Shown here: positions 1 to 64,000 of the stretch, piece after piece | Layout of the letters: every line of letters begins with the position of its first letter | Numbering within the stretch: the stretch's first letter is position 1 | Virus record (IMG/VR): IMGVR_UViG_3300037312_000927 | Direction: 5' to 3' (one strand) | DNA length: 64,000 nucleotides | Origin: a virus | Notes under the pieces: generated by a model | Seen by the model: only the letters and a program-made list of their open reading frames with translations | Database searches by the model: none | What the model was told of the DNA's origin: nothing | Made by a program: the position numbers and the translations under genes

Positions 1-19
1 CCGTGAACAAGAGCACCCG

Positions 20-1366
20 ATGATGGGTAAATGGATCGAAGTCCGTTACGAAATCCACACCCACAACGGCATCGGCCTGTCGAGCACCAACCACAAGCTG
101 GATATCCCGATGTACGAAGGCGTATCTTCGCTGGAATCGCTCGGCCTGACCCGCCTGGATAAGTGCTCAGAAAGCGTGAAAGCCGCCCTGATCGCTCGTG
201 GCGAGAAGTATCTGAAGCTGCACGAGAAGCCGGCGTACGTCATGTCGACTGGCAACATCACCCGCAAGGAAGGTCGCAACACGTACCAGTTCAACGCCAA
301 AGGTCGTGCAATGGTCGACATCCTCGGCCACCGTCAGATGGACACGAACTACTACGCACACTTCCACGTGGCGGATCCGGACAACACGGAATCGGACGAA
401 TACATCCCGATGTCGAAGGTCGACGACTACATCAAGATGAGCTGCAGCCCGTACCTGTACGGTTTCTCGTTCAAGGCCAAGCTGTGGGGTGAGATGAGCG
501 TCGACCAAATCACGGAGATCCAATTCCGTGACGACGTCTACAACAAGCTGGTCCTGGACGATGCCACCAAGCGCATGATCTTCGCCCAAGTCACCGATAC
601 CGGTGATGCGGACACCGATCTTATCGCTGGCAAAGGCGTCGGCTGCATCGCCCTGCTGGAAGGTCCTCCGGGTGTCGGTAAAACCCTGACGGCGGAAGCT
701 GTCTCGGAAACCCTGAAGCGCCCAATCTACTACGTGTCGGTCGGCGAACTGGGTACCAGTGCTCGTTCGCTGGAAAGCAACCTGAAGGAAATCCTGGAAA
801 TCGCAGCTTCCTGGAATGCCATCCTGCTGCTGGACGAAGGTGACGTGTTCCTGGAACGTCGTGACAGCCACGACCTGGAACGCAACGCCATGGTCGCCGT
901 GTTCCTGCGTCTGCTGGAATATTTCCCGGGCATCATGTTCCTGACGACCAACCGTGCCGACAACATCGACCCGGCCTTCGAGTCCCGTATCACGCTCTGC
1001 ATCCACTACAAGGATCTGGAGTCGAGCAGCCGCTTCAAGATCTGGACAAACCTGCTGAATGCTGCTAAGATCAAGGGCATCAACACCGAGTCCATCGATC
1101 GTCTGTCGCACTTCAAGCTGAACGGTCGCCAGATCAAGCAAGTGATCAAGTCGGCCGGTGCACTGGCTCGTTTCGAGAAGCGCAATCTGAACTACGACGA
1201 CTTCATGACGGTCATCCAGCAGAAGGAAGACTTCAAAAAGGCGACGGTCTATCAGCTCGGTAAGGGTCTGACGGACGACAAGGCAGCAGCGCCGAAGGCT
1301 GGCGTGTTCCGCCGTGCGTGGAACGCTCTGGTCAACAACGGCAAGAGCCTGGGCCAAGGCCAGTAA
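20..1366 (+). CDS. AAA+ ATPase (probably 5'-truncated by the window edge)
   Basis: Walker A GPPGVGKT, Walker B LLLDEGD, sensor FLTTNR, AFESRI and lid LNGRQIK. The frame is open back to base 2. Confidence 0.9.
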   Translation: MMGKWIEVRYEIHTHNGIGLSSTNHKLDIPMYEGVSSLESLGLTRLDKCSESVKAALIARGEKYLKLHEKPAYVMSTGNITRKEGRNTYQFNAKGRAMVDILGHRQMDTNYYAHFHVADPDNTESDEYIPMSKVDDYIKMSCSPYLYGFSFKAKLWGEMSVDQITEIQFRDDVYNKLVLDDATKRMIFAQVTDTGDADTDLIAGKGVGCIALLEGPPGVGKTLTAEAVSETLKRPIYYVSVGELGTSARSLESNLKEILEIAASWNAILLLDEGDVFLERRDSHDLERNAMVAVFLRLLEYFPGIMFLTTNRADNIDPAFESRITLCIHYKDLESSSRFKIWTNLLNAAKIKGINTESIDRLSHFKLNGRQIKQVIKSAGALARFEKRNLNYDDFMTVIQQKEDFKKATVYQLGKGLTDDKAAAPKAGVFRRAWNALVNNGKSLGQGQ

Positions 1367-1375
1367 AAGCATTAT

Positions 1376-1461
1376 GGGGGTATGGTGAAATTGGTAGTAC
1401 ACATCAGACTTAAAATCTGACGACGAAAGTCGTGCCGGTTCGAGTCCGGCTACCCCTACCA
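1376..1461 (+). tRNA. trnL: tRNA-Leu(UAA)
   Basis: Acceptor GGGGGTA/TACCCCT, anticodon arm TCAGA-CTTAAAA-TCTGA, long variable arm, GCCGG-TTCGAGT-CCGGC, encoded CCA. Confidence 0.95.
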
Positions 1462-1466
1462 AAATC

Positions 1467-1499
1467 GGGCCGGCTAGGTTAACCCCTAGTCGGTCTTTT
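1467..1499 (+). terminator. probable intrinsic terminator after tRNA-Leu
   Basis: GGCCGGCTAGG...CCTAGTCGGTC hairpin followed by TTTT. Confidence 0.6.
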
Positions 1500-1521
1500 A
1501 ACTTGTGAAGTTCTTTCAAGA

Positions 1522-1890
1522 ATGGATATCAGTATGTCGAAGCAAGAAAAAATCGAAGCAGCAGCAAAAGCAAAAGCCCTGAAGGCAGCCATTCCAGCAG
1601 GCACTGGCCTCGTACTGGACACGACCGCGTTCGAAAAGGACTCCGTTTCCCCGGCAGACCGCTTCTGGAATATCAAGGGCACGAGCTACTACAGCCGTGA
1701 CAAAGGTCTGCTGAAAGGACTGCGTCGTATTCTGAACCTGAAGGCCGGGGTGAACGAAGACGTGGCCGATATGCTGGAAGCAGGTCCGAACGACACGAAC
1801 GTGATCGTCGACAAGATCGCCGCTGTCCCAGCAAAAGACTGGCCATTCAAGATCACCAAGGGCCCGGCTCACCCGCGCCTGAACGGCTAA
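1522..1890 (+). CDS. hypothetical protein
   Basis: ORF with the C/G-ending codon bias of neighbouring + strand genes. Confidence 0.7.
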   Translation: MDISMSKQEKIEAAAKAKALKAAIPAGTGLVLDTTAFEKDSVSPADRFWNIKGTSYYSRDKGLLKGLRRILNLKAGVNEDVADMLEAGPNDTNVIVDKIAAVPAKDWPFKITKGPAHPRLNG

Positions 1891-1983
1891 GCTCAACAGT
1901 TTCAATAATCTCCCTAGGTATTGGTATAATATAAGTAACATAGAAATATGTATCTTTTCTTATCATTAACCAGGGATCTGAAA

Positions 1984-2160
1984 ATGTTCGGTATTCTCAG
2001 CAATCTGACGAAGGCTGTAGTGGGCGTCGTGGTGGAAACACCGCTGGCCGTCGCAGCTGACGTCGTAACCCTCGGTGGAGTTCTGACTGACAAGAAAGAA
2101 ACCTACACCGAAACCGCTGTCAAAAACGTTTACAAGAACGTCGAGAAAGCAACGAAGTAA
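1984..2160 (+). CDS. small hypothetical protein
   Basis: ATG at 1984, downstream of TGGTATAAT (1922); MFGILSNLTKAVVGVVV... Confidence 0.7.
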   Translation: MFGILSNLTKAVVGVVVETPLAVAADVVTLGGVLTDKKETYTETAVKNVYKNVEKATK

Positions 2161-2167
2161 TTTACCT

Positions 2168-2392
2168 AGGTGGGCTTAGCGTTCCCTTAATTCAGAGACG
2201 GCGGCACGAATGCTGCCAGGAAAGAATGAACGCTCAATGAAAGCATACGGAGAATAGGGCAGTAGTGAACTAGGAACCGACAACCTAGGAATCGAAATCC
2301 GGACTTGTCATCCGGTTAGACTGGAATCCGAACGTATGTGGAAGGTGAGACGGCCCGTGGTTCGATCCCACGAGGGAACGCTAAGCCCACCT
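2168..2392 (+). ncRNA. tRNA-like structured ncRNA with a 20-bp closing stem
   Basis: 2168-2187 is the exact reverse complement of 2373-2392. T-arm CGTGG-TTCGATC-CCACG at 2356-2372; internal hairpins at 2200-2217, 2270-2288, 2299-2315. Confidence 0.7.
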
Positions 2393-2431
2393 GTCAATGA
2401 TTATTAAATATTAACTTCAAGGGGAAATCCT

Positions 2432-2677
2432 GTGTCTGCAAAGAAAGAAGTCAAAGGCGGCAAGCCCGCCCCCGTCGTTCCGGTCAAGAAAGCCAAAGTC
2501 GATCCGGCAACCAAGATCGAGCGCAATTCTGACGGTACCAAGGTCATGAAAGTGGCACGGGGCACCGAACGTCGTCGCCGTCGTGAAGGTCTGCGTCAGG
2601 ACTGGAAAACCCATCCGAACGCAAAGCAAATGCTGAAACCGGGTCAACCGACCGTGGTTGAAGCAGCAGCGGCTTAA
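2432..2677 (+). CDS. small basic hypothetical protein
   Basis: Lys/Arg-rich ORF with GTG start, GGGGA RBS and typical codon usage. Confidence 0.7.
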   Translation: MSAKKEVKGGKPAPVVPVKKAKVDPATKIERNSDGTKVMKVARGTERRRRREGLRQDWKTHPNAKQMLKPGQPTVVEAAAA

Positions 2678-2704
2678 TCCAAGTCGCTTTAAGGTGCCTG
2701 TGAC

Positions 2705-2934
2705 AGAGGCTTTCTAATTAACCTCTAGATATCAATCAACGAGGGTACTATGAAATAATCCAATCTAAACCCATTTGAGTCGAGCGTACAAAAGGTACGC
2801 ACTTGAGTATAGATACCAGGCCGGCAAGCTCGACACATCGGAAGAGGTTAACTAACGATTCCTAGTTCGGTGTGGCTAAACAGAGCACATCAAGCAGTAC
2901 CCACCGCTCCGGCTGAATCAGTGCGGGGCGGTGG
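2705..2934 (+). ncRNA. candidate structured ncRNA or tRNA-operon leader
   Basis: Nested pairings 2718-2726/2843-2851, 2779-2783/2830-2834, 2784-2789/2795-2800; terminal hairpin 2901-2934; no long ORF. Confidence 0.45.
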
Positions 2935-2940
2935 TCCAAA

Positions 2941-3025
2941 CGGGAAGTGGCTTAGCGGTAGAGCGCTGTTGCGGGCGCCGTGCCCAGCACAGACAACAAA
3001 GGTTCGACTCCTTTCTTCCCGACCA
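2941..3025 (+). ncRNA. tRNA-like RNA with an elongated, non-canonical anticodon arm
   Basis: Acceptor CGGGAAG/CTTCCCG + A + CCA, D-arm GCTT-AGCGGTA-GAGC, T-arm AAAGG-TTCGACT-CCTTT. The anticodon arm is 27 nt instead of 17. Confidence 0.75.
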
Positions 3026-3047
3026 GAATTCATTCAATGAGGTTATC

Positions 3048-3224
3048 ATGTACATTACCTGGACTCTCCTCTTCATCGTCTCTGCAATACTCGGAGGACT
3101 CTTCGGGGATGTAGGTATGATAGCAACAGCAGGTGGTCTGTTTTCCATTTCGCTGGTTTCGGCTATAGCACTGTTAGCAACCTGGATTGACCAGGGTAAC
3201 AAAAGAATTAAAAGACGGAGTTGA
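3048..3224 (+). CDS. small membrane protein
   Basis: GAGG RBS, ATG at 3048, two hydrophobic segments and a basic C-terminus. Confidence 0.7.
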   Translation: MYITWTLLFIVSAILGGLFGDVGMIATAGGLFSISLVSAIALLATWIDQGNKRIKRRS

Positions 3225-3249
3225 CGAACTCTGACATATTAGTTAAAAT
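3221..3249 (+). promoter_or_regulatory. sigma70-type promoter for tRNA-Gly
   Basis: TTGACG-17 nt-TAAAAT, 12 nt upstream of the tRNA. Confidence 0.65.
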
Positions 3250-3261
3250 AGTATCTCAAAT

Positions 3262-3337
3262 GCGGGTATAACTCAGTTGGTAGAGTGTCAGCCTTCCAAG
3301 CTGTTCGTCGCAGGTTCGAGCCCTGTTGCCCGCTCCA
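3262..3337 (+). tRNA. trnG: tRNA-Gly(UCC)
   Basis: GCGGGTA/TGCCCGC acceptor, CT-TCC-AA anticodon loop, GGTTCGAGCCC T-loop, CCA. Confidence 0.95.
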
Positions 3338-3349
3338 ATTTTCCTTCTT

Positions 3350-3391
3350 ATCGCCGAGGTAGATCACAACGATCCCTCGGCGATTCTTTTT
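3350..3391 (+). terminator. intrinsic terminator
   Basis: ATCGCCGAGG/CCTCGGCGAT 10-bp stem followed by a T-tract. Confidence 0.7.
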
Positions 3392-3546
3392 CGTACCTAC
3401 ACCGATTCCCCATTTTCAAAATTACTCTAAAGGCATTTCGCCATAATACGTTGTTGACGCTGCGTAAGAGTAGAGAATGAGGAATCGGTGTGGGCACGCG
3501 TCCACTAGACCAATGTTGGTCATAACTCCAAATAAATAGGAAAAAT

Positions 3547-4455
3547 ATGTTCAATCTGAATACCACCGGCTTCTCCGCTAAAGTCCTGAACCGCATGTTC
3601 CGTCAGGTCGATGGCCTGAAATGGGATCTGCAGACCGGCTCGCTGGGCGTCGTCGGCAAGGATGGCTCCATCGCCACCCTGACCAAGAACGAAGTCGCAG
3701 CCAACGGAGACACCCCGGCGTCGGTCGAATACAACATCTCGATCAACCCGTTCGACCTGTTCTCGATCGCCATCCCGGCCTTCGCAACGCAGACCCGCAT
3801 CGAAAACATCAAGGAAGGCGACCTGGTCGTCGGCGCCGAGAAAATCCTGGGCTTCGTCATCGACAAGACCGACAAGTCGCTGAAGCTGCGTGACTTCGAC
3901 GGCTTCACCAAGAACTACACCCCGCCGAAGACCCAGATCCTGGGCCAAGATGGCGCGCTGGTCGTCCAGTCGCTGGGTAACCTGTTCGGCGGCCAAGCTG
4001 GCGTCGGTGGCTTCCAGAACATGCTGATGCCGCTGCTGCTGGCCAACGACAACAGCACCGAAGGTCTGGACTCGATCCTGCCGCTGATGCTGTTCAGCCA
4101 ACTGCAAACCACCAACCCGGCCGTCGCTGCAGACGCTGCAACCGCTGCTGGCAACCCGGCCCTGGCTGCGAACCCGATCGGTAACCTGCTGCCGCTGCTG
4201 CTGCTGAAAGGCGCCGGCAAGAAGAAAGCTGGCGGATCGACCGGCGGTGCACTGGGCGGCATCGATCCGATGATGCTGATGATGATGGGCGGCTTCGGCG
4301 GCGGCGCACAAGCTGGCGGCATGAATCCGATGATGCTGCTGGCCCTGGCCAAAGGCGGTTTCGGTGGCGATGACGAACCGGAAGCTCCGGCTCTGGTGTC
4401 GGTGCCGCGTACCAGCAACTCGGGCTTCGCTCCGGCCCTGACCCGTACCCGCTAA
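3547..4455 (+). CDS. hypothetical protein with Gly/Met-rich repeated PLLL/PMML helices
   Basis: 302-aa ORF with AGGA RBS and strong codon bias. Confidence 0.85.
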   Translation: MFNLNTTGFSAKVLNRMFRQVDGLKWDLQTGSLGVVGKDGSIATLTKNEVAANGDTPASVEYNISINPFDLFSIAIPAFATQTRIENIKEGDLVVGAEKILGFVIDKTDKSLKLRDFDGFTKNYTPPKTQILGQDGALVVQSLGNLFGGQAGVGGFQNMLMPLLLANDNSTEGLDSILPLMLFSQLQTTNPAVAADAATAAGNPALAANPIGNLLPLLLLKGAGKKKAGGSTGGALGGIDPMMLMMMGGFGGGAQAGGMNPMMLLALAKGGFGGDDEPEAPALVSVPRTSNSGFAPALTRTR

Positions 4456-4471
4456 TCCGGCGGTAACGGTC

Positions 4472-4499
4472 TTGCACATTGAGGCTGTTATGCTATAAT
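4472..4499 (+). promoter_or_regulatory. sigma70-type promoter with extended -10
   Basis: TTGCAC-16 nt-TATAAT with TGn immediately before the -10. Confidence 0.7.
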
Positions 4500-4637
4500 A
4501 GTCTCAATAAGGCAACCAAGTGGATTGGCGACCTACTGGCTTGCACCATCCGTGCACAGACGGTGGTTGCCCCAATAGCCTGTGCAAATAGTAGAACGGA
4601 AGAGACCTTGTTCACAAGACCGGGTCTCTTCCCCATA

Positions 4638-4717
4638 GGTAGCGTGCCTGAGTCTGGTCCAAAGGAACGGATTGCAAACCCGTAAAACCGCAGGTTCAAA
4701 TCCTGCCGCTATCTCCA
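4638..4717 (+). tRNA. trnC: tRNA-Cys(GCA)
   Basis: GGTAGCG/CGCTATC acceptor, TT-GCA-AA loop, GGTTCAAATCC, CCA. Confidence 0.93.
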
Positions 4718-4736
4718 ATAAACATAGAGGTAATAT

Positions 4737-4865
4737 ATGTGGATGAGTAACTTCGGGGAAGCTTTTAAAGCTTTATTGGTTCTGTCTATTATCGGATTTC
4801 TTTCCGGATGTGTGGGAGTAGGATATCTGATTTACTGGCTGATCAAACACGTACAGTTCGTCTAA
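4737..4865 (+). CDS. single-TM micropeptide 1 (42 aa)
   Basis: GAGG RBS; MWMSNFGEAFKALLVLSIIGFLSGCVGVGYLIYWLIKHVQFV; below the ORF-track cutoff. Confidence 0.75.
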   Translation: MWMSNFGEAFKALLVLSIIGFLSGCVGVGYLIYWLIKHVQFV

Positions 4866-4884
4866 ACGATTCGAAAGATTAAAC

Positions 4885-5040
4885 ATGAGCACGATAGGTG
4901 AAGTATTCGAAGAAGTAGGCAAAGGCTTCGAAAGCATTATCAAATGGGCTTGTATCGTTCTCATTCTCGCAGCTGGTTGCGGTCTGTGTGGTGCAGGTTT
5001 CCTCGTCTATTTCCTGTGTAAACATCTTCACTGGGTATAA
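4885..5040 (+). CDS. single-TM micropeptide 2 (51 aa)
   Basis: MSTIGEVFEEVGKGFESIIKWACIVLILAAGCGLCGAGFLVYFLCKHLHWV. Confidence 0.75.
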   Translation: MSTIGEVFEEVGKGFESIIKWACIVLILAAGCGLCGAGFLVYFLCKHLHWV

Positions 5041-5041
5041 A

Positions 5042-5191
5042 ATGAAAACGAATAAATACGAAGATCCCACGACGAAAGCATTCAATGCAATTGTCGGACC
5101 ATTCGTAATAGCCGCCCTTATCATCGGGGCAGGTGCCGCATCGGTGTTAGGTGCTGTCGGTTTCGGTATCTATTACGTCTGCACCCATTAA
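5042..5191 (+). CDS. single-TM micropeptide 3 (49 aa)
   Basis: MKTNKYEDPTTKAFNAIVGPFVIAALIIGAGAASVLGAVGFGIYYVCTH; starts 1 nt after the previous stop. Confidence 0.75.
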   Translation: MKTNKYEDPTTKAFNAIVGPFVIAALIIGAGAASVLGAVGFGIYYVCTH

Positions 5192-5197
5192 TCTTAT

Positions 5198-5274
<77 letters not shown>

Positions 5275-5288
5275 TCTTCCAAACTCCA

Positions 5289-5423
5289 ATGAACAACGTT
5301 AAATCCAATAGCACTAAACTGCTGATGGCTCTAGCGCTTGGGATCGTATTGTCCAAATGTGGCAACGCCCCGGTAACGAGCCCGATGCCATTTCCAGCAA
5401 AGGTACAATATGAAATCCAGTAA
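5289..5423 (+). CDS. small exported or lipoprotein-like peptide (44 aa)
   Basis: Basic N-terminus, hydrophobic core, LSKC; weak RBS. Confidence 0.45.
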   Translation: MNNVKSNSTKLLMALALGIVLSKCGNAPVTSPMPFPAKVQYEIQ

Positions 5424-5551
5424 ACAATCACTGCCTAAGCCTCGTACTAAACTGCACGAGGTTTTGGCAATGAAAGCTACCAGTGGAGCAACTGGGAAAC
5501 ACGCTTCGACAAAATTTAAACGAGCCCCTAAGCATAAGGGTCTCAATAACC

Positions 5552-5578
5552 ACGGGGACTTCGGTTCCCGTTTTTTTT
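5552..5578 (+). terminator. intrinsic terminator
   Basis: ACGGGGAC-TTCG-GTTCCCGT followed by a T-run. Confidence 0.8.
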
Positions 5579-5596
5579 AGTTCAATGGAGTTTAAT

Positions 5597-5824
5597 ATGA
5601 AGAAATATGCAATGATCCTTGCTATACTAATCCTGGCTGCTGGGTGTGCCAAGAAAGAAATACGTGATGAGCTTCAGGCTAACCAGGCTGCTGCAAAAGT
5701 AGAGATATTACAGTCGCAGTTGAAAACGTGCGAAAAGAATGGAGGGCTCCAACGTATCTCTTCAACCAGTAGTGGTGTTACCGTGGTATGTAAAAATGGT
5801 GTTCAAACTTGGATTTTTATTTAA
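5597..5824 (+). CDS. small lipoprotein (paralog A)
   Basis: GGAG RBS; MKKYAMILAILILAAG-C lipobox. Confidence 0.8.
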   Translation: MKKYAMILAILILAAGCAKKEIRDELQANQAAAKVEILQSQLKTCEKNGGLQRISSTSSGVTVVCKNGVQTWIFI

Positions 5825-5833
5825 GGGTTATAA

Positions 5834-6100
5834 ATGAAGAAATACGCAATGATTTTTGCTGTTCTGATCCTGGCTGTAGGCTGCTCTCCTAAATCTGAAA
5901 CTGAGGTAGAAAAGGAGAGAGTAGAACGGGTAAATTTGGCTAAGAAGAAAATACAGTTTTTACAGGAACAGTTTCATGCATGCGATAAAAATGAGGGTGT
6001 TAAAGACATCGACGGATACAACTGTTACAAAGGTGGATGTAGGGCCGTAATGATTGAGTGTAATGACGGCATGTCGAAGATCATGGATAAGGAATTTTAA
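5834..6100 (+). CDS. small lipoprotein (paralog B)
   Basis: MKKYAMIFAVLILAVG-C lipobox; shares KI.(I/F)LQ.Q...C.KN.G with paralog A. Confidence 0.8.
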   Translation: MKKYAMIFAVLILAVGCSPKSETEVEKERVERVNLAKKKIQFLQEQFHACDKNEGVKDIDGYNCYKGGCRAVMIECNDGMSKIMDKEF

Positions 6101-6411
6101 TGACAAAAGGTATTTGTAGAATAGGGGATTCTGTTACAGGGACATGCAGAGTTTCTGCCCCAGGTCATCCTCGTACCTTCACCGGTACTTGGAATACAGG
6201 GTCTGGAGTGGTAGAATGTGACGGCATCGGAGTCGTACGGGAGAACGACACTGGTACAACTGATTGCGGACATACATTCAAGGCCTTAGGTGGAGTCGAT
6301 ACTTTGAGCGGAGATGGGTTGAAGATGCAGCGAGTGGGCGATGCGGTAACTGTAGTCGGCGGTGGGGATGGAGTTTCTATCACTGGTTCGAGTAGCTCTA
6401 CTTCGGAATAA
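6100..6411 (+). CDS. PAAR-like / gp5.4-like spike tip protein
   Basis: Repeated RIGD/RVGD motifs, GHP and DCGH metal ligands, 103 aa. Confidence 0.7.
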   Translation: MTKGICRIGDSVTGTCRVSAPGHPRTFTGTWNTGSGVVECDGIGVVRENDTGTTDCGHTFKALGGVDTLSGDGLKMQRVGDAVTVVGGGDGVSITGSSSSTSE

Positions 6412-6413
6412 TC

Positions 6414-6617
6414 ATGATAACAAAAAGTCGTTACTGGGTAAAACCTAAAGCATGGCTCGTGGTAACTCCTGAGATATCCTACAGGTTAAGAAGGGATGAC
6501 TATGTGAGATATAAGGGTAGATGGCTTGTAATCTACAGAATCACAGAAGACAGTGGTATCCAGTTATCAAATTTCAAGTATGTGTGCCTGACTGAACTTG
6601 ATGACTTCAAAGAATAA
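6414..6617 (+). CDS. hypothetical protein
   Basis: ORF tightly packed in the operon. Confidence 0.55.
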   Translation: MITKSRYWVKPKAWLVVTPEISYRLRRDDYVRYKGRWLVIYRITEDSGIQLSNFKYVCLTELDDFKE

Positions 6618-6645
6618 ATAAATAAAACAATAATAGAATAAGAAA

Positions 6646-7473
6646 ATGACAAGTGGAATCAAAGTAAAAGTAGTAAAAGATAGCATTAATAAAGGCCAGC
6701 GACTGACTACTCTGCAGCTTCGCTATCACAGGTACATCCATGGTGAGTTTATGACTCACCGAGTATTTAGCCGTAATGCTTCAAGCAGCCGTGCAATCCC
6801 CGTTAAAACGATGCTGAAGCAAGTTTGGAGCGACCCTGCTATTCCGGTTCATTGGGGTGCTAATCAGCCCGGTATGCAGGCTAGGAGACATCTTGAAGGC
6901 TTTAAACTTTGGGCTGCTAGAAGTGCTTGGATCTTGGCTGCTAAATTAATGTGTGTCTTTGCTTATCTAATGATTCTCATCGGTCTGCACAAGCAGATTG
7001 CTAACCGTATTCTAGAGCCTTGGCAGTTCATCCACGTTATCGTCACTGCTACCGATTGGGATAACTTCTTCCTGTTACGAGATCACCCAGATGCTCAGCC
7101 TGAAATTCGAGAGTTGGCTGCGGAGATTAAGTACTGGATGGATCATTCGACCCCCAAACATCTCATGGATTGGGAATGGCACCTTCCTTACGTAACTGAT
7201 GAAGAGATTAAATTCGGTAGTCTCGAAGATTGCATCAAGATGTCCACTGCTAGATGTGCAAGGGTTTCATACCTTACCCATGATGGTAAAAAGCCTTCTA
7301 AAGAAAAGGATATTAAACTGCATGATGATCTGGTTGTAGCTGAACCAATCCATGCGAGCCCTTCAGAGCACCAAGCTATGCCTGCTAACGATGATAACTA
7401 CCATAAGAACTTCCGTGGCTGGGTTCAATATCGCAGTTTCGTAGAACGTAAAGAAATGCCTAAAGCAGCATAA
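6646..7473 (+). CDS. thyX: flavin-dependent thymidylate synthase ThyX
   Basis: EFMTHRVFSRNASSSRAIP motif; HKQIANRILEPW; SPSEH...NFRGWVQYR. Confidence 0.92.
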   Translation: MTSGIKVKVVKDSINKGQRLTTLQLRYHRYIHGEFMTHRVFSRNASSSRAIPVKTMLKQVWSDPAIPVHWGANQPGMQARRHLEGFKLWAARSAWILAAKLMCVFAYLMILIGLHKQIANRILEPWQFIHVIVTATDWDNFFLLRDHPDAQPEIRELAAEIKYWMDHSTPKHLMDWEWHLPYVTDEEIKFGSLEDCIKMSTARCARVSYLTHDGKKPSKEKDIKLHDDLVVAEPIHASPSEHQAMPANDDNYHKNFRGWVQYRSFVERKEMPKAA

Positions 7474-7496
7474 ATCTCAATTGCTGAAGTCGTAAT

Positions 7497-7505
7497 TGGT
7501 ATAAG
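7497..7505 (+). promoter_or_regulatory. recurrent phage promoter motif TGGTATAAG (one of at least 11 copies)
   Basis: Exact intergenic + strand copies at 7497, 8396, 14107, 16420, 16761, 19407, 19752, 24013, 24889, 63174, 63570, each upstream of a + strand gene; TGGTATAAT variant at 1922. Confidence 0.75.
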
Positions 7506-7575
7506 TTAAATACACAGATATATAAGATGCAGAATCAATTCTGTGTACTCACCCAACTTTTGAAGGAAATCAATT

Positions 7576-8322
7576 ATGAACTTCGGCATTCTCTATATTA
7601 TTATCACCTTCTTCGGCAAGGTCGTTGGCTCTTACGGTCAGTTCTTGATGCTCATCAGTCGTCTTACTGAAGACGGTTTCACTGTATTCAAAGACGTTGA
7701 GTATACCTTGACTCAATTGAGGTATGCTCACGTAAGGGCTCGTTTCGAAAAGGCTATACTCTTATCGATATCTGCATACACTGAGTTTCGTGGGGCTTTC
7801 AAGGATCTCAAAACGGAAGTTGAAAAGAACCCGGGTGATTTCGTAACCCTCAATTCCTTCGTCTCCAAATTGAAGAAGGATCTCCCGAAAGATATCGAAA
7901 GCATGATGGAAGGTCCCGGGGAGTTCCTCAAATCAGTCTCGGAAAACGATAATCTCCTAACCGTGCCGAAGTTCGTCCTGGACTCGTACGAGTATGTCTA
8001 TGCCGTAAACTTCGGCAAGAAGGTGTTGAATACCTCAGAGTTCACGGAGGTCTTCATCAAGCGTTACAAGGACGATCCTGAAGCCATGGAACGGGCTCTG
8101 AAGCGTGTTCAGCGCGACTTCCGTACGAAGGGCTATACGACTTTGTTGAAGCCCCTGAAGGACGGTGAGACGTCCGGGCAGTACGTATACTGGAGTGACG
8201 ACACTTTCCACGTGAATATCCCTGAAAAGAGTGCTAACGTCTTCGAGTTCAAAACTCCGAATTCAAACTGGCCGTTCACCAATGAGCAGGAAAAGAAAGA
8301 CGCTGGTAAAACCGGCGAGTAA
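7576..8322 (+). CDS. hypothetical protein
   Basis: 248-aa ORF with AAGGA RBS after the promoter motif. Confidence 0.8.
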   Translation: MNFGILYIIITFFGKVVGSYGQFLMLISRLTEDGFTVFKDVEYTLTQLRYAHVRARFEKAILLSISAYTEFRGAFKDLKTEVEKNPGDFVTLNSFVSKLKKDLPKDIESMMEGPGEFLKSVSENDNLLTVPKFVLDSYEYVYAVNFGKKVLNTSEFTEVFIKRYKDDPEAMERALKRVQRDFRTKGYTTLLKPLKDGETSGQYVYWSDDTFHVNIPEKSANVFEFKTPNSNWPFTNEQEKKDAGKTGE

Positions 8323-8327
8323 CACCG

Positions 8328-8353
8328 AAGCCCGGCACAAACCGGGCTTTTTT
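8328..8353 (+). terminator. intrinsic terminator
   Basis: AAGCCCGG/CCGGGCTT followed by TTTT. Confidence 0.8.
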
Positions 8354-8468
8354 AGCTCTGCAATATTGATGAGTTTCAATTGTAGTGTCTGGTTTTGGTA
8401 TAAGAGAAGTAGACGGGAACATATCCCGTTGTTTTCAACAACGTTAATAACCACCCAGGAGTCTAGAA

Positions 8469-9398
8469 ATGCTGAAAGCAAACCAAAACGCACGTGTCGT
8501 ATCGCTGGTCCTCAACTCGATCGGCTGCTCCTACACGTTCTTCGAAACCGAAACCGGTTCGATCCACAACGCCGCCGGTAAGTCCGTGACGAAAGAACTG
8601 GAGCACCTGGTCGGGGTCGTCTCCCGTACGGATGGTCAGGTGAAGGAGGCCATTGCCGGCCCCATTTCCCAACTCCAGCTCCTGAAGGCGGCGGTGGCTT
8701 CCCGCATGTTGCCGGGCGATCTCCTTCAGGAGGCTCGCAATACCATCCGGGATATGGAAGAAAAACTGGAAACGCCTTTGAAGAAAGCAAAGGCTATCCG
8801 CTCCGAACTGGAATCGGCCATGAAGCTCCTGGAATTCGCCAAGCTGTTCGATTACGAGAATAGCCCGAAAGAAGAGGTTCCTGTGCAAGCCGCCATGTCG
8901 GAAAACCGGGCTAAGGAACTCCTCCAGAACAGCAAGGCCATTGCCGAGCGACTGAGCGGTTTGACCGAACGCCTCAGCGATATGAACAAGGTGTCGTCGG
9001 CGAAAGTCCAGACGGAAAATCCGGACAAGGCACCACTCCCGGAAAACATCCGTTCCCTCGCCGGCAGTCTCCTCGGCCAACTGATCGGCGCCGAGTGGAT
9101 GAGGGCTCATGAAGCAAAGCCGGAAGAGCGTCAAGCTCCGGTCGAGGTCCAGGGCTGCGGTGAACCAGACTGCTTCCACTGTGGTGATGCAGATCTCCAA
9201 ACGGATGTCCAGAAGGGCCCGGAATCCATCATGCCCGAGTTTCTGGCGCGTCGTGACAAGACGGACGGTATGATGAAGCCCATCTTCTTCAGGCTGAATC
9301 CCGGCGAGTCGATCGAAGACGGCGTACGTCGCGCACTGAATATCGAAGGTGACTTTCACCTGGAATTCGGTAACCCCGATATGAAGACGTTCCACTAA
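8469..9398 (+). CDS. hypothetical coiled-coil protein
   Basis: 309-aa ORF with AGGAG RBS. Confidence 0.8.
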   Translation: MLKANQNARVVSLVLNSIGCSYTFFETETGSIHNAAGKSVTKELEHLVGVVSRTDGQVKEAIAGPISQLQLLKAAVASRMLPGDLLQEARNTIRDMEEKLETPLKKAKAIRSELESAMKLLEFAKLFDYENSPKEEVPVQAAMSENRAKELLQNSKAIAERLSGLTERLSDMNKVSSAKVQTENPDKAPLPENIRSLAGSLLGQLIGAEWMRAHEAKPEERQAPVEVQGCGEPDCFHCGDADLQTDVQKGPESIMPEFLARRDKTDGMMKPIFFRLNPGESIEDGVRRALNIEGDFHLEFGNPDMKTFH

Positions 9399-9411
9399 TC
9401 GGGGGTGAAGG

Positions 9412-9443
9412 ACGGAGCCCTAACAAGGCTCCGTTTCTTTTTT
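9412..9443 (+). terminator. intrinsic terminator
   Basis: ACGGAGCC/GGCTCCGT followed by a T-tract. Confidence 0.7.
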
Positions 9444-9474
9444 GTGCTTAACAAAGTTTATCTAAAGGAAATAT

Positions 9475-10368
9475 ATGAGTATCAAAGTTTTTGACGCCAA
9501 CGGTGCAGCTATCGAAGTAAGAATTTTCAACTTCAAAGGAGGTGAAGTTCAGGTAAGAGTGGATTCGTCTCATGTTCGTGATTATTACAAGATCCGGGCA
9601 GACATTACCTGTTCGGATGATGTAATGGCCTTGCTGTTGGTTACGGATGCCCTTCGTCACATGGACCCTGCAGTGAAGATTGATCTGGATTTGCCGTACG
9701 TTCCGTATGCTCGTCAGGATCGTGTCATGAACCCAGGAGAGGCTCTGTCGATCAAGGTATTTTGTGACTTGATTAACGCTCAGAACTACAACAGCGTGTT
9801 CATCTGGGATCCACATAGCGATGTGACTCCAGCTCTGCTGAAGCGGGTTGCCGTGATGCCCCAAGAAAAGTTGTTGATGTGTGATATGGATCTCATTATC
9901 GGGGAACTTGACTATACCAAATATTTGAAAAGCGGGTTGCGCCGCCAGGAAGCTGGGGCCCAAGCGTATAAGGATCGCATGGACAACATCGTCCTTGTTT
10001 CTCCTGACGCCGGCGCAAACAAGAAGATCTTCAAGGTTGCCCAGGAATGTGGTTTCAAACATGTCGTACGTGCTGACAAAGAACGTAATGTCGAAACCAA
10101 CGAAATCACCCGCACTGTCGTGTATAGCGATCACATCGGTGACAAGGACTTCCTGATCGTGGACGATATCTGTGATGGTGGCCGGACCTTTATCGAGTTG
10201 GCAAAGGTCTTGCGCCCGTTGACTAACGGCAAGATTATTCTTTACGTTACGCACGGCATCTTCTCGTATGGCCTGGGGCCGTTCAAAGGCCTGATCGATG
10301 AAGTGTACTGCGCCCACTCGTTCGGTAAGTTCGTCGAGAACGTGAACCTGATGACCGGTATCGAATAA
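9475..10368 (+). CDS. prs: ribose-phosphate pyrophosphokinase family protein; likely Adps of NARP1
   Basis: FKGGEVQV, LPYVPYARQDR, DPHS, VSPDAGA, LIVDDICDGGRTF (PRPP loop), LYVTHGIFS. Confidence 0.92.
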   Translation: MSIKVFDANGAAIEVRIFNFKGGEVQVRVDSSHVRDYYKIRADITCSDDVMALLLVTDALRHMDPAVKIDLDLPYVPYARQDRVMNPGEALSIKVFCDLINAQNYNSVFIWDPHSDVTPALLKRVAVMPQEKLLMCDMDLIIGELDYTKYLKSGLRRQEAGAQAYKDRMDNIVLVSPDAGANKKIFKVAQECGFKHVVRADKERNVETNEITRTVVYSDHIGDKDFLIVDDICDGGRTFIELAKVLRPLTNGKIILYVTHGIFSYGLGPFKGLIDEVYCAHSFGKFVENVNLMTGIE

Positions 10369-10550
10369 TGTACAAAGTCCTGATTACTACCTCGATATCA
10401 ACTCACTACGGGTGCCATGCGTCCAGCACTGTCGTAGAGTTTTACGGTAAAACTAATGCGGAAGATGCGGTGGCCAATGCTGGTCAAAACAGCAGCCTAG
10501 AAACCGGGGTTGTTGTAACCGCTGTCCTTCTAAATCCTGAAGCTAACTAA
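10368..10550 (+). CDS. small hypothetical protein
   Basis: TAATG-coupled ORF between the Prs-like and NAMPT-like genes. Confidence 0.6.
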   Translation: MYKVLITTSISTHYGCHASSTVVEFYGKTNAEDAVANAGQNSSLETGVVVTAVLLNPEAN

Positions 10551-10565
10551 GAAAGGAAACCAGAG

Positions 10566-12440
10566 ATGTCCCAAACTAACACCCTGATCGCCCGCACTAA
10601 TACCTTCGAGCTGAAGCCCCAGTTCGCCCGTGATAGTTATAAGCTCGGCCACGACAACCAATACCCGGACGAGACCGAAGCAGTCTACACCAACATGACC
10701 TTCCGCAGTGCCAAGCACTTCCGCGTCCCGGACGTCTGCAAGTTCGACGGCAAGGTTGCCTGGCTCGGCCTGCAAGGCACGATGATGGAATACAAGGCCA
10801 TGTGGGACAAGCAATTCTTCAGCCGTCCGTGGAACGAAGTCGAAGCCGAGTACGTCCACCGTACGACACCGTTCATGGGTAAAGCCCCAGACACGACTCG
10901 TCTGAAATCATTGCACGACCTGGGTTATCTGCCGCTGCACGTAAAACAGATACCGGAGGGTAGCTATCTGAACATTGGCGTTCCGGCTTTCACTATCGTC
11001 AATACTCAACCCAACGAAGATCTCTTCGGCTGGCTGACGAATGCAACCGAGACGTACCTGTCAAACGAAAGCTGGAAGCTGCCGACCATCGCTACTATCG
11101 CCACGGCCTACCGTCGCATGTTCGACCACTACGCAGAACTGACCGGGGGTTCGATGGAGTTCGTGGACTGGCAAGGTCACGATTTTTCCGACAGGGGCAT
11201 GTCCGGATACATGGACGCGGCCAAGAACAACGCAGGCCACAACGTCGCCTTCCTGGGCAGCGACTCGGTCTCATCGGCTGACTGGATCACCTGGGCATAC
11301 TTCGCTGAAGAAAACTTCATCGCTGGTAGTGTCCCGGCTTCGGAACACGCTGTCTCCAGTCTGAACATCGCCGTGATCAAAGCCAAGATTAAGGACGACA
11401 TCGTTGCTATCAAGGCCAAAATCCAGGGCGCCGCTGGGCTCGAAGACTGGACCGAAGACGAACTGATGGCCGAAGCAGAATACCGCTTCTGTAAGCGCTA
11501 TATCACCGAAGTCTATCCGACTGGCGTGGCGTCCTACGTGGCTGACACCTATAACTTCTGGCGAGTGATCACCGAGATCGCTGCTCGCCTGAAGGACGAG
11601 ATCCTGGCTCGTCAGCCGGATGCCAGCGGTCTGGCCAAAGTCGTGTTCCGTCCGGATAGTGGTGATCCGGTGGAGATTCTGTGTGGTATCGAGATCCCTG
11701 ACTTCAGCAATGCAGAAGATCTGGAAGCAGCTAAAAGCTGGGCCCAGGAATACTACGTCGAGTTGGAGCGGGAGTCCACGGCGCATGGCCAGTCCGGTAG
11801 CCCTGAAGTCGAAGGATATTTCCGATACCAAGACCATGTGTATTGGATCAAGGTAGAGATCGAGTGGAACCGTCATGATAAACAGTATTACTACATGGAT
11901 GGTAACCGCATTCTGGACGTGAAATCTGCAGTTCTCAGCCCGGAGCAAAAAGGCGCTGTCGAATGCCTGTACGATATCTTCGGTGGTACCGTGACCGAGA
12001 AAGGCTTCAAGCAACTGCACGAACGTGTCAGTCTGATCTATGGTGACTCGATCACCCCGGAACGTGCTGACCAGATCATGCGTCGTTTGATGGCCAAAGG
12101 TTTCGCTTCGACCAACTGGGTTGCCGGTATCGGTTCGTACACCTATCAATACATCACCCGTGACACTTTCGGTGCTGCACTGAAAGCGACCAATGCTGAA
12201 GTCGACGGCGTGGCTCACGAAATCTACAAGGATCCGATCACCGATCCGGGTAAGAAATCGGCCAAGGGCCTGCTGCGTGTCGAATACGAGAACGGTAACT
12301 TCGTTCTCTACGATCAGCAGACGCCGGAACAGGAACGGCAAGGTGTGCTGCAGGACCTGTTCATCAACGGCGAGTTCTTCAACCTGGTGAACTGGACTAC
12401 GGTCCGTGAACGCTTCGGTTTGGTGAAGTTGAACGTGTAA
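10566..12440 (+). CDS. nadV: nicotinamide phosphoribosyltransferase family protein; likely Namat of NARP1
   Basis: DSYKLGH, HDFSDRGMSG, GSVPASEH, SYVADTYN, VFRPDSGDP, LIYGDSIT, KDPITDPGKKSAKG. Confidence 0.93.
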   Translation: MSQTNTLIARTNTFELKPQFARDSYKLGHDNQYPDETEAVYTNMTFRSAKHFRVPDVCKFDGKVAWLGLQGTMMEYKAMWDKQFFSRPWNEVEAEYVHRTTPFMGKAPDTTRLKSLHDLGYLPLHVKQIPEGSYLNIGVPAFTIVNTQPNEDLFGWLTNATETYLSNESWKLPTIATIATAYRRMFDHYAELTGGSMEFVDWQGHDFSDRGMSGYMDAAKNNAGHNVAFLGSDSVSSADWITWAYFAEENFIAGSVPASEHAVSSLNIAVIKAKIKDDIVAIKAKIQGAAGLEDWTEDELMAEAEYRFCKRYITEVYPTGVASYVADTYNFWRVITEIAARLKDEILARQPDASGLAKVVFRPDSGDPVEILCGIEIPDFSNAEDLEAAKSWAQEYYVELERESTAHGQSGSPEVEGYFRYQDHVYWIKVEIEWNRHDKQYYYMDGNRILDVKSAVLSPEQKGAVECLYDIFGGTVTEKGFKQLHERVSLIYGDSITPERADQIMRRLMAKGFASTNWVAGIGSYTYQYITRDTFGAALKATNAEVDGVAHEIYKDPITDPGKKSAKGLLRVEYENGNFVLYDQQTPEQERQGVLQDLFINGEFFNLVNWTTVRERFGLVKLNV

Positions 12441-12490
12441 TTCAAGGAGGGGATTGAATCCCCTCTTTTCAATAACCTTTAAGGATTAAC

Positions 12491-12907
12491 ATGGAAAACC
12501 AAAAAGCAGTTCCCGTCCTCTCCCTCAACTCCCCTACCTTCGCTGAAGATCTGGCTGACTCCCTGGGAATTCAACCGGGAGAAAAAATCCAAATCATGAC
12601 ACCTCAGTTCGATCGGATGGACGGTAAAATGGTGACGGTCCCAGAATTTACTCCGCTGGACTGGGCCAAATTGCCGACGAAGAGCCACGAAGAATTGATC
12701 GGTATGGGTTTGGGAGTGTGGAAGAAGGGTGAAGAAGGCACTCACTACCTGTTCCCTCACGAATGGTATAACATCATCCCGGAAGGCCTTGAGATGAAGT
12801 GTATCAATGGCACCACCGAAATCTTCAAACGCGGCGTCACCGACGACGATAAACGTTTCGGCTGCATTGCTTACGGCTTCGTGAAACCAGCGTCGGATCC
12901 GGTCTAG
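12491..12907 (+). CDS. hypothetical protein
   Basis: AAGGA RBS; 138 aa. Confidence 0.75.
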   Translation: MENQKAVPVLSLNSPTFAEDLADSLGIQPGEKIQIMTPQFDRMDGKMVTVPEFTPLDWAKLPTKSHEELIGMGLGVWKKGEEGTHYLFPHEWYNIIPEGLEMKCINGTTEIFKRGVTDDDKRFGCIAYGFVKPASDPV

Positions 12908-12909
12908 CC

Positions 12910-13179
12910 ATGACCACTGACAAATTTCGTATCGTCCAGTTGAAAAACCTGGATATTCTGAACCCCACCGAAGAGGAAATCCTGGCCCTGGCCCGAGCTC
13001 AAGTTATTGCCTGGGTTGGTATTGGAGGGTCGGGATTCTATCAGAAGCTCGGCCTGGAAGGTCCTATCGGATTCGGTAAGAATGGGGAGTTCTATAGGGT
13101 CAAGCTCAATGTTCCGACATCCTCGAACTTGGAACCCGATGGCCCGATCATCGTAATCGACAAACCTGTCCCATGGTAA
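12910..13179 (+). CDS. hypothetical protein (paralog of 13189..13437)
   Basis: Shared N-terminal pattern IVQ..N....NP.EE.L.L..A..I..VG. Confidence 0.7.
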   Translation: MTTDKFRIVQLKNLDILNPTEEEILALARAQVIAWVGIGGSGFYQKLGLEGPIGFGKNGEFYRVKLNVPTSSNLEPDGPIIVIDKPVPW

Positions 13180-13188
13180 GGAGTTACT

Positions 13189-13437
13189 GTGAAAGTCGTT
13201 CAAGTAATTAATCCGTTCCTCTTCAATCCAAACGAAGAAACCTTGCGTCTTGTACGGGAAGCAGAGGCAATCCGGGTCGTAGGTAAGGACTCGACTGTTT
13301 TGAGAATGAAAGACTCCATAAAGAGTTTGGGGATCTCATTAACTCAAGGTCAAGTATTTGAGATTATCTTGGGTGGTCTGATAAAATTGGAAGATTCTAT
13401 CGGGCCTTTCGAAACTGACACCGCAGTGATTAACTGA
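13189..13437 (+). CDS. hypothetical protein (paralog of 12910..13179)
   Basis: AAGGAG RBS, GTG start. Confidence 0.7.
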   Translation: MKVVQVINPFLFNPNEETLRLVREAEAIRVVGKDSTVLRMKDSIKSLGISLTQGQVFEIILGGLIKLEDSIGPFETDTAVIN

Positions 13438-13442
13438 AGTCC

Positions 13443-13483
13443 AAATACCGCACTTGGATTAATTCCTTGTGCGGTATTTTTTT
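13443..13483 (+). terminator. intrinsic terminator followed by a TTGACG -35-like hexamer
   Basis: AAATACCGCAC/GTGCGGTATTT plus a T-run; TTGACG at 13486. Confidence 0.7.
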
Positions 13484-13546
13484 GCTTGACGATGGCATTT
13501 TTTAGGATTAATATAAAATCATAGAGACAGAGAAAGGAACCCTTAA

Positions 13547-13774
13547 ATGTCTTTCGATAATAAGCATTACCCTAATAGGAAGGATAATCGTAGAGTTTAT
13601 AAATACGAATATTCAAAGAGTGTTGATCGTACCTGCCGTAATCATGGCTCTTGCGGCCATTGCGAAAATAACAGGACAATCAATGCTCGTAAGACTAAAT
13701 TGATAGCCAAGAACGAGTTGGCGAATCTTGGAAAGGAAGGTGATCTGTATCTCGAAGGGATTGGGACAACTTAA
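13547..13774 (+). CDS. small Cys/His-containing hypothetical protein
   Basis: RTCRNHGSCGHC putative Zn site; AAGGA RBS. Confidence 0.7.
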   Translation: MSFDNKHYPNRKDNRRVYKYEYSKSVDRTCRNHGSCGHCENNRTINARKTKLIAKNELANLGKEGDLYLEGIGTT

Positions 13775-14073
13775 TGGCGATAAGTGATTTATTCCCACCC
13801 GGGACAAAATGCCAGACCTGTAACAAGGATTTAAATAAAGTCATTAGCGGCGAACTTCCTTGCAGGCCATGTTTAGAGAGAGGTGAATCGCAAGTAGCGA
13901 AACTAACAGTATTACAGCATTTACTAGAAGCTTTGATTTGTTTATTTCATTTCCGATTTTATGGAGTTCTGTCTGAAGTTACCTGGGCAATTGAACGCAT
14001 GTTTAAGATCGGTGATTATCATCCTGTGAAAGGAAAATTTTACCAACGTGGTTACCTTGAAACGAAAACCTAA
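13774..14073 (+). CDS. hypothetical protein with two CxxC motifs
   Basis: CQTC and CRPC; coupled to the upstream stop. Confidence 0.6.
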   Translation: MAISDLFPPGTKCQTCNKDLNKVISGELPCRPCLERGESQVAKLTVLQHLLEALICLFHFRFYGVLSEVTWAIERMFKIGDYHPVKGKFYQRGYLETKT

Positions 14074-14185
14074 TATTTAATATAGACCCAACAATTTCCA
14101 CATTTGTGGTATAAGAGAAGTATAAAGAGATATTCACGTATCTTTTTTGCTTCTCTTTTTTTATACCTAATTGAAAGGAAATGAA

Positions 14186-14638
14186 ATGTCTCTGCTGGCT
14201 ACCATTAAAGCTGATCAACTGAAAGCACGTAAAGAACGCAATGGCATCGTCGCCGCTATTCTGACTACCCTCATCGGTGAAGTCGAAACTAAATCGAAGA
14301 AAGAACTTCGTGAGCTCACGGACACCGAAGTCATTGCCATTATCAAGAAGTTCCTGGATGGCGTCAACGAGTGTATCGATAAATCCACGGATGGTGAAAA
14401 GCGTGACCACAGCTACGTCGAGAAAGTGATCCTGGAAGGCTATATGCCGAAGCAACTGGAAGTCTCAGAAATCCAGGAAATCCTTCTGGCCCTCAGCATC
14501 GGGGAACCGGATGGTTTGAACGTCGGTAAGGCGATGAGTCACTTCAAGCAATACTACGCTGGCCGCTATGATGGTCGGCTGCTTAAGGCCCTCGTCGATG
14601 CACATAACGACCAGGTCAAAAGTACCGCTGAGGCCTAA
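14186..14638 (+). CDS. GatB/YqeY domain protein
   Basis: LLATIKADQLKARK...LTTLIGEV...DTEVIAIIKK...E..ILEGYMPKQL...GKAMSHFK..YAGRYDG. Confidence 0.85.
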   Translation: MSLLATIKADQLKARKERNGIVAAILTTLIGEVETKSKKELRELTDTEVIAIIKKFLDGVNECIDKSTDGEKRDHSYVEKVILEGYMPKQLEVSEIQEILLALSIGEPDGLNVGKAMSHFKQYYAGRYDGRLLKALVDAHNDQVKSTAEA

Positions 14639-14658
14639 TTCAAAACAGGAGGATTAAC

Positions 14659-14859
14659 ATGAACGGGACTGTCGCAGTAATCTGTTTCTTCGTATGGCTT
14701 GCGATAGATAGTGTCTTCGGTAAAGAGCCAGGCTGTGAATGCTGCGAAGAGCTGGAAGACGATCTGGATGAACTCGATGTAGACCTTCATCGTGAGATCG
14801 ACGATCTTCGAGACAGAATCACTGTACTAGAAAACAACGCTAAATCAAAAGGATTCTGA
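14659..14859 (+). CDS. small membrane-anchored acidic coiled-coil protein
   Basis: N-terminal hydrophobic helix; AGGAGG RBS. Confidence 0.7.
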   Translation: MNGTVAVICFFVWLAIDSVFGKEPGCECCEELEDDLDELDVDLHREIDDLRDRITVLENNAKSKGF

Positions 14860-14861
14860 AA

Positions 14862-15485
14862 TTGAGCAATAAACCGATTCTGCTTATCGACATGGACGGC
14901 GTTATCGCAGACTTCTACGGCCACTTCCTATCTATCTGGCGTGAGAAGTACCCGGACCGTGTCTATGTAAAACCGGAGGACGTAACTGCGTTCTACCTTG
15001 AAACCCTGTACCCGGAAGAATACGCACAGGATATCCTGGACATTCTCCGTGCCCCAGGCTTCTTCGCAAACCTTCCACCGATGCCCGGTGCAATCGAAGC
15101 CTTGAAGAAGCTCGACGAAGAAGGTAAGTTTGAGATTTATCTGTGCTCGACCCCGGATTCGGACTCGGTCAACCACAATTGTTCGAGCGAGAAGGTGCGT
15201 TGGGTGGAGCGCCACCTCGGTAAGAAATGGGTTAAGGATGTAATTCTGACCCATGACAAAACCCTGGTCTACGGGGATTTCTTGCTTGACGATAAACCGA
15301 ATATCAAAGGCTTGAGGAAACCCGCTTGGCTGCAAATCGTTTTCTCCCACGCTTACAACAAAGGTATCGGTTTCCAGATGAACGGCTGGGATAAATGGCC
15401 GAGCGTGGAAGAGTACATTCTGAAATTGCACAAAGCATTTTCTGAGCCCATGATTCATTCCGATAACGAGGAAATTTACGAATGA
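14862..15485 (+). CDS. 5'(3')-deoxyribonucleotidase (NT5C-type HAD)
   Basis: IDMDGVIADF, PMPGAIEAL, EKVRWVERHL, THDKTLVYGDFLLDDKP. Confidence 0.9.
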   Translation: MSNKPILLIDMDGVIADFYGHFLSIWREKYPDRVYVKPEDVTAFYLETLYPEEYAQDILDILRAPGFFANLPPMPGAIEALKKLDEEGKFEIYLCSTPDSDSVNHNCSSEKVRWVERHLGKKWVKDVILTHDKTLVYGDFLLDDKPNIKGLRKPAWLQIVFSHAYNKGIGFQMNGWDKWPSVEEYILKLHKAFSEPMIHSDNEEIYE

Positions 15486-16216
15486 CTAAAGATCTACTTA
15501 AAGCTATCAGCGACCTTTTCACTCCCAATGCAGATATCTTCAAAATCCCGCCGACCGAAGATACTCCGAAAGTGGGTGGAGGTAACCTGATCAAAGTTCT
15601 GTTTCTGGATATCGACGGTGTCCTGAACAGCCATAAAACCCAAGTCATCTGGGGCAAACTTCCCGGTGTAGGTTATGATGGTGACAAGGGTTTTGTAGAG
15701 GATGCTCACACCTCCGATTTCGATGCAGCTGCTCTGGTAAATCGTCTGTGCGATGCAACAGGCGCTTATATCGTGTTAAGCTCGGCGTGGCGCATCGGTA
15801 GCAACATCGAACAAATCCGTACAATGTTAGTAACGTTGGGAGTAGAATCCCCGGTCATCGGTAAAATCTCGCAGCTCAACGGCAAGCGTGGTGATCAGAT
15901 TGCTCACTGGATTAGCGAGTTCAATACGCCCGAAGGTAAGGCTCGTCTGATCGAACAAGGCCATCTTGACACGGAAGAGTTCCAACTTCCATTCGACGAT
16001 AAAACTGTGATCCAAACCTACGCTATCGTTGATGATGATAGCGATATGCTGGAATCACAGAAACATCACTTCGTTCAAACTACGTTCATGGACGGGCTCA
16101 CTTGTGCTCTGACTCTCGAACTCGGTAAGATTCTGAGTGATGACCCGACGTTCCATCTGAACGCTCTGACCGGCAAGCCATCCGTCGGTCAAGAGTGGGA
16201 AGATACGATGAAATAA
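15482..16216 (+). CDS. HAD-family phosphatase (Swiss-Army-Knife RNA-repair-like type)
   Basis: LFLDIDGVLNS, IVLSSAWR, RGDQI..W, YAIVDDDSDML...FVQT. Confidence 0.8.
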   Translation: MTKDLLKAISDLFTPNADIFKIPPTEDTPKVGGGNLIKVLFLDIDGVLNSHKTQVIWGKLPGVGYDGDKGFVEDAHTSDFDAAALVNRLCDATGAYIVLSSAWRIGSNIEQIRTMLVTLGVESPVIGKISQLNGKRGDQIAHWISEFNTPEGKARLIEQGHLDTEEFQLPFDDKTVIQTYAIVDDDSDMLESQKHHFVQTTFMDGLTCALTLELGKILSDDPTFHLNALTGKPSVGQEWEDTMK

Positions 16217-16219
16217 GCC

Positions 16220-16399
16220 ATGAGCGATTCTTATTTCGATGCCGATCGTTTAACTGGGGAATACCCTAGGAAAGACTATAACCGCCAAACTGAAATCGAG
16301 AAAAGGGTAGAGATAACTCGTAAAGTTAACTCCGGCTGGACTCTACCCTGGGTATTGAGAGAGGCTGAAAGAATGAACATCAAGGTGCCTCCTGGATAA
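16220..16399 (+). CDS. small hypothetical protein (59 aa)
   Basis: Clean ATG..TAA frame packed after the previous gene. Confidence 0.5.
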   Translation: MSDSYFDADRLTGEYPRKDYNRQTEIEKRVEITRKVNSGWTLPWVLREAERMNIKVPPG

Positions 16400-16490
16400 T
16401 TCAATAAATTTGAAAAGCTTGGTATAAGGAAAATAGAGGAGGATAATATCCAAATCTACTTTCCTTTCTTTTTACTATAACTATAAGATC

Positions 16491-16748
16491 ATGACTAAGA
16501 ACACTGAAATCAAACTCACCGCCCGTAAACTTGCAATCCTGTCGAAGAACGTCGCCCGCCATCGCAAGGCAGCCGACATGACGAAAACAGAATTTGCCCG
16601 TAATACTACGGTGAGCCGTGACACCATTCGTCGTATTGAGACTCTCCCCGAGGGTTACATTCCGTCGATCGACACGGTTAAAGCACTGGCGGATTTGGCG
16701 GGTGCATCTGTTCAAGAAATCCTGACTACCAAACTTGTCTTTCAATAA
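16491..16748 (+). CDS. XRE-family HTH transcriptional regulator
   Basis: RHRKAADMTKTEFARNTTVSRDTIRRIE...PSIDTVKALA. Confidence 0.85.
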   Translation: MTKNTEIKLTARKLAILSKNVARHRKAADMTKTEFARNTTVSRDTIRRIETLPEGYIPSIDTVKALADLAGASVQEILTTKLVFQ

Positions 16749-16835
16749 ATAACAAAGGCATGGTATAAGGGAATTGTAAGGGAGAGTCAATCTTCTTTAC
16801 GTATGTTTAACCGTTAGTTTTAAGAAAGTTCCCAA

Positions 16836-17021
16836 ATGGCCTCTACCCTCAATGTCACCGAGTATCTCGAAGAAGGCTTCGCTCTCATCGAAGATACCGA
16901 GGGCACGTATCTGGCGTCTAAACATACTGATTCAATCGTCGATATTCCCAAAGTAATTCCCCCTGTCATCTCTACTCGTAACTGCATCTTGGTGCAGTCC
17001 CGGGAAGCGATGCTGACCTAA
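16836..17021 (+). CDS. small hypothetical protein
   Basis: ORF downstream of TGGTATAAG at 16761. Confidence 0.6.
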   Translation: MASTLNVTEYLEEGFALIEDTEGTYLASKHTDSIVDIPKVIPPVISTRNCILVQSREAMLT

Positions 17022-17250
17022 TCTTTAGGTCTGGAAGCTGAAAGGCTTCCTTTCACGATCAAGTATAGTAGTCTAATAAGACAGGAAAGATGTAACAGCT
17101 TTCTAAATTCTTTCGGCTGCGCCGATAACCGGAGGTCCCAGTCGACGTCGTCGACCTGGTGGATCCGGAGCTGCAGCTGAAGAGCTCATCTCCTCCCCGA
17201 GGCAGAACGAGTTGATCGTTTCACTCAGCCTGTGATATACTGCAGGCTCC

Positions 17251-17461
17251 ACAACTTAATGTACGTTAGGCCTTGAGACGAAAGTCTCTTGAAGTCTAAG
17301 GTGGATGCCACATCCACTGTGTACTTCTCCTCCTACGGGGAGAAAAACCTGGCGGCCTCCGGCCACCGGTGTGATCTCAAGGACCCGGGTTAGTCTGCTT
17401 TTATAAACCATTATAAAACTGGGTACCTGGAGACCGACGTGAGATCACAAGATTAAGTTGT
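17251..17461 (+). ncRNA. candidate multibranch ncRNA
   Basis: 10-bp closing stem 17251-17260/17452-17461 enclosing five hairpins; TTGATC-18 nt-TATACT promoter at 17212-17241. Confidence 0.55.
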
Positions 17462-17552
17462 TTCTTCGCTTCCGTAGTTTATCGGAAAACGTCCAGTATC
17501 TTAAGTGAGAAAGACTTGCAATGTTAAAACCCATTGCCGGAAGCACCAATTT

Positions 17553-17628
17553 GGCGGGGTAATTCAGTGGTCAGAAGAAGAGCCTCATAAGCTCTGCGTC
17601 GGTGGTTCGAATCCACCCCCCGCAACCA
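17553..17628 (+). tRNA. trnM: tRNA-Met(CAU), initiator-like 1:72 mismatch
   Basis: GGCGGGG/CCCCGCA acceptor, AGAGC-CTCATAA-GCTCT, GGTGG-TTCGAAT-CCACC, A + CCA. Confidence 0.9.
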
Positions 17629-17759
17629 CTTTGCGAAAGCAGATAGGCTGATTGAAGCGGCCATATCCGAATCATGGGCTGTAGAGGGTAGGTTCGATTC
17701 CTCCATTCGGTTCTTCAATATCTGTGAGTAGCATCCTTTCACGTCCTTAGTATTAAGCA

Positions 17760-18430
17760 AGTAACACCTTGCTACAGAAGGCTACCTTCTGGTACTAGCT
17801 TGGGCTTTATCGCTGCGCTCAAGCCCAGAGATGAGTAGACTCTCCTGGATCCGCCGGCGCCGGCGCCGATCGCCGACGTATCCACGTCTCTTATGTGTAA
17901 GGACATTTTCGAACTTTGGTACAACAAGGGTATTACGCCTTTGTATCATGAGGCTACCTCATGGGAGTACACTGGAATCAATGATTAACCATCGCTTAGA
18001 CATTGTAGAAGTCAATGTCTCGCTCCGGTCATCGAGCAAAGTTCAGTTTCTAGTTTCTAGCTTCTAGCTTCTAGCTTCTAGTTGGGTCCCCTCAGCCCGG
18101 GTTAAATGAGGTTTATGGCCGCCAACTACGGGCGCTAACTTGCGAAAGTTAATAGCGACCTAGCAAGGTCCGTAGTTGGTAATTTCGACTTTAGTATTAA
18201 AGATAGAGAACCTATCTTCTACGATGTAACATTGTAGGTTTAGAGTTCTCATCACCTCTGGTGACCCCACCTCAGCTACATCTTTGGCTACGCCTGGGTG
18301 CTTCGCTTCAGATGTATCAGAGGAGGGGTAACCAGAGGTGATGAGAGTTACCTGGTAGTTTTAATCTTTTAAATTTAAATTTAAGTATACCTGGTGGCTA
18401 CCTGGAACGAAATCGAGTAAAGTCAAGAAT
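17760..18430. ncRNA. large highly structured non-coding region (candidate ncRNA)
   Basis: Many perfect stems, including 16 bp 18247-18262/18331-18346 and 10 bp 18122-18131/18170-18179; no credible ORF. Confidence 0.5.
18047..18081. repeat. tandem heptamer repeat (YTTCTAG)x5
   Basis: TTTCTAG TTTCTAG CTTCTAG CTTCTAG CTTCTAG. Confidence 0.95.
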
Positions 18431-18661
18431 TATTGCCACAGCGTATGTTCCTTTGTGAATAGGCTAGCCAAGCAGAGAGAGGCGCATATATCCTCTGCAG
18501 GTGTAGGTGCCGCCGTCATTTCGGTCTCCTCCCCTAGATATAAAGTTTACCAATTAAAGTGAGATAAGGTTCTCACCCAAACGGCACCTGTCGGCGGTGA
18601 ACGGAAATTCTATGGGGCACTGATACACCCACCGGTCTTCTGGCCGGTGAATTCTCCACAG

Positions 18662-18689
18662 AGCCTTGGTTAACTCCAGGGCTTTTTTT
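18662..18689 (+). terminator. intrinsic terminator
   Basis: AGCCTTGG/CCAGGGCT followed by a T-run. Confidence 0.65.
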
Positions 18690-18715
18690 AGCCTAATCAA
18701 GGCCGTTCAAGCCCG

Positions 18716-19359
18716 GTGTCCAGAATTTTTGGACACTGTCCATTTCTTTAGGACATCTGTCCACTTCTATAATCTCAGCAAATAAAGCCTATATAGGGAT
18801 TACTGTCCTATTGTCCAAAACGCTGAAAATAAAACTGGACACTCTAAGTCATTGATTCTAAAAAGAAAAATGGCAAAGTGTCCAGTTTTTTGTGATTTTC
18901 CGAAAAACATACACCAACCTTCGTGGAGAGAGTTGAGGAGAAATCGACAGAGCCTCCCTCACCCTCAACAAATCTGCTTTTATGAAAACCTCCGCTTCCC
19001 CTGTGAATACTACCTCTCTATATATATAATATATAATATATAAATAATAAATATATATAAATATATATAATATGACGCAGTTTCTTGACTGATACTGGTT
19101 GAGAGGGTCTCTCCCATTTTTCCAAAAATTCTGAGAGATTTTTTACAAAGGTGGGTGTATGTTTTTGAAAAAATCGAAAAAAACTGGACACTTGGCCTAA
19201 AAGTCTAATAAACACAAGTGAAAAGGGTGTCCAATTTTATTTTCATGTTTTTGGACACTCTGGACACTTGCTTTAAAGGCCTTGATTTTAAAGGTGTTTT
19301 AAGTGTCCACTGCGCACAGCAAAATTGGACACCTGTCCAAAAAACTGGACACCTGTCCT
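18716..19359. repeat. putative replication origin: TGGACAC/GTGTCCA iteron array around an A/T-only core
   Basis: 11 exact heptamers (18716, 18730, 18836, 18878, 19185, 19227, 19252, 19261, 19303, 19326, 19346) plus variants; 55-nt pure A/T tract at 19019-19073; about 38-bp imperfect inverted repeat on either side. Confidence 0.7.
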
Positions 19360-19471
19360 GATTTTGATTAATTTGTTTCCCACAAGTAATTAAAAACCCT
19401 CTGTTTTGGTATAAGTAAGATACCTATAACTTGATTCCCCCTTTACAAACCAAATTTAGAGGTACTTTATC

Positions 19472-19696
19472 ATGCAGCGTCATTCGGAAATTCTGGTTAT
19501 CGTGGGCGGCAAACAAGTGCACGTCATTCATGATCCTGCTCATCCCCCTGCCCCTCAGTCCTTTTTGGAGATTCCCGACAGAGAATCTATCACACGTTTC
19601 CAAGAACTATATGTAACCAAGGTCAAGAACAAATATCCAGACTCAAACGATGCCACCTCCCCGATGGTTATCGAATGTGAATGCATACCTGTTTAA
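19472..19696 (+). CDS. small hypothetical protein
   Basis: GAGG RBS after TGGTATAAG at 19407. Confidence 0.65.
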   Translation: MQRHSEILVIVGGKQVHVIHDPAHPPAPQSFLEIPDRESITRFQELYVTKVKNKYPDSNDATSPMVIECECIPV

Positions 19697-19789
19697 AGAC
19701 CGAGACCGGGGACTACCTCCTCGGTTTTAGATTCAATGATATAATCTTCTTTGGTATAAGAATAATGTAACCAACTACGACTAAGAACA

Positions 19790-20446
19790 ATGGCTATTAA
19801 CAATCTCACATCATCTGAATTTTTAGATTCATACAATTTCATTGTCAGGGAGGGCGAGGCGATGGTATCTCCCAGTGCAACCTTTACCGGGCCATCGGTA
19901 GAAATTAACACAACCCCAACTGGTAGGGTTATCGGCACGGCGTCTCCCGCAACAGCTACCATCGCCCCACCGTTGACCCGGACTAATCTTCGCCCTGAGG
20001 TTACTGTAGCCTGGAACCCTCCTTCGGAGATCGATGCCACAGCGATGAGGGTGGCCCAACGAGCTTTAGAGCAGAGACTAAGGGGTGAAGGACTTAGGGC
20101 CACTTCGAGTCTCTGGAGTATTCCTGAGGATGAATTATCTAGTAACTCCCTCGCAGGTGCTCAAGATACTTTCACGTATGCGGTTGATAGAAATGATCTA
20201 TTTTTCCAGGTCAGAGATAATAGGTTTGTCAGCACCCGTGCCACTGAAAATATCGACACCAGGAAGGTTCAGCTTCCAATTAAGATCTCCAATCATAATG
20301 ACCTTATAAAGTTCTTCAAGGAAAAAGTAGAACTCAAACTCAACGGAGTAAAAACCGACACAACCATCGAACTTACCTTAAGTCTTAACCTCATTGATAC
20401 CGGGGAAGAGATTATTTCAACCCAAGAAGTAATAGAACTGGACTAA
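19790..20446 (+). CDS. hypothetical protein
   Basis: 218-aa ORF after TGGTATAAG at 19752. Confidence 0.75.
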   Translation: MAINNLTSSEFLDSYNFIVREGEAMVSPSATFTGPSVEINTTPTGRVIGTASPATATIAPPLTRTNLRPEVTVAWNPPSEIDATAMRVAQRALEQRLRGEGLRATSSLWSIPEDELSSNSLAGAQDTFTYAVDRNDLFFQVRDNRFVSTRATENIDTRKVQLPIKISNHNDLIKFFKEKVELKLNGVKTDTTIELTLSLNLIDTGEEIISTQEVIELD

Positions 20447-20448
20447 CC

Positions 20449-21306
20449 ATGCCAACCCAAGAACAGACTCACAAAATCTACGTCCTGTACCACGCCCACT
20501 GTACGGATGGTACAGGCAGCAAATACGCTGCCTGGAAGAGGCTTCATCACCGAGCGACGTACATCGCGGTGAACTACAATCAGCCGATGCCTGAGCTGGA
20601 GCCGGGGAGTGAAATCTACATCGTAGACTTCTCCTACCCTAAAACCGTTTTAGAGGCCCTACAAGCCACGCACAAGAGTGTGGTAGTACTCGACCATCAT
20701 AAAACCGCTGAAGAGGCTCTAAGGGGCGTTAAAGGCTGCGTATTCGATATGCACAAGAGCGGGTGTGTCATGACGTGGGAATACTTCCACCCCAACACTT
20801 CTGTTCCGAATCTTCTGCTCGATATCCAAGACCGGGATCTATGGCTTTGGAAACGTCCTAATTCCAAAGCAGTTCATGCTGGCCTGAACATCCTGGAAGG
20901 GGACATGCATGAGTGGGATAAGGCAGCGACTATCCCTAACCATTACGATAAGCTCGTAAGTATCGGCAATACGTTTCTTCGTAAACAGGATTTGGTGGTG
21001 AAGTCTGCTGTCAAGAGCAAGACTAAGGTCATTAACTTTTTAGGCTACAAATGCGGCATTACCAATCAGTGTGATCTCTCAAGTGAGATCGGTAACGGAA
21101 TCTGCTTGAGTAAAGAGTTGGACGTTGATTTCGCCGTAGTATATTGTATTACGGCTAGTGATGATGTACTATTGTCGTTCCGCAGTTTGGGCGACTTTGA
21201 TGTAAGTGAATTGGCTAAGAAGTTTGGTGGCGGAGGCCATAAGAATGCCTCGGGTGCAAATGTGAAGCTGGACGTACTGATTAAGATTTTGGCGGGTGAA
21301 CTGTGA
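20449..21306 (+). CDS. DHH/DHHA1-family phosphoesterase (NrnB-like)
   Basis: YHAHCTDG, IVDFS, VLDHH, DRDLW, SFRS...GGGGHKNASG. Confidence 0.9.
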   Translation: MPTQEQTHKIYVLYHAHCTDGTGSKYAAWKRLHHRATYIAVNYNQPMPELEPGSEIYIVDFSYPKTVLEALQATHKSVVVLDHHKTAEEALRGVKGCVFDMHKSGCVMTWEYFHPNTSVPNLLLDIQDRDLWLWKRPNSKAVHAGLNILEGDMHEWDKAATIPNHYDKLVSIGNTFLRKQDLVVKSAVKSKTKVINFLGYKCGITNQCDLSSEIGNGICLSKELDVDFAVVYCITASDDVLLSFRSLGDFDVSELAKKFGGGGHKNASGANVKLDVLIKILAGEL

Positions 21307-21584
21307 ACATCGGACTCGATTACGATAATACTTATACAAGAGATCCTGAGTGCTGGAACCAGATAATTGACACCTTCGAGCAGTCCGGTCACAACGTTTA
21401 TGTTGTCACCATGAGAACTCCGGAAGAAGGTCAACCGGTGCGAGAAGCACTGTCAAGCAGGGTTGAAGGCATTTTCTTTACGTCGAGAAAAGCTAAGAAG
21501 CCCTATATGTTTGAGCGGGGGATAGATATCTCAGTTTGGATCGATGACTGTCCATTTTTCGTAGAAAATGACGCAACGGGATAA
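21303..21584 (+). CDS. small HAD-like protein
   Basis: IGLDYDNTYT, VYVVTMR, WIDDCP. Confidence 0.75.
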   Translation: MNIGLDYDNTYTRDPECWNQIIDTFEQSGHNVYVVTMRTPEEGQPVREALSSRVEGIFFTSRKAKKPYMFERGIDISVWIDDCPFFVENDATG

Positions 21585-22041
21585 AACTACATTAGAACGA
21601 TTTGAGGAGAAATTCCTCAAAGGTGAAATAGATCAATGTTGGGAATGGACTGCAGCGACTAACGCTTCAGGTTATGGTACTTTTGGAGTTAAAGGGGTGG
21701 GCGTATTAGCACATAGATACGCATACGAAACCTACGTACTAAAGGGACCGATCCCCAGTGGTTTGTGTGTTCTTCATTCATGTGATAATCCCCTATGTGT
21801 TAATTACGCATCCCATCTTAGGCTTGGAACTAGAAGAGAAAATAATCTAGAAAGAACCTCAAAGGGTAGACAAGCATTTGGGGAGAGAAACAGACACGCA
21901 AAACTTAACAATGGATTAGTACTAGAAATACGTAAACTCCACTTAGAAGGAGTAACTGAAGCAGAACTTGCAAGGCGTTTTTCAGTCGCTCCCAATACAG
22001 TAAACGGGATTCTTAATAGAAAAACGTGGAAACATATCTAA
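21568..22041 (+). CDS. free-standing HNH homing endonuclease with C-terminal HTH
   Basis: CWEWT...GYG...AHRYAYE...VLHSCDNPLCVN..HLRLGT..EN; C-terminal AELARRFSVA. Confidence 0.9.
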   Translation: MTQRDKTTLERFEEKFLKGEIDQCWEWTAATNASGYGTFGVKGVGVLAHRYAYETYVLKGPIPSGLCVLHSCDNPLCVNYASHLRLGTRRENNLERTSKGRQAFGERNRHAKLNNGLVLEIRKLHLEGVTEAELARRFSVAPNTVNGILNRKTWKHI

Positions 22042-22071
22042 AAATAAAAATTTAACTAGAAAAAGAACAAA

Positions 22072-22500
22072 ATGAGTGATAAAGACCAAGTGTACACAGG
22101 GGAACTCTTCAATACGGCAGTTGGATGTTTGCCGGTTTATGAGCTTTTTGCAAAGGATACTTATGAAGAAGATAATCTCAGCGTTACAGGTAGCGATCCT
22201 GATTCTAAGCCTGGTGCAACAATTCCGGAGCCGGCGGTCGGCTTCTTAGAGGAAGCAAAAGCCCAGATGGAAGCAAGGGCAAAGCTTCGGGATTCAGAGT
22301 CCGGAGAAAGGACTGCCGGTAAAATTGCAAAGGTATTTAATGCTATTACCGATCGAGATTTGACGGAGTCCGAAGTCTGGCTTTTATTAGTTGTGCTAAA
22401 GATAGTACGTAGCCGAGGCGGCAAATATCATAGAGATGATTACGTGGACATGGCTGCGTATTCCGCATTATGGGCTGAGCACGAGTCCGCGACTAGATAA
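22072..22500 (+). CDS. DUF6378-like hypothetical protein
   Basis: IAKVFNAIT...EVWLLLVVLKIVR...HRDDYVDMAAYSAL. Confidence 0.65.
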   Translation: MSDKDQVYTGELFNTAVGCLPVYELFAKDTYEEDNLSVTGSDPDSKPGATIPEPAVGFLEEAKAQMEARAKLRDSESGERTAGKIAKVFNAITDRDLTESEVWLLLVVLKIVRSRGGKYHRDDYVDMAAYSALWAEHESATR

Positions 22501-22514
22501 ACAAGGAACTTTAA

Positions 22515-22811
22515 ATGATACAAAACGAAATCGTAGATACGGCGTGGGGAGCGCCTTTGAAACCCGAAGAGACTACTCTAGTGATTGACGCGGAAGGTGA
22601 GAAGAAGACACTAGGGGAGGTATTTAATACTTTACCTATTCGAAAAGGGCCTCTTAACGACGTCATCTCTCATCTGACGAGTCTTGCCGATATGATCGAA
22701 GGCGACATGGAATACTTCAATAAGTTCCAAGGCCAATCGATGGCAATCAATCGCCTTGCGATGATTAAAGGGTTGATCCTCCGAGAAGTCAAAACCCTGA
22801 AGTCCCTGTAA
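22515..22811 (+). CDS. hypothetical protein
   Basis: AAGGA RBS. Confidence 0.7.
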   Translation: MIQNEIVDTAWGAPLKPEETTLVIDAEGEKKTLGEVFNTLPIRKGPLNDVISHLTSLADMIEGDMEYFNKFQGQSMAINRLAMIKGLILREVKTLKSL

Positions 22812-22846
22812 TACCTAAACAAAACTAAAAATAATAGAATAAGAAT

Positions 22847-23569
22847 ATGAATCAAACGAACGTAAATCAGCTGAAAACAATGTTGGCCCTCCAGGAAGCT
22901 TCCTGCGCTATGTACAATCCTAACTGGAGAAAGGATCGTCCGGCTTATGCCGATGCTATCTGGACAGAGGCAGCTGAGGCATTTAACCATACTAGATGGG
23001 AGTGGTGGAAGGAGCAGAAATCGGGCATTGACTACGGTCAGATCAACATGGAAATTGTAGATGTTTGGCACTTTGTTCTCTCTGAGCTCCTGCTTCATGA
23101 TGAGGTCGATGGAGTGACCTACACCGGCCTTATCGAAACTATTGGTCGTGAAGTCCAAGCGGCTGATCTAGGATTTGGTATGGAGGCTGTGAAGAGAGCA
23201 CTGAGAACCATGGTGGGTTCCGCAATTGTACCTCAAGATGAATCCAGAATCGTGATGATTCTTGCTTCATTTGTTCGGTTGATGCGGGTCGTAGGTATGT
23301 CGTGGGACACGTTGTATAAGCTGTACGTTGGTAAGAATGCCCTGAATCAATTTAGACAAGATAACGGGTATAAGACTGATACTAAAGCCTATAAATCCAA
23401 GTGGGCTGAAGAAAAGGGTTGGGAAGATAATCAATATCTTACCGAGTATCTCAACACCTTGGAGAGTATCCCGGAAAACTCTACGGAATTCCGAAAGCAA
23501 ATCATGGATGCTCTTCAGACCATGTATGATAGCAGAGATGGGTCACAGACTAATAAAAACGAGAGTTAA
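22847..23569 (+). CDS. dut: dimeric (all-alpha) dUTPase
   Basis: EAAEAFNHTRWEWWK, MEIVDVWHF, YVGKNALNQFRQDNGYK. Confidence 0.88.
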   Translation: MNQTNVNQLKTMLALQEASCAMYNPNWRKDRPAYADAIWTEAAEAFNHTRWEWWKEQKSGIDYGQINMEIVDVWHFVLSELLLHDEVDGVTYTGLIETIGREVQAADLGFGMEAVKRALRTMVGSAIVPQDESRIVMILASFVRLMRVVGMSWDTLYKLYVGKNALNQFRQDNGYKTDTKAYKSKWAEEKGWEDNQYLTEYLNTLESIPENSTEFRKQIMDALQTMYDSRDGSQTNKNES

Positions 23570-23948
23570 GGTTTATCTCGATGTAGAAATTGCTGATGTG
23601 GATTATGAAAACGAACCTTCGATTCTTCATTTGACACATCCGAAACTTGACGGCATTCTCGAACTTTATTTAGATAAAGGTGAGGTGCCGGAAGATCGAT
23701 TAGAAAGGATTGAATGTTATGATGGAGAAGAAGAGCCAGAGGAAGAGTACGGTGCAAAGTATGATCCTTTTAAGCGCAATCCTTCTGTTATTCATCTCGG
23801 TTCGTCCTCTTCTTCTAGTTCTTCGAGTAGTTCTGGGAGCAGTGTCTCAAGAGTTTCGGGATCACCCGATTCTCTCGATGATCGTCTTGTTAAGCTAGCA
23901 GGACTGGCAGGAAAACTTCGAGGTCAGTTCAAAGGATTTAAGAAGTGA
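23508..23948 (+). CDS. hypothetical protein with a poly-Ser tract (start uncertain)
   Basis: ORF overlapping the dUTPase end; SSSSSSSSSSSGSS tract. Confidence 0.55.
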   Translation: MLFRPCMIAEMGHRLIKTRVKVYLDVEIADVDYENEPSILHLTHPKLDGILELYLDKGEVPEDRLERIECYDGEEEPEEEYGAKYDPFKRNPSVIHLGSSSSSSSSSSSGSSVSRVSGSPDSLDDRLVKLAGLAGKLRGQFKGFKK

Positions 23949-23950
23949 TG

Positions 23951-23982
23951 CAAGCCGGGCTATTAACCCGGCTTTTTTTTTA
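23951..23982 (+). terminator. intrinsic terminator
   Basis: AAGCCGGG/CCCGGCTT followed by a long T-run. Confidence 0.8.
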
Positions 23983-24070
23983 GCTTAAGAATTCATTTAT
24001 TGATAAGTGAAATGGTATAAGAATAGTATATAGATAACACCCTATATTTATCTAACACTAGGAGATTATA

Positions 24071-24460
24071 ATGGGACATACCTTGAGTGCTGTTGTGTTG
24101 GTTCTGATCGCAGTAATTATCTGCAAATCGTTGGACAAATTTCTTAATGACCCTAGTATATCCCCGGATCAGTGTGGAGATTGGGTTTCTGAAGTAGTGC
24201 TATGTGGCAGGGACTACGAGCTGGTTCTATACCGCCAGAGATACAAAACAGCGGTTGATGCAGACGCTCACGGTACGAAAATCTGCGGAAAAATCCATGG
24301 ATTTTTCAAAAAGGCTTTACCATATGACTCTGTAAGGTCCGTATTTCAGACTAAGAATCACGGTGAAGTTTTCCTCTCTGTACGGACCGACGGAGTGGCT
24401 CGTGAGTATCACGGGAATATTACCGCAACGGATTTACGAAACGTGGCTCAATGCGTTTAA
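24071..24460 (+). CDS. membrane-anchored hypothetical protein
   Basis: AGGAG RBS; N-terminal TM helix. Confidence 0.75.
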   Translation: MGHTLSAVVLVLIAVIICKSLDKFLNDPSISPDQCGDWVSEVVLCGRDYELVLYRQRYKTAVDADAHGTKICGKIHGFFKKALPYDSVRSVFQTKNHGEVFLSVRTDGVAREYHGNITATDLRNVAQCV

Positions 24461-24484
24461 ACACGAAAGTTAACAAGGAGTAAA

Positions 24485-24836
24485 ATGATCCCCATCATCG
24501 CCTACGTTATCATCCCCTCTCTGCTGTTCCTCATCGGAGGCTTCGGCATGCACCACGGACGTACCAGGCACAAGCCGGATCCCTATGGAAAGTGGTTGGC
24601 CAAAGTCTACGCAGTGGGTAAAAGGCCATAGCAAGAGACTGGTATTCCAGCAAAGGTATTCGTCGTTGGATAAAGCCGAAACCGTCGCCAAGGCTAAAGC
24701 TGATAAGCTCTACGTCAAGCTTTGCAAAATGCCTAACGGGGGTGAGGCTGAGTTCGATTACCTCATGTATGACACGGGTATCGTAAATATGTACGCACCC
24801 CGTACGATGTACCCGATAAATACGTATGATATCTAA
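24485..24836 (+). pseudogene. frameshifted paralog of 24071..24460
   Basis: ORF 24485..24631 (TM, PDPYGKW) continues in the +1 frame (RLVFQQRY) after the AAAA run at 24620-24623. Confidence 0.55.
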
Positions 24837-24837
24837 T

Positions 24838-24869
24838 AAAAAAGCCAGGATATAAACCTGGCTTTTTTT
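24838..24869. terminator. bidirectional intrinsic terminator
   Basis: AAAAAAGCCAGG-atataaa-CCTGGCTTTTTTT. Confidence 0.8.
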
Positions 24870-24983
24870 AGATTAATAGTTACCAATTTGGTATAAGTAT
24901 AATGAGCTCAGCATTATGTATTACGGGGAGGAGTACTCTGGGTGCAGTAATCCAACTGCAACTTTACTTTAATAGGGGGTAGT

Positions 24984-25451
24984 ATGACACTCGTTAATTC
25001 TGATATGCAAATTATTACTACATCTAGAAAACGTTTTGTGTACAGGGACGCCCAATCCTTAGTAGGACAGCCTCTGATAGGAAATGGTGAATGTGTCGCC
25101 TTGGCACAGCGTTTATTCCCCGGGTTAGGTCATACCTCGACTTGGAAGGCCGGTAAAAGGGTGGTTGAATGTAAGGATTCCGAAATACCTATAGGCACAC
25201 TAATAGGTACTTTAGTAGATGGTAAATGGCCGGGGCGAGCCCACGGTAATCATGTTGGCATATACGGAGGATCTGCCAAACGCAGTGTTACTACCGGTAA
25301 TATTACATCATTCGTCTTGGTTGAACAGTTTCGCCACCCAAATGTAACGAAGATACAGGCCAGGGAGCTCCACAATAAGGGCAAAGGCCCTAATGGTCGA
25401 TACGTGGACATTTCGAATAATGCAGGTGCATTCTACATTATAGAGAAATGA
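24984..25451 (+). CDS. T6SS-type peptidoglycan amidase effector, Tae2-like (BPSL0067-type, NlpC/P60 Cys-His)
   Basis: GNGECVAL (catalytic Cys), TSTWKAG, GNHVGIY (His), VEQF, SNNAGAFYII; no signal peptide. Confidence 0.75.
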   Translation: MTLVNSDMQIITTSRKRFVYRDAQSLVGQPLIGNGECVALAQRLFPGLGHTSTWKAGKRVVECKDSEIPIGTLIGTLVDGKWPGRAHGNHVGIYGGSAKRSVTTGNITSFVLVEQFRHPNVTKIQARELHNKGKGPNGRYVDISNNAGAFYIIEK

Positions 25452-25879
25452 AAAACTTCCTCATATGTATATTACTTACCCACTCTTACGCATTTTCGAG
25501 TGACACGGTAGTCTGCCCCTCCGAATATTCTACGGAGAATTTAATCACTAAAACTCCAAACGGATGGGAGGGATTAGCTTATGCACCCGGGCCTAGGATG
25601 GTTTTAAGATATGCCGGGGTCCTGGTAGGGGATCCTAAAGTGAGTGCTCAAGGCATTCAGATTCCTCAACCGTCCCTTAAAGTTAAAGGAGGCTTTAAAC
25701 TAAAGTTCCCGTATTTGGATAAGTTTACAGAACCCCTTGAAAAATGGGTGTATTGCGCCTATGGAATAGGAGGAGATGTACAGCTTCTTAAAAAGGTATC
25801 TGATAATACCAAAACTTGTGAAGCAGTCTTTAAAGGGAATGAAAATACCGTAAGTGGGATTACGGTTATTTGTAATTAA
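25448..25879 (+). CDS. periplasmic immunity protein, Tai2-like (STY0301-type)
   Basis: ATGA overlap with the amidase gene; Sec signal peptide; CP...P.GW...G.P...W.YC.Y...C...C four-Cys pattern. Confidence 0.7.
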   Translation: MKNFLICILLTHSYAFSSDTVVCPSEYSTENLITKTPNGWEGLAYAPGPRMVLRYAGVLVGDPKVSAQGIQIPQPSLKVKGGFKLKFPYLDKFTEPLEKWVYCAYGIGGDVQLLKKVSDNTKTCEAVFKGNENTVSGITVICN

Positions 25880-25886
25880 TAGATTA

Positions 25887-25914
25887 AATCCCTGGATGCT
25901 CAGGGATTTTTTTA
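25887..25914. terminator. terminator at the convergent strand switch
   Basis: AAATCCCTG-gatgct-CAGGGATTTTTT. Confidence 0.75.
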
Positions 25915-25917
25915 GCT

Positions 25918-26193
25918 TCATTTAGTGCATTCACTCAGAGCTGCTTTGAGTTCCGTATTCTGACCCTTTAGTAGTTTGTTCTCAGACATTAAGGCTATAA
26001 CTTTTTCATACAGAGTCATATCTTTGTCTAAGTTCTGGGTTGGATACTCAGTTATTTCAGTAACCTTAACGGTAGGTTCGCACTTTGTAGCAATAGGGAC
26101 ATGGACTATCTGAGTTTTAGTGACTGGGTTAGTAGCACACCCTGATAACAGAAGCATGCTCGTTAGAAGCAACGCAATACATAGTTTGATCAT
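25918..26193 (-). CDS. o-spanin (Rz1-like lipoprotein)
   Basis: LLLSG-C lipobox; directly after the i-spanin. Confidence 0.85.
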   Translation of the reverse strand: MIKLCIALLLTSMLLLSGCATNPVTKTQIVHVPIATKCEPTVKVTEITEYPTQNLDKDMTLYEKVIALMSENKLLKGQNTELKAALSECTK

Positions 26194-26636
26194 TTTGGGC
26201 TCCTTGAATCAATCATCTCATTCATAAGTTGCTGAGTAGCAAGATAGTCCTTCAGTTGAGCTTCTTTATCGCTGCCGCCATATTGGGACTGATTTTGAAG
26301 TGTTACCACAGGCTGAATAGGTTTGCGAAGATTAAGGCTCTCAGAAGCCTTATAATCGACCACAGCCTGCTTTTTAGCATCATCTAGGGCTGCTCTAGCT
26401 TTGGAAGTAATTTCGTCTTCACGGGCCTTTAAAGCGTCCGTAGCCCCACTGCATTCTGTCAAGGCCGATATCTTATCATCGTAAGACTCTTTCAGGGCAG
26501 CGAAATTTACCTCTAGGGTTTTATATTTGTCTGACAGATGATTACAGTACAATCCTAACCCTAGCACAACTAAGGTTATTAGACCACACAAAATCTGTTT
26601 AATAGATAGGTTTGGCATAGTAGGAATTCCACACAT
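26190..26636 (-). CDS. i-spanin (Rz-like)
   Basis: N-terminal TM and coiled coil, between endolysin and lipoprotein. Confidence 0.8.
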   Translation of the reverse strand: MCGIPTMPNLSIKQILCGLITLVVLGLGLYCNHLSDKYKTLEVNFAALKESYDDKISALTECSGATDALKAREDEITSKARAALDDAKKQAVVDYKASESLNLRKPIQPVVTLQNQSQYGGSDKEAQLKDYLATQQLMNEMIDSRSPK

Positions 26637-27172
26637 TATACACCTAGTACTTTTTTAGCTCTAGACCAATAGTTCATACGATCATCCAGCCCATTATAAC
26701 CACCGTTTATACGTTTTGTGACGAGCTTGAATGCATCTTCCGTATTATCAATAGCGATGCTATTAAGCTTTTTATTATTCCAAAACCATCCCGCACTTTT
26801 GGTTGCCCATTCCGGGGTCTCTAGAAGTTCTGGCTTGTTTATAAAATCTACACCGAATGCCTTAGACAGTTCAGTGTAATTTGAACGACCGGTAATCTGT
26901 ATAAGACCTCGGCCTTTAAAACGTGCACCGTCACCTTTTTGGATGTTGCCTAAATCTTTTCTGCCTTCGTAAGCTTCACCACTTGCTAGTTCTTTAGTAT
27001 AGACACAGGCTCCCGACTCGTGCATTATTTGGGCGATGAACATTGCTACTTGACTAGGCGTGTTGATGCCATAGGCCAAAAGGGTCTCGTTTATATATTT
27101 AATATATAAGCTGAGTTTAGGCTCTTTGATAGTCGGAGCAATGGCGGAGAGCTGTTCTTTAGTTAAAGACAT
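26636..27172 (-). CDS. endolysin, glycoside hydrolase family 19
   Basis: AQIMHES, YEGRKDLGN, FKGRGLIQITGRSNY, INGGYNGLDDR. Confidence 0.93.
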   Translation of the reverse strand: MSLTKEQLSAIAPTIKEPKLSLYIKYINETLLAYGINTPSQVAMFIAQIMHESGACVYTKELASGEAYEGRKDLGNIQKGDGARFKGRGLIQITGRSNYTELSKAFGVDFINKPELLETPEWATKSAGWFWNNKKLNSIAIDNTEDAFKLVTKRINGGYNGLDDRMNYWSRAKKVLGV

Positions 27173-27178
27173 GATGAT

Positions 27179-27541
27179 TTACTTTTTAGAAAATATCTCT
27201 TTCAGTAGTTGTTTAATCTTATTTTTAAGAGGCGCTTTCATAAGGATTGATGCCTCATAAAAAAGTACCCAGCTTAATAAAACTACCATAGTGATCTGAA
27301 ATGTATTGAACGTTGAATGATATTTCAGAAATTCGTCAGGGGCCAGCAGAACCATAAATAGGTTGCTTATAGCTTCTATATTTATGAATGCCAGAATATA
27401 CTTAAGGGAAGTAACCCCTATACCCTTTATATTAGTCAATTCTAGGGCAGCTACGAAAGATACTGCTCCTAGAACTGAACAAAGCAGAGCTGTGGAAAAC
27501 AGCTCTGGATTCGTCACGATAAGGTACAGATTCTCCATCAC
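27179..27541 (-). CDS. multi-TM membrane protein (holin/antiholin candidate)
   Basis: Three to four hydrophobic helices, basic C-terminus, within the lysis cassette. Confidence 0.65.
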   Translation of the reverse strand: MMENLYLIVTNPELFSTALLCSVLGAVSFVAALELTNIKGIGVTSLKYILAFINIEAISNLFMVLLAPDEFLKYHSTFNTFQITMVVLLSWVLFYEASILMKAPLKNKIKQLLKEIFSKK

Positions 27542-27924
27542 TGAGAGTCTCCTTTATCCTTTTCAGGACCTAAAGTGGTTCCAATAGTTCTATTTACTAA
27601 ACTAGTCAGCACGTCTCCTCCTCGATCTTCGATCCATTTTAGCAAGGCTCTAACGACGAAAACCCCGGTTGCACCCATAACCCAGGAGAGGGCAACGACA
27701 CCTTCTAGAGATGTAACGTTCAGTTTTTGGGCAAGCCAAGGACCTACGAATATAGAGAAATTGGATCCTGTTATTGCCATGAAGAATCCATTAATAGCTG
27801 TGATCTTGGCCCTGTCTGCCAGAGCAAGGATAGGTATAATGCTTCCACATACCCCTGCTACAATACTCCATATTTTCGCTATTGAAAAATAGGTAGCAAC
27901 CGATGTTGATACTGGTTCCGTCAT
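27538..27924 (-). CDS. holin candidate
   Basis: Three TM segments, charged C-terminus, upstream of the endolysin. Confidence 0.7.
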   Translation of the reverse strand: MTEPVSTSVATYFSIAKIWSIVAGVCGSIIPILALADRAKITAINGFFMAITGSNFSIFVGPWLAQKLNVTSLEGVVALSWVMGATGVFVVRALLKWIEDRGGDVLTSLVNRTIGTTLGPEKDKGDSQ

Positions 27925-27944
27925 TTTTATTCCTAAGTTAGTGA

Positions 27945-28253
27945 CTAGATGCCACGTGAATTATTACAATGATTTTTGTTGATTGCGTCAAGTAATTTAC
28001 ACAGTAAACACCATGCCTTTACGCCTTCATCCCTACCTCTAGCAGATCGAGAGCTCATTGTTTCTGTGTCCCTACCTCCAGTAGCAGCGTTCAGTAAGCG
28101 ATCAGAGGCAACTATCATCCTCCAAGCTCTCCCACTTCCCACTAGGATTGCTACAAAACCCCAAATAAAAGATACTAGATAGATTAATCCACAGCCCATC
28201 CAGATTAGCATTAAAAGAAATCTATTCACACCTCCTCCATTTAGGTTGGCCAA
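27945..28253 (-). CDS. small membrane hypothetical protein
   Basis: TM helix followed by DRLLNAATGG..ETMSSR...CLLCKLL...HC. Confidence 0.7.
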   Translation of the reverse strand: MANLNGGGVNRFLLMLIWMGCGLIYLVSFIWGFVAILVGSGRAWRMIVASDRLLNAATGGRDTETMSSRSARGRDEGVKAWCLLCKLLDAINKNHCNNSRGI

Positions 28254-28939
28254 CCTTCATTTATATTTAAGGTATTTAAATCCGTAAGATTTGTTGCAGC
28301 AGTCACTGCTGCTTTAAGTCCTTTAGCAAATTCGTGAAGAGCATTTGCATGAGTAGCTAATGCCACAGGTAGGGCCATTATCTCAGTGCCATTAAAGGTC
28401 ATTGTAGTGTTATCCTGACATGTCCAGACAATAGAGAAAGATTGTCCATTCAGGGCAGCGATCTGAGCTGCTTGAACAGCAGTGTTTATACGCTGAACGC
28501 TTCGTTCATCAGAATCAAAAATTTTACCTTTATAAGTAAAACCCGCTGCTTCCAATCGATCTCTTTTGGCATTTATATCAATAGTTTTCTGTGTTTTGGC
28601 GTCAGCCAGTGTCAGGGGTTGGTTTAAAGTTACCTTATTTTCAACACCAATTAAACTACTAACAATATTCATGGAAGTATCCACGGAAGAGCTTTTGATT
28701 TTATCTTGTAAATCAAACCATGCCGTAGGACAAAATGCCATTATATAGTCTACTAAAGCCTGACCCGTGGGGGCGGGGATAGGTAGGGTTATGATATAAT
28801 CAGTACGATAGACTCTGGGAGTACCATCAGCATTCCACGAAGATACCAGAGATGATTCCGGCAAACTATCGGAATAAAAACGAACCAGAATCTGGTGTTC
28901 TTCCGGGATGGTTTTTATAATTCTATATTTAATATCCAT
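28241..28939 (-). CDS. DUF4376-type tail fibre assembly protein
   Basis: C-terminal INAKRDRLEAAGF.YKG..FDSD..S...W...DN...L...GWP. Confidence 0.75.
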   Translation of the reverse strand: MDIKYRIIKTIPEEHQILVRFYSDSLPESSLVSSWNADGTPRVYRTDYIITLPIPAPTGQALVDYIMAFCPTAWFDLQDKIKSSSVDTSMNIVSSLIGVENKVTLNQPLTLADAKTQKTIDINAKRDRLEAAGFTYKGKIFDSDERSVQRINTAVQAAQIAALNGQSFSIVWTCQDNTTMTFNGTEIMALPVALATHANALHEFAKGLKAAVTAATNLTDLNTLNINEGWPT

Positions 28940-28940
28940 T

Positions 28941-29867
28941 TTAAGTACCTGAAGTTGATCCTACTAAATTGCCATTTGCTATGAAATTAACCACTGCAGT
29001 TCCCCTTACACTATATCCTGCAGGGCCATCGGAGCCGTCATTAGAATAATAATTGTTACCTGCTGCACCGGCAGGGCCACCTGATCCATTAGGCCAGTTG
29101 GTTATACTAACCCCTACCGAGGAGCTAATTCCACTAGTACCGGGAGAACCAGCCCTACCAAGAGTTCCCCCCGCACCACCATTACCTCCAGTTGTTGAAG
29201 ATACGAAATCATTAGGCCCGGACCCGTAGGAGCCATTTATAAACTGTTGACCAGTACCACCTCTGCCCCCGGGGTAATAAGCCCATTGGGAAGAATCACC
29301 AGGGCTACTAGCATTGGCCCACTTGGCACCACCGCCTCCGCCTCCGCCTCCACCGCCGCCATCACCACCATATCCGACGGTTCCGCTACCTCCGTATCCG
29401 CCTACTCCGCCCGAGATAGTACCTCCAGTATTATCTATGGTAAGCCTTACTCTTGCATAAACTCCGGGTCCACCTCTACCCCCGGTGCCGCCATCACTGG
29501 CATATCCATCACTACCTCTAGTTCCGCTAGATCCATTGGCAGCGAATGTGACTCCGGACCCAGATCCCCCAGATCCGCCTGCACCTCCAAATCCACTGTT
29601 AGCTGTAGATGCAGAACCGTTAGCCCCTCTGGTGCCCCTGCCACCTTTTATCGTACCAGTATTTTTTAAATACAGTTGAGACGCGGCGTGCCAGCCAGTA
29701 CCAGTGTCTATTGCAGGATTACCGGTACCATCAGTACTTGCTACCGTACCTGTAGATAGACACGTCACCATAACGGGCCCTAAAGGATTTCCTGCGGCAG
29801 TCCTCATATTATAGTTAGAGGCGTTACCTGGAGTTAACACTATGGTTCGTATCGGTACACAAAACAT
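28941..29867 (-). CDS. glycine-rich adhesin-like tail protein
   Basis: GGxGGxGG loops separated by short beta-strands; TAATG coupling places the start at 29867. Confidence 0.65.
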   Translation of the reverse strand: MFCVPIRTIVLTPGNASNYNMRTAAGNPLGPVMVTCLSTGTVASTDGTGNPAIDTGTGWHAASQLYLKNTGTIKGGRGTRGANGSASTANSGFGGAGGSGGSGSGVTFAANGSSGTRGSDGYASDGGTGGRGGPGVYARVRLTIDNTGGTISGGVGGYGGSGTVGYGGDGGGGGGGGGGGAKWANASSPGDSSQWAYYPGGRGGTGQQFINGSYGSGPNDFVSSTTGGNGGAGGTLGRAGSPGTSGISSSVGVSITNWPNGSGGPAGAAGNNYYSNDGSDGPAGYSVRGTAVVNFIANGNLVGSTSGT

Positions 29868-30235
29868 TACATATTCCTTACGTACGAAACGTAGATATTG
29901 GTGCCATCGCAAATCCCAGAGATTAGATCAACGGAATTGGCTGCAGTTGAGAGGGTCGGAGGAAGTTTTTCTGGCCAATGGAATACACTGCCCCACGAAG
30001 TCACAGTTCTGCTTCCTACAGAATCTTGTCTTACAAATAATGAAACTCCGCCTACTTTAAGGTTTGTAGGGTTGTTAATAACCCGGTTCCCGCCTAGGGT
30101 AACCGTGGCTATATTGCCTTTACTGATGTTCCAATCTATGTTCGCTGCATCAGTCAGTGTTTGAGAAAGGTCCGGAGTAACAGTAGCCCCGCTACCGCTG
30201 CTTGACGTCCCAGAACCCGATAATGATCTTCCCAT
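29867..30235 (-). CDS. tail fibre-associated structural protein
   Basis: AAGG RBS; beta-rich (IDW...ATVTLGGN...QDSVGSRTVTSW...PTLST.ANSVD). Confidence 0.7.
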   Translation of the reverse strand: MGRSLSGSGTSSSGSGATVTPDLSQTLTDAANIDWNISKGNIATVTLGGNRVINNPTNLKVGGVSLFVRQDSVGSRTVTSWGSVFHWPEKLPPTLSTAANSVDLISGICDGTNIYVSYVRNM

Positions 30236-30363
30236 TTTTTTTATCCTTGTTGTTATTGAGGAGCGCCTCAATTTATAAAAGTATTTTAACTATAAGAAAC
30301 CCGCCGAAGCGGGTTTGTTGGGTCAGTTTAAATTTTAGCTGAGAAGATTATCCATGTAAAACT

Positions 30364-32115
30364 TTAGGCAATCTCTAATACACCATTTATATACAGCGTC
30401 GCTGCAGTATCAAAGGCAAGCTGAGCCAAGGTATTCCCAGAAGTCTCAGACCATATACGGATTTTGTTATCTCCGGCTGATACAGCAGCACATAGTTGGC
30501 CTGTGTACGTAAGCCCATCTGCCATGACGTTTAAAACCTGTAGTTTATTAGCGACTGTGAATGGTAGATTAACTGTCATAGATCCCGTCCCCGTATGGGC
30601 AGTCCAGCTAATATTCATCCATACGTTAGAAAACTTACCGTCCTGAGTATAAGTACCTGATTGAGTAGTATAAGTCCCCGTACCTACAACGGTAGTTCCG
30701 CTTACTGCAGGAGTAAAAGTATTAGAGACTAAAATACCCAGCTCTTTACGTGTAGTATAACTAGCACTATCCACTATAGTATTGGTACAGTTACCAAAAT
30801 TAAAATTCTCTATAAGCCGAGTGCCATTACAGCCTGTTCCTATGACGATGCCATTAATCATAGTATTACCTATAGTTGCTCCGTATTGGTTAGAGGATAC
30901 TTCCGCACCGAATACGTTACTTTTCAAATTTATACCATTAGTGACAGTTGAAGAAGATCCTCCTCCAGGAGCAGCTAATGAATTGTTAGATACTTTGAGG
31001 CACCGAACTGAATTTAGAGAACTTTCCGCACTTATAAGATTGGTTACAGTTATTAGGCTGTTTATGATGAAACTATTTCCTGATAAATCAGCCCCAGATG
31101 ATATGTACCCGCCCCCAGGTTCATCTACGATAGCTAAGCCGCTATTAGTGAATATAATAGCTTGGTTTGAACTGTTGATAAACGCAATAGAATTTTCTGT
31201 AGCTTTAACACCTGATACTGCTGTAGTAAATTCCACCGCGTTGGAAGTTAAATTGTAAACCTCCTGTTGATTGCTATGGAAAGAAACATTGGAACTGGCA
31301 CCGTGAGCATAGAGCTGTCTACCGCTACCTCCTTTAAGTCTATTTCCTATAATCAGGACGCCTTTACAGGAATTTACTTCCACCTGATCGGTGATACCAC
31401 CATTAAATATACAGTTCTGATCTATGCATACCCCATTGCATGCATTTAAATAAAGTAGTCTTCCAGCAGGAGGGCTATCTATAGTAGTCCCACTAATACT
31501 GACTTTAAGAACGTTATCAAGATAAATACCGCCAGACATATATGAAGTGCATTTATCTATTTTTAGGGCCATGCCTCCATACGAGTACACTAATTTAGCG
31601 GACATAGGATTTCCATCTTTATCCTTGCCATTGCCAGATGAGTATTGAACCCAAAGTCTTTCCAGGATAATAAACTGAGGTCCAGTTGCAAGGCCGCCTA
31701 ATATGGATATAATGTGCCCATTATTAGATGTCCCGTTTACTCTGAAATTTCCAAGGTGGATATTTGAAATATCCCCGGACAATTCTAGGAGCGGATCCGC
31801 AGCTGTACTATCAGAAATCGCATTTGTAAAAATACAATTTTGACCATCAAATTGGAAATTCCCTTTGGTAATAGGGATTTTTGCAGTAATCTTATGAGTT
31901 CTTCCAGGAGAGCCTAACAGTCTTAGTCCATTATTCTGAGCGAACGTAAATGCGTTGGTAACAGACACGGTATCATCAGCTATCCCGTCTCCAACTGCAC
32001 CGAAGTCCATTAGATTAATATAGTCGCCGAATTTATCTTTAGCGCTTCTTTCTACAGTATTATTTATAGAATAGTCGTGTTTTACCAGCTCTGTTGAAAG
32101 TTTAGTTAGTGACAT
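30364..32115 (-). CDS. tailspike/depolymerase 5 (beta-helix)
   Basis: INLMDFGAVGDGIADDT cap motif followed by parallel beta-helix repeats. Confidence 0.85.
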   Translation of the reverse strand: MSLTKLSTELVKHDYSINNTVERSAKDKFGDYINLMDFGAVGDGIADDTVSVTNAFTFAQNNGLRLLGSPGRTHKITAKIPITKGNFQFDGQNCIFTNAISDSTAADPLLELSGDISNIHLGNFRVNGTSNNGHIISILGGLATGPQFIILERLWVQYSSGNGKDKDGNPMSAKLVYSYGGMALKIDKCTSYMSGGIYLDNVLKVSISGTTIDSPPAGRLLYLNACNGVCIDQNCIFNGGITDQVEVNSCKGVLIIGNRLKGGSGRQLYAHGASSNVSFHSNQQEVYNLTSNAVEFTTAVSGVKATENSIAFINSSNQAIIFTNSGLAIVDEPGGGYISSGADLSGNSFIINSLITVTNLISAESSLNSVRCLKVSNNSLAAPGGGSSSTVTNGINLKSNVFGAEVSSNQYGATIGNTMINGIVIGTGCNGTRLIENFNFGNCTNTIVDSASYTTRKELGILVSNTFTPAVSGTTVVGTGTYTTQSGTYTQDGKFSNVWMNISWTAHTGTGSMTVNLPFTVANKLQVLNVMADGLTYTGQLCAAVSAGDNKIRIWSETSGNTLAQLAFDTAATLYINGVLEIA

Positions 32116-32189
32116 AATTATCTTTATAAAAAAGAGGCCTCGAAGGGCCTCTATTATTTTACGTTAGTGGCCTATATAGGTGATCTCTA

Positions 32190-33854
32190 TTAATTTACAG
32201 ATCTACCTACTTCCACCCAGCGAGTAGCAGTGGTCTGGACTAAGGTTAACGAATCACCATAAGTATCAAATGTAAATGTAACACTACCATTCAACTGGAT
32301 AGTGCCAGGGCTGACAGACCCTCCAGACCCTGTGAACAAAGTGATTCTTTTACCTATGTATCCTCCCGTGAAGCCTGTTATAGGAGTCGAGGATGATACA
32401 AAAAACATATCGGCGGAAGACACATCTGGAGTTGCAGAATTACCCAGAACTGGTATGGAAATACTTGCCAAGTTACCTGAGGTATTACCGGCTATGCTAG
32501 GGCTCTGTGAATCCGCTACATTTGCGGACATCATGTTGTTAGACGATGATCCATTTATAGAAACTCCAGTGGCTCCAGAACTGCTTCCCCAAACATTTCC
32601 CACCATAGTCGAGTATGTTTGGTACCCTCCCTGTAGAAAATAGCTGCCACCTAACAGTATGTTACCATTTATTGTTAAGTACCTAGGCCCTGAAGATCCT
32701 ATAGTCCCAGCACCAACTTTAATGGCAGCATTACCTGTGTACGAGGATCTCATATCAAATACATTGGCATTGATGATATTTGCAACTGGTCCATTGGTAT
32801 CAAACCCTATATCAACATCAGAGGGATCAAGTTGAATGCAATACCCCAATGTAGCATTATTACGTGTTTTGAATTGATTACCGGTGATAGTACCTAATGC
32901 GCCTATGAAATATATCAATGTATTATTTAGAGAGCCCAGTCTTATCTCGAAAGTATTGCCGCTGATATAGTCATATTGATATAAGGCGGGAGCTACTGGA
33001 AGAGATCCCTTAATTTGTTTTCTATGGAGCTGAGTATCTATTAGAGTATTACCTATAAATCTCATCTTATTTGCGCCAGTAAAAACGTCCACGTGTGCTA
33101 ACGAATTAGTATTATTATTTCTTATGTAATTGTTAGATATATGAGCGTCGGAGATGCCTCCGGTGATTTTTATAATAGCCTTCCCAAGGCCATCTGGAGC
33201 ATACACATCGAAATAGTTATCCTCTAGATAAACCGGTCCAGCGTTATCATCCGTAGTTCCCCTTTCTGCATATAGATAGGCTGGAGCTATACTAATACTT
33301 GAGTCATGTTGCCAGTTATTACGGTACACTCTAGCAAGAGTCGTAAGACCATAACATTCTATCTTGGATGCGCCTAACACATTGTCAAATATGCGTAGAT
33401 CAGAAATAGGGTAAGCGTTCAGAGCCCCATAAGCAGTGCTTCCAGCTAAGTTATCCCCGTTCCAGAAAAATTGTCTACCAGTTAAAGTAGGGTTAGATAC
33501 CCATTGTATATTGTGGAAGCCATGTATCCACAACATGTCTAAGGGAACTAATACATTAAAAATACCGGAGTCTCTCCCTAGCAAAGACGCCCCTTCACCC
33601 CGTATATCACAGTTCCCTTTGATATTAAGAACCCCTACTTTAAATGTACAGCCTGGGTTAAAGATAAGCGTGGCAGGTAGGGAATCCAAAGCTGCCTGGA
33701 CAGCAGCAGTATCGTCGGTGACTCCGTCCCCTTTGGCCCCAAAGTCCTTTACACTAATGTAATCATTTAGTTTATCGTTAAGAGCTCTCTCTACAATGCC
33801 TGCTGGAATAGGCTTATATTTTATTAACTCTGTTGAAATTTTTGTAGTTGACAT
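32190..33854 (-). CDS. tailspike/depolymerase 4 (beta-helix)
   Basis: ISVKDFGAKGDGVTDDT; N-terminus shared with 30364..32115. Confidence 0.85.
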   Translation of the reverse strand: MSTTKISTELIKYKPIPAGIVERALNDKLNDYISVKDFGAKGDGVTDDTAAVQAALDSLPATLIFNPGCTFKVGVLNIKGNCDIRGEGASLLGRDSGIFNVLVPLDMLWIHGFHNIQWVSNPTLTGRQFFWNGDNLAGSTAYGALNAYPISDLRIFDNVLGASKIECYGLTTLARVYRNNWQHDSSISIAPAYLYAERGTTDDNAGPVYLEDNYFDVYAPDGLGKAIIKITGGISDAHISNNYIRNNNTNSLAHVDVFTGANKMRFIGNTLIDTQLHRKQIKGSLPVAPALYQYDYISGNTFEIRLGSLNNTLIYFIGALGTITGNQFKTRNNATLGYCIQLDPSDVDIGFDTNGPVANIINANVFDMRSSYTGNAAIKVGAGTIGSSGPRYLTINGNILLGGSYFLQGGYQTYSTMVGNVWGSSSGATGVSINGSSSNNMMSANVADSQSPSIAGNTSGNLASISIPVLGNSATPDVSSADMFFVSSSTPITGFTGGYIGKRITLFTGSGGSVSPGTIQLNGSVTFTFDTYGDSLTLVQTTATRWVEVGRSVN

Positions 33855-33883
33855 AGCTTTAGTTTAAATTTGGGTTAGATTAC

Positions 33884-35812
33884 TTAGATCGAGTTTGTCA
33901 AATACGTACCACTAACGGTTACGTAAAACGTTGACCCGGTTATGTTGCTCGCTGAAAGAGCGTTCAAAGCTGAGCCTGAACCCGTAATCATTAGAGCTAT
34001 ATATGGTGTATTTTGTACAAATGATCCATTAACCTGGGTAAAGCCAGCTGCAGTCCACCCACTAGCCATGGCTGAGCAAACTGCATTCTCCTGACCAGGT
34101 ATCACTGAAGGGGTGAATGGTAGGCCATTTATCCACAGCTGTCCTGCCATAGCAGCATCCTTAGATGCTACATTAATAGTTGCTGTCACGAAAACTTGAT
34201 TACCTTTTCTGGAATAGAAGCCAGTTTGAACACTATAAGTGTTGGATCCTGCTGTGCTAGATCCAGCTAACGTAGGAGTCCACATACCTTCTTCTTGATC
34301 AGAGGGGTTGAGCCCATATACTAAGAAGTTAGCATTTTTTGTTTTAGTAAACACGGCTGTAAACGAAGTTGAAGTTACAGAGGTTACAAAAACTTGTTCC
34401 CCTTGAGTCCCATCATCATTTATGCACCACAGCCTGGTATTCGGCCTAATATTTTCCATAGTAGCCGGGGTCACCGAGACGGTAGTTGGAGATGCGATTG
34501 AATTAGGGCAATACGTTACCGCAGTTTGTCTTACTATATTTTGGCGTAGGGCTATTGAGAAGCCTCCTACAAAAGGCGCTGCCTGTCTATAAGGACCTAT
34601 TACTAATTTACTATTTCCTTCTATGATAACTGAGCTAGCTTTCGAACTTGCACCATTGTTAAACAGGATATTTTGCTGTGCGGCTTGACCAAAAAGATTG
34701 TTTACGATAGAACCGCCTTGACAATCATCGATGACTATATGTGAAGGTAGGGCTAGGTCCGTAATTCCGTTACCAGATATACGAGGAGCAGAGCACGGCC
34801 CTACATACTTTGATAGGGAACCCCGTTGCCCTATCGCAGCAGTGCTATCGGTTAGGTATATCGAGGATGAACTATGGCCCTCTATTTCATTTCCATCTAC
34901 TATTAAACTGCTAACCCCTGCTGCACGGATGGCATAGGAACCCGCATTAAAATTGTTATCACGAATGGAATGACAACCGCCCCCATCATCTACAATATTA
35001 GGTCCAGCTCCAGCAGCCGCGTTAAATTGATTATTTTGAACAGTTATTCTATTAGTGAAACCTGCATTTGCCGATGCCGTATGGTCATCCCCATTGACTA
35101 TCCAAATACCACATTTAGTATAAGATGCTTGTTCGATGTCAGAGTGCGCAATAGTTGCAATCTCAGTTTGATCAAAGACTACTGGATACATAAATCCAGA
35201 AACCATTATCCCATCTAAGTCTACAAAAGTTCCCCCTACGTCTACAAACCCGCAGCCAGTATTAGAAGTATTAGTACATACTATTCCAATATTTCTAACC
35301 CCGTTGTTAGCAGCAGTGCTAGAGTTGATTGGCCAAGTTGACTTAATACCGTCTCCAGAGCTAGAAAAACTTAGGATGGATTTAGTCCTACCGTCACCTT
35401 CCAGTATAGTATCAGATCCTATATTCAAGCTTCCGCTGCAAATATAGGTACCGGGAGGCACGTACACCCGGCCCTTAACGCTTAGTGCAGAGTTTATGGC
35501 GGAGGTATCATCAGTGAAATTATCCCCCATTGACCCAAACCATTTTACATTTACAGCACCATTATACTGTCGTTTCCATCTCTTACCATTGTAAGATACA
35601 ATGACGGTACCCCCATTATCAACGGACGATGTATCCCCATCATCTCTAACGAAATTACCGGCAATGCCAGGTTTCACTACGTAAACAGAGGATTGAGGGC
35701 CTATATATAGACGTAATGCTATATAGTCGGTTAAACGTAGTGTATTAATAAAACTTTCCACAGTATCAGTACCGTGGGATATCATACTGCTTCTGGCTTT
35801 TGTTAGTGACAT
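33884..35812 (-). CDS. tailspike/depolymerase 3 (beta-helix)
   Basis: GKRWKRQY..VNVKWFG.MGDNFTDDT. Confidence 0.85.
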   Translation of the reverse strand: MSLTKARSSMISHGTDTVESFINTLRLTDYIALRLYIGPQSSVYVVKPGIAGNFVRDDGDTSSVDNGGTVIVSYNGKRWKRQYNGAVNVKWFGSMGDNFTDDTSAINSALSVKGRVYVPPGTYICSGSLNIGSDTILEGDGRTKSILSFSSSGDGIKSTWPINSSTAANNGVRNIGIVCTNTSNTGCGFVDVGGTFVDLDGIMVSGFMYPVVFDQTEIATIAHSDIEQASYTKCGIWIVNGDDHTASANAGFTNRITVQNNQFNAAAGAGPNIVDDGGGCHSIRDNNFNAGSYAIRAAGVSSLIVDGNEIEGHSSSSIYLTDSTAAIGQRGSLSKYVGPCSAPRISGNGITDLALPSHIVIDDCQGGSIVNNLFGQAAQQNILFNNGASSKASSVIIEGNSKLVIGPYRQAAPFVGGFSIALRQNIVRQTAVTYCPNSIASPTTVSVTPATMENIRPNTRLWCINDDGTQGEQVFVTSVTSTSFTAVFTKTKNANFLVYGLNPSDQEEGMWTPTLAGSSTAGSNTYSVQTGFYSRKGNQVFVTATINVASKDAAMAGQLWINGLPFTPSVIPGQENAVCSAMASGWTAAGFTQVNGSFVQNTPYIALMITGSGSALNALSASNITGSTFYVTVSGTYLTNSI

Positions 35813-35875
35813 ATTAGATTATCTTTAGGAAAAAGAGGCCTCGAAGGGCCTCTAGTATTTTACCTCAATAGATTA

Positions 35876-37789
35876 TTATAGGTTACCTTCACTGACATAA
35901 GTCCCTGGAGTCCCAGCTGCAGTGCACCTCCAGCCTTTAGGAGACCCTATTGCAGGGACTGATTGTATAATACGATCCCCTACCGCACTAATTCTATTAG
36001 TAGGTGTAGTATTTCCATACTGTATGATAATAGCGCCTGTTCCTGGATCGTTTTCTATTCTACCATTAAATAAATTACTCTCGTCCGCTATAGTACCTGC
36101 ATTTCCCCCAGCACTCCCGGAAAATATAATAGACCAGTTATTAAGAGTAGAGTTCAAATCGTTAGCAGACAATCGTGCATTAGGGCAGTTACTTAAAAAT
36201 AAGACAATACCGGTAGATTCCCCATGATTTCCTATAAACCTTAAGCCATTAATTTGCGTAAGCGTGTAAGCTGCGTTTGATAAGCTACCAAACACTGTAT
36301 TTCCCGCCATACGGACGTGGTTAATTGAGCCTGATCCACTCGGTGTTACTAAAAATCCCCCGGCACTATTATTGCAAGTTAAGGTGTTACCTGAAATATC
36401 CGAATGGGAGTAGTTACCATCTAATGCCATGTATTTTACTGCCATAAAGTTCGGGTTGTAATGTGTTACATTATTCCCTATAAATTTAACAGCATCTACA
36501 TTTTGCAAAATAACTGCTTCACCACGGATGTTTTCTGTACTAGTTGAGCGTAGGTTATTGTTACTGATAGTAATATTTCTATTAGAAGCTGATGCCCATA
36601 ATGCAGGTCCTCGTGTTGCATCAACGTGATTTCCAGTTACAACGATCTCCACCTCTGAACCGGTCACGAATTGAGGGGCGCAGACCTGTACTGCAATGCC
36701 TGCCATGGCAAGGATATCAAAGTTAGTAGTACTTCTACAGCAATTATAAACGTTATTATTACTTACAATGGTACCGCCACCAGCTTGGACATAAATACCT
36801 GCCCCAGAAGAGCCGTTTATAGAACTTCCTAGAATATCGTATATTACATTGTTACTGATTATGGTCCGTAGGTCATACGCAGGAGTAGTTGATAGGGCTG
36901 TATATACCACAACCCCATAAGCCAGATGCTGCCCTACAAAGTTGGCATTTATAAGGTTACCAGTAGGAGTACTGTTAGTATAAGGATCATAGACCATAAT
37001 TCCATGATCACCGCCGCCATAGCAATGATTTCCCTCAGCAGAGTTATAGTTACTATTTTGATAGAACATAATATCTGCAGAATCTTGGATAGATCCCAAC
37101 CATCCACTAAAACGGCAGTCTCTTACAGTACAGTACGATGAGCCGTTCAGAAGTACCCCTGCCCAGGACATCCCTATAAACTCCACGTTGAGAACTTTGC
37201 ATTTAGTAGAATTATATATATTTATACCACCGGTATATGCGATAGTTCCTGGGGTTTCACTGTAAATAAATAAATCTTTAAAAATTACCCCATCTTGCTG
37301 GCTAACTAAAAATCCTGATTTATTCAATCCTGCCAGTTTTATGACAGTCCCACGACCGTCACCGGTAATAGTTGTGTGTCCTGAGACGCTTATTTCCGTT
37401 GTTATTTTGTAAGAAGATGGCGTAGATGGAAAATATACATTTTTCCCAGCCCCAGAGCTGACTGCAGATTGGATACTAGAAGTATCATCTGTAACCCCAT
37501 CCCCGACTGCTCCGAACCACTGTACATTTAATGCGCCATTATATTGACGTTTCCAACGTTTACCATTCGTAGAAACAACAACAGTCCCTCCGTTATCTGC
37601 AGAGACCGTGTCGGAATCATCCCTTATAAAAGAACCTGAGACACCGGCGTTAGTAAGGGTTACTGAAGTTTGTGTTCCAGAGTACACTCTTAGTGCAGAA
37701 TAATCTGTCAAACGTATGGCATTTAAAATGCCCTCCACAGTGTCACTACCGTGGGACACCATATAACTTTTTTCTCTTGTTAGTGACAT
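35876..37789 (-). CDS. tailspike/depolymerase 2 (beta-helix)
   Basis: GKRWKRQY..LNVQWFGAVGDGVTDDT. Confidence 0.85.
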   Translation of the reverse strand: MSLTREKSYMVSHGSDTVEGILNAIRLTDYSALRVYSGTQTSVTLTNAGVSGSFIRDDSDTVSADNGGTVVVSTNGKRWKRQYNGALNVQWFGAVGDGVTDDTSSIQSAVSSGAGKNVYFPSTPSSYKITTEISVSGHTTITGDGRGTVIKLAGLNKSGFLVSQQDGVIFKDLFIYSETPGTIAYTGGINIYNSTKCKVLNVEFIGMSWAGVLLNGSSYCTVRDCRFSGWLGSIQDSADIMFYQNSNYNSAEGNHCYGGGDHGIMVYDPYTNSTPTGNLINANFVGQHLAYGVVVYTALSTTPAYDLRTIISNNVIYDILGSSINGSSGAGIYVQAGGGTIVSNNNVYNCCRSTTNFDILAMAGIAVQVCAPQFVTGSEVEIVVTGNHVDATRGPALWASASNRNITISNNNLRSTSTENIRGEAVILQNVDAVKFIGNNVTHYNPNFMAVKYMALDGNYSHSDISGNTLTCNNSAGGFLVTPSGSGSINHVRMAGNTVFGSLSNAAYTLTQINGLRFIGNHGESTGIVLFLSNCPNARLSANDLNSTLNNWSIIFSGSAGGNAGTIADESNLFNGRIENDPGTGAIIIQYGNTTPTNRISAVGDRIIQSVPAIGSPKGWRCTAAGTPGTYVSEGNL

Positions 37790-37870
37790 ATTAAATTATC
37801 TTTACAGAAAAGAGGCCTAAAGAGCCTCTAGTATTTTAGACGTTGAGAGGTGTTTAACCCCTCAACTTAA

Positions 37871-40800
37871 TCAAGGCATCTGATAACTGCCAGACGCGTA
37901 AACTGTAAATGCTCCCGTTGGAATTATCAGCTGTGAAGAAGTACCCGTATTAGTATAATATCCCCGGATTGCCCCTAGGCTATTAACCACAAGAGCGGGG
38001 TTTATCAGACCGAAATGGCCACCGGTTGTACTTGAGCCGCTTACCATTAAATCTACCATCGTCTCTGCGTTATTCGTGGAAGACGTAACAGTAGTCGGGA
38101 GTGAAACTTGAATCATACCCGTCCCGGTATGACCAGCACTGACGTCAAGTCTTATTTTAAAGAAAACTGTTTTACCCACTCTTCTATAACGACCATATTG
38201 AAGAGTATATGTCCCAGTGCCATTAGTGGATGAGCCTGTTACAACTGGGTTATAGCTAGTTTCAGTAGAATCGGACTCTTCGGATTGAAACGCACTAGTA
38301 AGATTATTTAGATTACATCTATAAAACTTATTAGTCGAAGGTGTTAATGTATGTGCTGATTCCTTCTGAATAGCCACTAACGTCTTACCGCTTGGTGATG
38401 TAAAATCAACCCCATCAAATGTAACTTTATTTGATGTCCCAGTATTGAAATCTACGGCGTTTGATGCACCGGCAGAACCGGTCCCACAATCTACAAATGC
38501 CCCTCTAAGGATATTAAAGTCATCCACGCTATATATGGACATACCATTACCCTCAGTGGATCCACACCGTATAAAACGATCGTTAAAAATCGTTACATTT
38601 ACGGTTTTCATATATCCGACCGAAGCCCCATACCCTACATCCGTCCAGGTATTATCACTTAGGTCTATACGTTTCCCGCAATATATATTGAAAGGTCTGC
38701 CGGTACTAGACTTAACTTTGTTGCCACTTACTATAACGTCGTTATCGAGGTCCGTAGTTGAGGAACTAACGTTGAAGTCATAAAAGAAAAATGCTCCAGT
38801 ACCAACATATCCTGTAGAGGAGTTATTTTCTATAGTGATATTCGTAGGTTTTGCAGTTACTGCAGCTGGCTGGTAGAACGAAATTTCTCCAGAGCTACCC
38901 CCATTATTATTAAAAGTGTTGTCTCTGATTCTAACGTTTTGGATAACGTGAAATGTGTTTGAATCAGGTTCGAAATCAATAGGACCTGGCATCGTGGATT
39001 TAGAACAGTTGCTGAAATCACAGGCTTCAATAGTAATCCCGTTAATGTCTATTAGACTAATGGCATTTCTATTTTCACGGGTGATACCATCAAATCTGCA
39101 ACGCTTTACGTATACATTCTGATTATGTCTTTCGTCCGTACCCGAGAATCCCGACCCTATATACAAGCCATCTCCACGGAACCCTTTAAAAAGCACATTT
39201 TCGATTAAGACATTGGAGACGCCATTAATAGCTACCAAATGTTTAAATTCTGAAAACCCATCTACATCAGTAGTTGCTCTGAGTTGAAAATTTTTAAGAG
39301 TTATATTTGTAATATTATTAGATATATTACTAGAACCACTATCACAAATAAATCCGTAATTCGCAGTATTAGGCATTTGTATGAGCGTGGTATCCCCATC
39401 ACCAAATATTTCAGTGTTAGACTTCAAGGATACTGAGCTAATAAGGTAAGTGCCTGCTGGTACGTATATCTTTCTAGAAGCAGCAATGGCTCTATTAAAC
39501 ATGGCAGTACTGTCAGTATCGGTGCTTACATAAAAGTAATTTACATTAGCTATACCGTTATACTGGCGTTTCCAACGTTTGCCGTTAGTGGATACGATGA
39601 TAGTACCCCCGTCGTCTACGGAAGTAATATCGGAGTCATCTCTAGTGAAGCTGCCCGAAATGCCTATATTACTAACGTATACAGACGTTCTAGGGCCTAC
39701 GTAATTCCTCAAAGCAGTATAATCTGCAAGTTGCAATGCATTTAACGAATCGGCAACAGTCTCAGTACCATTAGTTACTAGGCTAGCATCAGTGACACCA
39801 ACGGCCGCCGTGGATCTAGACAATACCTCGATAGCGCTCCCTGAAGGAGGGGCTTCACTGAATGTTAAAGTTCTACCGACGATGCTATATGTAGCCTTTT
39901 GCTGATAAGAAGCGTTGATATACACATCGGTAACCATAACTCCGACAGGAGCTTTAGCTAGAGTGAATACCGTCTTAGTACCATCTCCGGTAAAATCGTC
40001 CAAATTCACCGTATTTCTATCCGCACGAATTTGATCTAAAACTGCTTTAACGTTGGTGGGTGTAGTACCATCGTTAGGATTATAAATAGTCGTGGCAGCA
40101 TCCCCTGAACTAAATGGGATTTCATATTTAATGGTGACTTCTATTACAACCCCAGATATAGGGGCTTGGTCAAAAGTGAGAGTAGTACCTGTCGCAGTAT
40201 AAGATGCTTTTTGCTGATATACACCATCGAAATGGACGCTTACAACGGAATTTCCACTCACCGAAACCGGCAATGTATACGATGTCGTAGTACCGTCACC
40301 TACGAAAGTGGCTGCATATTGTGTCGCACGTCTATCTAGCTCTTCCTTTACGGTAGTCTGTGTAGAGCTACCCGCAGGGGTGTAGTTAACCCCCATAGAA
40401 TCCATAGTAGATAATGGAAGTTCTTTACGGATAACTACTTCTATAAGGGTATTATTAAGAGGGGCTTCCCCGAAAGTCAGAACTGTGCCATACGCCGTGT
40501 AGGAGTCTTTTTGTTGATAGGCACCATCAATATATACATCCAAACTATTGGAGGTAGAAACTGCCGTCGGGAGTACAAAGGTAGTAGCAGAGCCAGTCCC
40601 AGAATATCTGGCCACAGTAGCCGTACCACGTTCCTTTTTGAAGGTATCTAATGCGTCCTTTACATTTGAAACAATGAGACCATCGTCCGACAGATATTGT
40701 GTAGTAGCCGCATCAGAGGTACCGATAGGAAGGGCGTAGTTAACCGTTACCTCGATGCTTGCGCCAATACTCGGAGTTGAGTTAAGTGTCAAGCTCGTAC

Positions 40801-41740
40801 CACTAAGGGTGTACGTGGATTTTTCTTGGTACACAGAATTGATATGTACCTGTACCATGTTAGCGTTAGGTACAGCAAAAGGTAAGAGAAAGGTAGAGGC
40901 TGAACCGTCACCAGTGTATTTGTATACGCTTACAGTATTGCGCTGATCTAATGCGTCTTTGACACTTGCTACACTAGATCCATCTATCGGGGTGTAGCTG
41001 ATGAGGGATGCATCAGTGCTACCAAGCGGGGCAATCGCATCGAGGATAACCTCTATATTATCTGTACCAGATGGTGGAGCCTCACTGAAAGTCAACAGAT
41101 TATCGACGACAGTATACGAACTCTTAAGTTGGTATAGAGAATCGATATGGACGTCCACTGCATTACCGAAAGCAGGCACCGGCAAGCTGAAAGTGGTCGT
41201 ACTCCCATTACCAGAGAATTTGCGAACGAGACGGGTCAGTCGAGAATCCAGTACGTACTCGACAGTCGTGTTGGCAGTGCCATCGGAAGGTGTGTAGATG
41301 GTGGTAGCAGCGTTACCTGAACCTAGAGGTAGAACCGTCCTAATCTGCACTTCAATGTTATCTGTCCCCGCAGGCGGGGCTTCACCGAATGTCAGACTAG
41401 TGCCGTCTATGGTGTAAGATGATTTCAGTTGATAGGCCGAATCAATATGGACTTCCACAGCACTCGGCCCAGGAGCGGAGGTAGGCAGTGTGAATGTTGT
41501 GTTAGAACCATCACCTGAGAATGTAGTTACAGTGATACTACCTGCACCAATGCCTAAACCTTTAGAATCTACATACCTTTTGGTTGCGGCCTCCATGTCC
41601 TCGGCGGGATCACGGCTCAGCAGGACAGGGCCTTGAAAAGTATCCCCTGCTCTATTAACTGGTACATAACCCAACGCCCCAGTGAGATCTTCCGGTAAAA
41701 TCGAAGTTTCTGCATCTGGTGGTAAACCGTAGTAGCTCAT
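37871..41740 (-). CDS. scaffold tailspike with six N-terminal ~100-aa repeats and a C-terminal beta-helix
   Basis: Six (F/Y)xGxG..TF.L...V.I...YQ.K..Y...G..LTF..AP.....IEV repeats, then the GKRWKRQY head and a beta-helix. Confidence 0.88.
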   Translation of the reverse strand: MSYYGLPPDAETSILPEDLTGALGYVPVNRAGDTFQGPVLLSRDPAEDMEAATKRYVDSKGLGIGAGSITVTTFSGDGSNTTFTLPTSAPGPSAVEVHIDSAYQLKSSYTIDGTSLTFGEAPPAGTDNIEVQIRTVLPLGSGNAATTIYTPSDGTANTTVEYVLDSRLTRLVRKFSGNGSTTTFSLPVPAFGNAVDVHIDSLYQLKSSYTVVDNLLTFSEAPPSGTDNIEVILDAIAPLGSTDASLISYTPIDGSSVASVKDALDQRNTVSVYKYTGDGSASTFLLPFAVPNANMVQVHINSVYQEKSTYTLSGTSLTLNSTPSIGASIEVTVNYALPIGTSDAATTQYLSDDGLIVSNVKDALDTFKKERGTATVARYSGTGSATTFVLPTAVSTSNSLDVYIDGAYQQKDSYTAYGTVLTFGEAPLNNTLIEVVIRKELPLSTMDSMGVNYTPAGSSTQTTVKEELDRRATQYAATFVGDGTTTSYTLPVSVSGNSVVSVHFDGVYQQKASYTATGTTLTFDQAPISGVVIEVTIKYEIPFSSGDAATTIYNPNDGTTPTNVKAVLDQIRADRNTVNLDDFTGDGTKTVFTLAKAPVGVMVTDVYINASYQQKATYSIVGRTLTFSEAPPSGSAIEVLSRSTAAVGVTDASLVTNGTETVADSLNALQLADYTALRNYVGPRTSVYVSNIGISGSFTRDDSDITSVDDGGTIIVSTNGKRWKRQYNGIANVNYFYVSTDTDSTAMFNRAIAASRKIYVPAGTYLISSVSLKSNTEIFGDGDTTLIQMPNTANYGFICDSGSSNISNNITNITLKNFQLRATTDVDGFSEFKHLVAINGVSNVLIENVLFKGFRGDGLYIGSGFSGTDERHNQNVYVKRCRFDGITRENRNAISLIDINGITIEACDFSNCSKSTMPGPIDFEPDSNTFHVIQNVRIRDNTFNNNGGSSGEISFYQPAAVTAKPTNITIENNSSTGYVGTGAFFFYDFNVSSSTTDLDNDVIVSGNKVKSSTGRPFNIYCGKRIDLSDNTWTDVGYGASVGYMKTVNVTIFNDRFIRCGSTEGNGMSIYSVDDFNILRGAFVDCGTGSAGASNAVDFNTGTSNKVTFDGVDFTSPSGKTLVAIQKESAHTLTPSTNKFYRCNLNNLTSAFQSEESDSTETSYNPVVTGSSTNGTGTYTLQYGRYRRVGKTVFFKIRLDVSAGHTGTGMIQVSLPTTVTSSTNNAETMVDLMVSGSSTTGGHFGLINPALVVNSLGAIRGYYTNTGTSSQLIIPTGAFTVYASGSYQMP

Positions 41741-41801
41741 GAAATAAATCCGTTAAAAAAATTTGTTGAAAAGATTAGATATTTTGTCTAGTTATTCGTA
41801 T

Positions 41802-42128
41802 TTATGGAGTGGGTTCCTCGTAGCCATAAACTCTAGCTGCTACGTTTGGTATGTTCGATTTAACAAAAACATGTTCTCCTGCCCCTATAACCAGGCCGGT
41901 TCTCTCCAAAACCCCGCCTTGCATAGGTAGCACCGCGTCGAACTCAATGAAGTCTTGAGGATCCGGAAATGATGCAGTTGTAATTGCAACCCTAACTTTT
42001 GCATCTGTAGTAGAGCTCATATTCACAACGTTTAAGTTGGCTGCGGCAACATTACCATCCGATACGGTATATAGGACCACATATGTATCCTGAGGCAGAG
42101 CCGCTTTTCCTAATAATCCGCCAGCCAT
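41802..42128 (-). CDS. small virion structural protein
   Basis: Beta-rich, 108 aa, in the tail operon. Confidence 0.65.
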   Translation of the reverse strand: MAGGLLGKAALPQDTYVVLYTVSDGNVAAANLNVVNMSSTTDAKVRVAITTASFPDPQDFIEFDAVLPMQGGVLERTGLVIGAGEHVFVKSNIPNVAARVYGYEEPTP

Positions 42129-42499
42129 TATAAATTCCCCATAAAGTAAATATATCCTCTTCTAGTTCTTTGCAGCATATCCGTTTTAAGAGCAAATCTA
42201 GAATCACTCTCATCCTTTGTATAAGTATTCTTGGGAGTAGCCAGGATTAACTTAGTTTTAGAAACCATATAAACTATGTCCCCACTTACACAAGGAGATT
42301 TCAATGTTACAGTAATACCGTTAGATGCTATAAAAGCAGAATCCGGTAAATGATCACCATTAATATAAATATCAATAGACCCGACAGAGTAGGTGAACGT
42401 AAAAAGAGTTTGACCATCTGCTGCCGTGAATTGAGCACGGGTCTCTTGAGATTGCCTTTGGGTTGGACTACGTCCGAAATACTCCATTGAAGTTGGCAT
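42128..42499 (-). CDS. virion protein with one copy of the scaffold-type repeat
   Basis: FTAADGQTLF...IDIYING...F.ASNG..VTL. Confidence 0.65.
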   Translation of the reverse strand: MPTSMEYFGRSPTQRQSQETRAQFTAADGQTLFTFTYSVGSIDIYINGDHLPDSAFIASNGITVTLKSPCVSGDIVYMVSKTKLILATPKNTYTKDESDSRFALKTDMLQRTRRGYIYFMGNL

Positions 42500-42500
42500 A

Positions 42501-42827
42501 TCAGGTTCTCTCTAAAACATCTATTTGTGCTTGGATCATATTATCATTGTCAGATGTTACGTAGATATACTCACCTGGAAATAATACTATTTTCGGGCAC
42601 TTACTGCTGCCGCCATATGGTATAGGGATTTCCTTGAATACTGGAATATAGTTATTCGAGGTATTCAGAATCTCCAATGTTACATTATGATCTGATTTAT
42701 TCGTAGAATCTACGTTTGCAAAAGTCCCTGAAAAAACAATGGATGTTGTGCCAATGGGGACTGGTCCGTAAAGCTGAGTTCTGGTCGATAGCGCTGATAC
42801 GTCAGCTCGTTTAAAGTTAGATGCCAT
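42501..42827 (-). CDS. small virion structural protein
   Basis: Beta-rich, 108 aa; similar size and pattern to 41802..42128. Confidence 0.65.
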   Translation of the reverse strand: MASNFKRADVSALSTRTQLYGPVPIGTTSIVFSGTFANVDSTNKSDHNVTLEILNTSNNYIPVFKEIPIPYGGSSKCPKIVLFPGEYIYVTSDNDNMIQAQIDVLERT

Positions 42828-42835
42828 GTGTTATA

Positions 42836-43606
42836 TTAATTAGCAAATAGAAGGGAATAGATCAGTGCGTCATCCCCCTGGTTAGAATCTTTGAGATAAC
42901 TCATAGTGCTTACGTAAACTTCGAATTGATCTCCTACGGCCGGGACTATGCTGAGAGAGGTAGCCCATGCAACGAGCCCAGTCGAAGACCCTATGATATC
43001 TCTACAAATTCCAGCATTCACTCCAGTAGTAAACTGGAGGATATATTTACCAGAAGTGGCATTTGTAAGTAGTCCCCCGATCTGAGAAGACGTAAGATTA
43101 TTCGGGGTTGAGGAATCTATTGTCCCAGTTAACACTACAATTCCGTGGGTACTGAATCTCCAACTATAGTCACTGGATCTCACTGCTATTACCGGATTAC
43201 CGTTAGCATCCCCTGAATGGCACACATAAGCAGTAGCATTTGAGTTTGAAGGCGCGTCTAATTGATCCACTGAGTCCAAGTCACCCATGAGATCCACGAC
43301 TTTTTCAAAGTCATCTAGAGTCTCTTGCGTAACTCTGTTCTCGGCTCTAGAACCCTCTCTGAATGTCTGAGGGTCTGTGCCTTCTCTACCCCTAATACAC
43401 CCTGTGAACATGTTATTGACTCTGCCATGAACTTCTACCACTTCGATTCTATTGGCGGTTTCTAGGGTAATTAGGAAGAATTCACCTTCTACCGGGGTCG
43501 GGAACTTGGATCCATCCACTACACTGATAGTAGTATCGTAGGGGCTAATAGCTGCTGCTAACGTTGTCTTAGCGTTATTGGCGTATAGTCGTCTTGAGAG
43601 AGTCAT
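42836..43606 (-). CDS. tail/baseplate-associated structural protein
   Basis: NNAKTTLAAAI...I.V.DGSKFP...EVVEV...RGREGT pattern. Confidence 0.65.
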   Translation of the reverse strand: MTLSRRLYANNAKTTLAAAISPYDTTISVVDGSKFPTPVEGEFFLITLETANRIEVVEVHGRVNNMFTGCIRGREGTDPQTFREGSRAENRVTQETLDDFEKVVDLMGDLDSVDQLDAPSNSNATAYVCHSGDANGNPVIAVRSSDYSWRFSTHGIVVLTGTIDSSTPNNLTSSQIGGLLTNATSGKYILQFTTGVNAGICRDIIGSSTGLVAWATSLSIVPAVGDQFEVYVSTMSYLKDSNQGDDALIYSLLFAN

Positions 43607-43613
43607 GGTTGAA

Positions 43614-43976
43614 TCAAGGTATATTTATAATTTGGGTACTTGAAGACTGATTAGACATAGAAAAACTTAAGAAAGTTAGAGTATTTGTTATGTTTCTAAT
43701 TACGTCTGTTATATCACTGTCGAGGTCTAAGAGTATTTTAGCCTGATAGGATTTTACATATTTGTTCCCAAACATAGGTATTGCGATGCCTGTAAAAGTT
43801 TGCAGCCTCTGGTATTCATCGAGACTACAAACTCCTATATACCCCCCGAGATAGACATCTCCCGTATTCTCATATATGAAGACGTCTTTAGGCAGGGTGC
43901 CATCTGTTATTTCAGCGGTAAGTTCTATTTTACCGTCATTAGTTATCTGTGTTGTGACTGAAAGTGAGCTAGCCAT
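43614..43976 (-). CDS. hypothetical structural protein
   Basis: Coupled ORF in the baseplate operon. Confidence 0.65.
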   Translation of the reverse strand: MASSLSVTTQITNDGKIELTAEITDGTLPKDVFIYENTGDVYLGGYIGVCSLDEYQRLQTFTGIAIPMFGNKYVKSYQAKILLDLDSDITDVIRNITNTLTFLSFSMSNQSSSTQIINIP

Positions 43977-44464
43977 TACGACACCTTAATAGTCCACTCG
44001 AAGTGGAGACTGAATTCACTGGTTTTATCGATTCCTGGAAAGCATTTGATATTAAACATGCTTCCACTAGAAGTAAATAACCCGGCTTCTGTAATTTTCT
44101 GTCCGTTACCCATGCCTTGGTCTAGATCCGTAATGAAAACAACACTAGGGATACTATTATTAAGTTGATAATATGTAGGTACCGTCATCAACTCACTGTA
44201 TAGACCTGTTAAATTCTGATTGACTACCTTAGGGAATAGTCCCTTAGGATCAACCGTTCCTCCAGTACCGACTCTAAAGCTGGTGATAGGATCCCAGGAT
44301 CCAGAAGAGGCGTATAACATTGATAGTAGCCTCTGCTTACTCACCAGCATAATCATATTCTTTTCATGGAATATTGTCTCTTTGGAACCATCGGCATAAA
44401 TTTTCTCTGCCAGCAGATCCCCTCTCAATTCCATTTGAGCTTTAGAATTTAATGCTAATTCCAT
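43976..44464 (-). CDS. baseplate/tail-fibre attachment protein
   Basis: ITSFRVGTGG...ITEAGLF...F..IDKT...EW pattern. Confidence 0.6.
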   Translation of the reverse strand: MELALNSKAQMELRGDLLAEKIYADGSKETIFHEKNMIMLVSKQRLLSMLYASSGSWDPITSFRVGTGGTVDPKGLFPKVVNQNLTGLYSELMTVPTYYQLNNSIPSVVFITDLDQGMGNGQKITEAGLFTSSGSMFNIKCFPGIDKTSEFSLHFEWTIKVS

Positions 44465-46656
44465 TATTTAAGTTCCATTCTATGGGTCAAGGTCATTCCG
44501 TTTCTAGACCTAAGTATAGGAGTCCTATTCTCACTATCGGTATAGGTAGGTACATCGTTTATAGTAACTTGTGACATAGAGTTATTATAGCCTAAAACAG
44601 TTAATCCTCTAAGGAGATACAACGAGCTAGAACTGGCAATATGACCCCGGGTAGCTCTATGTTTAAACGAAATATTGAGGGGATCATCTTCTGAAACTAT
44701 GGAATACATTCCTCCTCGATCAATATTATTGCCAGTTACTAAATACATGCCTAGAGTCTCATCCTGAATTCTTACGCCTATCAAATAATCATTTTCAGTC
44801 AAATCTGAAGTTTGAAACGTAAACGTACGAAATCCCATGTCAGGCATGAAACTCCCCATATATCCTACATCACTGCCTCTTGTGCGGAAAATATCAAAGT
44901 TTTGTATCAGCTGGCTTATATCCGTTAAAGGTAAGCTTTCATCAACTGCTAGGCTATTTATTGACTCTGATAGACTAAACGGGTTAAACAGATCAAAATA
45001 CCATTCACTAACATCCGGGGTATATATACCTGCTTCGTCACACTTGCTAGCTAAATCGGACTGAGTAGTAATATATAGGGGAACCAATGCCATCCCGGGA
45101 GGTATATTAAAAATAGTACGCAAATGGTGACTAGGGCAACCTACAGCATCTTGCCCTATTTCTTCTAGAGGCCTCGTACTTCTAGAGAACTGAATACGAC
45201 CTCTAGGAAAGGTCACCGTCTCAACGCCTCGATTCAATATAGTATTGAGCCATGCTTTTTCAACATCAGTATTGTCCCTGTACTGGATTTGAGGGTTTAT
45301 AAACCCAGTAGAAGTGCCGTCCATAAATGGGATAGGATCACCATTGACATAAACATCGGTACCGCACATACGAGATACATAATTAGGTATTGAATACCTC
45401 AAAAACTTGGCCTCATCCCTTGTATGCGCTACATCAGTTTCACTACGGGTAAAGTGTTCGATGCCCGTAAGTACATCCTCATGGCGTTTAATATCCCTAC
45501 GTTGGTTCAGGGATTCGCTTAGTGTTAAAGTTTCATCATTAGGAATCGTCCAGATATAAATCGGGCTCGTGTGTGCCGGTTTAGCTCTACGGATAACATC
45601 TGATAATTGTAGGAACGCTTGGTTGTTTTTAAATTCAGCAACATTAACATTTACTAGGAATGTATGCTTCTTTAAATAGGTCCTCATTAGGTAATCGAAG
45701 TGACTACCCTCAGTAGCATAACGACTCTCTTGACCCTCAGGTATGCCGGGTATGATAGACGCTGGTATTCTCAGATTTATCCACCAATCACCATCATTGA
45801 TATAGTCCTTTATCTCAACCCATTTGGCCAGTTCATCGCCAACATTGAGGATATCGCCGACCTGAGTGGTAGGAGCCAGACCATACGGGATGAGATATTG
45901 GTTGGAATCCGTCACCACTATATATTGGTCTGTCTCAAGGTACTTACGGACGTCCAGGACCGTTTCAGTGCCTCTAGCAAGGGGTACCCCTAGGCAGAGA
46001 TTTAAACCTTTACGCAAGAGCTCTAGAGTAGGTCCATTCAGATATATATAGTACAGCCCATAGACTAAGTTTTTGAAAGCATCGGTACTAGTCTCCGGAT
46101 CAAGTCCGAGTATGGCTCCATAATTTTTAGAGATCCATCTTTCGTCAATTTCCGTATCCACAAACCATAAGGCGTATTCCCTCGTAGACTCATCATTCAA
46201 AAGACGGGTGGAGAATCCAGCATTGGAAATATCTTGTGCGAATCTAACTCGAAGTTCACCAGTGTCAGTTTGTTCGATTCTAAAGTCTACATCGTCTTCC
46301 AACAAAGTAGTCGGCAGTAGAGGTCTATTAGCAATGTATCTGGAGCTGAGGATATCTGCAGGCAGCTTATAAAGGTTTACCTGTCCTTCAATCTTGTCGG
46401 TACTTTTTATCGTTACAAGTTTAAGGGCCTGATTCAAAGTCGTCTGGATATCTTCAAGACTAATAGTGCTAGTGAGCTGTAGAAATTTGCTATAGGCGTC
46501 ACTGGATGCTTGGGCATTAGACTCCAGAAGTAAATTCACCCTCGATGTATCCTGGAACATCATTGAAAAGAAATCGCTAATACCGTATAAATACGCCATA
46601 TTAGCAGAGTTATTTCCGATATCTAAACCTGAGGGTGAAAATGAAGATCTTGCCAT
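44464..46656 (-). CDS. baseplate wedge protein (putative)
   Basis: 730 aa; follows the baseplate J-like gene; LRKGLNLCLG and IRRAKPAHT motifs. Confidence 0.6.
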   Translation of the reverse strand: MARSSFSPSGLDIGNNSANMAYLYGISDFFSMMFQDTSRVNLLLESNAQASSDAYSKFLQLTSTISLEDIQTTLNQALKLVTIKSTDKIEGQVNLYKLPADILSSRYIANRPLLPTTLLEDDVDFRIEQTDTGELRVRFAQDISNAGFSTRLLNDESTREYALWFVDTEIDERWISKNYGAILGLDPETSTDAFKNLVYGLYYIYLNGPTLELLRKGLNLCLGVPLARGTETVLDVRKYLETDQYIVVTDSNQYLIPYGLAPTTQVGDILNVGDELAKWVEIKDYINDGDWWINLRIPASIIPGIPEGQESRYATEGSHFDYLMRTYLKKHTFLVNVNVAEFKNNQAFLQLSDVIRRAKPAHTSPIYIWTIPNDETLTLSESLNQRRDIKRHEDVLTGIEHFTRSETDVAHTRDEAKFLRYSIPNYVSRMCGTDVYVNGDPIPFMDGTSTGFINPQIQYRDNTDVEKAWLNTILNRGVETVTFPRGRIQFSRSTRPLEEIGQDAVGCPSHHLRTIFNIPPGMALVPLYITTQSDLASKCDEAGIYTPDVSEWYFDLFNPFSLSESINSLAVDESLPLTDISQLIQNFDIFRTRGSDVGYMGSFMPDMGFRTFTFQTSDLTENDYLIGVRIQDETLGMYLVTGNNIDRGGMYSIVSEDDPLNISFKHRATRGHIASSSSLYLLRGLTVLGYNNSMSQVTINDVPTYTDSENRTPILRSRNGMTLTHRMELK

Positions 46657-46657
46657 T

Positions 46658-48628
46658 TTAGTTGATTGATATATTATTTGCTGCTATGTTCTGGGCGTGT
46701 GTAGCGACCGAGTCTAATAGAAATACGTTAGTTCTATCATTCGGGTCAAGGATATCTGTGATAGTCCCTGTTTCTACCTCGATTAAGTCTCTGGTATATT
46801 TCTTATAAGTTACATTAGGGGGGTTCTGTATGTTAACGATTCCATTTAACCTTAATTGTGACATCATGTCACTCATTACGAACATATCTCCCAAATCTAG
46901 GCTAGTTAGGTAACTTTGAATTACCGATTCTACTACTGATACATCTGGGACCGTAGAATTATAAGATGTAACTTCAACACTTAGTTTATAGAAATTAAAT
47001 CCTTTTGCCAAGTAGTCTGCACAAAGAACTCTATTGGTAGGGTCATCTAAATAATTTTGAATAGAATCCAAATTCTGGAAATATCCTATATCAAAACTTG
47101 CAGTGCTATTGGCATATGCGGTACCGAAATCTATTACTAAAGACTGTCTTTCACTGAATCCAAAATCATTCCAAGGGGTGACGAACTTAACAGTCATACC
47201 TGTATCAGTGGACACAGTGGATAAAGTAGATGGTAGATCAAAGGTAAATTGATGTTCATTAACTACCTCTTTAACCAACCAAGTCCCATTGAACCCTGCA
47301 GTAGAGGATCCGCTTATGACTACGCTACGACCTGCCACGTATCCGTGGTTAGTTACAGTTACCAACGCATAAGATCCCTGCCCATCGATTTCTGTAATGG
47401 ACTTAGTCTCTAAATAATCATTATAAGAAGTGAAAGTTGCAGAGAATGGTATTTGATCCGCGTCGCTCCCACCAGATATACTGCTTCTACTGAACTCATA
47501 TATCGGGCCAGTAAGATTTACTTTTCCAAATTCGTCTGTAGTTAACTGCACGGTAGATTTTGCTAAAGTATCAGAACAGAAAATATCAACCATACCTCCG
47601 TTGTGCACGGTAATAGGATCATTTATATCTACGATAGAAGGTAGAGCGGTTATAACACCTGGATCAGAGACTAGCGGGAAGTTGAACGTAGAAGTGTCCG
47701 TCACTGTAATAGTGTAATCTCCATTATATCCTGAAGGTATAGCCTCGGATACAGTAATCCTCTGACCAGTCTTGTAACCGTGATCAGGCATGGCCACAAT
47801 AGCTATTGATCCGTTATATACAATAGATGCGGGAGTTCTCGGAATGCTAGGCTCGAATACCACTCTGATTTGATCCCTGATCATTTCCGCATCCCCCATA
47901 CCTACTACCAGTAGGCGATCGATATAGTTGAACTCTGCTTTGAGATTAGAGTCCACGCTTGGTACATTGATGAGGTTACGGGTGGAGATTGCGGTCTTAG
48001 ATCTATTTATAAATTCAGAATTAGTCTCGCTATTTATACTCTCACTCTTAAGGTAGTTAATTTCTGCCCTCAAGAAGTAAGGATCGAAGTTACTGAAGTA
48101 CAACAAGGAACCCGAGGAAATGTTATAATCCGTACCTTCTTTCTCGGCTACGAGCTCAATATCTATGTAATATTCATTACTATATGAGTCGAACGTCATT
48201 GCGTCAGCAGAGTACGAAATTGACTCTGAGGGTAAAAACTTAATGGTGTTATCGGTAGAGAAGTAAGTTGACGAGCTGACGCTGACATTCTTTTTACGGG
48301 CGAAATAAAGCCTAGCGCTGATAACGCTCTTGATACCAATCTTACGAGTAAGGAACCAGTTACTCAGAATAGAGTCCAGAACTTCTGTGGGCGTGCTATC
48401 ATCTACCCCGTTAAGAGTATTCTGAGTGAAGTACTGATCAACCCCCTTCTTAACCAACGTTAAAAGTAGGGCACTAGGTCTTAGCACCAGGTCCCGAAGA
48501 CCCGTACCTTCACGTAAATCTAAGTCTGGGAATTGGGCTTCCAGTATCTGCTTACATAGCAGTTCCGCCTCTAGGATTTCCTGAGAGGTCGGTTGAAGCC
48601 CGGGGATTACTGAATATAAGTCTGACAT
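46658..48628 (-). CDS. baseplate J-like wedge protein
   Basis: DLREGTGLRDLVLRP, AEKEGTDYNI, ETNSEFINR; follows the gp25-like gene. Confidence 0.7.
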   Translation of the reverse strand: MSDLYSVIPGLQPTSQEILEAELLCKQILEAQFPDLDLREGTGLRDLVLRPSALLLTLVKKGVDQYFTQNTLNGVDDSTPTEVLDSILSNWFLTRKIGIKSVISARLYFARKKNVSVSSSTYFSTDNTIKFLPSESISYSADAMTFDSYSNEYYIDIELVAEKEGTDYNISSGSLLYFSNFDPYFLRAEINYLKSESINSETNSEFINRSKTAISTRNLINVPSVDSNLKAEFNYIDRLLVVGMGDAEMIRDQIRVVFEPSIPRTPASIVYNGSIAIVAMPDHGYKTGQRITVSEAIPSGYNGDYTITVTDTSTFNFPLVSDPGVITALPSIVDINDPITVHNGGMVDIFCSDTLAKSTVQLTTDEFGKVNLTGPIYEFSRSSISGGSDADQIPFSATFTSYNDYLETKSITEIDGQGSYALVTVTNHGYVAGRSVVISGSSTAGFNGTWLVKEVVNEHQFTFDLPSTLSTVSTDTGMTVKFVTPWNDFGFSERQSLVIDFGTAYANSTASFDIGYFQNLDSIQNYLDDPTNRVLCADYLAKGFNFYKLSVEVTSYNSTVPDVSVVESVIQSYLTSLDLGDMFVMSDMMSQLRLNGIVNIQNPPNVTYKKYTRDLIEVETGTITDILDPNDRTNVFLLDSVATHAQNIAANNISIN

Positions 48629-48679
48629 ATGGATAAGGGTTAAGTGGTTTATTGACTAGTTTAACTGTTTACCTTGTGC

Positions 48680-49180
48680 TCAATCCCCGTTCAGTTTCAA
48701 GTCTAACTGAGGGAATGGTATAGCTACTTGGGCTTTTGCTCCAGCTTTTGTCAAAATACGAAGATATATTGTCACAGATTCTGAACCGGTATCTAGGCCT
48801 AGAATGGTCACCGAGTCTAATTGGCTGGCAACATCGGTGCCGATGTTCAGGATACGTTTGACCTGGCTTTCGGCAGAGCGTATCTCCGTTACGAGATCCG
48901 CCATGAACACGGAATCGTCTTCGGTAATGTTAGCGTTTACTGTAAGTGTAGGGAAATTGGTACCCTGGTTAGGTGATAAAACGTTAGACCCTAAACTAGT
49001 AAAAAGAATTTTTACAAACATTTGAGCCACTTTTTGAATCCCCGTCACTTTTCTAGGAGTGTCGTCTATATCAAAATCCAATAGCCCTTCTGGAAACCCA
49101 TCTCCATACTTTATAAGTAGCAGATCGTTTAATCCCCCTTGAGCTAGGTTAGTGGAAATACCTAATCTAGTACTACTCAT
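48680..49180 (-). CDS. gp25-like baseplate wedge protein
   Basis: VTGIQKVAQ.F.K.L.T.LGS...P..GT.F pattern. Confidence 0.65.
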   Translation of the reverse strand: MSSTRLGISTNLAQGGLNDLLLIKYGDGFPEGLLDFDIDDTPRKVTGIQKVAQMFVKILFTSLGSNVLSPNQGTNFPTLTVNANITEDDSVFMADLVTEIRSAESQVKRILNIGTDVASQLDSVTILGLDTGSESVTIYLRILTKAGAKAQVAIPFPQLDLKLNGD

Positions 49181-49578
49181 GGTGCATCTCCCTCCACATA
49201 AATTCCACCTAACATGCTAACCCAGAAGACTTTCATATTCGCATAATAGTCACTTTCACGGTTAGCTTCAGCAGAAGCGTCTGTGTAGTAATCACTCTTC
49301 CTTTTACTTGAAATATCAAACTCTCTAATAAGTGCCGCCATTTGGTGAACATTCTCAATAGCAGCACCGTTCTCATAACTGGCCGAATCATCAGCCCGTA
49401 TATAGGTCATGCGATGAAGCTCCGAATAATCCAGGGCATCAATAACGTCACTGAACTCAGGAGGTTCAACGCTCCCAGTATCGTCTTTCAAATACTTGTA
49501 CAAGTCATTATAGTACCCTGCCAATTTATCATTGGAGGTCTCTGCTTGTCCTAGTGCGCTGTTGGAATCTAATGGCAT
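49177..49578 (-). CDS. hypothetical protein
   Basis: Coupled ORF. Confidence 0.65.
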   Translation of the reverse strand: MPLDSNSALGQAETSNDKLAGYYNDLYKYLKDDTGSVEPPEFSDVIDALDYSELHRMTYIRADDSASYENGAAIENVHQMAALIREFDISSKRKSDYYTDASAEANRESDYYANMKVFWVSMLGGIYVEGDAP

Positions 49579-50303
49579 TAATACATCCCGCTTTCAGATT
49601 TGATACGCATAATCTTTTTTTCAAGGTTCTTTTTGAGGTAGTTGAGTCGGTTGACATTTACCCCCATCTTCTCCGCTAGAGCAGTTGAACTAATGAGTTT
49701 AACATTGTCCAGGATAATTTTTTCCTCAGGGGTTAGTTGGCTCATCAGATGTTCCATCAGAATTGCACCCTCATTAAACTGAGTGTACTCTCCCGGTTTT
49801 TCACTGCTACTCTCGATAAGGTCATTATATAGAGAGTTCTTGAACTTCACGGTCTGAGGCTTGGACCATCCTAGTTTCTTCGATAATTCTTCATCCGTAG
49901 GATCACGGTTCAGCTCATCTCTAAGAGAAGTGATGGCATGGTTATAATCATGGAATTTAAGCTGCAGATTCTCGGGGAGGCGGACTGCGTTTTGGTACTT
50001 ATAATTCATACGGCGGACCTTCTGCAGATAGTTACTTACATGAGTAGCCAATGCTGACCCTTTTGAAGGGTCATAAGTTTGAATCGCCTTGATAGTCCAT
50101 TTTTTAGCTTCAGCAGTTAGGGCTGCACTTGGTAGGCTACCGCTAGCCCGCTTCACTTCGGCACGGATAACTGGCATAAGAGACTCCATAAGAGCCCCTA
50201 AATGCCTTTTATCACCAGTGCTTTTCCAGCTCTCATATGCCTGTTGGTCTTTGTTTCTAAGTTCGTTAAAATATTGAGCTGTTGTTAAGTTCGGATCGGT
50301 CAT
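49578..50303 (-). CDS. RNA polymerase sigma factor (FliA/sigma28-like)
   Basis: AIQTYDPSKGSALATH (sigma2), AVRLPE...LRDELNRDPTDEELSKKLGW (sigma3), LAEKMGVNVNRL (sigma4 HTH). Confidence 0.85.
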   Translation of the reverse strand: MTDPNLTTAQYFNELRNKDQQAYESWKSTGDKRHLGALMESLMPVIRAEVKRASGSLPSAALTAEAKKWTIKAIQTYDPSKGSALATHVSNYLQKVRRMNYKYQNAVRLPENLQLKFHDYNHAITSLRDELNRDPTDEELSKKLGWSKPQTVKFKNSLYNDLIESSSEKPGEYTQFNEGAILMEHLMSQLTPEEKIILDNVKLISSTALAEKMGVNVNRLNYLKKNLEKKIMRIKSESGMY

Positions 50304-50497
50304 TTATACACACTATAGTTAGAGTAAATCGCATTTACATAACCTACTATATAGGCTTGGAGTTTATTACTGAACTGCTGATTTACGAAGCAATCTTTTG
50401 CAATAGAAGTCTCCGAAAGAAGACTATTCTCTATTATAGCCGAAGGGATATTAGACCCCCTCGGTAATCCTGAATCTACTTTAATAGTATCACTCAT
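50300..50497 (-). CDS. small hypothetical protein
   Basis: Coupled between the hub gene and the sigma gene. Confidence 0.5.
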   Translation of the reverse strand: MSDTIKVDSGLPRGSNIPSAIIENSLLSETSIAKDCFVNQQFSNKLQAYIVGYVNAIYSNYSVYK

Positions 50498-50500
50498 ATA

Positions 50501-53500
50501 TCAATCCCCGTTAACTAACGAACTAATCTCACTATAATCCAGGAACATACTTGCACCTGGCTCTAAAGTCATGTCAGTGACCGCAACCTTGTTTTGGTAC
50601 GTTACTGAAGTACCATTGTAGTTCTGTTCAGTTAGATCTATAAACTTCAGACCAAATTTAGATTCAATACTCTTTTTGCCTTCAATTTGTCTTGCTACCA
50701 ACCTCAGATTACCAACACCTGTCAAGTTAGGGTTGCCCTCTCCTCCATTTTTGGGTGATCTATCTGAGTGAGAGGATCCTTCAGTCCAGTTACCGTTATG
50801 TCTAGCCACTGGTGAAACCTGACCTGTCTCGAAGTTGTAAATCAGCCCCGGATCAGCACTACATACACCTAGAACGCTTCTATAAAACTTGTCGGCGATT
50901 TCCTTGGCCCGAGGATTATCTATAATACCTTGTTGAATGCTGGTTATATCACCAGTGTTACTATCATAGGCCGGGTCTGGTGTAATACCTAAAAGGGACG
51001 CCTTGTCTAATGTAGTATCCCCACTGATAGCAGTAGATGCGTCAGTAGCCGTGTCTCCTCCACTAGTCAGGCTAGAACCCCTCTCTACGTTTACTAAGGA
51101 TAATGCGGTTTTGAGCCACGGATGGATCGGCTGCATATAGTAATTACTAAGCTCGGTATAGGTAGAAGCCGCAACAAAACCAATCGTAGTTCCAATTCCA
51201 CGTGCGCTGATAGAGTGGGTCACGCTGGCACACATCGCATGGAAGCACGGGTGGTTAGGGCTACCATCAATGATATCCATTGGATACCCAGGAACAACAT
51301 AGGGATTGAATAAGCCGTACACAGAACCATTTCTACTACTTGCGACTGCTTTGGCATATTCGTAGTCCGCAGTAGCGAAAAGGAGACGTTCATAAGCCAT
51401 AATGTTACTCTTTATAGAGTATGGATCTAAAGTATCCTTGCTGTTATCGCGGCTTACCGTAACATTACCGCTATCGTCTACCAAACTGCTATATCCATAT
51501 TTTTGAATCCATGCATAGTGGAGGTCTAACAAATTTTTAGCCTCTACGGATCCTTTCTCTGGGAACTCGGAATCGCTATTGGATGCGCGGTTATCATCCT
51601 GGTCTTTTACGAAGTGTGAAAGCCAGTTAGGCATAGCAATCTTACGGTGAGCAATTCCCCTTCCCATTTCGTATTTACCGGGGATATTAAAACTACTGCC
51701 AGTCGTATCTCTAAGGGTCGGTTCGTTAGAATTATCCGAAGCTCCAAGAACCTTCCTACCTAATGCAATAGACTCCCGAATACTCTGAGGGGCTCGATAG
51801 TTAATACCCATTAAATTAGGATTATCTGCAGCCTGACTTGCTGCGGTTCCTACTGCAGTAATACGAGTTGGAACATCGCTCTCATTCTGATTTACATCAA
51901 CTGTATGGAACATATTCGGCAGAATTACATTACAAATAGGGGAGTAGTAGAATGGAATCTGCGGCTTAACGATAGTTTCTACTGCCATCTTGTCGACTTT
52001 AACCCAGTCCTCGGGAGTGTCCGGGTCAGCGTCAACCGAAGGGTCGATCGGTACTTCACCTGGGCTTGATAAAGTCAACATCTCATACTCAATGCCATAA
52101 TAAAAATTAGCAAATAGGTCATAAAAATTGGCTAGTTCCCCACTGAATCCTAAGGAAGATTTAAGGTTATTAACCACAAGTTGAGTCTGCACCGCACTCT
52201 GGATGCCTACACGAAATGCTGGGGGAAGCATTACATCGTTTTTGTTAAGTTCGGGCCTTGAGCTATCGTTACAATAGGGAACTCTACCTGCATCAATCTG
52301 ATCTTCCAGAACTGGGTGTCCACTAAGTCTATCGAAGAATCGGATCCCATCCTCCATCAGAGGTACGAACATCTTGTTGAAGATAACATTCAGTTTCTCA
52401 TCAGCATAGACCTCCATTTTCACCTGATTCCACATATTCATAATAGTGGTAGGCATACCCACCATACGTTCCTTAAGTGCTTCGAAACGTTTATCAAGCA
52501 TGGTAGGATCAGCAGTTAGGACATTGCTGTTGGACGGGGAGATTAAATCTTTGGGATCACTTTGAACCCCGGTGATGCCTTGTAGAGCCCTAGCCAGTGA
52601 ATACTCGCTGTTGAAGTTATTAATCTGAACCGAAGCTTGATCCGGATTATTATCAGTGAGATTGGCACCCTGGATGGCATGAGCAGCACCCCCTCCACTC
52701 CATTCGAAGGTGAGTTGTCTGAGAAGGGCATTCTTATGAACACATTCAAACGAAATGCTAGCCCCTCCCTCTGCTTGGCTATAATGGTAATTACAAGCTA
52801 TGATATGGCCCCAGAAAAGGAGGCGATACCCACCAGTTATCCTATCTTCATAAAATACATGAACTTTCGGTTGGTAACCTCTGATGATATCCATAAGGCC
52901 TGAATTAGGAGGAATCTGAATAGATGCCCCAGGAAGTTGTCCAATGCTTTGGCTAATACTAATACTTTCGAATGGAACCTGAACACCTTCAATATAAAGG
53001 CTAACGTCCTGAACCAACACATCAGTAGAATCATCCTCAGCAGATACAGGTAATCCTTCCTCGACCCCTTTAATGGAGATAGTCTTAGCATAAGGGCTGG
53101 GACTAGACGTTGAAAAAGTTCCAGATGTTACAACAGGTAGGGGTAAGGCCGTGTCGGAAGCTACGGCATTAGCCTTATCAGCCATGGCTTTTTCTATAAC
53201 ACTAGAATTGATTTGACTTATAGTACTATTTAGATAATTATTAGTAGTGCTATATGCGGTAGAGATACTAGAATCAGCAACACGGCTAGTGTCCACGAGT
53301 TTAGCCACTCCAATATTAGTTGCATCCGAGTATAGGGCTGAGTTTGTTTTATTGATAATTTGGCTGTATGAATCCACGCCTGACGACAAGGATTCCTTCG
53401 TATATCTCTGGATATCAAACAAGGTGTTATCAGATCCAGGTAGACTCGACAGTACATTGGAGTCTATGCCGCTTATAACCTGAGTAGCATATGAAGAATA

Positions 53501-53752
53501 CACACTAATATTGGAAGGATCTACTCCACATGCGTAATCTCTCATACTAAGTATAGGCGCATAGAGGCCATTGCCAGAATCACCCGTGCTTTTAAGCAGG
53601 CTGTTTTTGGCTACATCTGAAGTGTTTTTCAGTATGTTCGGTACTGAAGTCCCTGCAGTAGCTAGGGTTGTTACAGTCATTTTCGACAGCGCCGTGTTGT
53701 TAGACATGACGCTGCCAGTGATTTTATCGGAGAGGATATTAAGAAGTGACAT
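50501..53752 (-). CDS. large baseplate hub-like structural protein
   Basis: 1083 aa; LYIEGVQVPFESISI...SIQIPP and FNPYVVPGYP...VTHSI hub-like motifs. Confidence 0.6.
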   Translation of the reverse strand: MSLLNILSDKITGSVMSNNTALSKMTVTTLATAGTSVPNILKNTSDVAKNSLLKSTGDSGNGLYAPILSMRDYACGVDPSNISVYSSYATQVISGIDSNVLSSLPGSDNTLFDIQRYTKESLSSGVDSYSQIINKTNSALYSDATNIGVAKLVDTSRVADSSISTAYSTTNNYLNSTISQINSSVIEKAMADKANAVASDTALPLPVVTSGTFSTSSPSPYAKTISIKGVEEGLPVSAEDDSTDVLVQDVSLYIEGVQVPFESISISQSIGQLPGASIQIPPNSGLMDIIRGYQPKVHVFYEDRITGGYRLLFWGHIIACNYHYSQAEGGASISFECVHKNALLRQLTFEWSGGGAAHAIQGANLTDNNPDQASVQINNFNSEYSLARALQGITGVQSDPKDLISPSNSNVLTADPTMLDKRFEALKERMVGMPTTIMNMWNQVKMEVYADEKLNVIFNKMFVPLMEDGIRFFDRLSGHPVLEDQIDAGRVPYCNDSSRPELNKNDVMLPPAFRVGIQSAVQTQLVVNNLKSSLGFSGELANFYDLFANFYYGIEYEMLTLSSPGEVPIDPSVDADPDTPEDWVKVDKMAVETIVKPQIPFYYSPICNVILPNMFHTVDVNQNESDVPTRITAVGTAASQAADNPNLMGINYRAPQSIRESIALGRKVLGASDNSNEPTLRDTTGSSFNIPGKYEMGRGIAHRKIAMPNWLSHFVKDQDDNRASNSDSEFPEKGSVEAKNLLDLHYAWIQKYGYSSLVDDSGNVTVSRDNSKDTLDPYSIKSNIMAYERLLFATADYEYAKAVASSRNGSVYGLFNPYVVPGYPMDIIDGSPNHPCFHAMCASVTHSISARGIGTTIGFVAASTYTELSNYYMQPIHPWLKTALSLVNVERGSSLTSGGDTATDASTAISGDTTLDKASLLGITPDPAYDSNTGDITSIQQGIIDNPRAKEIADKFYRSVLGVCSADPGLIYNFETGQVSPVARHNGNWTEGSSHSDRSPKNGGEGNPNLTGVGNLRLVARQIEGKKSIESKFGLKFIDLTEQNYNGTSVTYQNKVAVTDMTLEPGASMFLDYSEISSLVNGD

Positions 53753-54596
53753 TGGAGTATAGACAGTATAGGGCTAGCATGTAAAGAGCCTTCTCCAGAG
53801 GATCTTTAATGGAGTCTATATATCCTCTATAATCCTCGGGTATCACCTGTAACTCATTTACGTATTCGCTAATTAATTGTAATCTATTTTCAGTTAACAA
53901 GCTAGTTAGCAAAAGACTACGTATAGGTAAAGGTTCGGATGGCAAAGCTTTCATGCCAAGTACCGATCCCGAAAAAGTCTTCGCAAGCCATACTACGAAT
54001 GGGAACGTGCTAAATTCTACGCATCTTACGATAATAGGATACTGAGAATTTGGAGTAGGAATAACAGTAAGCACTCCCTCACTCAGCTCGTAGTCAACAC
54101 CTTCCGTCAATAACTGCCCGCTAGAATAAACATAAGCTTTATCGTAAGTTCCGTTTTCAGTAGACAAAGTGTATTCAGAGACTTCTTCTTTAGTAGTAAT
54201 AATTTCGGCGTTTACAAGAAACTCTGGTATGACCTTGAGTAAGTCGTTTACTTTTGGAGGGATCTGATCAGGGTGACTTGCCGAATAACATTTTACACAA
54301 ATTCCATTTTTGCTAATACATGAGCTGGTGTGCCTAGTTGCAACCTCATATATTCCCTGACTTAAAAGGTATTCGATCCTATCTCTCGTAAGGGCCTCGT
54401 CTGTTGCTAATTCAATAATACCCTCGGATTCAAATGTGAGGGTTTCGAATCTACCCAAAGTAGTTCCACAGTCATTCTCCACAATAGGTAAATTAGGATT
54501 AAAAATACTTAACCCTAAATTCACCATATCGGGATTATCAGCGGGGATTTCATCGAAAATATTTTCAAATAACAATAGTGCTGAATATGTTCTCAC
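53739..54596 (-). CDS. protein with an RNA polymerase beta-prime Zn-binding-domain-like N-terminus
   Basis: IVENDCGT ... EVATRHTSSCISKNGICVKCY, compared with RpoC VTEDDCGT ... [20 protein letters not shown]. Confidence 0.65.
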   Translation of the reverse strand: MRTYSALLLFENIFDEIPADNPDMVNLGLSIFNPNLPIVENDCGTTLGRFETLTFESEGIIELATDEALTRDRIEYLLSQGIYEVATRHTSSCISKNGICVKCYSASHPDQIPPKVNDLLKVIPEFLVNAEIITTKEEVSEYTLSTENGTYDKAYVYSSGQLLTEGVDYELSEGVLTVIPTPNSQYPIIVRCVEFSTFPFVVWLAKTFSGSVLGMKALPSEPLPIRSLLLTSLLTENRLQLISEYVNELQVIPEDYRGYIDSIKDPLEKALYMLALYCLYSNVTS

Positions 54597-56059
54597 AGTT
54601 TAGCCCCTGTTTCTGCAGTATGTTTCTGTCCTGAATTTAATAACGCTAATTTACCAGCCACCCTAGCAGGTGTATTAAGTCTAGGTTTACTCCCCGTTAT
54701 AAACTTAGAGGTTATCGGCAATCTACCTGAGTTAAATAATTCTTTTAAGGACGACGATATAGCTTTAGGTGATGCACTAATAACTCCTGCAGCGTTCTTA
54801 AGAGAGGATATCGTATAAGCGATTTCTCTATCAAATCCAGTTACCTGATTACTAATACTATGAATCGTATTATTAACTAGATTTACGACACCGATAGCCT
54901 GATTACTTACGTTTCTAACATCTCTTAGGATATTTCTAACTGGATTAGTGAAAGAACTAATAACAGACGATACATCGGCTCCGGCAGTTTTAATAAGCTT
55001 GGTCAGCGAACTTAAAACCCCATATATAGGGCTGAAAAGGCTAGCACGTACTCCGCTGAGATTTGAATTAAGCCCGGAGAATAGACTATTAGCAGAAGTA
55101 ACGAAGCCAGTGCCACTAGTGTTTACCCCATCTACGGATACGCCAGACTCAGAAACGTGAGTAGGACCACTACTTAGACTAGTAAGGGATGTGGCGTAGT
55201 CCTTCACAGAAGATAATGGATTAGCGATAACGTCTTGTAAATTCTGAACTTTATCTTGCAAACTTTTAAGTTTGATACTATTTTGCCCAGCCTGGGTTAA
55301 GAATCCACTGGCTTTACTCCAGTTAATAACCGGATCATTAGTTAAAGGTTTATTCGGAACAGTTACTGGTTTAGGGGTAATCTGTTTAGCCAGGAAGCTA
55401 AATTGAAAAGGAATATCAACATCACGGGAAGAGTTTTGGCTCCAACCCATCCTAGTGACAGTACCATCAATAATCATATTGGGGAGGACTATTCTGACAA
55501 GCTCATAGTTTCTAGCAAGTTCAGTGCCTCTCATGACATGAGCATACATCTCTAGCCATTCTACAAACCAATTATTATCAACACTATCGATTAAGATACC
55601 GCTGAAATTAAACATGATCGGCTGTCTACCAAAATAATATGTGACCTCAGCATCACCGAATACCTCTACGACTTGAAGCTTCTCCTCCAGATTACAGTTA
55701 AGGTCAGTGAGCAGGAAAGACGCATATCCCGATCCGGTAACGGCATCTTTAAGGACCCCACTGCTTGATGAACCTAGACTGGTCGGGGTAGAATTACCAT
55801 GACTGGAGGTATCATTGCGGTTAAGGCTCCTGGTAGTATCCGTAGTTAAGATTTTTATGAACGCACGTTCCCCTCGGTCCCCTCCTCCGTCCTGGTGGTT
55901 GACACTTCTGCTACGGGTAGTAAACAATCTTTCCGATTGGATTATTGCCCCATTAGTAGAGTTAGTGTTGGATGCATTATTAGCTAGATCCGTCATCTGA
56001 GAACTAAACGGAGCTGATAACGTTGCTATGTCGAGACCTGTTTGTTTGCTATTAGCCAT
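54593..56059 (-). CDS. virion structural protein (tail tube initiator/hub-like)
   Basis: FLLTDL...EEKLQVVEVFGD..TYYFGRQP..FNFSG pattern; follows the tape-measure candidate. Confidence 0.6.
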   Translation of the reverse strand: MANSKQTGLDIATLSAPFSSQMTDLANNASNTNSTNGAIIQSERLFTTRSRSVNHQDGGGDRGERAFIKILTTDTTRSLNRNDTSSHGNSTPTSLGSSSSGVLKDAVTGSGYASFLLTDLNCNLEEKLQVVEVFGDAEVTYYFGRQPIMFNFSGILIDSVDNNWFVEWLEMYAHVMRGTELARNYELVRIVLPNMIIDGTVTRMGWSQNSSRDVDIPFQFSFLAKQITPKPVTVPNKPLTNDPVINWSKASGFLTQAGQNSIKLKSLQDKVQNLQDVIANPLSSVKDYATSLTSLSSGPTHVSESGVSVDGVNTSGTGFVTSANSLFSGLNSNLSGVRASLFSPIYGVLSSLTKLIKTAGADVSSVISSFTNPVRNILRDVRNVSNQAIGVVNLVNNTIHSISNQVTGFDREIAYTISSLKNAAGVISASPKAISSSLKELFNSGRLPITSKFITGSKPRLNTPARVAGKLALLNSGQKHTAETGAKL

Positions 56060-56286
56060 TAATTCACCTGAAAATCTATCAGCTGAAGAACTGCGCCTTC
56101 AGTAATAATCTGCCTTTGACCCGTAATTCCACCCAACTGAGGTGGAATATAATCTACTCCCTTGGAAGTAAATCTAATGGCCTCCATGGAGGCCTTGATT
56201 TGGTTTTTATAAATTTCATAGGGACTCATAGCTACCAGCTTAGGTAAAAGCTTGGTCGATGAGTTGTTGTTTATAATTTTACTCAT
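56059..56286 (-). CDS. small hypothetical protein
   Basis: Coupled ORF. Confidence 0.55.
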   Translation of the reverse strand: MSKIINNNSSTKLLPKLVAMSPYEIYKNQIKASMEAIRFTSKGVDYIPPQLGGITGQRQIITEGAVLQLIDFQVN

Positions 56287-59200
56287 TAGTTTTTATTCCC
56301 AGGCTGATTGCCCATGTTCTTCTGCTTATTATCGTTGAACCATCTGAGTCTAGAAGCGTCTGTAGGGTCAAAACCTTTGCCAAAGATACCCGTCGATGAA
56401 TTGATATTGTTGTTACCGTCTACACTACCAACGAATCTATCAACAGCTTTGGAGAATTTATCTACTGATTCCTTATTATCCAGAGCGTTGACAGTGGCTT
56501 GATACCCGGCAAAATCTAGATGACCAGATTTTAGTTTGTCAAGAAGATCCATTTTCATACGAGTGTTCTCTTGGACATCGGCCGTCGCCCTCATTTTGTC
56601 ACCGTAGTCCAGATGTTTGGTTTCTATAGCGGAACTATCAAAAACTCCACCACCAATAGCCTCGCTGGCTTTTCTAAGTGCAGCATCAGAACCCCCCTTG
56701 CCTTCTGAAACCTTTGTAGCGCCAATAGATAACCCTACCAGCTTGTTATCAGCAACATTCCCGGCAGTTTTACGGATGTATTCCAGTAATTCATAAGGGT
56801 CTTTGATACCAGTCATTTCCGCTAGTCTCTGAAGATCTTTGTCTGTTTTAAGACGTTCTCTTATGTTGTAGTTATCTAGAGTTTCACCGTTAACAATTTT
56901 GGTAGCAACTGTATAAGCCAGTCCAGCAGCTTGCAGGTTCGAGAATGCATCTTTACCTTTAAGTCCGCCAACTCCCTGAAGGGTATTTCTGAAATCTTTA
57001 GTCTTAGGCTGGTCATCTTTTATAAAGGCCCCCAGCGTGGCTCCCCATAATTCATCGCTAACTTGGGAGAGAAATCCTTTATCATTAGAGGGGCTGCGGC
57101 TTACATTAGAAAGGTCCTTCTCAATGTTTTTGTAATTAGAAGTATTAGATAAGAAATCCCTAGTACCAGGAGTCCACATATTACCTTTGGTAAGTCTGTC
57201 GATAGCGCCCTGTCTTCCCTCTGCATCTTTTGCCTTGAAATATGCGATAGCATCGGAGTTGCCTCCTTTACTAAGATCGTTGAGCTCCTCGGCCAAATCT
57301 TTGATATTACTACGGTTGCCGTTAAAACGGTTGCTATCTGCCAAACTATAGTTACCAGGGGCACTCATAGAAGCGTCGAGGTTGAATGTTCTCAGGGGAT
57401 TTGATTTGCCTCCAAGAGCTTCTTCCATTGTCATGGAATTGTTCTTAATCGATTCGTCAAACCACAAATTGTTCCAAGCGCTACCAACGGCATCTGACAT
57501 TTTACCTGCCAGCTTAGCTGCAGGAATACCCGTCATATTAGCTATACCTTCAGTGATCGATCTCCCTAAGTGCTTAGCAGAATAAACAGTTCTACCGATG
57601 TTGCCGCCGTACCAATCATTCCTTTCAACTAGTTGCTGCTGTTGCTCGATCAGGTTTCTATTTAAACCCTTAACAGTTAAGGCATAAGCACTGGGATCTG
57701 TCTCTCCAACACGTTGAGTTGCAAAGGCTTGGATCTGATCTTCGCTCATACCCATTTGCATCAAGTAAGGCACTGCACGTTCAATGCTGATCTTACCAGT
57801 CTTAGGGTCGACCATACCTGGCTGATTTTTCATGATCTCCCAGAGCTGATCCTCAATAGCCAAGGATCCTCTTTCGGACATCTGACGACCTGCCATCTGA
57901 CGGCCGTAGAGCATCATCGATCCATACGCGCCCATGGGATCAGAAGCCATCATTTGACCGAATTTAGTAACGTTACCGATCATAGTCCCGGTTGACCCAC
58001 CCGCCATATAACGGTTAAAGTTACTAATCTTGTTGTATAAGGTTTGGCTGGCGTTGATCTGGCCTGTTAATGAAGCCTGGGTTGCACCGTCGAGTCCACC
58101 CATTCTCGCTAGTTGCGAAGACGAGATTAGACCCAGTCTATTAGCAACGCTAAAGCCTGCGTATGAGTTAGCAGCGGCCATTTGACCTAAGTATGGAGTC
58201 ATACCGTTGGCTTGGTACAAATATTGCCCCTGAGCACCCACAGTATTCATCAACCTTTGGACATTAGTCCCGGCAGCACTCGCCAACCCACCTAGCTGAC
58301 GCATTGTACCGGCTGCATCGCTGAATGTGCCTCCACTAACATTAGCACCCATCCTTTGGAGTTTGGATAATTGTTCGATAGCATCCTTCATCTCCGGCAT
58401 ATTAGCTATGCTCATGATGAGTTTCATCTGCTCGATACTATCCTTGACCCTCTTGGAGATTTGACGGCCACCCACATTATCGGTAAGCCCAGACCTGGAA
58501 ACCATACTAGCCGCTGCGCCGTACTCTCCGGTGCTAAGGTTCATATCACGAATACCATCTCTAGTAATCTGACCAGCTAGACCAGCAGATTCGTATCCGC
58601 CCATGCCTCCTCCCGTAATAGGACTACCTGACATGTCCCCGAAGGTGATACCATAGTAACTATTACGTAAGTCTTCTGCGCTACGTCTGGTATTGATATA
58701 GGGATTAAATATCCCACGCTCGCCTATCTCAGCAGCGCCTTGCATGAACATTAAAGGTGCGGCAATACCTGCGCCAATACCTAACGCAGCGCCTAAACCT
58801 CTAGATAACCCGGCCGCAGCCATACCGCCAATTCGTCCGGCTGAGTTGAGCCCTATTCCTCGTGCAATTCCGCTTCCCAGACCTTTACCGAACGCACTGC
58901 CGAATCTCATAGCGCCCTTGGACATGCCGAACATGTTGGCTCCGCCCATAAGACGCCTGGACATTGCAAATGCAGCCACCGGCATACCGATGCGCTGAGC
59001 TGCCCACATACCTGCGTCTACTGGCCTATTGGCAACACTATCGATATTATCCTGCTGGTGCATGGTAGGATTACCCCAGGCAGGTGTCTGGGTCCATGGA
59101 GACAGGTTATTAAGGGCACTAAAAAACCCGGTGCGTGTATAATCGTAAGCCCCGTTAGACCCGTTATATCCAGGACGATACGGTGCGGTATAACTCGGGG

Positions 59201-59342
59201 TTAGTAGAGACGGATCGATGCCCCACCCTGAGTTCATATTCGCAGGGTTCATAGGGTTGGCAAATGAGTTACCATAGACGTCAGCTTGGCTGGCGTAAAG
59301 GTCATCGACCGGAGTATTACTTATAGTAGGATTTCCGAACAT
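56286..59342 (-). CDS. tape measure protein (putative)
   Basis: 1018 aa, Gly/Ala/Met-rich and helical; directly downstream of frameshift-linked chaperone ORFs. Confidence 0.65.
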   Translation of the reverse strand: MFGNPTISNTPVDDLYASQADVYGNSFANPMNPANMNSGWGIDPSLLTPSYTAPYRPGYNGSNGAYDYTRTGFFSALNNLSPWTQTPAWGNPTMHQQDNIDSVANRPVDAGMWAAQRIGMPVAAFAMSRRLMGGANMFGMSKGAMRFGSAFGKGLGSGIARGIGLNSAGRIGGMAAAGLSRGLGAALGIGAGIAAPLMFMQGAAEIGERGIFNPYINTRRSAEDLRNSYYGITFGDMSGSPITGGGMGGYESAGLAGQITRDGIRDMNLSTGEYGAAASMVSRSGLTDNVGGRQISKRVKDSIEQMKLIMSIANMPEMKDAIEQLSKLQRMGANVSGGTFSDAAGTMRQLGGLASAAGTNVQRLMNTVGAQGQYLYQANGMTPYLGQMAAANSYAGFSVANRLGLISSSQLARMGGLDGATQASLTGQINASQTLYNKISNFNRYMAGGSTGTMIGNVTKFGQMMASDPMGAYGSMMLYGRQMAGRQMSERGSLAIEDQLWEIMKNQPGMVDPKTGKISIERAVPYLMQMGMSEDQIQAFATQRVGETDPSAYALTVKGLNRNLIEQQQQLVERNDWYGGNIGRTVYSAKHLGRSITEGIANMTGIPAAKLAGKMSDAVGSAWNNLWFDESIKNNSMTMEEALGGKSNPLRTFNLDASMSAPGNYSLADSNRFNGNRSNIKDLAEELNDLSKGGNSDAIAYFKAKDAEGRQGAIDRLTKGNMWTPGTRDFLSNTSNYKNIEKDLSNVSRSPSNDKGFLSQVSDELWGATLGAFIKDDQPKTKDFRNTLQGVGGLKGKDAFSNLQAAGLAYTVATKIVNGETLDNYNIRERLKTDKDLQRLAEMTGIKDPYELLEYIRKTAGNVADNKLVGLSIGATKVSEGKGGSDAALRKASEAIGGGVFDSSAIETKHLDYGDKMRATADVQENTRMKMDLLDKLKSGHLDFAGYQATVNALDNKESVDKFSKAVDRFVGSVDGNNNINSSTGIFGKGFDPTDASRLRWFNDNKQKNMGNQPGNKN

Positions 59343-59415
59343 AGTAGGATAGTTAAATTGGCTAAGAGTATTTTAGGCGTATTATAAAAAAGGCCCGCAT
59401 TAAGCAGGCCTTGGT

Positions 59416-59808
59416 TTATTCTTTTAAGCTATCCAGTCCAGAAACTATGAACTTACCTTTTTCATTGACTTTAAGTATAGGTTTTAGACCTTTAACCCTG
59501 TCTTTGTAGAACTTCATCATATTCAGTTCTTTTTCGGTATGTTCAGGAAGCTTAATACCATACTCTAGTTCGAGGAAGGATGTGAAGAGCTTACGTATCT
59601 TCTGTTCCCATTCTTTGGCTTTTTCATTATCCGAGAACGGTATGCAGTTAGTTACTAGGAGAGCCAATAAATTAGTCTTGGCTACCTCCTTCTCACTCTC
59701 TGTTGTTAGGAACTTTCTGAGAACCCTGTCTTGGGCACTCCCCAGTTTTGGTACTTTAACTCCGGAGGTATAGAGTTTTGTTCGTTGTACGAAAACTGGG
59801 CTCGTTAA
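59416..59808 (-). CDS. tail assembly chaperone GT extension (reached by -1 frameshift)
   Basis: The -1 frame is open from the slippery site at 59808 to the stop at 59416 (checked codon by codon to 59667). Confidence 0.7.
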   Translation of the reverse strand, partial: LTSPVFVQRTKLYTSGVKVPKLGSAQDRVLRKFLTTESEKEVAKTNLLALLVTNCIPFSDNEKAKEWEQKIRKLFTSFLELEYGIKLPEHTEKELNMMKFYKDRVKGLKPILKVNEKGKFIVSGLDSLKE

Positions 59809-60302
59809 AAATTTTCCTCGGCTTCTTTAGTAGCTGCTTCTACTTTGAGATCAAAGTCATATAATGATACCATCAGAAGTCCCACTACCGGGGCTGGTAG
59901 TTTGTTGATAAACGAAACTTTATCGTCGTACTTGGCAGTGCTCAGGTCCTTGCCTTGATACGAGACTAGTCCATGATACAGGTTCAAGAGATTACGCTTT
60001 TCCATAACAGTAGCCATAAGAACCGCGCTGGTACTATCGATCTCACGAGTGATAGCTGCCATTTCTTCAGCAGTGCGAGTTCTAAACTCAACGTTGAGAC
60101 GCCCTTTGATGCTTACCTTTTCAGAATAAACACCAGTAAACAGTAGTTCATCAAAGATCTTCAGCAGCTCATCTTGGTCATATTTTTTTTCTGGTTTCTG
60201 AGGCTTATTTTCTGCTTGCTCGGGTGTAGTAGGAGCCGGGTTCAGTTTGGTTTCAGTCTCAGGTTTTGCTTTGGTTTTTTTAATTGGTTCGAAGTCTGAC
60301 AT
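59805..60302 (-). CDS. tail assembly chaperone G
   Basis: Ends GAA AAT TTT TAA with an A-AAT-TTT slippery heptamer. Confidence 0.7.
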   Translation of the reverse strand: MSDFEPIKKTKAKPETETKLNPAPTTPEQAENKPQKPEKKYDQDELLKIFDELLFTGVYSEKVSIKGRLNVEFRTRTAEEMAAITREIDSTSAVLMATVMEKRNLLNLYHGLVSYQGKDLSTAKYDDKVSFINKLPAPVVGLLMVSLYDFDLKVEAATKEAEENF

Positions 60303-60319
60303 TTTAGTCCTTAGTTTGT

Positions 60320-61972
60320 TTAATTGTATCCTGCGAAATTAGCTATGTCAAATAGGCTATGTTCCGACTTTGTTTCATCTACGGTAGTAAAGTTACCGGC
60401 CACTACCATCTGCGCTATGTTAGCAAATACTATTGAGTGGAACCAATCATCAAGGGCGCCATCATCTTTTCTGTACAGGCGTTTTCCGCTTAGACTTTCT
60501 TCTTCGAATATGCATAAGGCCTCTTGCCACACATCACAAGTAAGATCCCAACACGGGGTCTCTAATTTAGTTCTACCTATCTTAGCCTTAAGCATCATTG
60601 TATCCATAGCTTGAGTCCGGTCTGCGGCGTAGTAACCCCCTATCTTGTCCCATCGTAAAGTGTTCTTTGCACTTACGTAATTTACCATTGCTACTTTCTC
60701 ATCTCCGATGTGACTTTTGAACAATTGCCCTTGAAGAACACCGACTCCACGATCTGAGCCAATCATAGAACATTCAAACTGGTGATACAGTTGCTCTACC
60801 CTGGCGACCTGTTCAAGTATGTCTATGCCGTCCATGCGTTGTGAATATAACAGGTAGGCTTTACCAGCGTAGTCATAACCCAGAACGCTTACATTAGTGT
60901 AACTATTCGTTGATCCAGAGACACTCCAATCCACTCCAATGGTGGTCATGTAAATACCTCGACTATCTCTTGGAAAACCCTTATCCCATTCACGCTTCTC
61001 GGGATTACAACAGGCCATGGCCTCCCGGATGGATAGAATTCTACCACCTACCCCTGAAGGTAAGCCGAAGACCTCATTAGCGACTTTCTGTGCAGAGTAG
61101 GCTCCAGGTGCACCGATGTTACACTTTTCTCTAAGCTCTCTCCACTTTTTGGGTTTATTACGAGCGGGGAATATCAGCTGAGGTAGATGGAATCCGAAAT
61201 GATATTTCTCGGAGGGTTTTCCTGCAACCCACTGCCCCGTGGACATATTTAAAACTTTACCGCAGTATAGGCACCCTGGACCGTCGGGATTTTGAATCAT
61301 CTTCATGCAAGAGTCAAAATCTATGGGAATATTATATTTTCCACAGTGAGAACATTTAACAACCCACTCCAATTGATTACTGGCCTTAAAGAGAATGTTC
61401 AGGGTATTATTCTCTGTCTTAGCAGTTCCGGTATGTCGTATGAACCCATAATCAGAGGCGCCCATAGTTTCATGAATAATAGGGATGGCCTCAATGCTGA
61501 TATCCTGGCACTCATCGTAGAAGTTCTGATCGCTTGCAACCCCCCGGATACGGTCGGCGTCCTGTTCAGTTTGTGCGTACCCTAAGATTATACGTGCGCC
61601 TGTATTCAATGTTTTCTCGAATACATTTTTCTTATCTCTAGCACTAACGTAGTGTTTTTTAACAATAGGGGACTCAAAAAATGCATCCAGATATGCCGAA
61701 GAAAACCGTGAAGTTTGCTGTGCCAAAGGACTTATAAATAAGCTGACGAAGTGAGGCCTTAATATGCCATTTACTACTAACATGCCAGCCAATCCTACTG
61801 ATTTCCCGATTTGACGACCAGCAGAAATTGTAAGTTTAGGAGGGCTACAGTCATATATGAGTTTGAACGGGGCATATTCATCTAGATTAAGTGGCTTTCC
61901 TTTAAGCTGTAAAATTGCTACAGCCAACTCACTAGGTAAGAGTTTTAATGGTTGTTTTTTATCATTACTCAT
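60320..61972 (-). CDS. terL: terminase large subunit (gpA-like)
   Basis: AGRQIGKS Walker A, RIRG...YDECQD Walker B, GTAK, CSHC/CLYC Zn motif, IGVDW and DDWFH nuclease motifs. Confidence 0.85.
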   Translation of the reverse strand: MSNDKKQPLKLLPSELAVAILQLKGKPLNLDEYAPFKLIYDCSPPKLTISAGRQIGKSVGLAGMLVVNGILRPHFVSLFISPLAQQTSRFSSAYLDAFFESPIVKKHYVSARDKKNVFEKTLNTGARIILGYAQTEQDADRIRGVASDQNFYDECQDISIEAIPIIHETMGASDYGFIRHTGTAKTENNTLNILFKASNQLEWVVKCSHCGKYNIPIDFDSCMKMIQNPDGPGCLYCGKVLNMSTGQWVAGKPSEKYHFGFHLPQLIFPARNKPKKWRELREKCNIGAPGAYSAQKVANEVFGLPSGVGGRILSIREAMACCNPEKREWDKGFPRDSRGIYMTTIGVDWSVSGSTNSYTNVSVLGYDYAGKAYLLYSQRMDGIDILEQVARVEQLYHQFECSMIGSDRGVGVLQGQLFKSHIGDEKVAMVNYVSAKNTLRWDKIGGYYAADRTQAMDTMMLKAKIGRTKLETPCWDLTCDVWQEALCIFEEESLSGKRLYRKDDGALDDWFHSIVFANIAQMVVAGNFTTVDETKSEHSLFDIANFAGYN

Positions 61973-63104
61973 TTAAGTATTCTAATCTATATTTATTTCT
62001 AAACACTTTCGTAGGGTTTCTGAGCAACCGGTGGATACTAGGTCTAGAAATATCTAAAAACTCCCCGCAATCCTTTACCTTATCAAAAATCTTAGAAACT
62101 CCAGTGATTATGTCTACGACTCTAACTTTACTGCAGTTAGAATCCGTAATATACGGTTTAAATTCAGTCCCGTCGTCGTATTTCCAAAACATTCCTTTAG
62201 ATTTATTAGTACCCTTCCTACACTTTAGAGCGTCAATAATGCACGAGTAAGGATATCCTTGAGATTCAAGGAGGCTTAAATAATTGCCTGTGTAACGCTC
62301 TAAAACATCTCCCTTTTCGTTCAACCTCAATACTGGTTTAGTCCTAACTTTATTCAGAGGGGCGCCTGGGAAAGAACCTACTAACGAAAATATACGTTTT
62401 TTAACAGTGAAATATTTACGATTCAGATGTCTCGTAAACATCTTCATAGTTACTGACAGCTCGTTGAGTAAGGTGTTTAAATCTTTATGTTCATTAACCC
62501 TGTTACCTAAAAGATCCCACTCGTAAATAGTATAATTCTTAGAAAACCAGAATCTAATCCAAGATGCATCCGATGGCGTAAAGTCTTCTTTTAGAATATC
62601 CTCATTTTTTCCGGAAAATCTAACCTTGAAATCTGTTAGGGTTCGCTCAAAGTTCATGCAATTATATGTAATGGTTTGACCATCTATACATAAATTCTCA
62701 GAGGCCTCTTTAACTGAACTATAGGACTTGATCAATTTCCCTTCATTAGAATAAACATAAATAGCATCCGTAGCCTCTACAGTACTTTCTACAAACTTTG
62801 CCAAATTATACCGATAGCCCCCGCTATCAATCATCTCCTGTTCGAGGATCCTACTCTCGGCTTCAGTCTCTGTAACTTTATAAGTTATTGAGAAATTATC
62901 CGCACCATGCTTCTTAAAACTGTGTAACAGAAGTTTGTTACAATGATCCCCGGATCTAAGCTGTGCGGCATGAGCGATCAATCTCTTGTAAATGTTCTTG
63001 GAACTACCTACGTATTTGTCCCCGGTAACGTTGTTAATAATTTCATAAACACCACACTGTTTAGGGGCGTCTTTATAATTTTTATATTCAAGTACTCTAT
63101 CCAT
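61965..63104 (-). mobile_element. free-standing GIY-YIG homing endonuclease with NUMOD1-like repeats
   Basis: GVYEIINNVTGDKYVGSSKNIYKR; repeated IYVY/IYEW...F/Y.S.KEA DNA-binding modules. Confidence 0.88.
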
Positions 63105-63210
63105 AGAATTATTATAACATAGTTCCCAAGTTAGTTCTTAAAATTTATCGAGTTCAATAGCTCAATTTGGATTTGGTATAAGGAAAATATAATAACCACC
63201 CGAGGATGAC

Positions 63211-63510
63211 ATGACTATTACTTCATTTCGTAAAGCTGAAGACGGTACTATAACCCGATTTTGTAGAGAGGGTAACCGTACCCGTGTACTTACCTTGAAA
63301 GGTCCTGATAAACTTACAGACGCTGTTAAGATTTGCAGAACCCCAGGGGCCATCTATTCAACCTCCGTCAATAAGGCAAACGATTCCACATTGGTGAATA
63401 CCTCAGTAAAGTTACCCGGAAACATAGTTATAAGTGAAAAGGACGCAATTGAAATAGAGAATAAAATGCATGATCTCCTTGAGACATTACTGGCCAAGCA
63501 TTTCAAATAG
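63211..63510 (+). CDS. hypothetical protein
   Basis: GAGG RBS after TGGTATAAG at 63174. Confidence 0.7.
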   Translation: MTITSFRKAEDGTITRFCREGNRTRVLTLKGPDKLTDAVKICRTPGAIYSTSVNKANDSTLVNTSVKLPGNIVISEKDAIEIENKMHDLLETLLAKHFK

Positions 63511-63516
63511 GACTTG

Positions 63517-63547
63517 AAATCCCCAGGACTAATTGGGGATTTTTTTA
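63517..63547 (+). terminator. intrinsic terminator
   Basis: AAATCCCCA/TGGGGATTT followed by a T-run. Confidence 0.75.
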
Positions 63548-63606
63548 GATCAATTAGCTCATCCATAATTGGTATAAGTAAAGTATCTATAACCTAGGAG
63601 TTATTA

Positions 63607-63855
63607 ATGAAGTCTATTTCGGGATACGAAAAATTTGCCATCTTCATCGACAACGAAGCTACCGTTGAAGCGTACGTAAAGGACGCTCCTGCGGTTTTCG
63701 GTGGTCCAGCATCGACGAAACTTCAAAAATGGATGGATGGTGAAGAGCGTCTGGAGTTCTGGTATCCCCTCGACGAAGGTAACGCCGACCCTGTGATGAA
63801 ACCTGGGTACCTGGGTAAATTTCTGGGACCTAAAGCACGTGTTTTTCAAGGATAA
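63607..63855 (+). CDS. hypothetical protein
   Basis: AGGAG RBS after TGGTATAAG at 63570. Confidence 0.75.
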   Translation: MKSISGYEKFAIFIDNEATVEAYVKDAPAVFGGPASTKLQKWMDGEERLEFWYPLDEGNADPVMKPGYLGKFLGPKARVFQG

Positions 63856-63859
63856 CAAA

Positions 63860-64000
63860 ATGACTGAAGAAGAAGTACGTAGCGTTTTCACCCTCGCAGG
63901 TATCAATGTCGTCAAGCTGTGGAAAACTGATAACCAATATCAGGGAAGTTCGTACCGGACCAACCCTGACATTCCACCGTGGTGGCTAGTGCAGACGACG
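63860..64000 (+). CDS. hypothetical protein (3'-truncated by the window)
   Basis: AAGGA RBS, ATG at 63860, open to the window end. Confidence 0.6.
   Translation, partial: MTEEEVRSVFTLAGINVVKLWKTDNQYQGSSYRTNPDIPPWWLVQTT

Follow-up and report, generated by a model that had tools for sequence, protein, structure and literature searches.

[quoted passage not shown] Such effector-immunity pairs are usually regarded as arms that belong to bacteria or to temperate elements resident in them, and that picture is altered by an intact, long-maintained Tae2/Tai2 pair that is wired into gene expression in a large phage of virulent type. The pair described here lies in a 64-kb window (the whole stretch of viral DNA that was analysed), where it faces the genes for host lysis, and the uses that it might serve are weighed below against its sequence, its wiring and its relatives.

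Genomic setting

The pair occupies the + strand and consists of ORF A (24984-25451, 155 aa, without signal peptide), which carries the stretches GNGECVALAQ and GNHVGIYGG, and ORF B (25448-25879, 143 aa, with signal peptide). A Shine-Dalgarno sequence (AGGGGG, 24974-24979, + strand) can be read 4 nt 5' of the ORF A ATG, and the start ATG of ORF B shares an ATGA with the TGA of ORF A, an overlap by which ORF B is, on its gene layout, translationally coupled to ORF A. The same order of effector followed by immunity gene recurs in the homologous loci L003, L004, L005, L006, L025, L027 and L036.

Convergent with the pair on the - strand, and not co-transcribed with it, stands a lysis cassette (25918-27924) that is complete with holin, endolysin and two spanins. 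Its genes code for an o-spanin lipoprotein (25918-26193, LysC/Rz1-like match), an i-spanin (26190-26636, Rz-like match), a GH19 endolysin (26636-27172; phrog_181, 2.6e-58; Glyco_hydro_19), a 120-aa membrane protein (27179-27541) and the holin (27538-27924, phrog_2359). An earlier note on this DNA had described a signal-less 155-aa protein with Cys-His motifs, ATGA-coupled to a 143-aa Sec-signal protein with four Cys and converging on a spanin-endolysin-holin block; this layout was borne out, with the precision that ORF B has five cysteines, four in the mature part (C23, C103, C124 and C142) and a fifth (C7) in the leader. Its term 'jumbo' phage has to be dropped: the identical ORF A protein was found on metagenomic contigs of up to 185,024 bases, and the phage is large (~185 kb) but below the 200-kb threshold. 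It is known from metagenomes only and is of virulent type by appearance. Elsewhere in the window, a PAAR-like ORF (6100-6411) that had been considered as a second T6SS link was rejected (NCBIfam 17.7 bits vs a cut-off of 124, no Pfam or PDB match).

Protein families and predicted structures

ORF A passed the NCBIfam model NF033857 (BPSL0067_fam) with 115.1 bits (cut-off 27, E 2e-33, profile positions 2-115 of 115) and, in a sequence comparison, matched 6WIN, the crystal structure of Tae2 (E 1.2e-16), with the Cys and the His aligned. Its predicted model (pLDDT 91.7) led to the same structure in Foldseek (E 2.7e-10, TM 0.74/0.82, rmsd 2.1), at ~28% identity over the structural alignment and with a 17-residue N-terminal extension; the runners-up were CHAP endolysins (E 0.03 or worse), and the weaker structural neighbours CHAP/NlpC-P60 endolysin domains. 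6WIN is the sole solved relative of ORF A, and because it is the closest match in both fold and sequence, with CHAP/NlpC-P60 far behind, the identity of an ordinary endolysin was rejected. Six residues (C37, W54, G71, H90, Q115 and R127) were invariant in a 36-sequence family alignment. By sequence and predicted fold, ORF A is an intact member of this family, a cytoplasmic papain-like peptidoglycan amidase with Cys37 and His90 as its predicted catalytic residues. Characterised Tae2 enzymes cut the mDAP-D-Ala cross-link of Gram-negative peptidoglycan and are toxic only in the periplasm, according to a passage of PMC10469887 that cites Russell 2012.

ORF B passed the NCBIfam model NF042415 (STY0301_fam; 56.5 bits, cut-off 22, E 2.5e-15), as did the partners of the ORF A homologues in L003 and L004. 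Its N-terminus is hydrophobic (MKNFLICILLTHSYAFSS), and inspection together with alignment points to a Sec-type leader of ~18-19 residues, on account of which the protein is probably exported to the periplasm. Across 25 homologues a hydrophobic leader was present in every row and the four cysteines of the mature part were invariant. The predicted model was all-beta (pLDDT 79.8, low over residues 1-20), and, judged by its family match, ORF B is an intact Tai2/STY0301-family immunity protein. Neither ORF had a match in Pfam, PHROGs or PADLOC; both were recognised by NCBIfam only. The Tae2/Tai2-like assignment put forward in the earlier note therefore holds, as ORF A and ORF B each pass the respective family model and 6WIN ranks first for ORF A, ahead of any ordinary phage endolysin. 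The Foldseek comparison that it had proposed for both proteins succeeded for ORF A; for ORF B, no PDB relative was found by sequence, by Foldseek or by a wide VIA-align search (best Z 4.5).

ORF B is predicted to bind ORF A. The model of the complex scored 0.75, against 0.00 for the best control, and by rough counts (own alignments used) 58 of 80 solved complexes attained that mark, compared with 2 of 110 mismatched pairs. Model runs agreed in at least 94% of contacts, with a partner pLDDT of at least 86, and the score is unlikely to be recall of a solved complex, since the PDB holds no Tai2 relative by sequence or fold. In the model, the conserved loop 65-72 of ORF B and its F93/T94 are packed on ORF A at a surface to which the catalytic His90 and the invariant Arg127 belong; the predicted interface comprises His87, His90, Arg127, Ser144 and Asn145 of ORF A and residues 65-72 and 93-95 of ORF B.

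Transcription of the pair

Ahead of ORF A lies a promoter (24868-24897, + strand) composed of a -35-like TTAGAT (24868-24873), a 15-nt spacer and the extended -10 element TGGTATAAG (24889-24897). Eleven exact copies of TGGTATAAG occur within the 64-kb window, against ~0.5 expected there by chance (own arithmetic), all 11 on the + strand and ahead of + strand non-structural genes; in the window it never stands ahead of the - strand structural or lysis genes. Most copies have a TTCAAT-like box 14-15 nt upstream (consensus TTCAAT-N14/15-TGGTATAAG), and the weakest of these boxes is that of the pair.

Hairpins flank the pair on both sides. The upstream intrinsic terminator (24838-24869, + strand; -15.9 kcal/mol, z -4.9) has a GCCAGG/CCUGGC core followed by a U7 run, was equalled by 0 of 200 shuffles, ends the preceding small-gene unit and insulates the pair. 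The downstream terminator hairpin (25886-25909, + strand; -13.5 kcal/mol, z -3.5, then U7), placed between the pair and the spanin gene, folds on both strands (- strand: -12.7 kcal/mol, z -4.1). The promoter and terminator that the earlier note had ascribed to the pair are thus both in place and, on these signals, the pair is a transcription unit of its own under the phage's non-structural (early or middle) promoter class. Considered as a putative moron (phage accessory unit), it has its own promoter and terminators; its composition is not foreign to the phage.

Relatives and inheritance

The diverged relative L003 carries the pair at the same locus (59% and 37% identical), likewise beside the lysis cassette. 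There the pair is as diverged as the neighbouring genes (flanking genes 32-67% identical), and a true PAAR spike-tip gene adjoins it (match to 4JIW, E 1.2e-4). Despite 44-59% divergence, the window, L003 and L004 each code for an intact ORF A in which the six family-invariant residues are all present. The GC content of the pair (43.1%) is close to that of the window (44.4%), and its GC3 (0.37-0.40) is similar to that of late genes. To judge by locus and divergence, the pair is vertically inherited in a lineage of ~185-kb myovirus-like phages.

The closest sequences (61-66% identical for A, 43-45% for B) come from Massilia-like (Oxalobacteraceae) chromosomes; they are orphan pairs that consist of 155-aa and 144-aa proteins with an ATGA-type overlap at a fixed LysE-NIPSNAP locus and have 52-53% GC in chromosomes of 66%. 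Bacterial copies overall show the same pattern (GC 52-58% in chromosomes of 64-68%); the deficit was rejected as proof of transfer from phage to bacterium, the T6SS-cluster copy L036 having the same one. In Massilia aerilata (WP_379771871.1), a genome with ~9 Hcp matches, the effector is frameshifted near Arg127 and the immunity gene intact. Two further relatives are linked to T6SS genes: P0018 (39% identical) sits directly 3' of an Hcp gene, and P0017, which falls within the phage's own well-supported subclade and has a partner 40% identical to B, adjoins TssF/TssG.

In this subclade phage and phage-like copies stand together with chromosomal and transposase-adjacent ones, and monophyly of the phage copies was marginally rejected (p-AU 0.032). 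The subclade joins effector-immunity pairs that are chromosomal or T6SS-linked, not the separate clade (support 100/99) of solo copies from virion modules. In seven high-GC viral contigs such solo BPSL0067-family genes, without Tai2, are placed either immediately 3' of the large terminase or between tail and baseplate genes, which means that the amidase family is not exclusive to T6SS.

Searches for precedent

The earlier note knew of no description of such a pair in a phage, and our searches agree with it. A set of 50,697 sequenced phage records yielded no match, either in tblastn with A and B or in megablast with the locus and with 20 kb of the window. Salmonella phage Arash and Vibrio phages D69/D181/D148, which by terminase are the sequenced phages closest to this one, have neither gene, and tblastn with the neighbouring dUTPase gene revealed no syntenic sequenced phage. 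IMG/VR scans with A alone and with a B alignment returned no relatives, BFVD held no fold match for A at E<=0.001, and a literature search found no paper on a Tae2/Tai2 pair in such a phage. Putative T6SS effector-immunity morons are already on record for temperate phages (PMC13366799).

Possible functions of the pair

As its most likely use we tentatively propose, at a little short of an even chance, that the pair arms the infected cell through the host T6SS or shields it against one. In a T6SS-bearing Gram-negative host, the Hcp tube would take up ORF A for delivery into adjacent cells, ORF B would guard each infected cell against the A that other such cells send out (and against near relatives of A among the Tae2 toxins of competing strains), and the pair would represent a T6SS-conflict module borrowed by the phage. 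A periplasmic antidote makes sense only if the toxin enters the periplasm from outside, and this is the logic of T6SS immunity. That logic is documented for Tae2/Tai2 (PMC10469887). The T6SS linkage of the family relatives P0018 (Hcp) and P0017 (TssF/TssG) also counts in favour; such a genetic link is absent for the pair itself, with no Hcp, VgrG or Tss gene beside it in the 64-kb window of the ~185-kb genome or in L003. Against the proposal, for a virulent phage there would be little profit in the death of cells that it could still infect, and T6SS firing may be limited by host shut-off. Moreover, the solo copies in terminase and tail-baseplate modules indicate that phages also use the BPSL0067-family amidase without T6SS.

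The homology of phage tail tube and hub proteins to Hcp and VgrG counts for the main rival, an unlikely one in our estimate, in which a virion-borne ORF A opens the wall locally at infection and a pre-late periplasmic ORF B neutralises the A of virions that arrive later, whether from the same phage or from related ones (superinfection exclusion). Its precedent is T4 Spackle, which inhibits the gp5 tail-spike lysozyme (PMC7677548), and it would account for the signal peptide and non-late promoter of ORF B, the solo family genes in virion/baseplate modules of other viral contigs and the PAAR spike-tip gene next to the pair in L003. ORF A is, however, co-transcribed with ORF B from the non-structural class, outside the - strand structural block, so that both position and promoter class speak against a putative virion component, and the phage's subclade joins the T6SS-linked and chromosomal pairs, apart from the solo virion-module clade. 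One may also propose, with rather little probability, that without any bacterial T6SS A would ride the phage's contractile tail into the periplasm at infection, where pre-late B would disarm the A carried by superinfecting virions.

Equally improbable to us is that only the shield matters, B being selected for protecting the infected cell from Tae2-armed neighbours until burst, and A being kept through coupling or as a selfish addiction partner. Early or middle expression fits this, as does the immunity-biased state met in the same subclade, where M. aerilata keeps the immunity gene beside a frameshifted effector. Yet the retention of six invariant residues of A in the window, L003 and L004 at 44-59% divergence argues for selection on the enzyme, and a toxin that stays in the cytoplasm and is active in the periplasm alone has no means of addicting the cell that makes it.

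More doubtful still is a neutral passenger, that is, a mobile effector-immunity cassette that passes back and forth between phages and bacteria without advantage to the phage. The mixed subclade, the marginally rejected monophyly of phage copies and the low GC of bacterial copies in their chromosomes would suit it; the retention of one locus across phages with core genes only 32-67% identical, a composition fully adapted to the phage and the wiring to a phage-specific promoter class do not. Finally, it is very improbable that A crosses the holin lesions to add an endopeptidase to the GH19 endolysin, with B buffering premature leakage: in the window as in L003 the pair does adjoin the lysis cassette, and CHAP/NlpC-P60 endolysin domains are among the weaker structural neighbours of A, but the pair is encoded on the strand opposite to the lysis genes and has a promoter and a terminator to itself, its TGGTATAAG class is absent from the - strand and thus from the lysis genes, a lysin would be thwarted by a stoichiometric inhibitor in the periplasm, the neighbouring cassette is complete without the pair, and the best structural match of A is Tae2.

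Taken at its preferred reading (arming through the host T6SS or shielding against one), the pair suggests that the phage joins bacterial warfare during infection and, if this is true, phages may shift who kills whom around the infected cell within a short infection window. Alternatively, phages may apply the same toxin-antidote logic among themselves; if A is tail-borne, the cargo-effector/immunity logic of T6SS would also exist in, or be inherited from, phage tails. The chromosomal orphan pairs of Massilia-like bacteria nest among phage copies and look compositionally foreign, and phages may for that reason be vehicles that spread such cassettes. In any case, with its two genes the pair is a clean system in which to ask if interbacterial antagonism is exploited or resisted by phages.

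Comparison with known systems

With the Tae2/Tai2 pairs of Salmonella Typhi SPI-6 and Burkholderia the phage pair shares families, fold, Cys-His residues, gene order and predicted binding; it differs from them in standing under a phage promoter class, outside a T6SS cluster and not beside Hcp, and in belonging to a separate well-supported subclade. The Massilia-like orphan pairs are alike in protein sizes and ATGA-type overlap, whereas they are chromosomal and compositionally foreign, with the effector frameshifted in M. aerilata.

The tick enzyme Dae2 is a secreted eukaryotic protein without an immunity partner, whereas the phage retains both genes and its ORF A has no signal peptide. In both cases a Tae2-family enzyme has moved out of its T6SS setting into another type of genome (bioRxiv 10.1101/2020.04.10.036376).

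Phage-borne interbacterial toxins with cognate immunity, for which the use of host secretion machinery has been proposed, are represented by the putative PAAR-TseV-TsiV of Burkholderia phages AB4/Milagro/Mana (PMC13366799) and by the prophage system Bxa/Bsi/BAH (PMC11699363). Those phages are temperate and the toxins a lasting trait of the lysogen, whereas the 185-kb phage is of virulent type and any effect of its pair is consequently limited to the infection cycle; toxin family and target differ as well (the cell wall here, nuclease activity or ADP-ribosylation there). T4 gp5/Spackle (PMC7677548) likewise joins a phage wall hydrolase to a small, pre-late, periplasmic inhibitor encoded by the phage, without any relation in sequence or fold; gp5, however, is a late tail-spike gene apart from Spackle, whereas A and B share one non-late operon and a virion location of A is putative.

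Amidase and immunity genes

The earlier note had described two coupled ORFs, and these were found on the plus strand at the place it gave: ORF A (24984-25451, 155 aa), which lacks a hydrophobic N-terminus and carries the motifs GNGECVAL and GNHVGIY, is joined by an ATGA overlap to ORF B (25448-25879, 143 aa), which begins with the Sec-type leader MKNFLICILLTHSYAFSS and retains four cysteines in its mature form. While Pfam, PHROGs and PADLOC recognized neither protein, the NCBIfam models assigned A to BPSL0067_fam (115.1 bits, cut-off 27) and B to STY0301_fam (56.5 bits, cut-off 22), which agrees with the amidase and immunity identities proposed beforehand. The sole solved relative of A is the Tae2 crystal structure 6WIN ('Type 6 secretion amidase effector 2', E 1.2e-16), with whose counterparts the Cys of GECV and the His of GNHV pair in the alignment. 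Six residues of A (C37, W54, G71, H90, Q115 and R127) are invariant in 36 family members, and the leader and four invariant cysteines are common to all 25 B homologues. By sequence comparison A is an intact Tae2-family Cys-His amidase that lacks an export signal; B, with modelling added, is its coupled immunity protein, which has a Sec-type leader and is predicted to bind it.

The AlphaFold model of A (pLDDT 91.7) matched 6WIN (E 2.7e-10, TM 0.74/0.82, rmsd 2.1) far ahead of CHAP and NlpC/P60 endolysin domains (E 0.03 or worse); because of this distance the ordinary phage endolysin fold, which the earlier note had named as the outcome that would count against it, was rejected. The structural comparison proposed for both proteins thus stood for A, while for B (all-beta model, pLDDT 79.8) no solved relative was found by sequence or by fold. 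The modelled complex of A with mature B scored 0.75 (best control 0.00); 58 of 80 solved complexes attain this mark, as do 2 of 110 mismatched pairs, counts that are only a rough calibration here because our own alignments were fed to the complex model. Three runs agreed in at least 94% of contacts (partner pLDDT at least 86). In the modelled interface, residues 65-72 of B (its most conserved loop, Q68 being invariant) and F93/T94 contact a patch of A that takes in His87, the catalytic His90 and the invariant Arg127, which supports a predicted binding at the active-site face of A.

Phage setting

The genes of the window include a large terminase, baseplate and tail-fibre proteins, NAMPT and six tRNAs, and a complete Gram-negative lysis cassette (holin, GH19 endolysin, i-spanin and o-spanin) converges on the pair, as had been claimed. 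The phage is large and, as judged from the 64-kb window, virulent-type; contigs with an identical A protein, present in several metagenomes, reach 185,024 bases, which is under the jumbo threshold, and its previous designation as a jumbo phage has to be dropped. A DNA-level search of sequenced phages returned no close relative, the nearest by terminase being Salmonella phage Arash (48%, 181 kb), followed by Vibrio phages D69/D181/D148 (46%, ~187 kb). A homing-endonuclease-like gene (61965-63104, minus strand, 379 aa) overlaps the large terminase gene at its start. Positions 1-12000 have a GC of 0.52-0.55 (~0.42 in the rest of the phage), and NAMPT (10566-12440) a GC3 of 0.68 (0.36-0.40 in late genes); this composition suggests that the block was captured recently from a bacterium of high GC, in keeping with a Massilia-like or Burkholderiales host.

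Transcription of the pair

Hairpins with U7 runs flank the pair on the plus strand, upstream (24838-24868, -15.9 kcal/mol, z -4.9) and downstream (25886-25909, -13.5 kcal/mol, z -3.5, where the opposite strand folds too), and an exact match to the 9-mer TGGTATAAG lies at 24889 (plus strand). This element occurs 11 times in 64 kb (7497, 8396, 14107, 16420, 16761, 19407, 19752, 24013, 24889, 63174 and 63570), against a calculated ~0.5 expected by chance, always on the plus strand and ahead of plus-strand nucleotide-metabolism genes and small unknown proteins; no exact copy in the 64-kb window precedes minus-strand structural or lysis genes. Most copies have TTCAAT 14-15 nt upstream, which amounts to a consistent -35 in this window (promoter class TTCAAT-N14/15-TGGTATAAG, exact -10), the weakest upstream box being the pair's own (TTAGAT). 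The promoter and terminator attributed to the pair were thereby confirmed and, since terminators lie on both sides and this promoter class never precedes structural or lysis genes, the pair reads as an autonomous two-gene operon within the phage's non-late regulon. The class could be early, with transcription by host sigma-70, or middle, in which case a phage factor would recognize the TTCAAT box. In T4 the MotA box is read by a phage factor, and the conserved TTCAAT-type box may, by analogy, be such a target.

A separate unit of the same promoter class lies just upstream (24013-24836, plus strand) and consists of three ORFs without a family match, one for a protein of 129 aa that has a membrane helix at its N-terminus and two of 48 aa and 83 aa. 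Within the structural block, a 241-aa protein (49578-50303, minus strand), whose match to Sigma-70 region 3 is weak (23.5 bits, slightly under the cut-off), could be a late sigma factor of the phage.

Relatives and evolution

A search of 1.84 billion representatives gave 224 clusters at E<=1e-3 and 30 at E<=1e-10, which makes the A family a small one; the contexts of its members sort into four kinds. In classical T6SS settings, one bacterial member (P0018) lies directly downstream of Hcp and another (P0017), whose partner shares 40% identity with B, adjoins TssF/TssG; of 201 genomes sampled from the bacterial family to which Massilia aerilata belongs, 34 have a match to the family model. The nearest relatives of the phage copy (61-66%) are orphan chromosomal pairs, which occupy one fixed LysE-NIPSNAP locus in Massilia-like bacteria; the M. 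aerilata genome has ~9 Hcp matches. At the M. aerilata locus (7953-8850 of L009, NZ_JBHSMZ010000010.1) a frameshift interrupts the effector immediately ahead of the invariant Arg127 (annotated 113 aa) and the downstream STY0301 immunity gene is intact, which reads as a decaying toxin with its antidote kept.

The full pair is also present on the phage or phage-like contigs L003, a true relative of the window's phage, and L004, which has the pair alone in common with the window and is otherwise unrelated. The survey of related phages that the earlier note proposed recovered the pair in L003; tblastn of A and of B against 50,697 phage records matched neither. In L003 a gene for a 98-aa true PAAR-motif protein (8196-8492, minus strand; matching PAAR structures 4JIW and 4JIV) directly adjoins the pair, between it and the spanins. 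At 5483-6411 of the window (plus strand), two paralogous genes for small lipoproteins (MKKYAMI...GC) are followed by a Gly/Thr-rich ORF of 103 aa (6100-6411), which the second of them overlaps by 1 nt and which lies outside the structural block; this ORF is 34% identical to the L003 PAAR protein but only weakly PAAR-like by models (17.7 bits, cut-off 124).

Lastly, seven IMG/VR contigs (L029-L035, GC 62-66%) carry BPSL0067-family amidase genes that stand alone (125-160 aa, scoring 67-75 bits), for which no Tai2 partner was found there, directly after the large terminase or amid genes for tail fibres, virion structure and the baseplate hub. Their products, from a family hitherto named only for T6SS, are candidates for wall hydrolases associated with the virion.

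The maximum-likelihood tree placed the window's A in a well-supported subclade (100/96) composed of L004 with P0017, then L003, then the window, inside which the Massilia-like copies form a tight cluster of their own; the solo viral copies formed a separate clade (100/99), and ordinary Burkholderiaceae Tae2 genes lay in the other half of the tree. Constraining the three phage copies together cost 27 log-likelihood units (p-AU 0.032), a marginal result for a group named post hoc from the tree. Because the pair (59% and 37% identical between window and L003) and its syntenic flanking genes (32-67%) are similarly diverged, it was probably already at this locus in the common ancestor of both phages. 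Its composition (GC 43.1%, GC3 0.37-0.40) matches the phage, and the comparisons establish, at the sequence level, long retention in a phage lineage. Every bacterial copy in the subclade is 10-15 GC points under its own chromosome; as the copy beside a T6SS cluster shares this deficit, it was rejected as a pointer to transfer direction, which it leaves unfixed.

Use of the pair by the phage

A periplasmic antidote would be of use only when the toxin comes into the periplasm from outside, for which the bacterial route is the T6SS. Given this route, the T6SS-cluster copies in the phage's own subclade and the T6SS-rich bacteria that hold its nearest chromosomal relatives, we consider it most economical, if tentative and somewhat short of an even chance, that the phage would hand A to the host T6SS as a cargo effector, while B would guard infected cells against A and close Tae2 relatives. 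The main rival, modelled on gp5/Spackle (PMC7677548), would have A virion-borne and B blocking superinfecting particles; solo family copies within structural modules of viral contigs and the PAAR gene adjoining the pair in L003 speak for it, yet A and B share one non-late operon and the tree separates the solo copies from the phage's subclade, and we regard it as improbable. That the pair acts as a shield only, as an auxiliary lysin or as a neutral passenger is less likely.

The supposition that no such pair had been described in a lytic jumbo phage agrees with the searches for phages at large: the same phage records contained no match, a BFVD fold search with A gave none at E<=0.001, and in a full-text literature search Tae2/Tai2 came up solely in connection with bacterial T6SS or tick Dae2. 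Phage-borne interbacterial toxin-immunity is itself known, from the putative PAAR-TseV-TsiV cluster of the temperate Burkholderia phage AB4 (PMC13366799) and from the interbacterial toxin Bxa with Bsi and BAH (PMC11699363). Whereas those systems belong to temperate phages or prophages, here a classical T6SS amidase pair is resident in a large virulent-type phage lineage.

Follow-up and report, generated by a model that had tools for sequence, protein, structure and literature searches.

A homolog of the C-terminal zinc module of RNA polymerase β′ encoded in a phage tail operon

The zinc-bound module at the C terminus of the RNA polymerase (RNAP) β′ subunit has a real homolog in a 285-residue protein encoded in a phage tail operon. 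Few proteins are as conserved as the catalytic subunits of multisubunit RNAPs, whose domains rarely occur outside polymerases. The open reading frame (ORF) lies in a 64,000-nucleotide stretch of viral DNA (IMG/VR record IMGVR_UViG_3300037312_000927), referred to here as the window (Table 1). We consider the protein to be, more likely than not, an exapted structural zinc module that forms part of the tail hub or baseplate of the virion. In a search of the literature, we found no earlier description of RMOD or RpoC-like tail proteins.

TABLE 1 Positions of the ORF, its domains, and neighboring genes in the window
Feature	Coordinates	Strand	Description
Terminase	60320-61972		phrog_675 (E 2.5e-47)
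Tape-measure-position protein, 1018 aa	56286..59342	minus	Gly/Ala/Met-rich; downstream of terminase
Upstream gene, 488 aa	54593..56059	minus	Translationally coupled to ORF; Mu gp43-like "DNA circularisation"/tail-tube-initiator lead
Whole ORF, 285 aa	53739..54596	minus	GTG start shares GTGA with stop of upstream gene
Residues 1-32	54501..54596	minus	Two N-terminal helices (H4-9, H22-32); conserved R2, L8, E11 (AF2 model m1132905a893e, alignments A1 and A2)
Residues 33-124	54225..54500	minus	β′-type Zn cluster with inserted RMOD-like α+β domain; putative ligands C43, C93, C100, C103
C43 codon	54470-54468	minus
C93 codon	54320-54318	minus
C100 codon	54299-54297	minus
C103 codon	54290-54288	minus
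Residues 125-196	54009..54224	minus	Inserted β-sandwich of tail-fiber/adaptor type; missing in short family members
Residues 197-285	53742..54008	minus	C-terminal helical domain; motifs WLAxT(Y/F)SGSxLG and DPLE(K/R)AL
Downstream gene, 1083 aa	50501..53752	minus	Overlaps ORF; probably an enlarged baseplate hub
Sigma-70-family factor	49578-50303	minus	phrog_351 (E 2.9e-9); Sigma70_r3
gp25-like baseplate wedge	48680-49180	minus	phrog_43 (E 2.7e-4)
gp6/J-like baseplate wedge	46658-48628	minus	phrog_6 (E 2.7e-10)

A β′ zinc module outside the polymerase

The plus-strand frame across the ORF is full of stops, and the last 14 nt of the ORF are shared with the start of the downstream gene. Cys43 (IVENDCGT) and C93, C100, and C103 (RHTSSCISKNGICVKCY) were found at exactly the positions given in a preliminary description of this DNA, and the motif YVYSSGQLLTEGVDYEL occupies residues 155-171. 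The pattern C-x40-80-C-x6-C-x2-C occurred a single time in the six-frame translation of the whole window, and all four cysteines were invariant in 58 long homologs with identities as low as 34%; the pattern is therefore far beyond chance. They were also invariant in a mixed alignment of long and short members (A3), which included gp7 of Salmonella phage Arash, gp8 of Vibrio phage D181, and distant variants of 205 to 240 aa, and C103 was at least 90% conserved in an alignment of 24 short variants (A6). The other two cysteines of the ORF (192 and 278) are not conserved. Homolog counts came to 57 proteins of ~285 aa and at least 550 representative clusters (50% identity) at an E value of ≤1e-3. 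Judged from the sequence, the protein would bind zinc.

The N-terminal part of the protein is a true homolog of the second-zinc region of β′, which in E. coli has its site formed by C814, C888, C895, and C898. A search of the family profile against PDB sequences matched β′ at an E value of 2e-7. With the single ORF sequence the best E value was only 0.011 (β′ chains made up 23 of 25 weak matches), and the ORF stayed below the threshold of Pfam PF04998, with no Pfam family at an E value of ≤0.1. Aligned by hhalign with the C-terminal β′ pieces (β′-C) of related phages, the family gave a colinear match over 92 columns (Prob 97%; E = 1.2e-10; 29% identity). The family cysteines aligned with those of β′ in both hmmsearch and hhalign.

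Structure comparison, proposed in the preliminary description, gave the same answer, with fold Z scores between 7 and 8.7. In two independent AF2 models (pLDDT 91 and 93), the core overlays the Zn/RMOD region of β′. The ORF model aligned with β′ at Z scores of 7.2 to 8.0 (86 to 104 aa; 3.1 to 3.8 Å), with residues 34..232 placed on Mycobacterium tuberculosis (Mtb) β′ 881..1161. For the model of a short variant (residues 36..159 on 884..1160), Mtb β′ ranked first among 48,161 chains in an exhaustive VIA search (Z = 8.7; rmsd, 2.5 Å; 85 aa; 26% identity), and the next unrelated chain had a Z score of 5.2. The top Foldseek matches were all β′ for both models, and PF04998 proteins filled 10 of 10 rows in an ESM-Atlas shape search. 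MoeA was also matched structurally (Z = 6.7), consistent with the published RMOD superfamily (Iyer et al. 2021, PMC7824862).

With the C-terminal module of β′ (the PF04998 region) the protein shares the arrangement DCxT ... C-x6-C-x2-C(Y/F), a conserved Arg ahead of the cluster, a Gly within it, the same α+β fold (Z up to 8.7; 20 to 29% identity), and some post-jaw helices. In the AF2 model, the first ~35 residues of the C-terminal domain superpose on post-jaw segments of β′. Unlike β′, the ORF encodes a stand-alone protein of 285 (or ~220) aa in a tail operon, and it lacks the bridge helix, trigger loop, jaw, and other Rpb1 domains. The structural alignments skip β′ residues ~1000-1130 (Mtb numbering), and a trigger-loop motif of the AAQSxGEPGTQ type was not found in the ORF sequence. 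The N-terminal helices and the C-terminal three-helix bundle are specific to the family; this last bundle had no specific structural match.

The preliminary description also had the zinc motif followed by a tail-type β domain. The domain type held up, but residues 125-196 are a lineage-specific insertion outside the family core, to which Arash gp7, D181 gp8, and the other short variants contribute no aligned residues. As modeled, the domain resembles the N-terminal adaptor or XD-type β-sandwiches of fibers and tailspikes. It superposed on CBA120 TSP4 181-251 (Z = 8.0), a T5/DT57C neck protein, and T7 gp17-N (Z = 7.4), with an overall range of Z scores of 7.3 to 8.2 (rmsd, 2.1 to 3.0 Å; 64 to 70 residues); the match to 7rej_A had a Z score of 8.0 (rmsd, 2.5 Å; 70 aa; 23% identity). 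A profile match to the N-terminal region of K1 depolymerase (E = 2.7e-4) and BFVD matches that include tail fiber proteins point the same way. Tail, neck, or baseplate chains were matched by this domain only, not by the core. In contrast to T7 gp17-N and the CBA120 XD-type domains, the β-sandwich sits inside a β′-derived scaffold and not at the N terminus of a fiber, and its docking function is only putative. It has no sequence similarity to the tailspike/fiber proteins of the window, so no specific docking partner can be proposed from sequence. Orthologs in the same genomic slot carry Laminin_G_3 lectin domains.

Gene neighborhood and virion data

The ORF had been placed in a baseplate operon, and this assignment was upheld: the gp25-like and gp6/J-like wedge genes (46658..49180) lie in the same block, which can therefore be read as a baseplate module. 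The gene order (tape-measure-like, 75 aa, Mu gp43-like, ORF, hub-like, 65 aa, sigma, 133 aa, gp25-like, and gp6-like) is identical in the window, 14 metagenomic loci, Arash, and D181, usually with the 4-nt overlap between the ORF and its upstream gene. The sigma gene starts 3.4 kb downstream of the ORF, as described before, and is three genes downstream in every one of these loci. For the 1018-aa protein, the tape-measure assignment is inferred from position because it has no family match of its own. An Atlas feature search with the 488-aa upstream protein returned PF07157 (DNA_circ_N) in 26 of 30 matches and PF23980 in one, which we treat as a lead only; its PHROG matches to hub and tape-measure proteins were weak, and a PDB sequence search gave no useful matches. 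The 1083-aa downstream protein had a weak Atlas lead to GpP-like_1st and no Pfam, PHROG, or PDB sequence match, and the corresponding Arash protein, gp8, carries the annotation "cell wall hydrolase and structural protein." A complex prediction for the ORF family and the upstream 488-aa family scored 0.00, which counts neither for nor against binding.

Arash gp7 (WGL32458.1) and D181 VPHD181_0008 (gp8) are orthologs of the ORF protein, with the same slot, the four cysteines, and the C-terminal motifs. They differ from it in length (221 to 226 aa), share 24 to 31% identity with it, and lack the middle β-sandwich. Their annotations go no further than "structural protein" or "hypothetical protein" and make no mention of β′. 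In Arash, the one relative with proteomic data, LC-MS/MS of purified virions identified gp7 (7 unique peptides, 77% coverage, and 202 spectra), gp6 is likewise a virion protein, and RNAP β/β′ and sigma were abundant in the same virion preparations (PMC10585845). The Arash "virion" proteome comprises 116 proteins, metabolic enzymes among them (PMC10585845), and lysate carry-over is therefore possible. From these data we computed 0.9 spectra per residue for gp7, 0.6 to 1.0 for gp6, gp8, and gp13, and 2.0 to 2.3 for RNAP and sigma.

The split phage polymerase and the origin of the module

The phages of this clade are little-studied myophages of roughly 170 to 190 kb. The preliminary description saw no multisubunit RNAP, which is correct for the window but not for the clade: all three complete relatives (Arash, D181, and one IMG/VR genome, G002) encode a split bacterial-type RNAP with an intact zinc site. 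Their β′-C pieces are Arash gp216, a 610-aa ORF in D181, and a 611-aa ORF in G002, and the β-β′N fusion gene comes after the portal gene. We rejected the idea that our ORF supplies a zinc piece missing from the split phage β′, as each of the three β′-C pieces keeps DC(G/H)T ... C-x6-C-x2-C. PF04998 was not found in the closest IMG/VR contig (114 kb; 71% complete) or in four other fragments, all of them incomplete, and a search of genome contigs with the phage β′-C alignment returned no related loci. A "moraphage" (PMC12619734) was set aside as a different lineage without RNAP.

The earlier suggestion of a captured β′ fragment stands as far as derivation from β′ is concerned, but the likely donor is the phage β′-C gene and not the host. 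The distance from the first cysteine to the cluster is 50 in the ORF, 52 to 53 in phage β′-C, and 82 in Thermus. The family HMM scored D181 β′-C at 45 bits and Arash β′-C at 39 bits, compared with ≤33.7 bits for any solved bacterial β′. G002 β′-C, at 29 bits, fell under the best bacterial β′; two of the three phage pieces thus outscore every solved bacterial β′, and the third keeps the donor assignment tentative. Since a search for longer β′ proteins gave only four sequences, too few and too biased for a donor tree, the argument about origin draws on cysteine spacing and bit scores only. On these two lines, the module probably arose by duplication of the clade's own β′-C gene, the direction being the one that they suggest. 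The ORF family and β′-C have the compact Zn-RMOD region in common and occur in the same genomes. They differ in that β′-C, encoded ~40 to 130 kb from the ORF-family gene, comprises the complete Rpb1_4/5 piece (~610 aa) and includes a trigger loop (AAQSxSEVLTQ), whereas the ORF is the module alone.

A structural role and its alternatives

Among the options raised in the preliminary description, a repurposed structural zinc module is the one to which the lectin and β-sandwich accretions and the Arash virion proteomics point; accretions of this type are typical of exposed virion proteins. The core would be a reduced, noncatalytic paralog of the β′ C-terminal module, consisting of the four-Cys zinc cluster, the inserted RMOD-type α+β domain, and packing helices. 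After duplication of the β′-C gene, the bridge helix, trigger loop, and jaw would have been lost. The zinc-stapled module may then act as a rigid scaffold joining the Mu gp43-like protein and the hub protein, and the site of the β′ trigger loop and jaw may have become an insertion point for display domains: a tail-fiber-type β-sandwich in this phage and a concanavalin-like lectin domain, or none, in relatives. A baseplate location with this scaffold and display role is what we infer from the combined observations. Counting against this reading, no solved baseplate protein was found to resemble the core, and no family in Pfam or PHROG covers it.

A transcription role is possible, if rather unlikely. 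The protein could be a virion-borne accessory of phage transcription, in which the module binds packaged RNAP or sigma, either as a tether or chaperone at the tail hub for delivery or in RNAP assembly without α/ω; its place in the tail block would then come only from the interleaving of transcription genes. RNAP and sigma genes are indeed interleaved with structural genes in this clade (the β-β′N gene by the portal gene, the sigma gene three genes downstream of the ORF), and their products occur in the virion preparation, so a position in the structural block does not exclude such a role. Homology to β′ also fits, as does the presence of β′-C in all three complete genomes with the ORF family, but this co-occurrence is confined to one clade and hence gives no independent evidence. 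Lectin or tail-fiber-type accretions would be unexpected on an internal RNAP partner, the normalized spectral counts of Arash gp7 are like those of its baseplate neighbors and unlike those of RNAP and sigma, and the Zn-RMOD region of RNAP is, to our knowledge, not a sigma contact.

T4 gp51 is a reported helper of hub assembly, and the ORF protein might similarly be a nonvirion chaperone for the hub or tape-measure complex rather than a stable part of the particle. Translational coupling to hub-region genes, the absence of the fold among solved baseplate components, and the overinclusive Arash proteome agree with this, but an ortholog recovered at 77% coverage in amounts like those of structural neighbors does not, and display-type accretions make little sense on a transient chaperone; we regard a chaperone as improbable. 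Least credible, and highly improbable, is a mimic or decoy that would compete with host β′ for β, ω, or a secondary-channel factor and, perhaps once injected, interfere with the assembly or regulation of the host RNAP. In its favor, the β′ region to which the module is homologous has a zinc site that Markov et al. reportedly found in 1999 to be required for E. coli RNAP core assembly, and a phage that brings its own RNAP would gain from turning off that of the host. Against it, the module shows the compact spacing of phage β′-C and is no farther from that piece than from bacterial β′. The gene is part of a late structural operon, accretions of lectin and β-sandwich domains do not suit such a role, and the tail-gene surroundings stay fixed across a family whose phages come from widely differing environments.

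The preferred reading of an exapted structural module makes this an undescribed, moderately surprising case of domain reuse, in which a whole β′ submodule (Zn cluster plus RMOD) persists as an independent protein family in a tail-hub operon. A protein entered in databases as "hypothetical" or "structural" thereby acquires a name and a structure that can be tested, and the case is a clean example of how parts of a polymerase can be exapted. It also draws attention to a group of phages whose virion-assembly and transcription genes are unusually entangled. We think it doubtful that the β′-derived module is a virion-delivered RNAP partner, one that docks the packaged phage RNAP-sigma to the tail hub for co-entry with DNA or, once injected, serves as a β′ decoy that hinders assembly of the host RNAP. 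If it were, a structural tail gene would be mechanistically tied to transcription takeover in a clade with a bacterial-type RNAP and sigma in the particle, and a module that has kept its binding to polymerase partners would point to a new route of such takeover.

Sequence, family, and fold of the ORF

The only ORF at window positions 53739 to 54596 encodes a 285-aa protein on the minus strand; on the plus strand, stop codons close all reading there. The gene starts with a GTG that shares bases with the TGA stop of the 488-aa gene lying upstream (junction sequence CTGTGAGA), and its last 14 nt are shared with the 1083-aa gene downstream, at that gene's ATG. The GTG start was confirmed by the N-terminus MRTYS, which is conserved among homologues. 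The residues listed in the preliminary description were found in place (IVENDC43GT, RHTSSC93ISKNGIC100VKC103Y, and YVYSSGQLLTEGVDYEL at residues 155 to 171), and the spaced four-Cys pattern occurred only once in a six-frame translation of the 64-kb window.

A word-indexed search returned 57 homologues, nearly all of which had 284 to 288 aa; no Pfam domain accounted for any of them. By exhaustive profile search, the family comprised 550 representative clusters (E ≤ 1e-3). The cysteine set proposed to bind zinc (C43, C93, C100, and C103) was kept in all 58 long sequences (identity down to 34%), as were T45, G48, R88, and G98. The four cysteines were also invariant in a mixed alignment with the orthologues of Salmonella phage Arash (gp7) and Vibrio phage D181 (gp8) and with short variants of 205 to 240 aa; in a 24-sequence alignment of the short variants alone, C103 was at least 90% conserved. 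Since these variants lack residues from about 125 to 196, the family core consists of an N-domain (1 to 124) and a C-domain (197 to 285), and the β domain is an insertion.

The resemblance to the RNA polymerase (RNAP) β′ subunit is real, and the suggested likeness to the second Zn site of RpoC was borne out. The single ORF sequence gave 25 weak PDB matches (best E, 0.011), 23 of which were β′ chains at the second-Zn region. With the family profile, the β′ match in PDB sequences reached an E value of 2e-7, aligning ORF residues 56 to 124 with Mycobacterium smegmatis β′ 930 to 998 across the C-x6-C-x2-CY cluster. Against the C-terminal β′ pieces (β′-C) of two related phages, hhalign aligned ORF residues 32 to 124 with β′-C 218 to 314, with all four cysteines in register (probability, 97%; E = 1.2e-10; 29% identity). 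We found no link between this family and β′ in Pfam or PHROG families, database annotations, or the literature.

The predicted fold also superposes on the β′ Zn region. Top PDB matches of the AF2 model (pLDDT, 91.3; pTM, 0.86) in Foldseek were all β′, and VIA-align gave Z scores of 7.2 to 8.0 over 86 to 104 residues (3.1 to 3.8 Å; 20 to 26% identity), with ORF residues 34 to 232 set against Mycobacterium tuberculosis β′ 881 to 1161. A second model, made independently for a short variant of 219 aa (pLDDT, 93.3), had β′ in all 50 best Foldseek rows. When it was searched exhaustively against 48,161 chains, M. tuberculosis β′ ranked first (Z = 8.7; 2.5 Å; 85 residues; 26% identity), with the next unrelated chain at a Z score of 5.2. 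An ESM-Atlas shape search with the ORF returned PF04998 proteins in 10 of 10 rows (150 to 166 residues aligned over ORF 8 to 274). Secondary matches to MoeA N-domains (Z = 6.7) fit the RMOD superfamily, which unites the β′ C-terminal module, MoeA-N, and also the C-terminal domain found in basic amino acid (ornithine) decarboxylases; in RNAP, this α+β domain is inserted within the Zn cluster (Iyer et al. 2021, PMC7824862). The ORF does not represent a piece of polymerase, because the trigger helices, trigger loop, and jaw of β′ were skipped in the structural alignments of the ORF and the short variant, the trigger-loop motif is absent from the ORF sequence, and the Pfam PF04998 threshold was not reached.

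Relation to the phage-encoded polymerase

The earlier statement that the window holds no multisubunit RNAP is true but misleading. The family belongs to a clade of roughly 170- to 190-kb phages that encode a bacterial-type RNAP (Arash, D181, and G002, the last a 169.7-kb genome with terminal repeats and the sole complete IMG/VR relative), and β′-C was present in all three complete genomes carrying the family. Neither an α nor an ω gene was seen in the stretches of sequence that were read. Every phage β′-C piece retains its own Zn site, which rules out the ORF as a split-off piece of phage β′ and makes it an extra copy.

The first Cys lies 50 residues from the cluster in the ORF, 52 to 53 in phage β′-C, and 82 in Thermus β′; in Escherichia coli and M. 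tuberculosis β′, this distance is about 74 to 77 residues by the established numbering. The family HMM scored 45 bits with D181 β′-C and 39 bits with Arash β′-C, and all solved bacterial β′ chains scored 33.7 bits or less. Because of the shared compact spacing and these scores, sequence comparison favors the phage β′-C gene as the likely donor of the module. G002 β′-C scored only 29 bits and cellular β′ sequences were too few for a tree, so this direction of transfer is likely but unproven. The HMM had a second, very weak match near the β′-C C-terminus (G-x-L-x6-I-x2-L-x2-GI-x-V motif; Arash gp216 508 to 535, D181 β′-C 509 to 542), which may be a second RMOD-like element or chance.

Gene order and virion association

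The gene order around the ORF was fixed in the window, 14 metagenomic or IMG/VR loci, Arash, and D181 (see the table). In each of the relatives examined, a sigma-70-family gene lies within the baseplate block, as the third gene after the ORF and the second before the gp25-like wedge gene. The 488-aa upstream protein had no clear Pfam or PHROGs recognition; Atlas features point to a Mu gp43-like DNA_circ_N protein or tube initiator, as a lead only. Its C-terminal half is rich in Ser/Thr/Asn. A weak Atlas lead, likewise only a lead, connects the 1083-aa protein to a GpP-type hub; its Arash counterpart carries the annotation cell wall hydrolase.

Conserved gene order around the ORF and other features (window unless a locus is named)
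Order	Feature	Coordinates (strand)	Remarks
1	Large terminase	60320-61972	
2	Two small genes		
3	Protein, about 1000 aa		Tape-measure position
4	Protein, about 75 aa		
5	Protein, about 470-580 aa	54593-56059 (-)	488 aa in window
6	ORF	53739-54596 (-)	
7	Protein, about 760-1130 aa		1083 aa in window
8	Protein, about 68 aa		
9	Sigma factor	49578-50303 (-); L010 14289-15017; L027 6785-7528	phrog_351; Arash gp10
10	Protein, about 130 aa		
11	gp25-like wedge protein		phrog_43
12	gp6-like wedge protein		phrog_6
	GIY-YIG/NUMOD homing-endonuclease-like gene	61965-63104 (-)	Overlaps start of large terminase gene; pair also in 94%-identical metagenomic relative L009
	Fibre-like protein (1289 aa), then four proteins of 554-642 aa	30364-41740 (-)	N-termini of the four match tailspike or depolymerase PHROGs
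	Nicotinamide phosphoribosyltransferase	10566-12440 (+)	phrog_448, E 3e-163; auxiliary NAD-salvage gene
	Arash gp206	L005 5094-9671	1525-aa fusion of β and N-terminal β′ domains, directly after portal gene
	Arash gp216	L005 14442-16262	Separate β′-C, 606 aa
	D181 β′-C	L007 949-2778	610 aa
	G002 β′-C	L024 943-2775	611 aa

In the over-inclusive proteome of purified Arash particles (116 proteins), gp7 was represented by 202 spectra and 7 unique peptides (77% coverage), the sigma factor (gp10) had 100% coverage, and RNAP pieces topped the spectral counts (PMC10585845). By spectra per residue, a crude measure that we calculated from that table and annotated lengths, gp7 (about 0.9) was like gp6, gp8, gp13, and gp14 (0.6 to 1.0); the RNAP pieces and sigma had 2.0 to 2.3.

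Added domains and function

The middle domain (125 to 196), modeled by AF2 as a β-sandwich, resembles neck proteins as well as the adaptor domains at the N-termini of tail fibres and tailspikes. Among its matches were CBA120 TSP4 181 to 251 (Z = 8.0; 23% identity), T7 gp17-N, and T5/DT57C. Its earlier designation as a tail-type β domain thus holds for the fold, but the domain is no part of the family core. Orthologues in the same slot bear concanavalin-type Laminin_G_3 domains; the lectin domain occupies the same insertion point in one orthologue (P0119) and is C-terminal in another (P0091). Such β-sandwich and lectin additions are typical of exposed virion parts. Judging from the alignment ranges, the insertion point lies just past the Zn cluster, where β′ runs into the trigger helices and jaw. 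The fibre-like and four tailspike-like proteins of the window suggest a multi-tailspike receptor-binding set, which might in principle dock on the XD-like middle domain; no sequence similarity was found between this domain and those proteins.

In our view, the ORF product is probably a structural protein of the baseplate or tail hub, in which a β′-derived module, stapled by a predicted zinc, would serve as a scaffold to which a variable display domain is fastened. That it works with packaged RNAP and sigma seems unlikely, a role kept in play because the transcription genes of this clade are found among structural ones and the proteins they encode turn up in virion preparations. An assembly chaperone acting transiently is more doubtful, and a host-RNAP decoy is very improbable. 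The exaptation of a domain into a virion protein is a known kind of event, of which this putative β′-derived scaffold would be a further variant.
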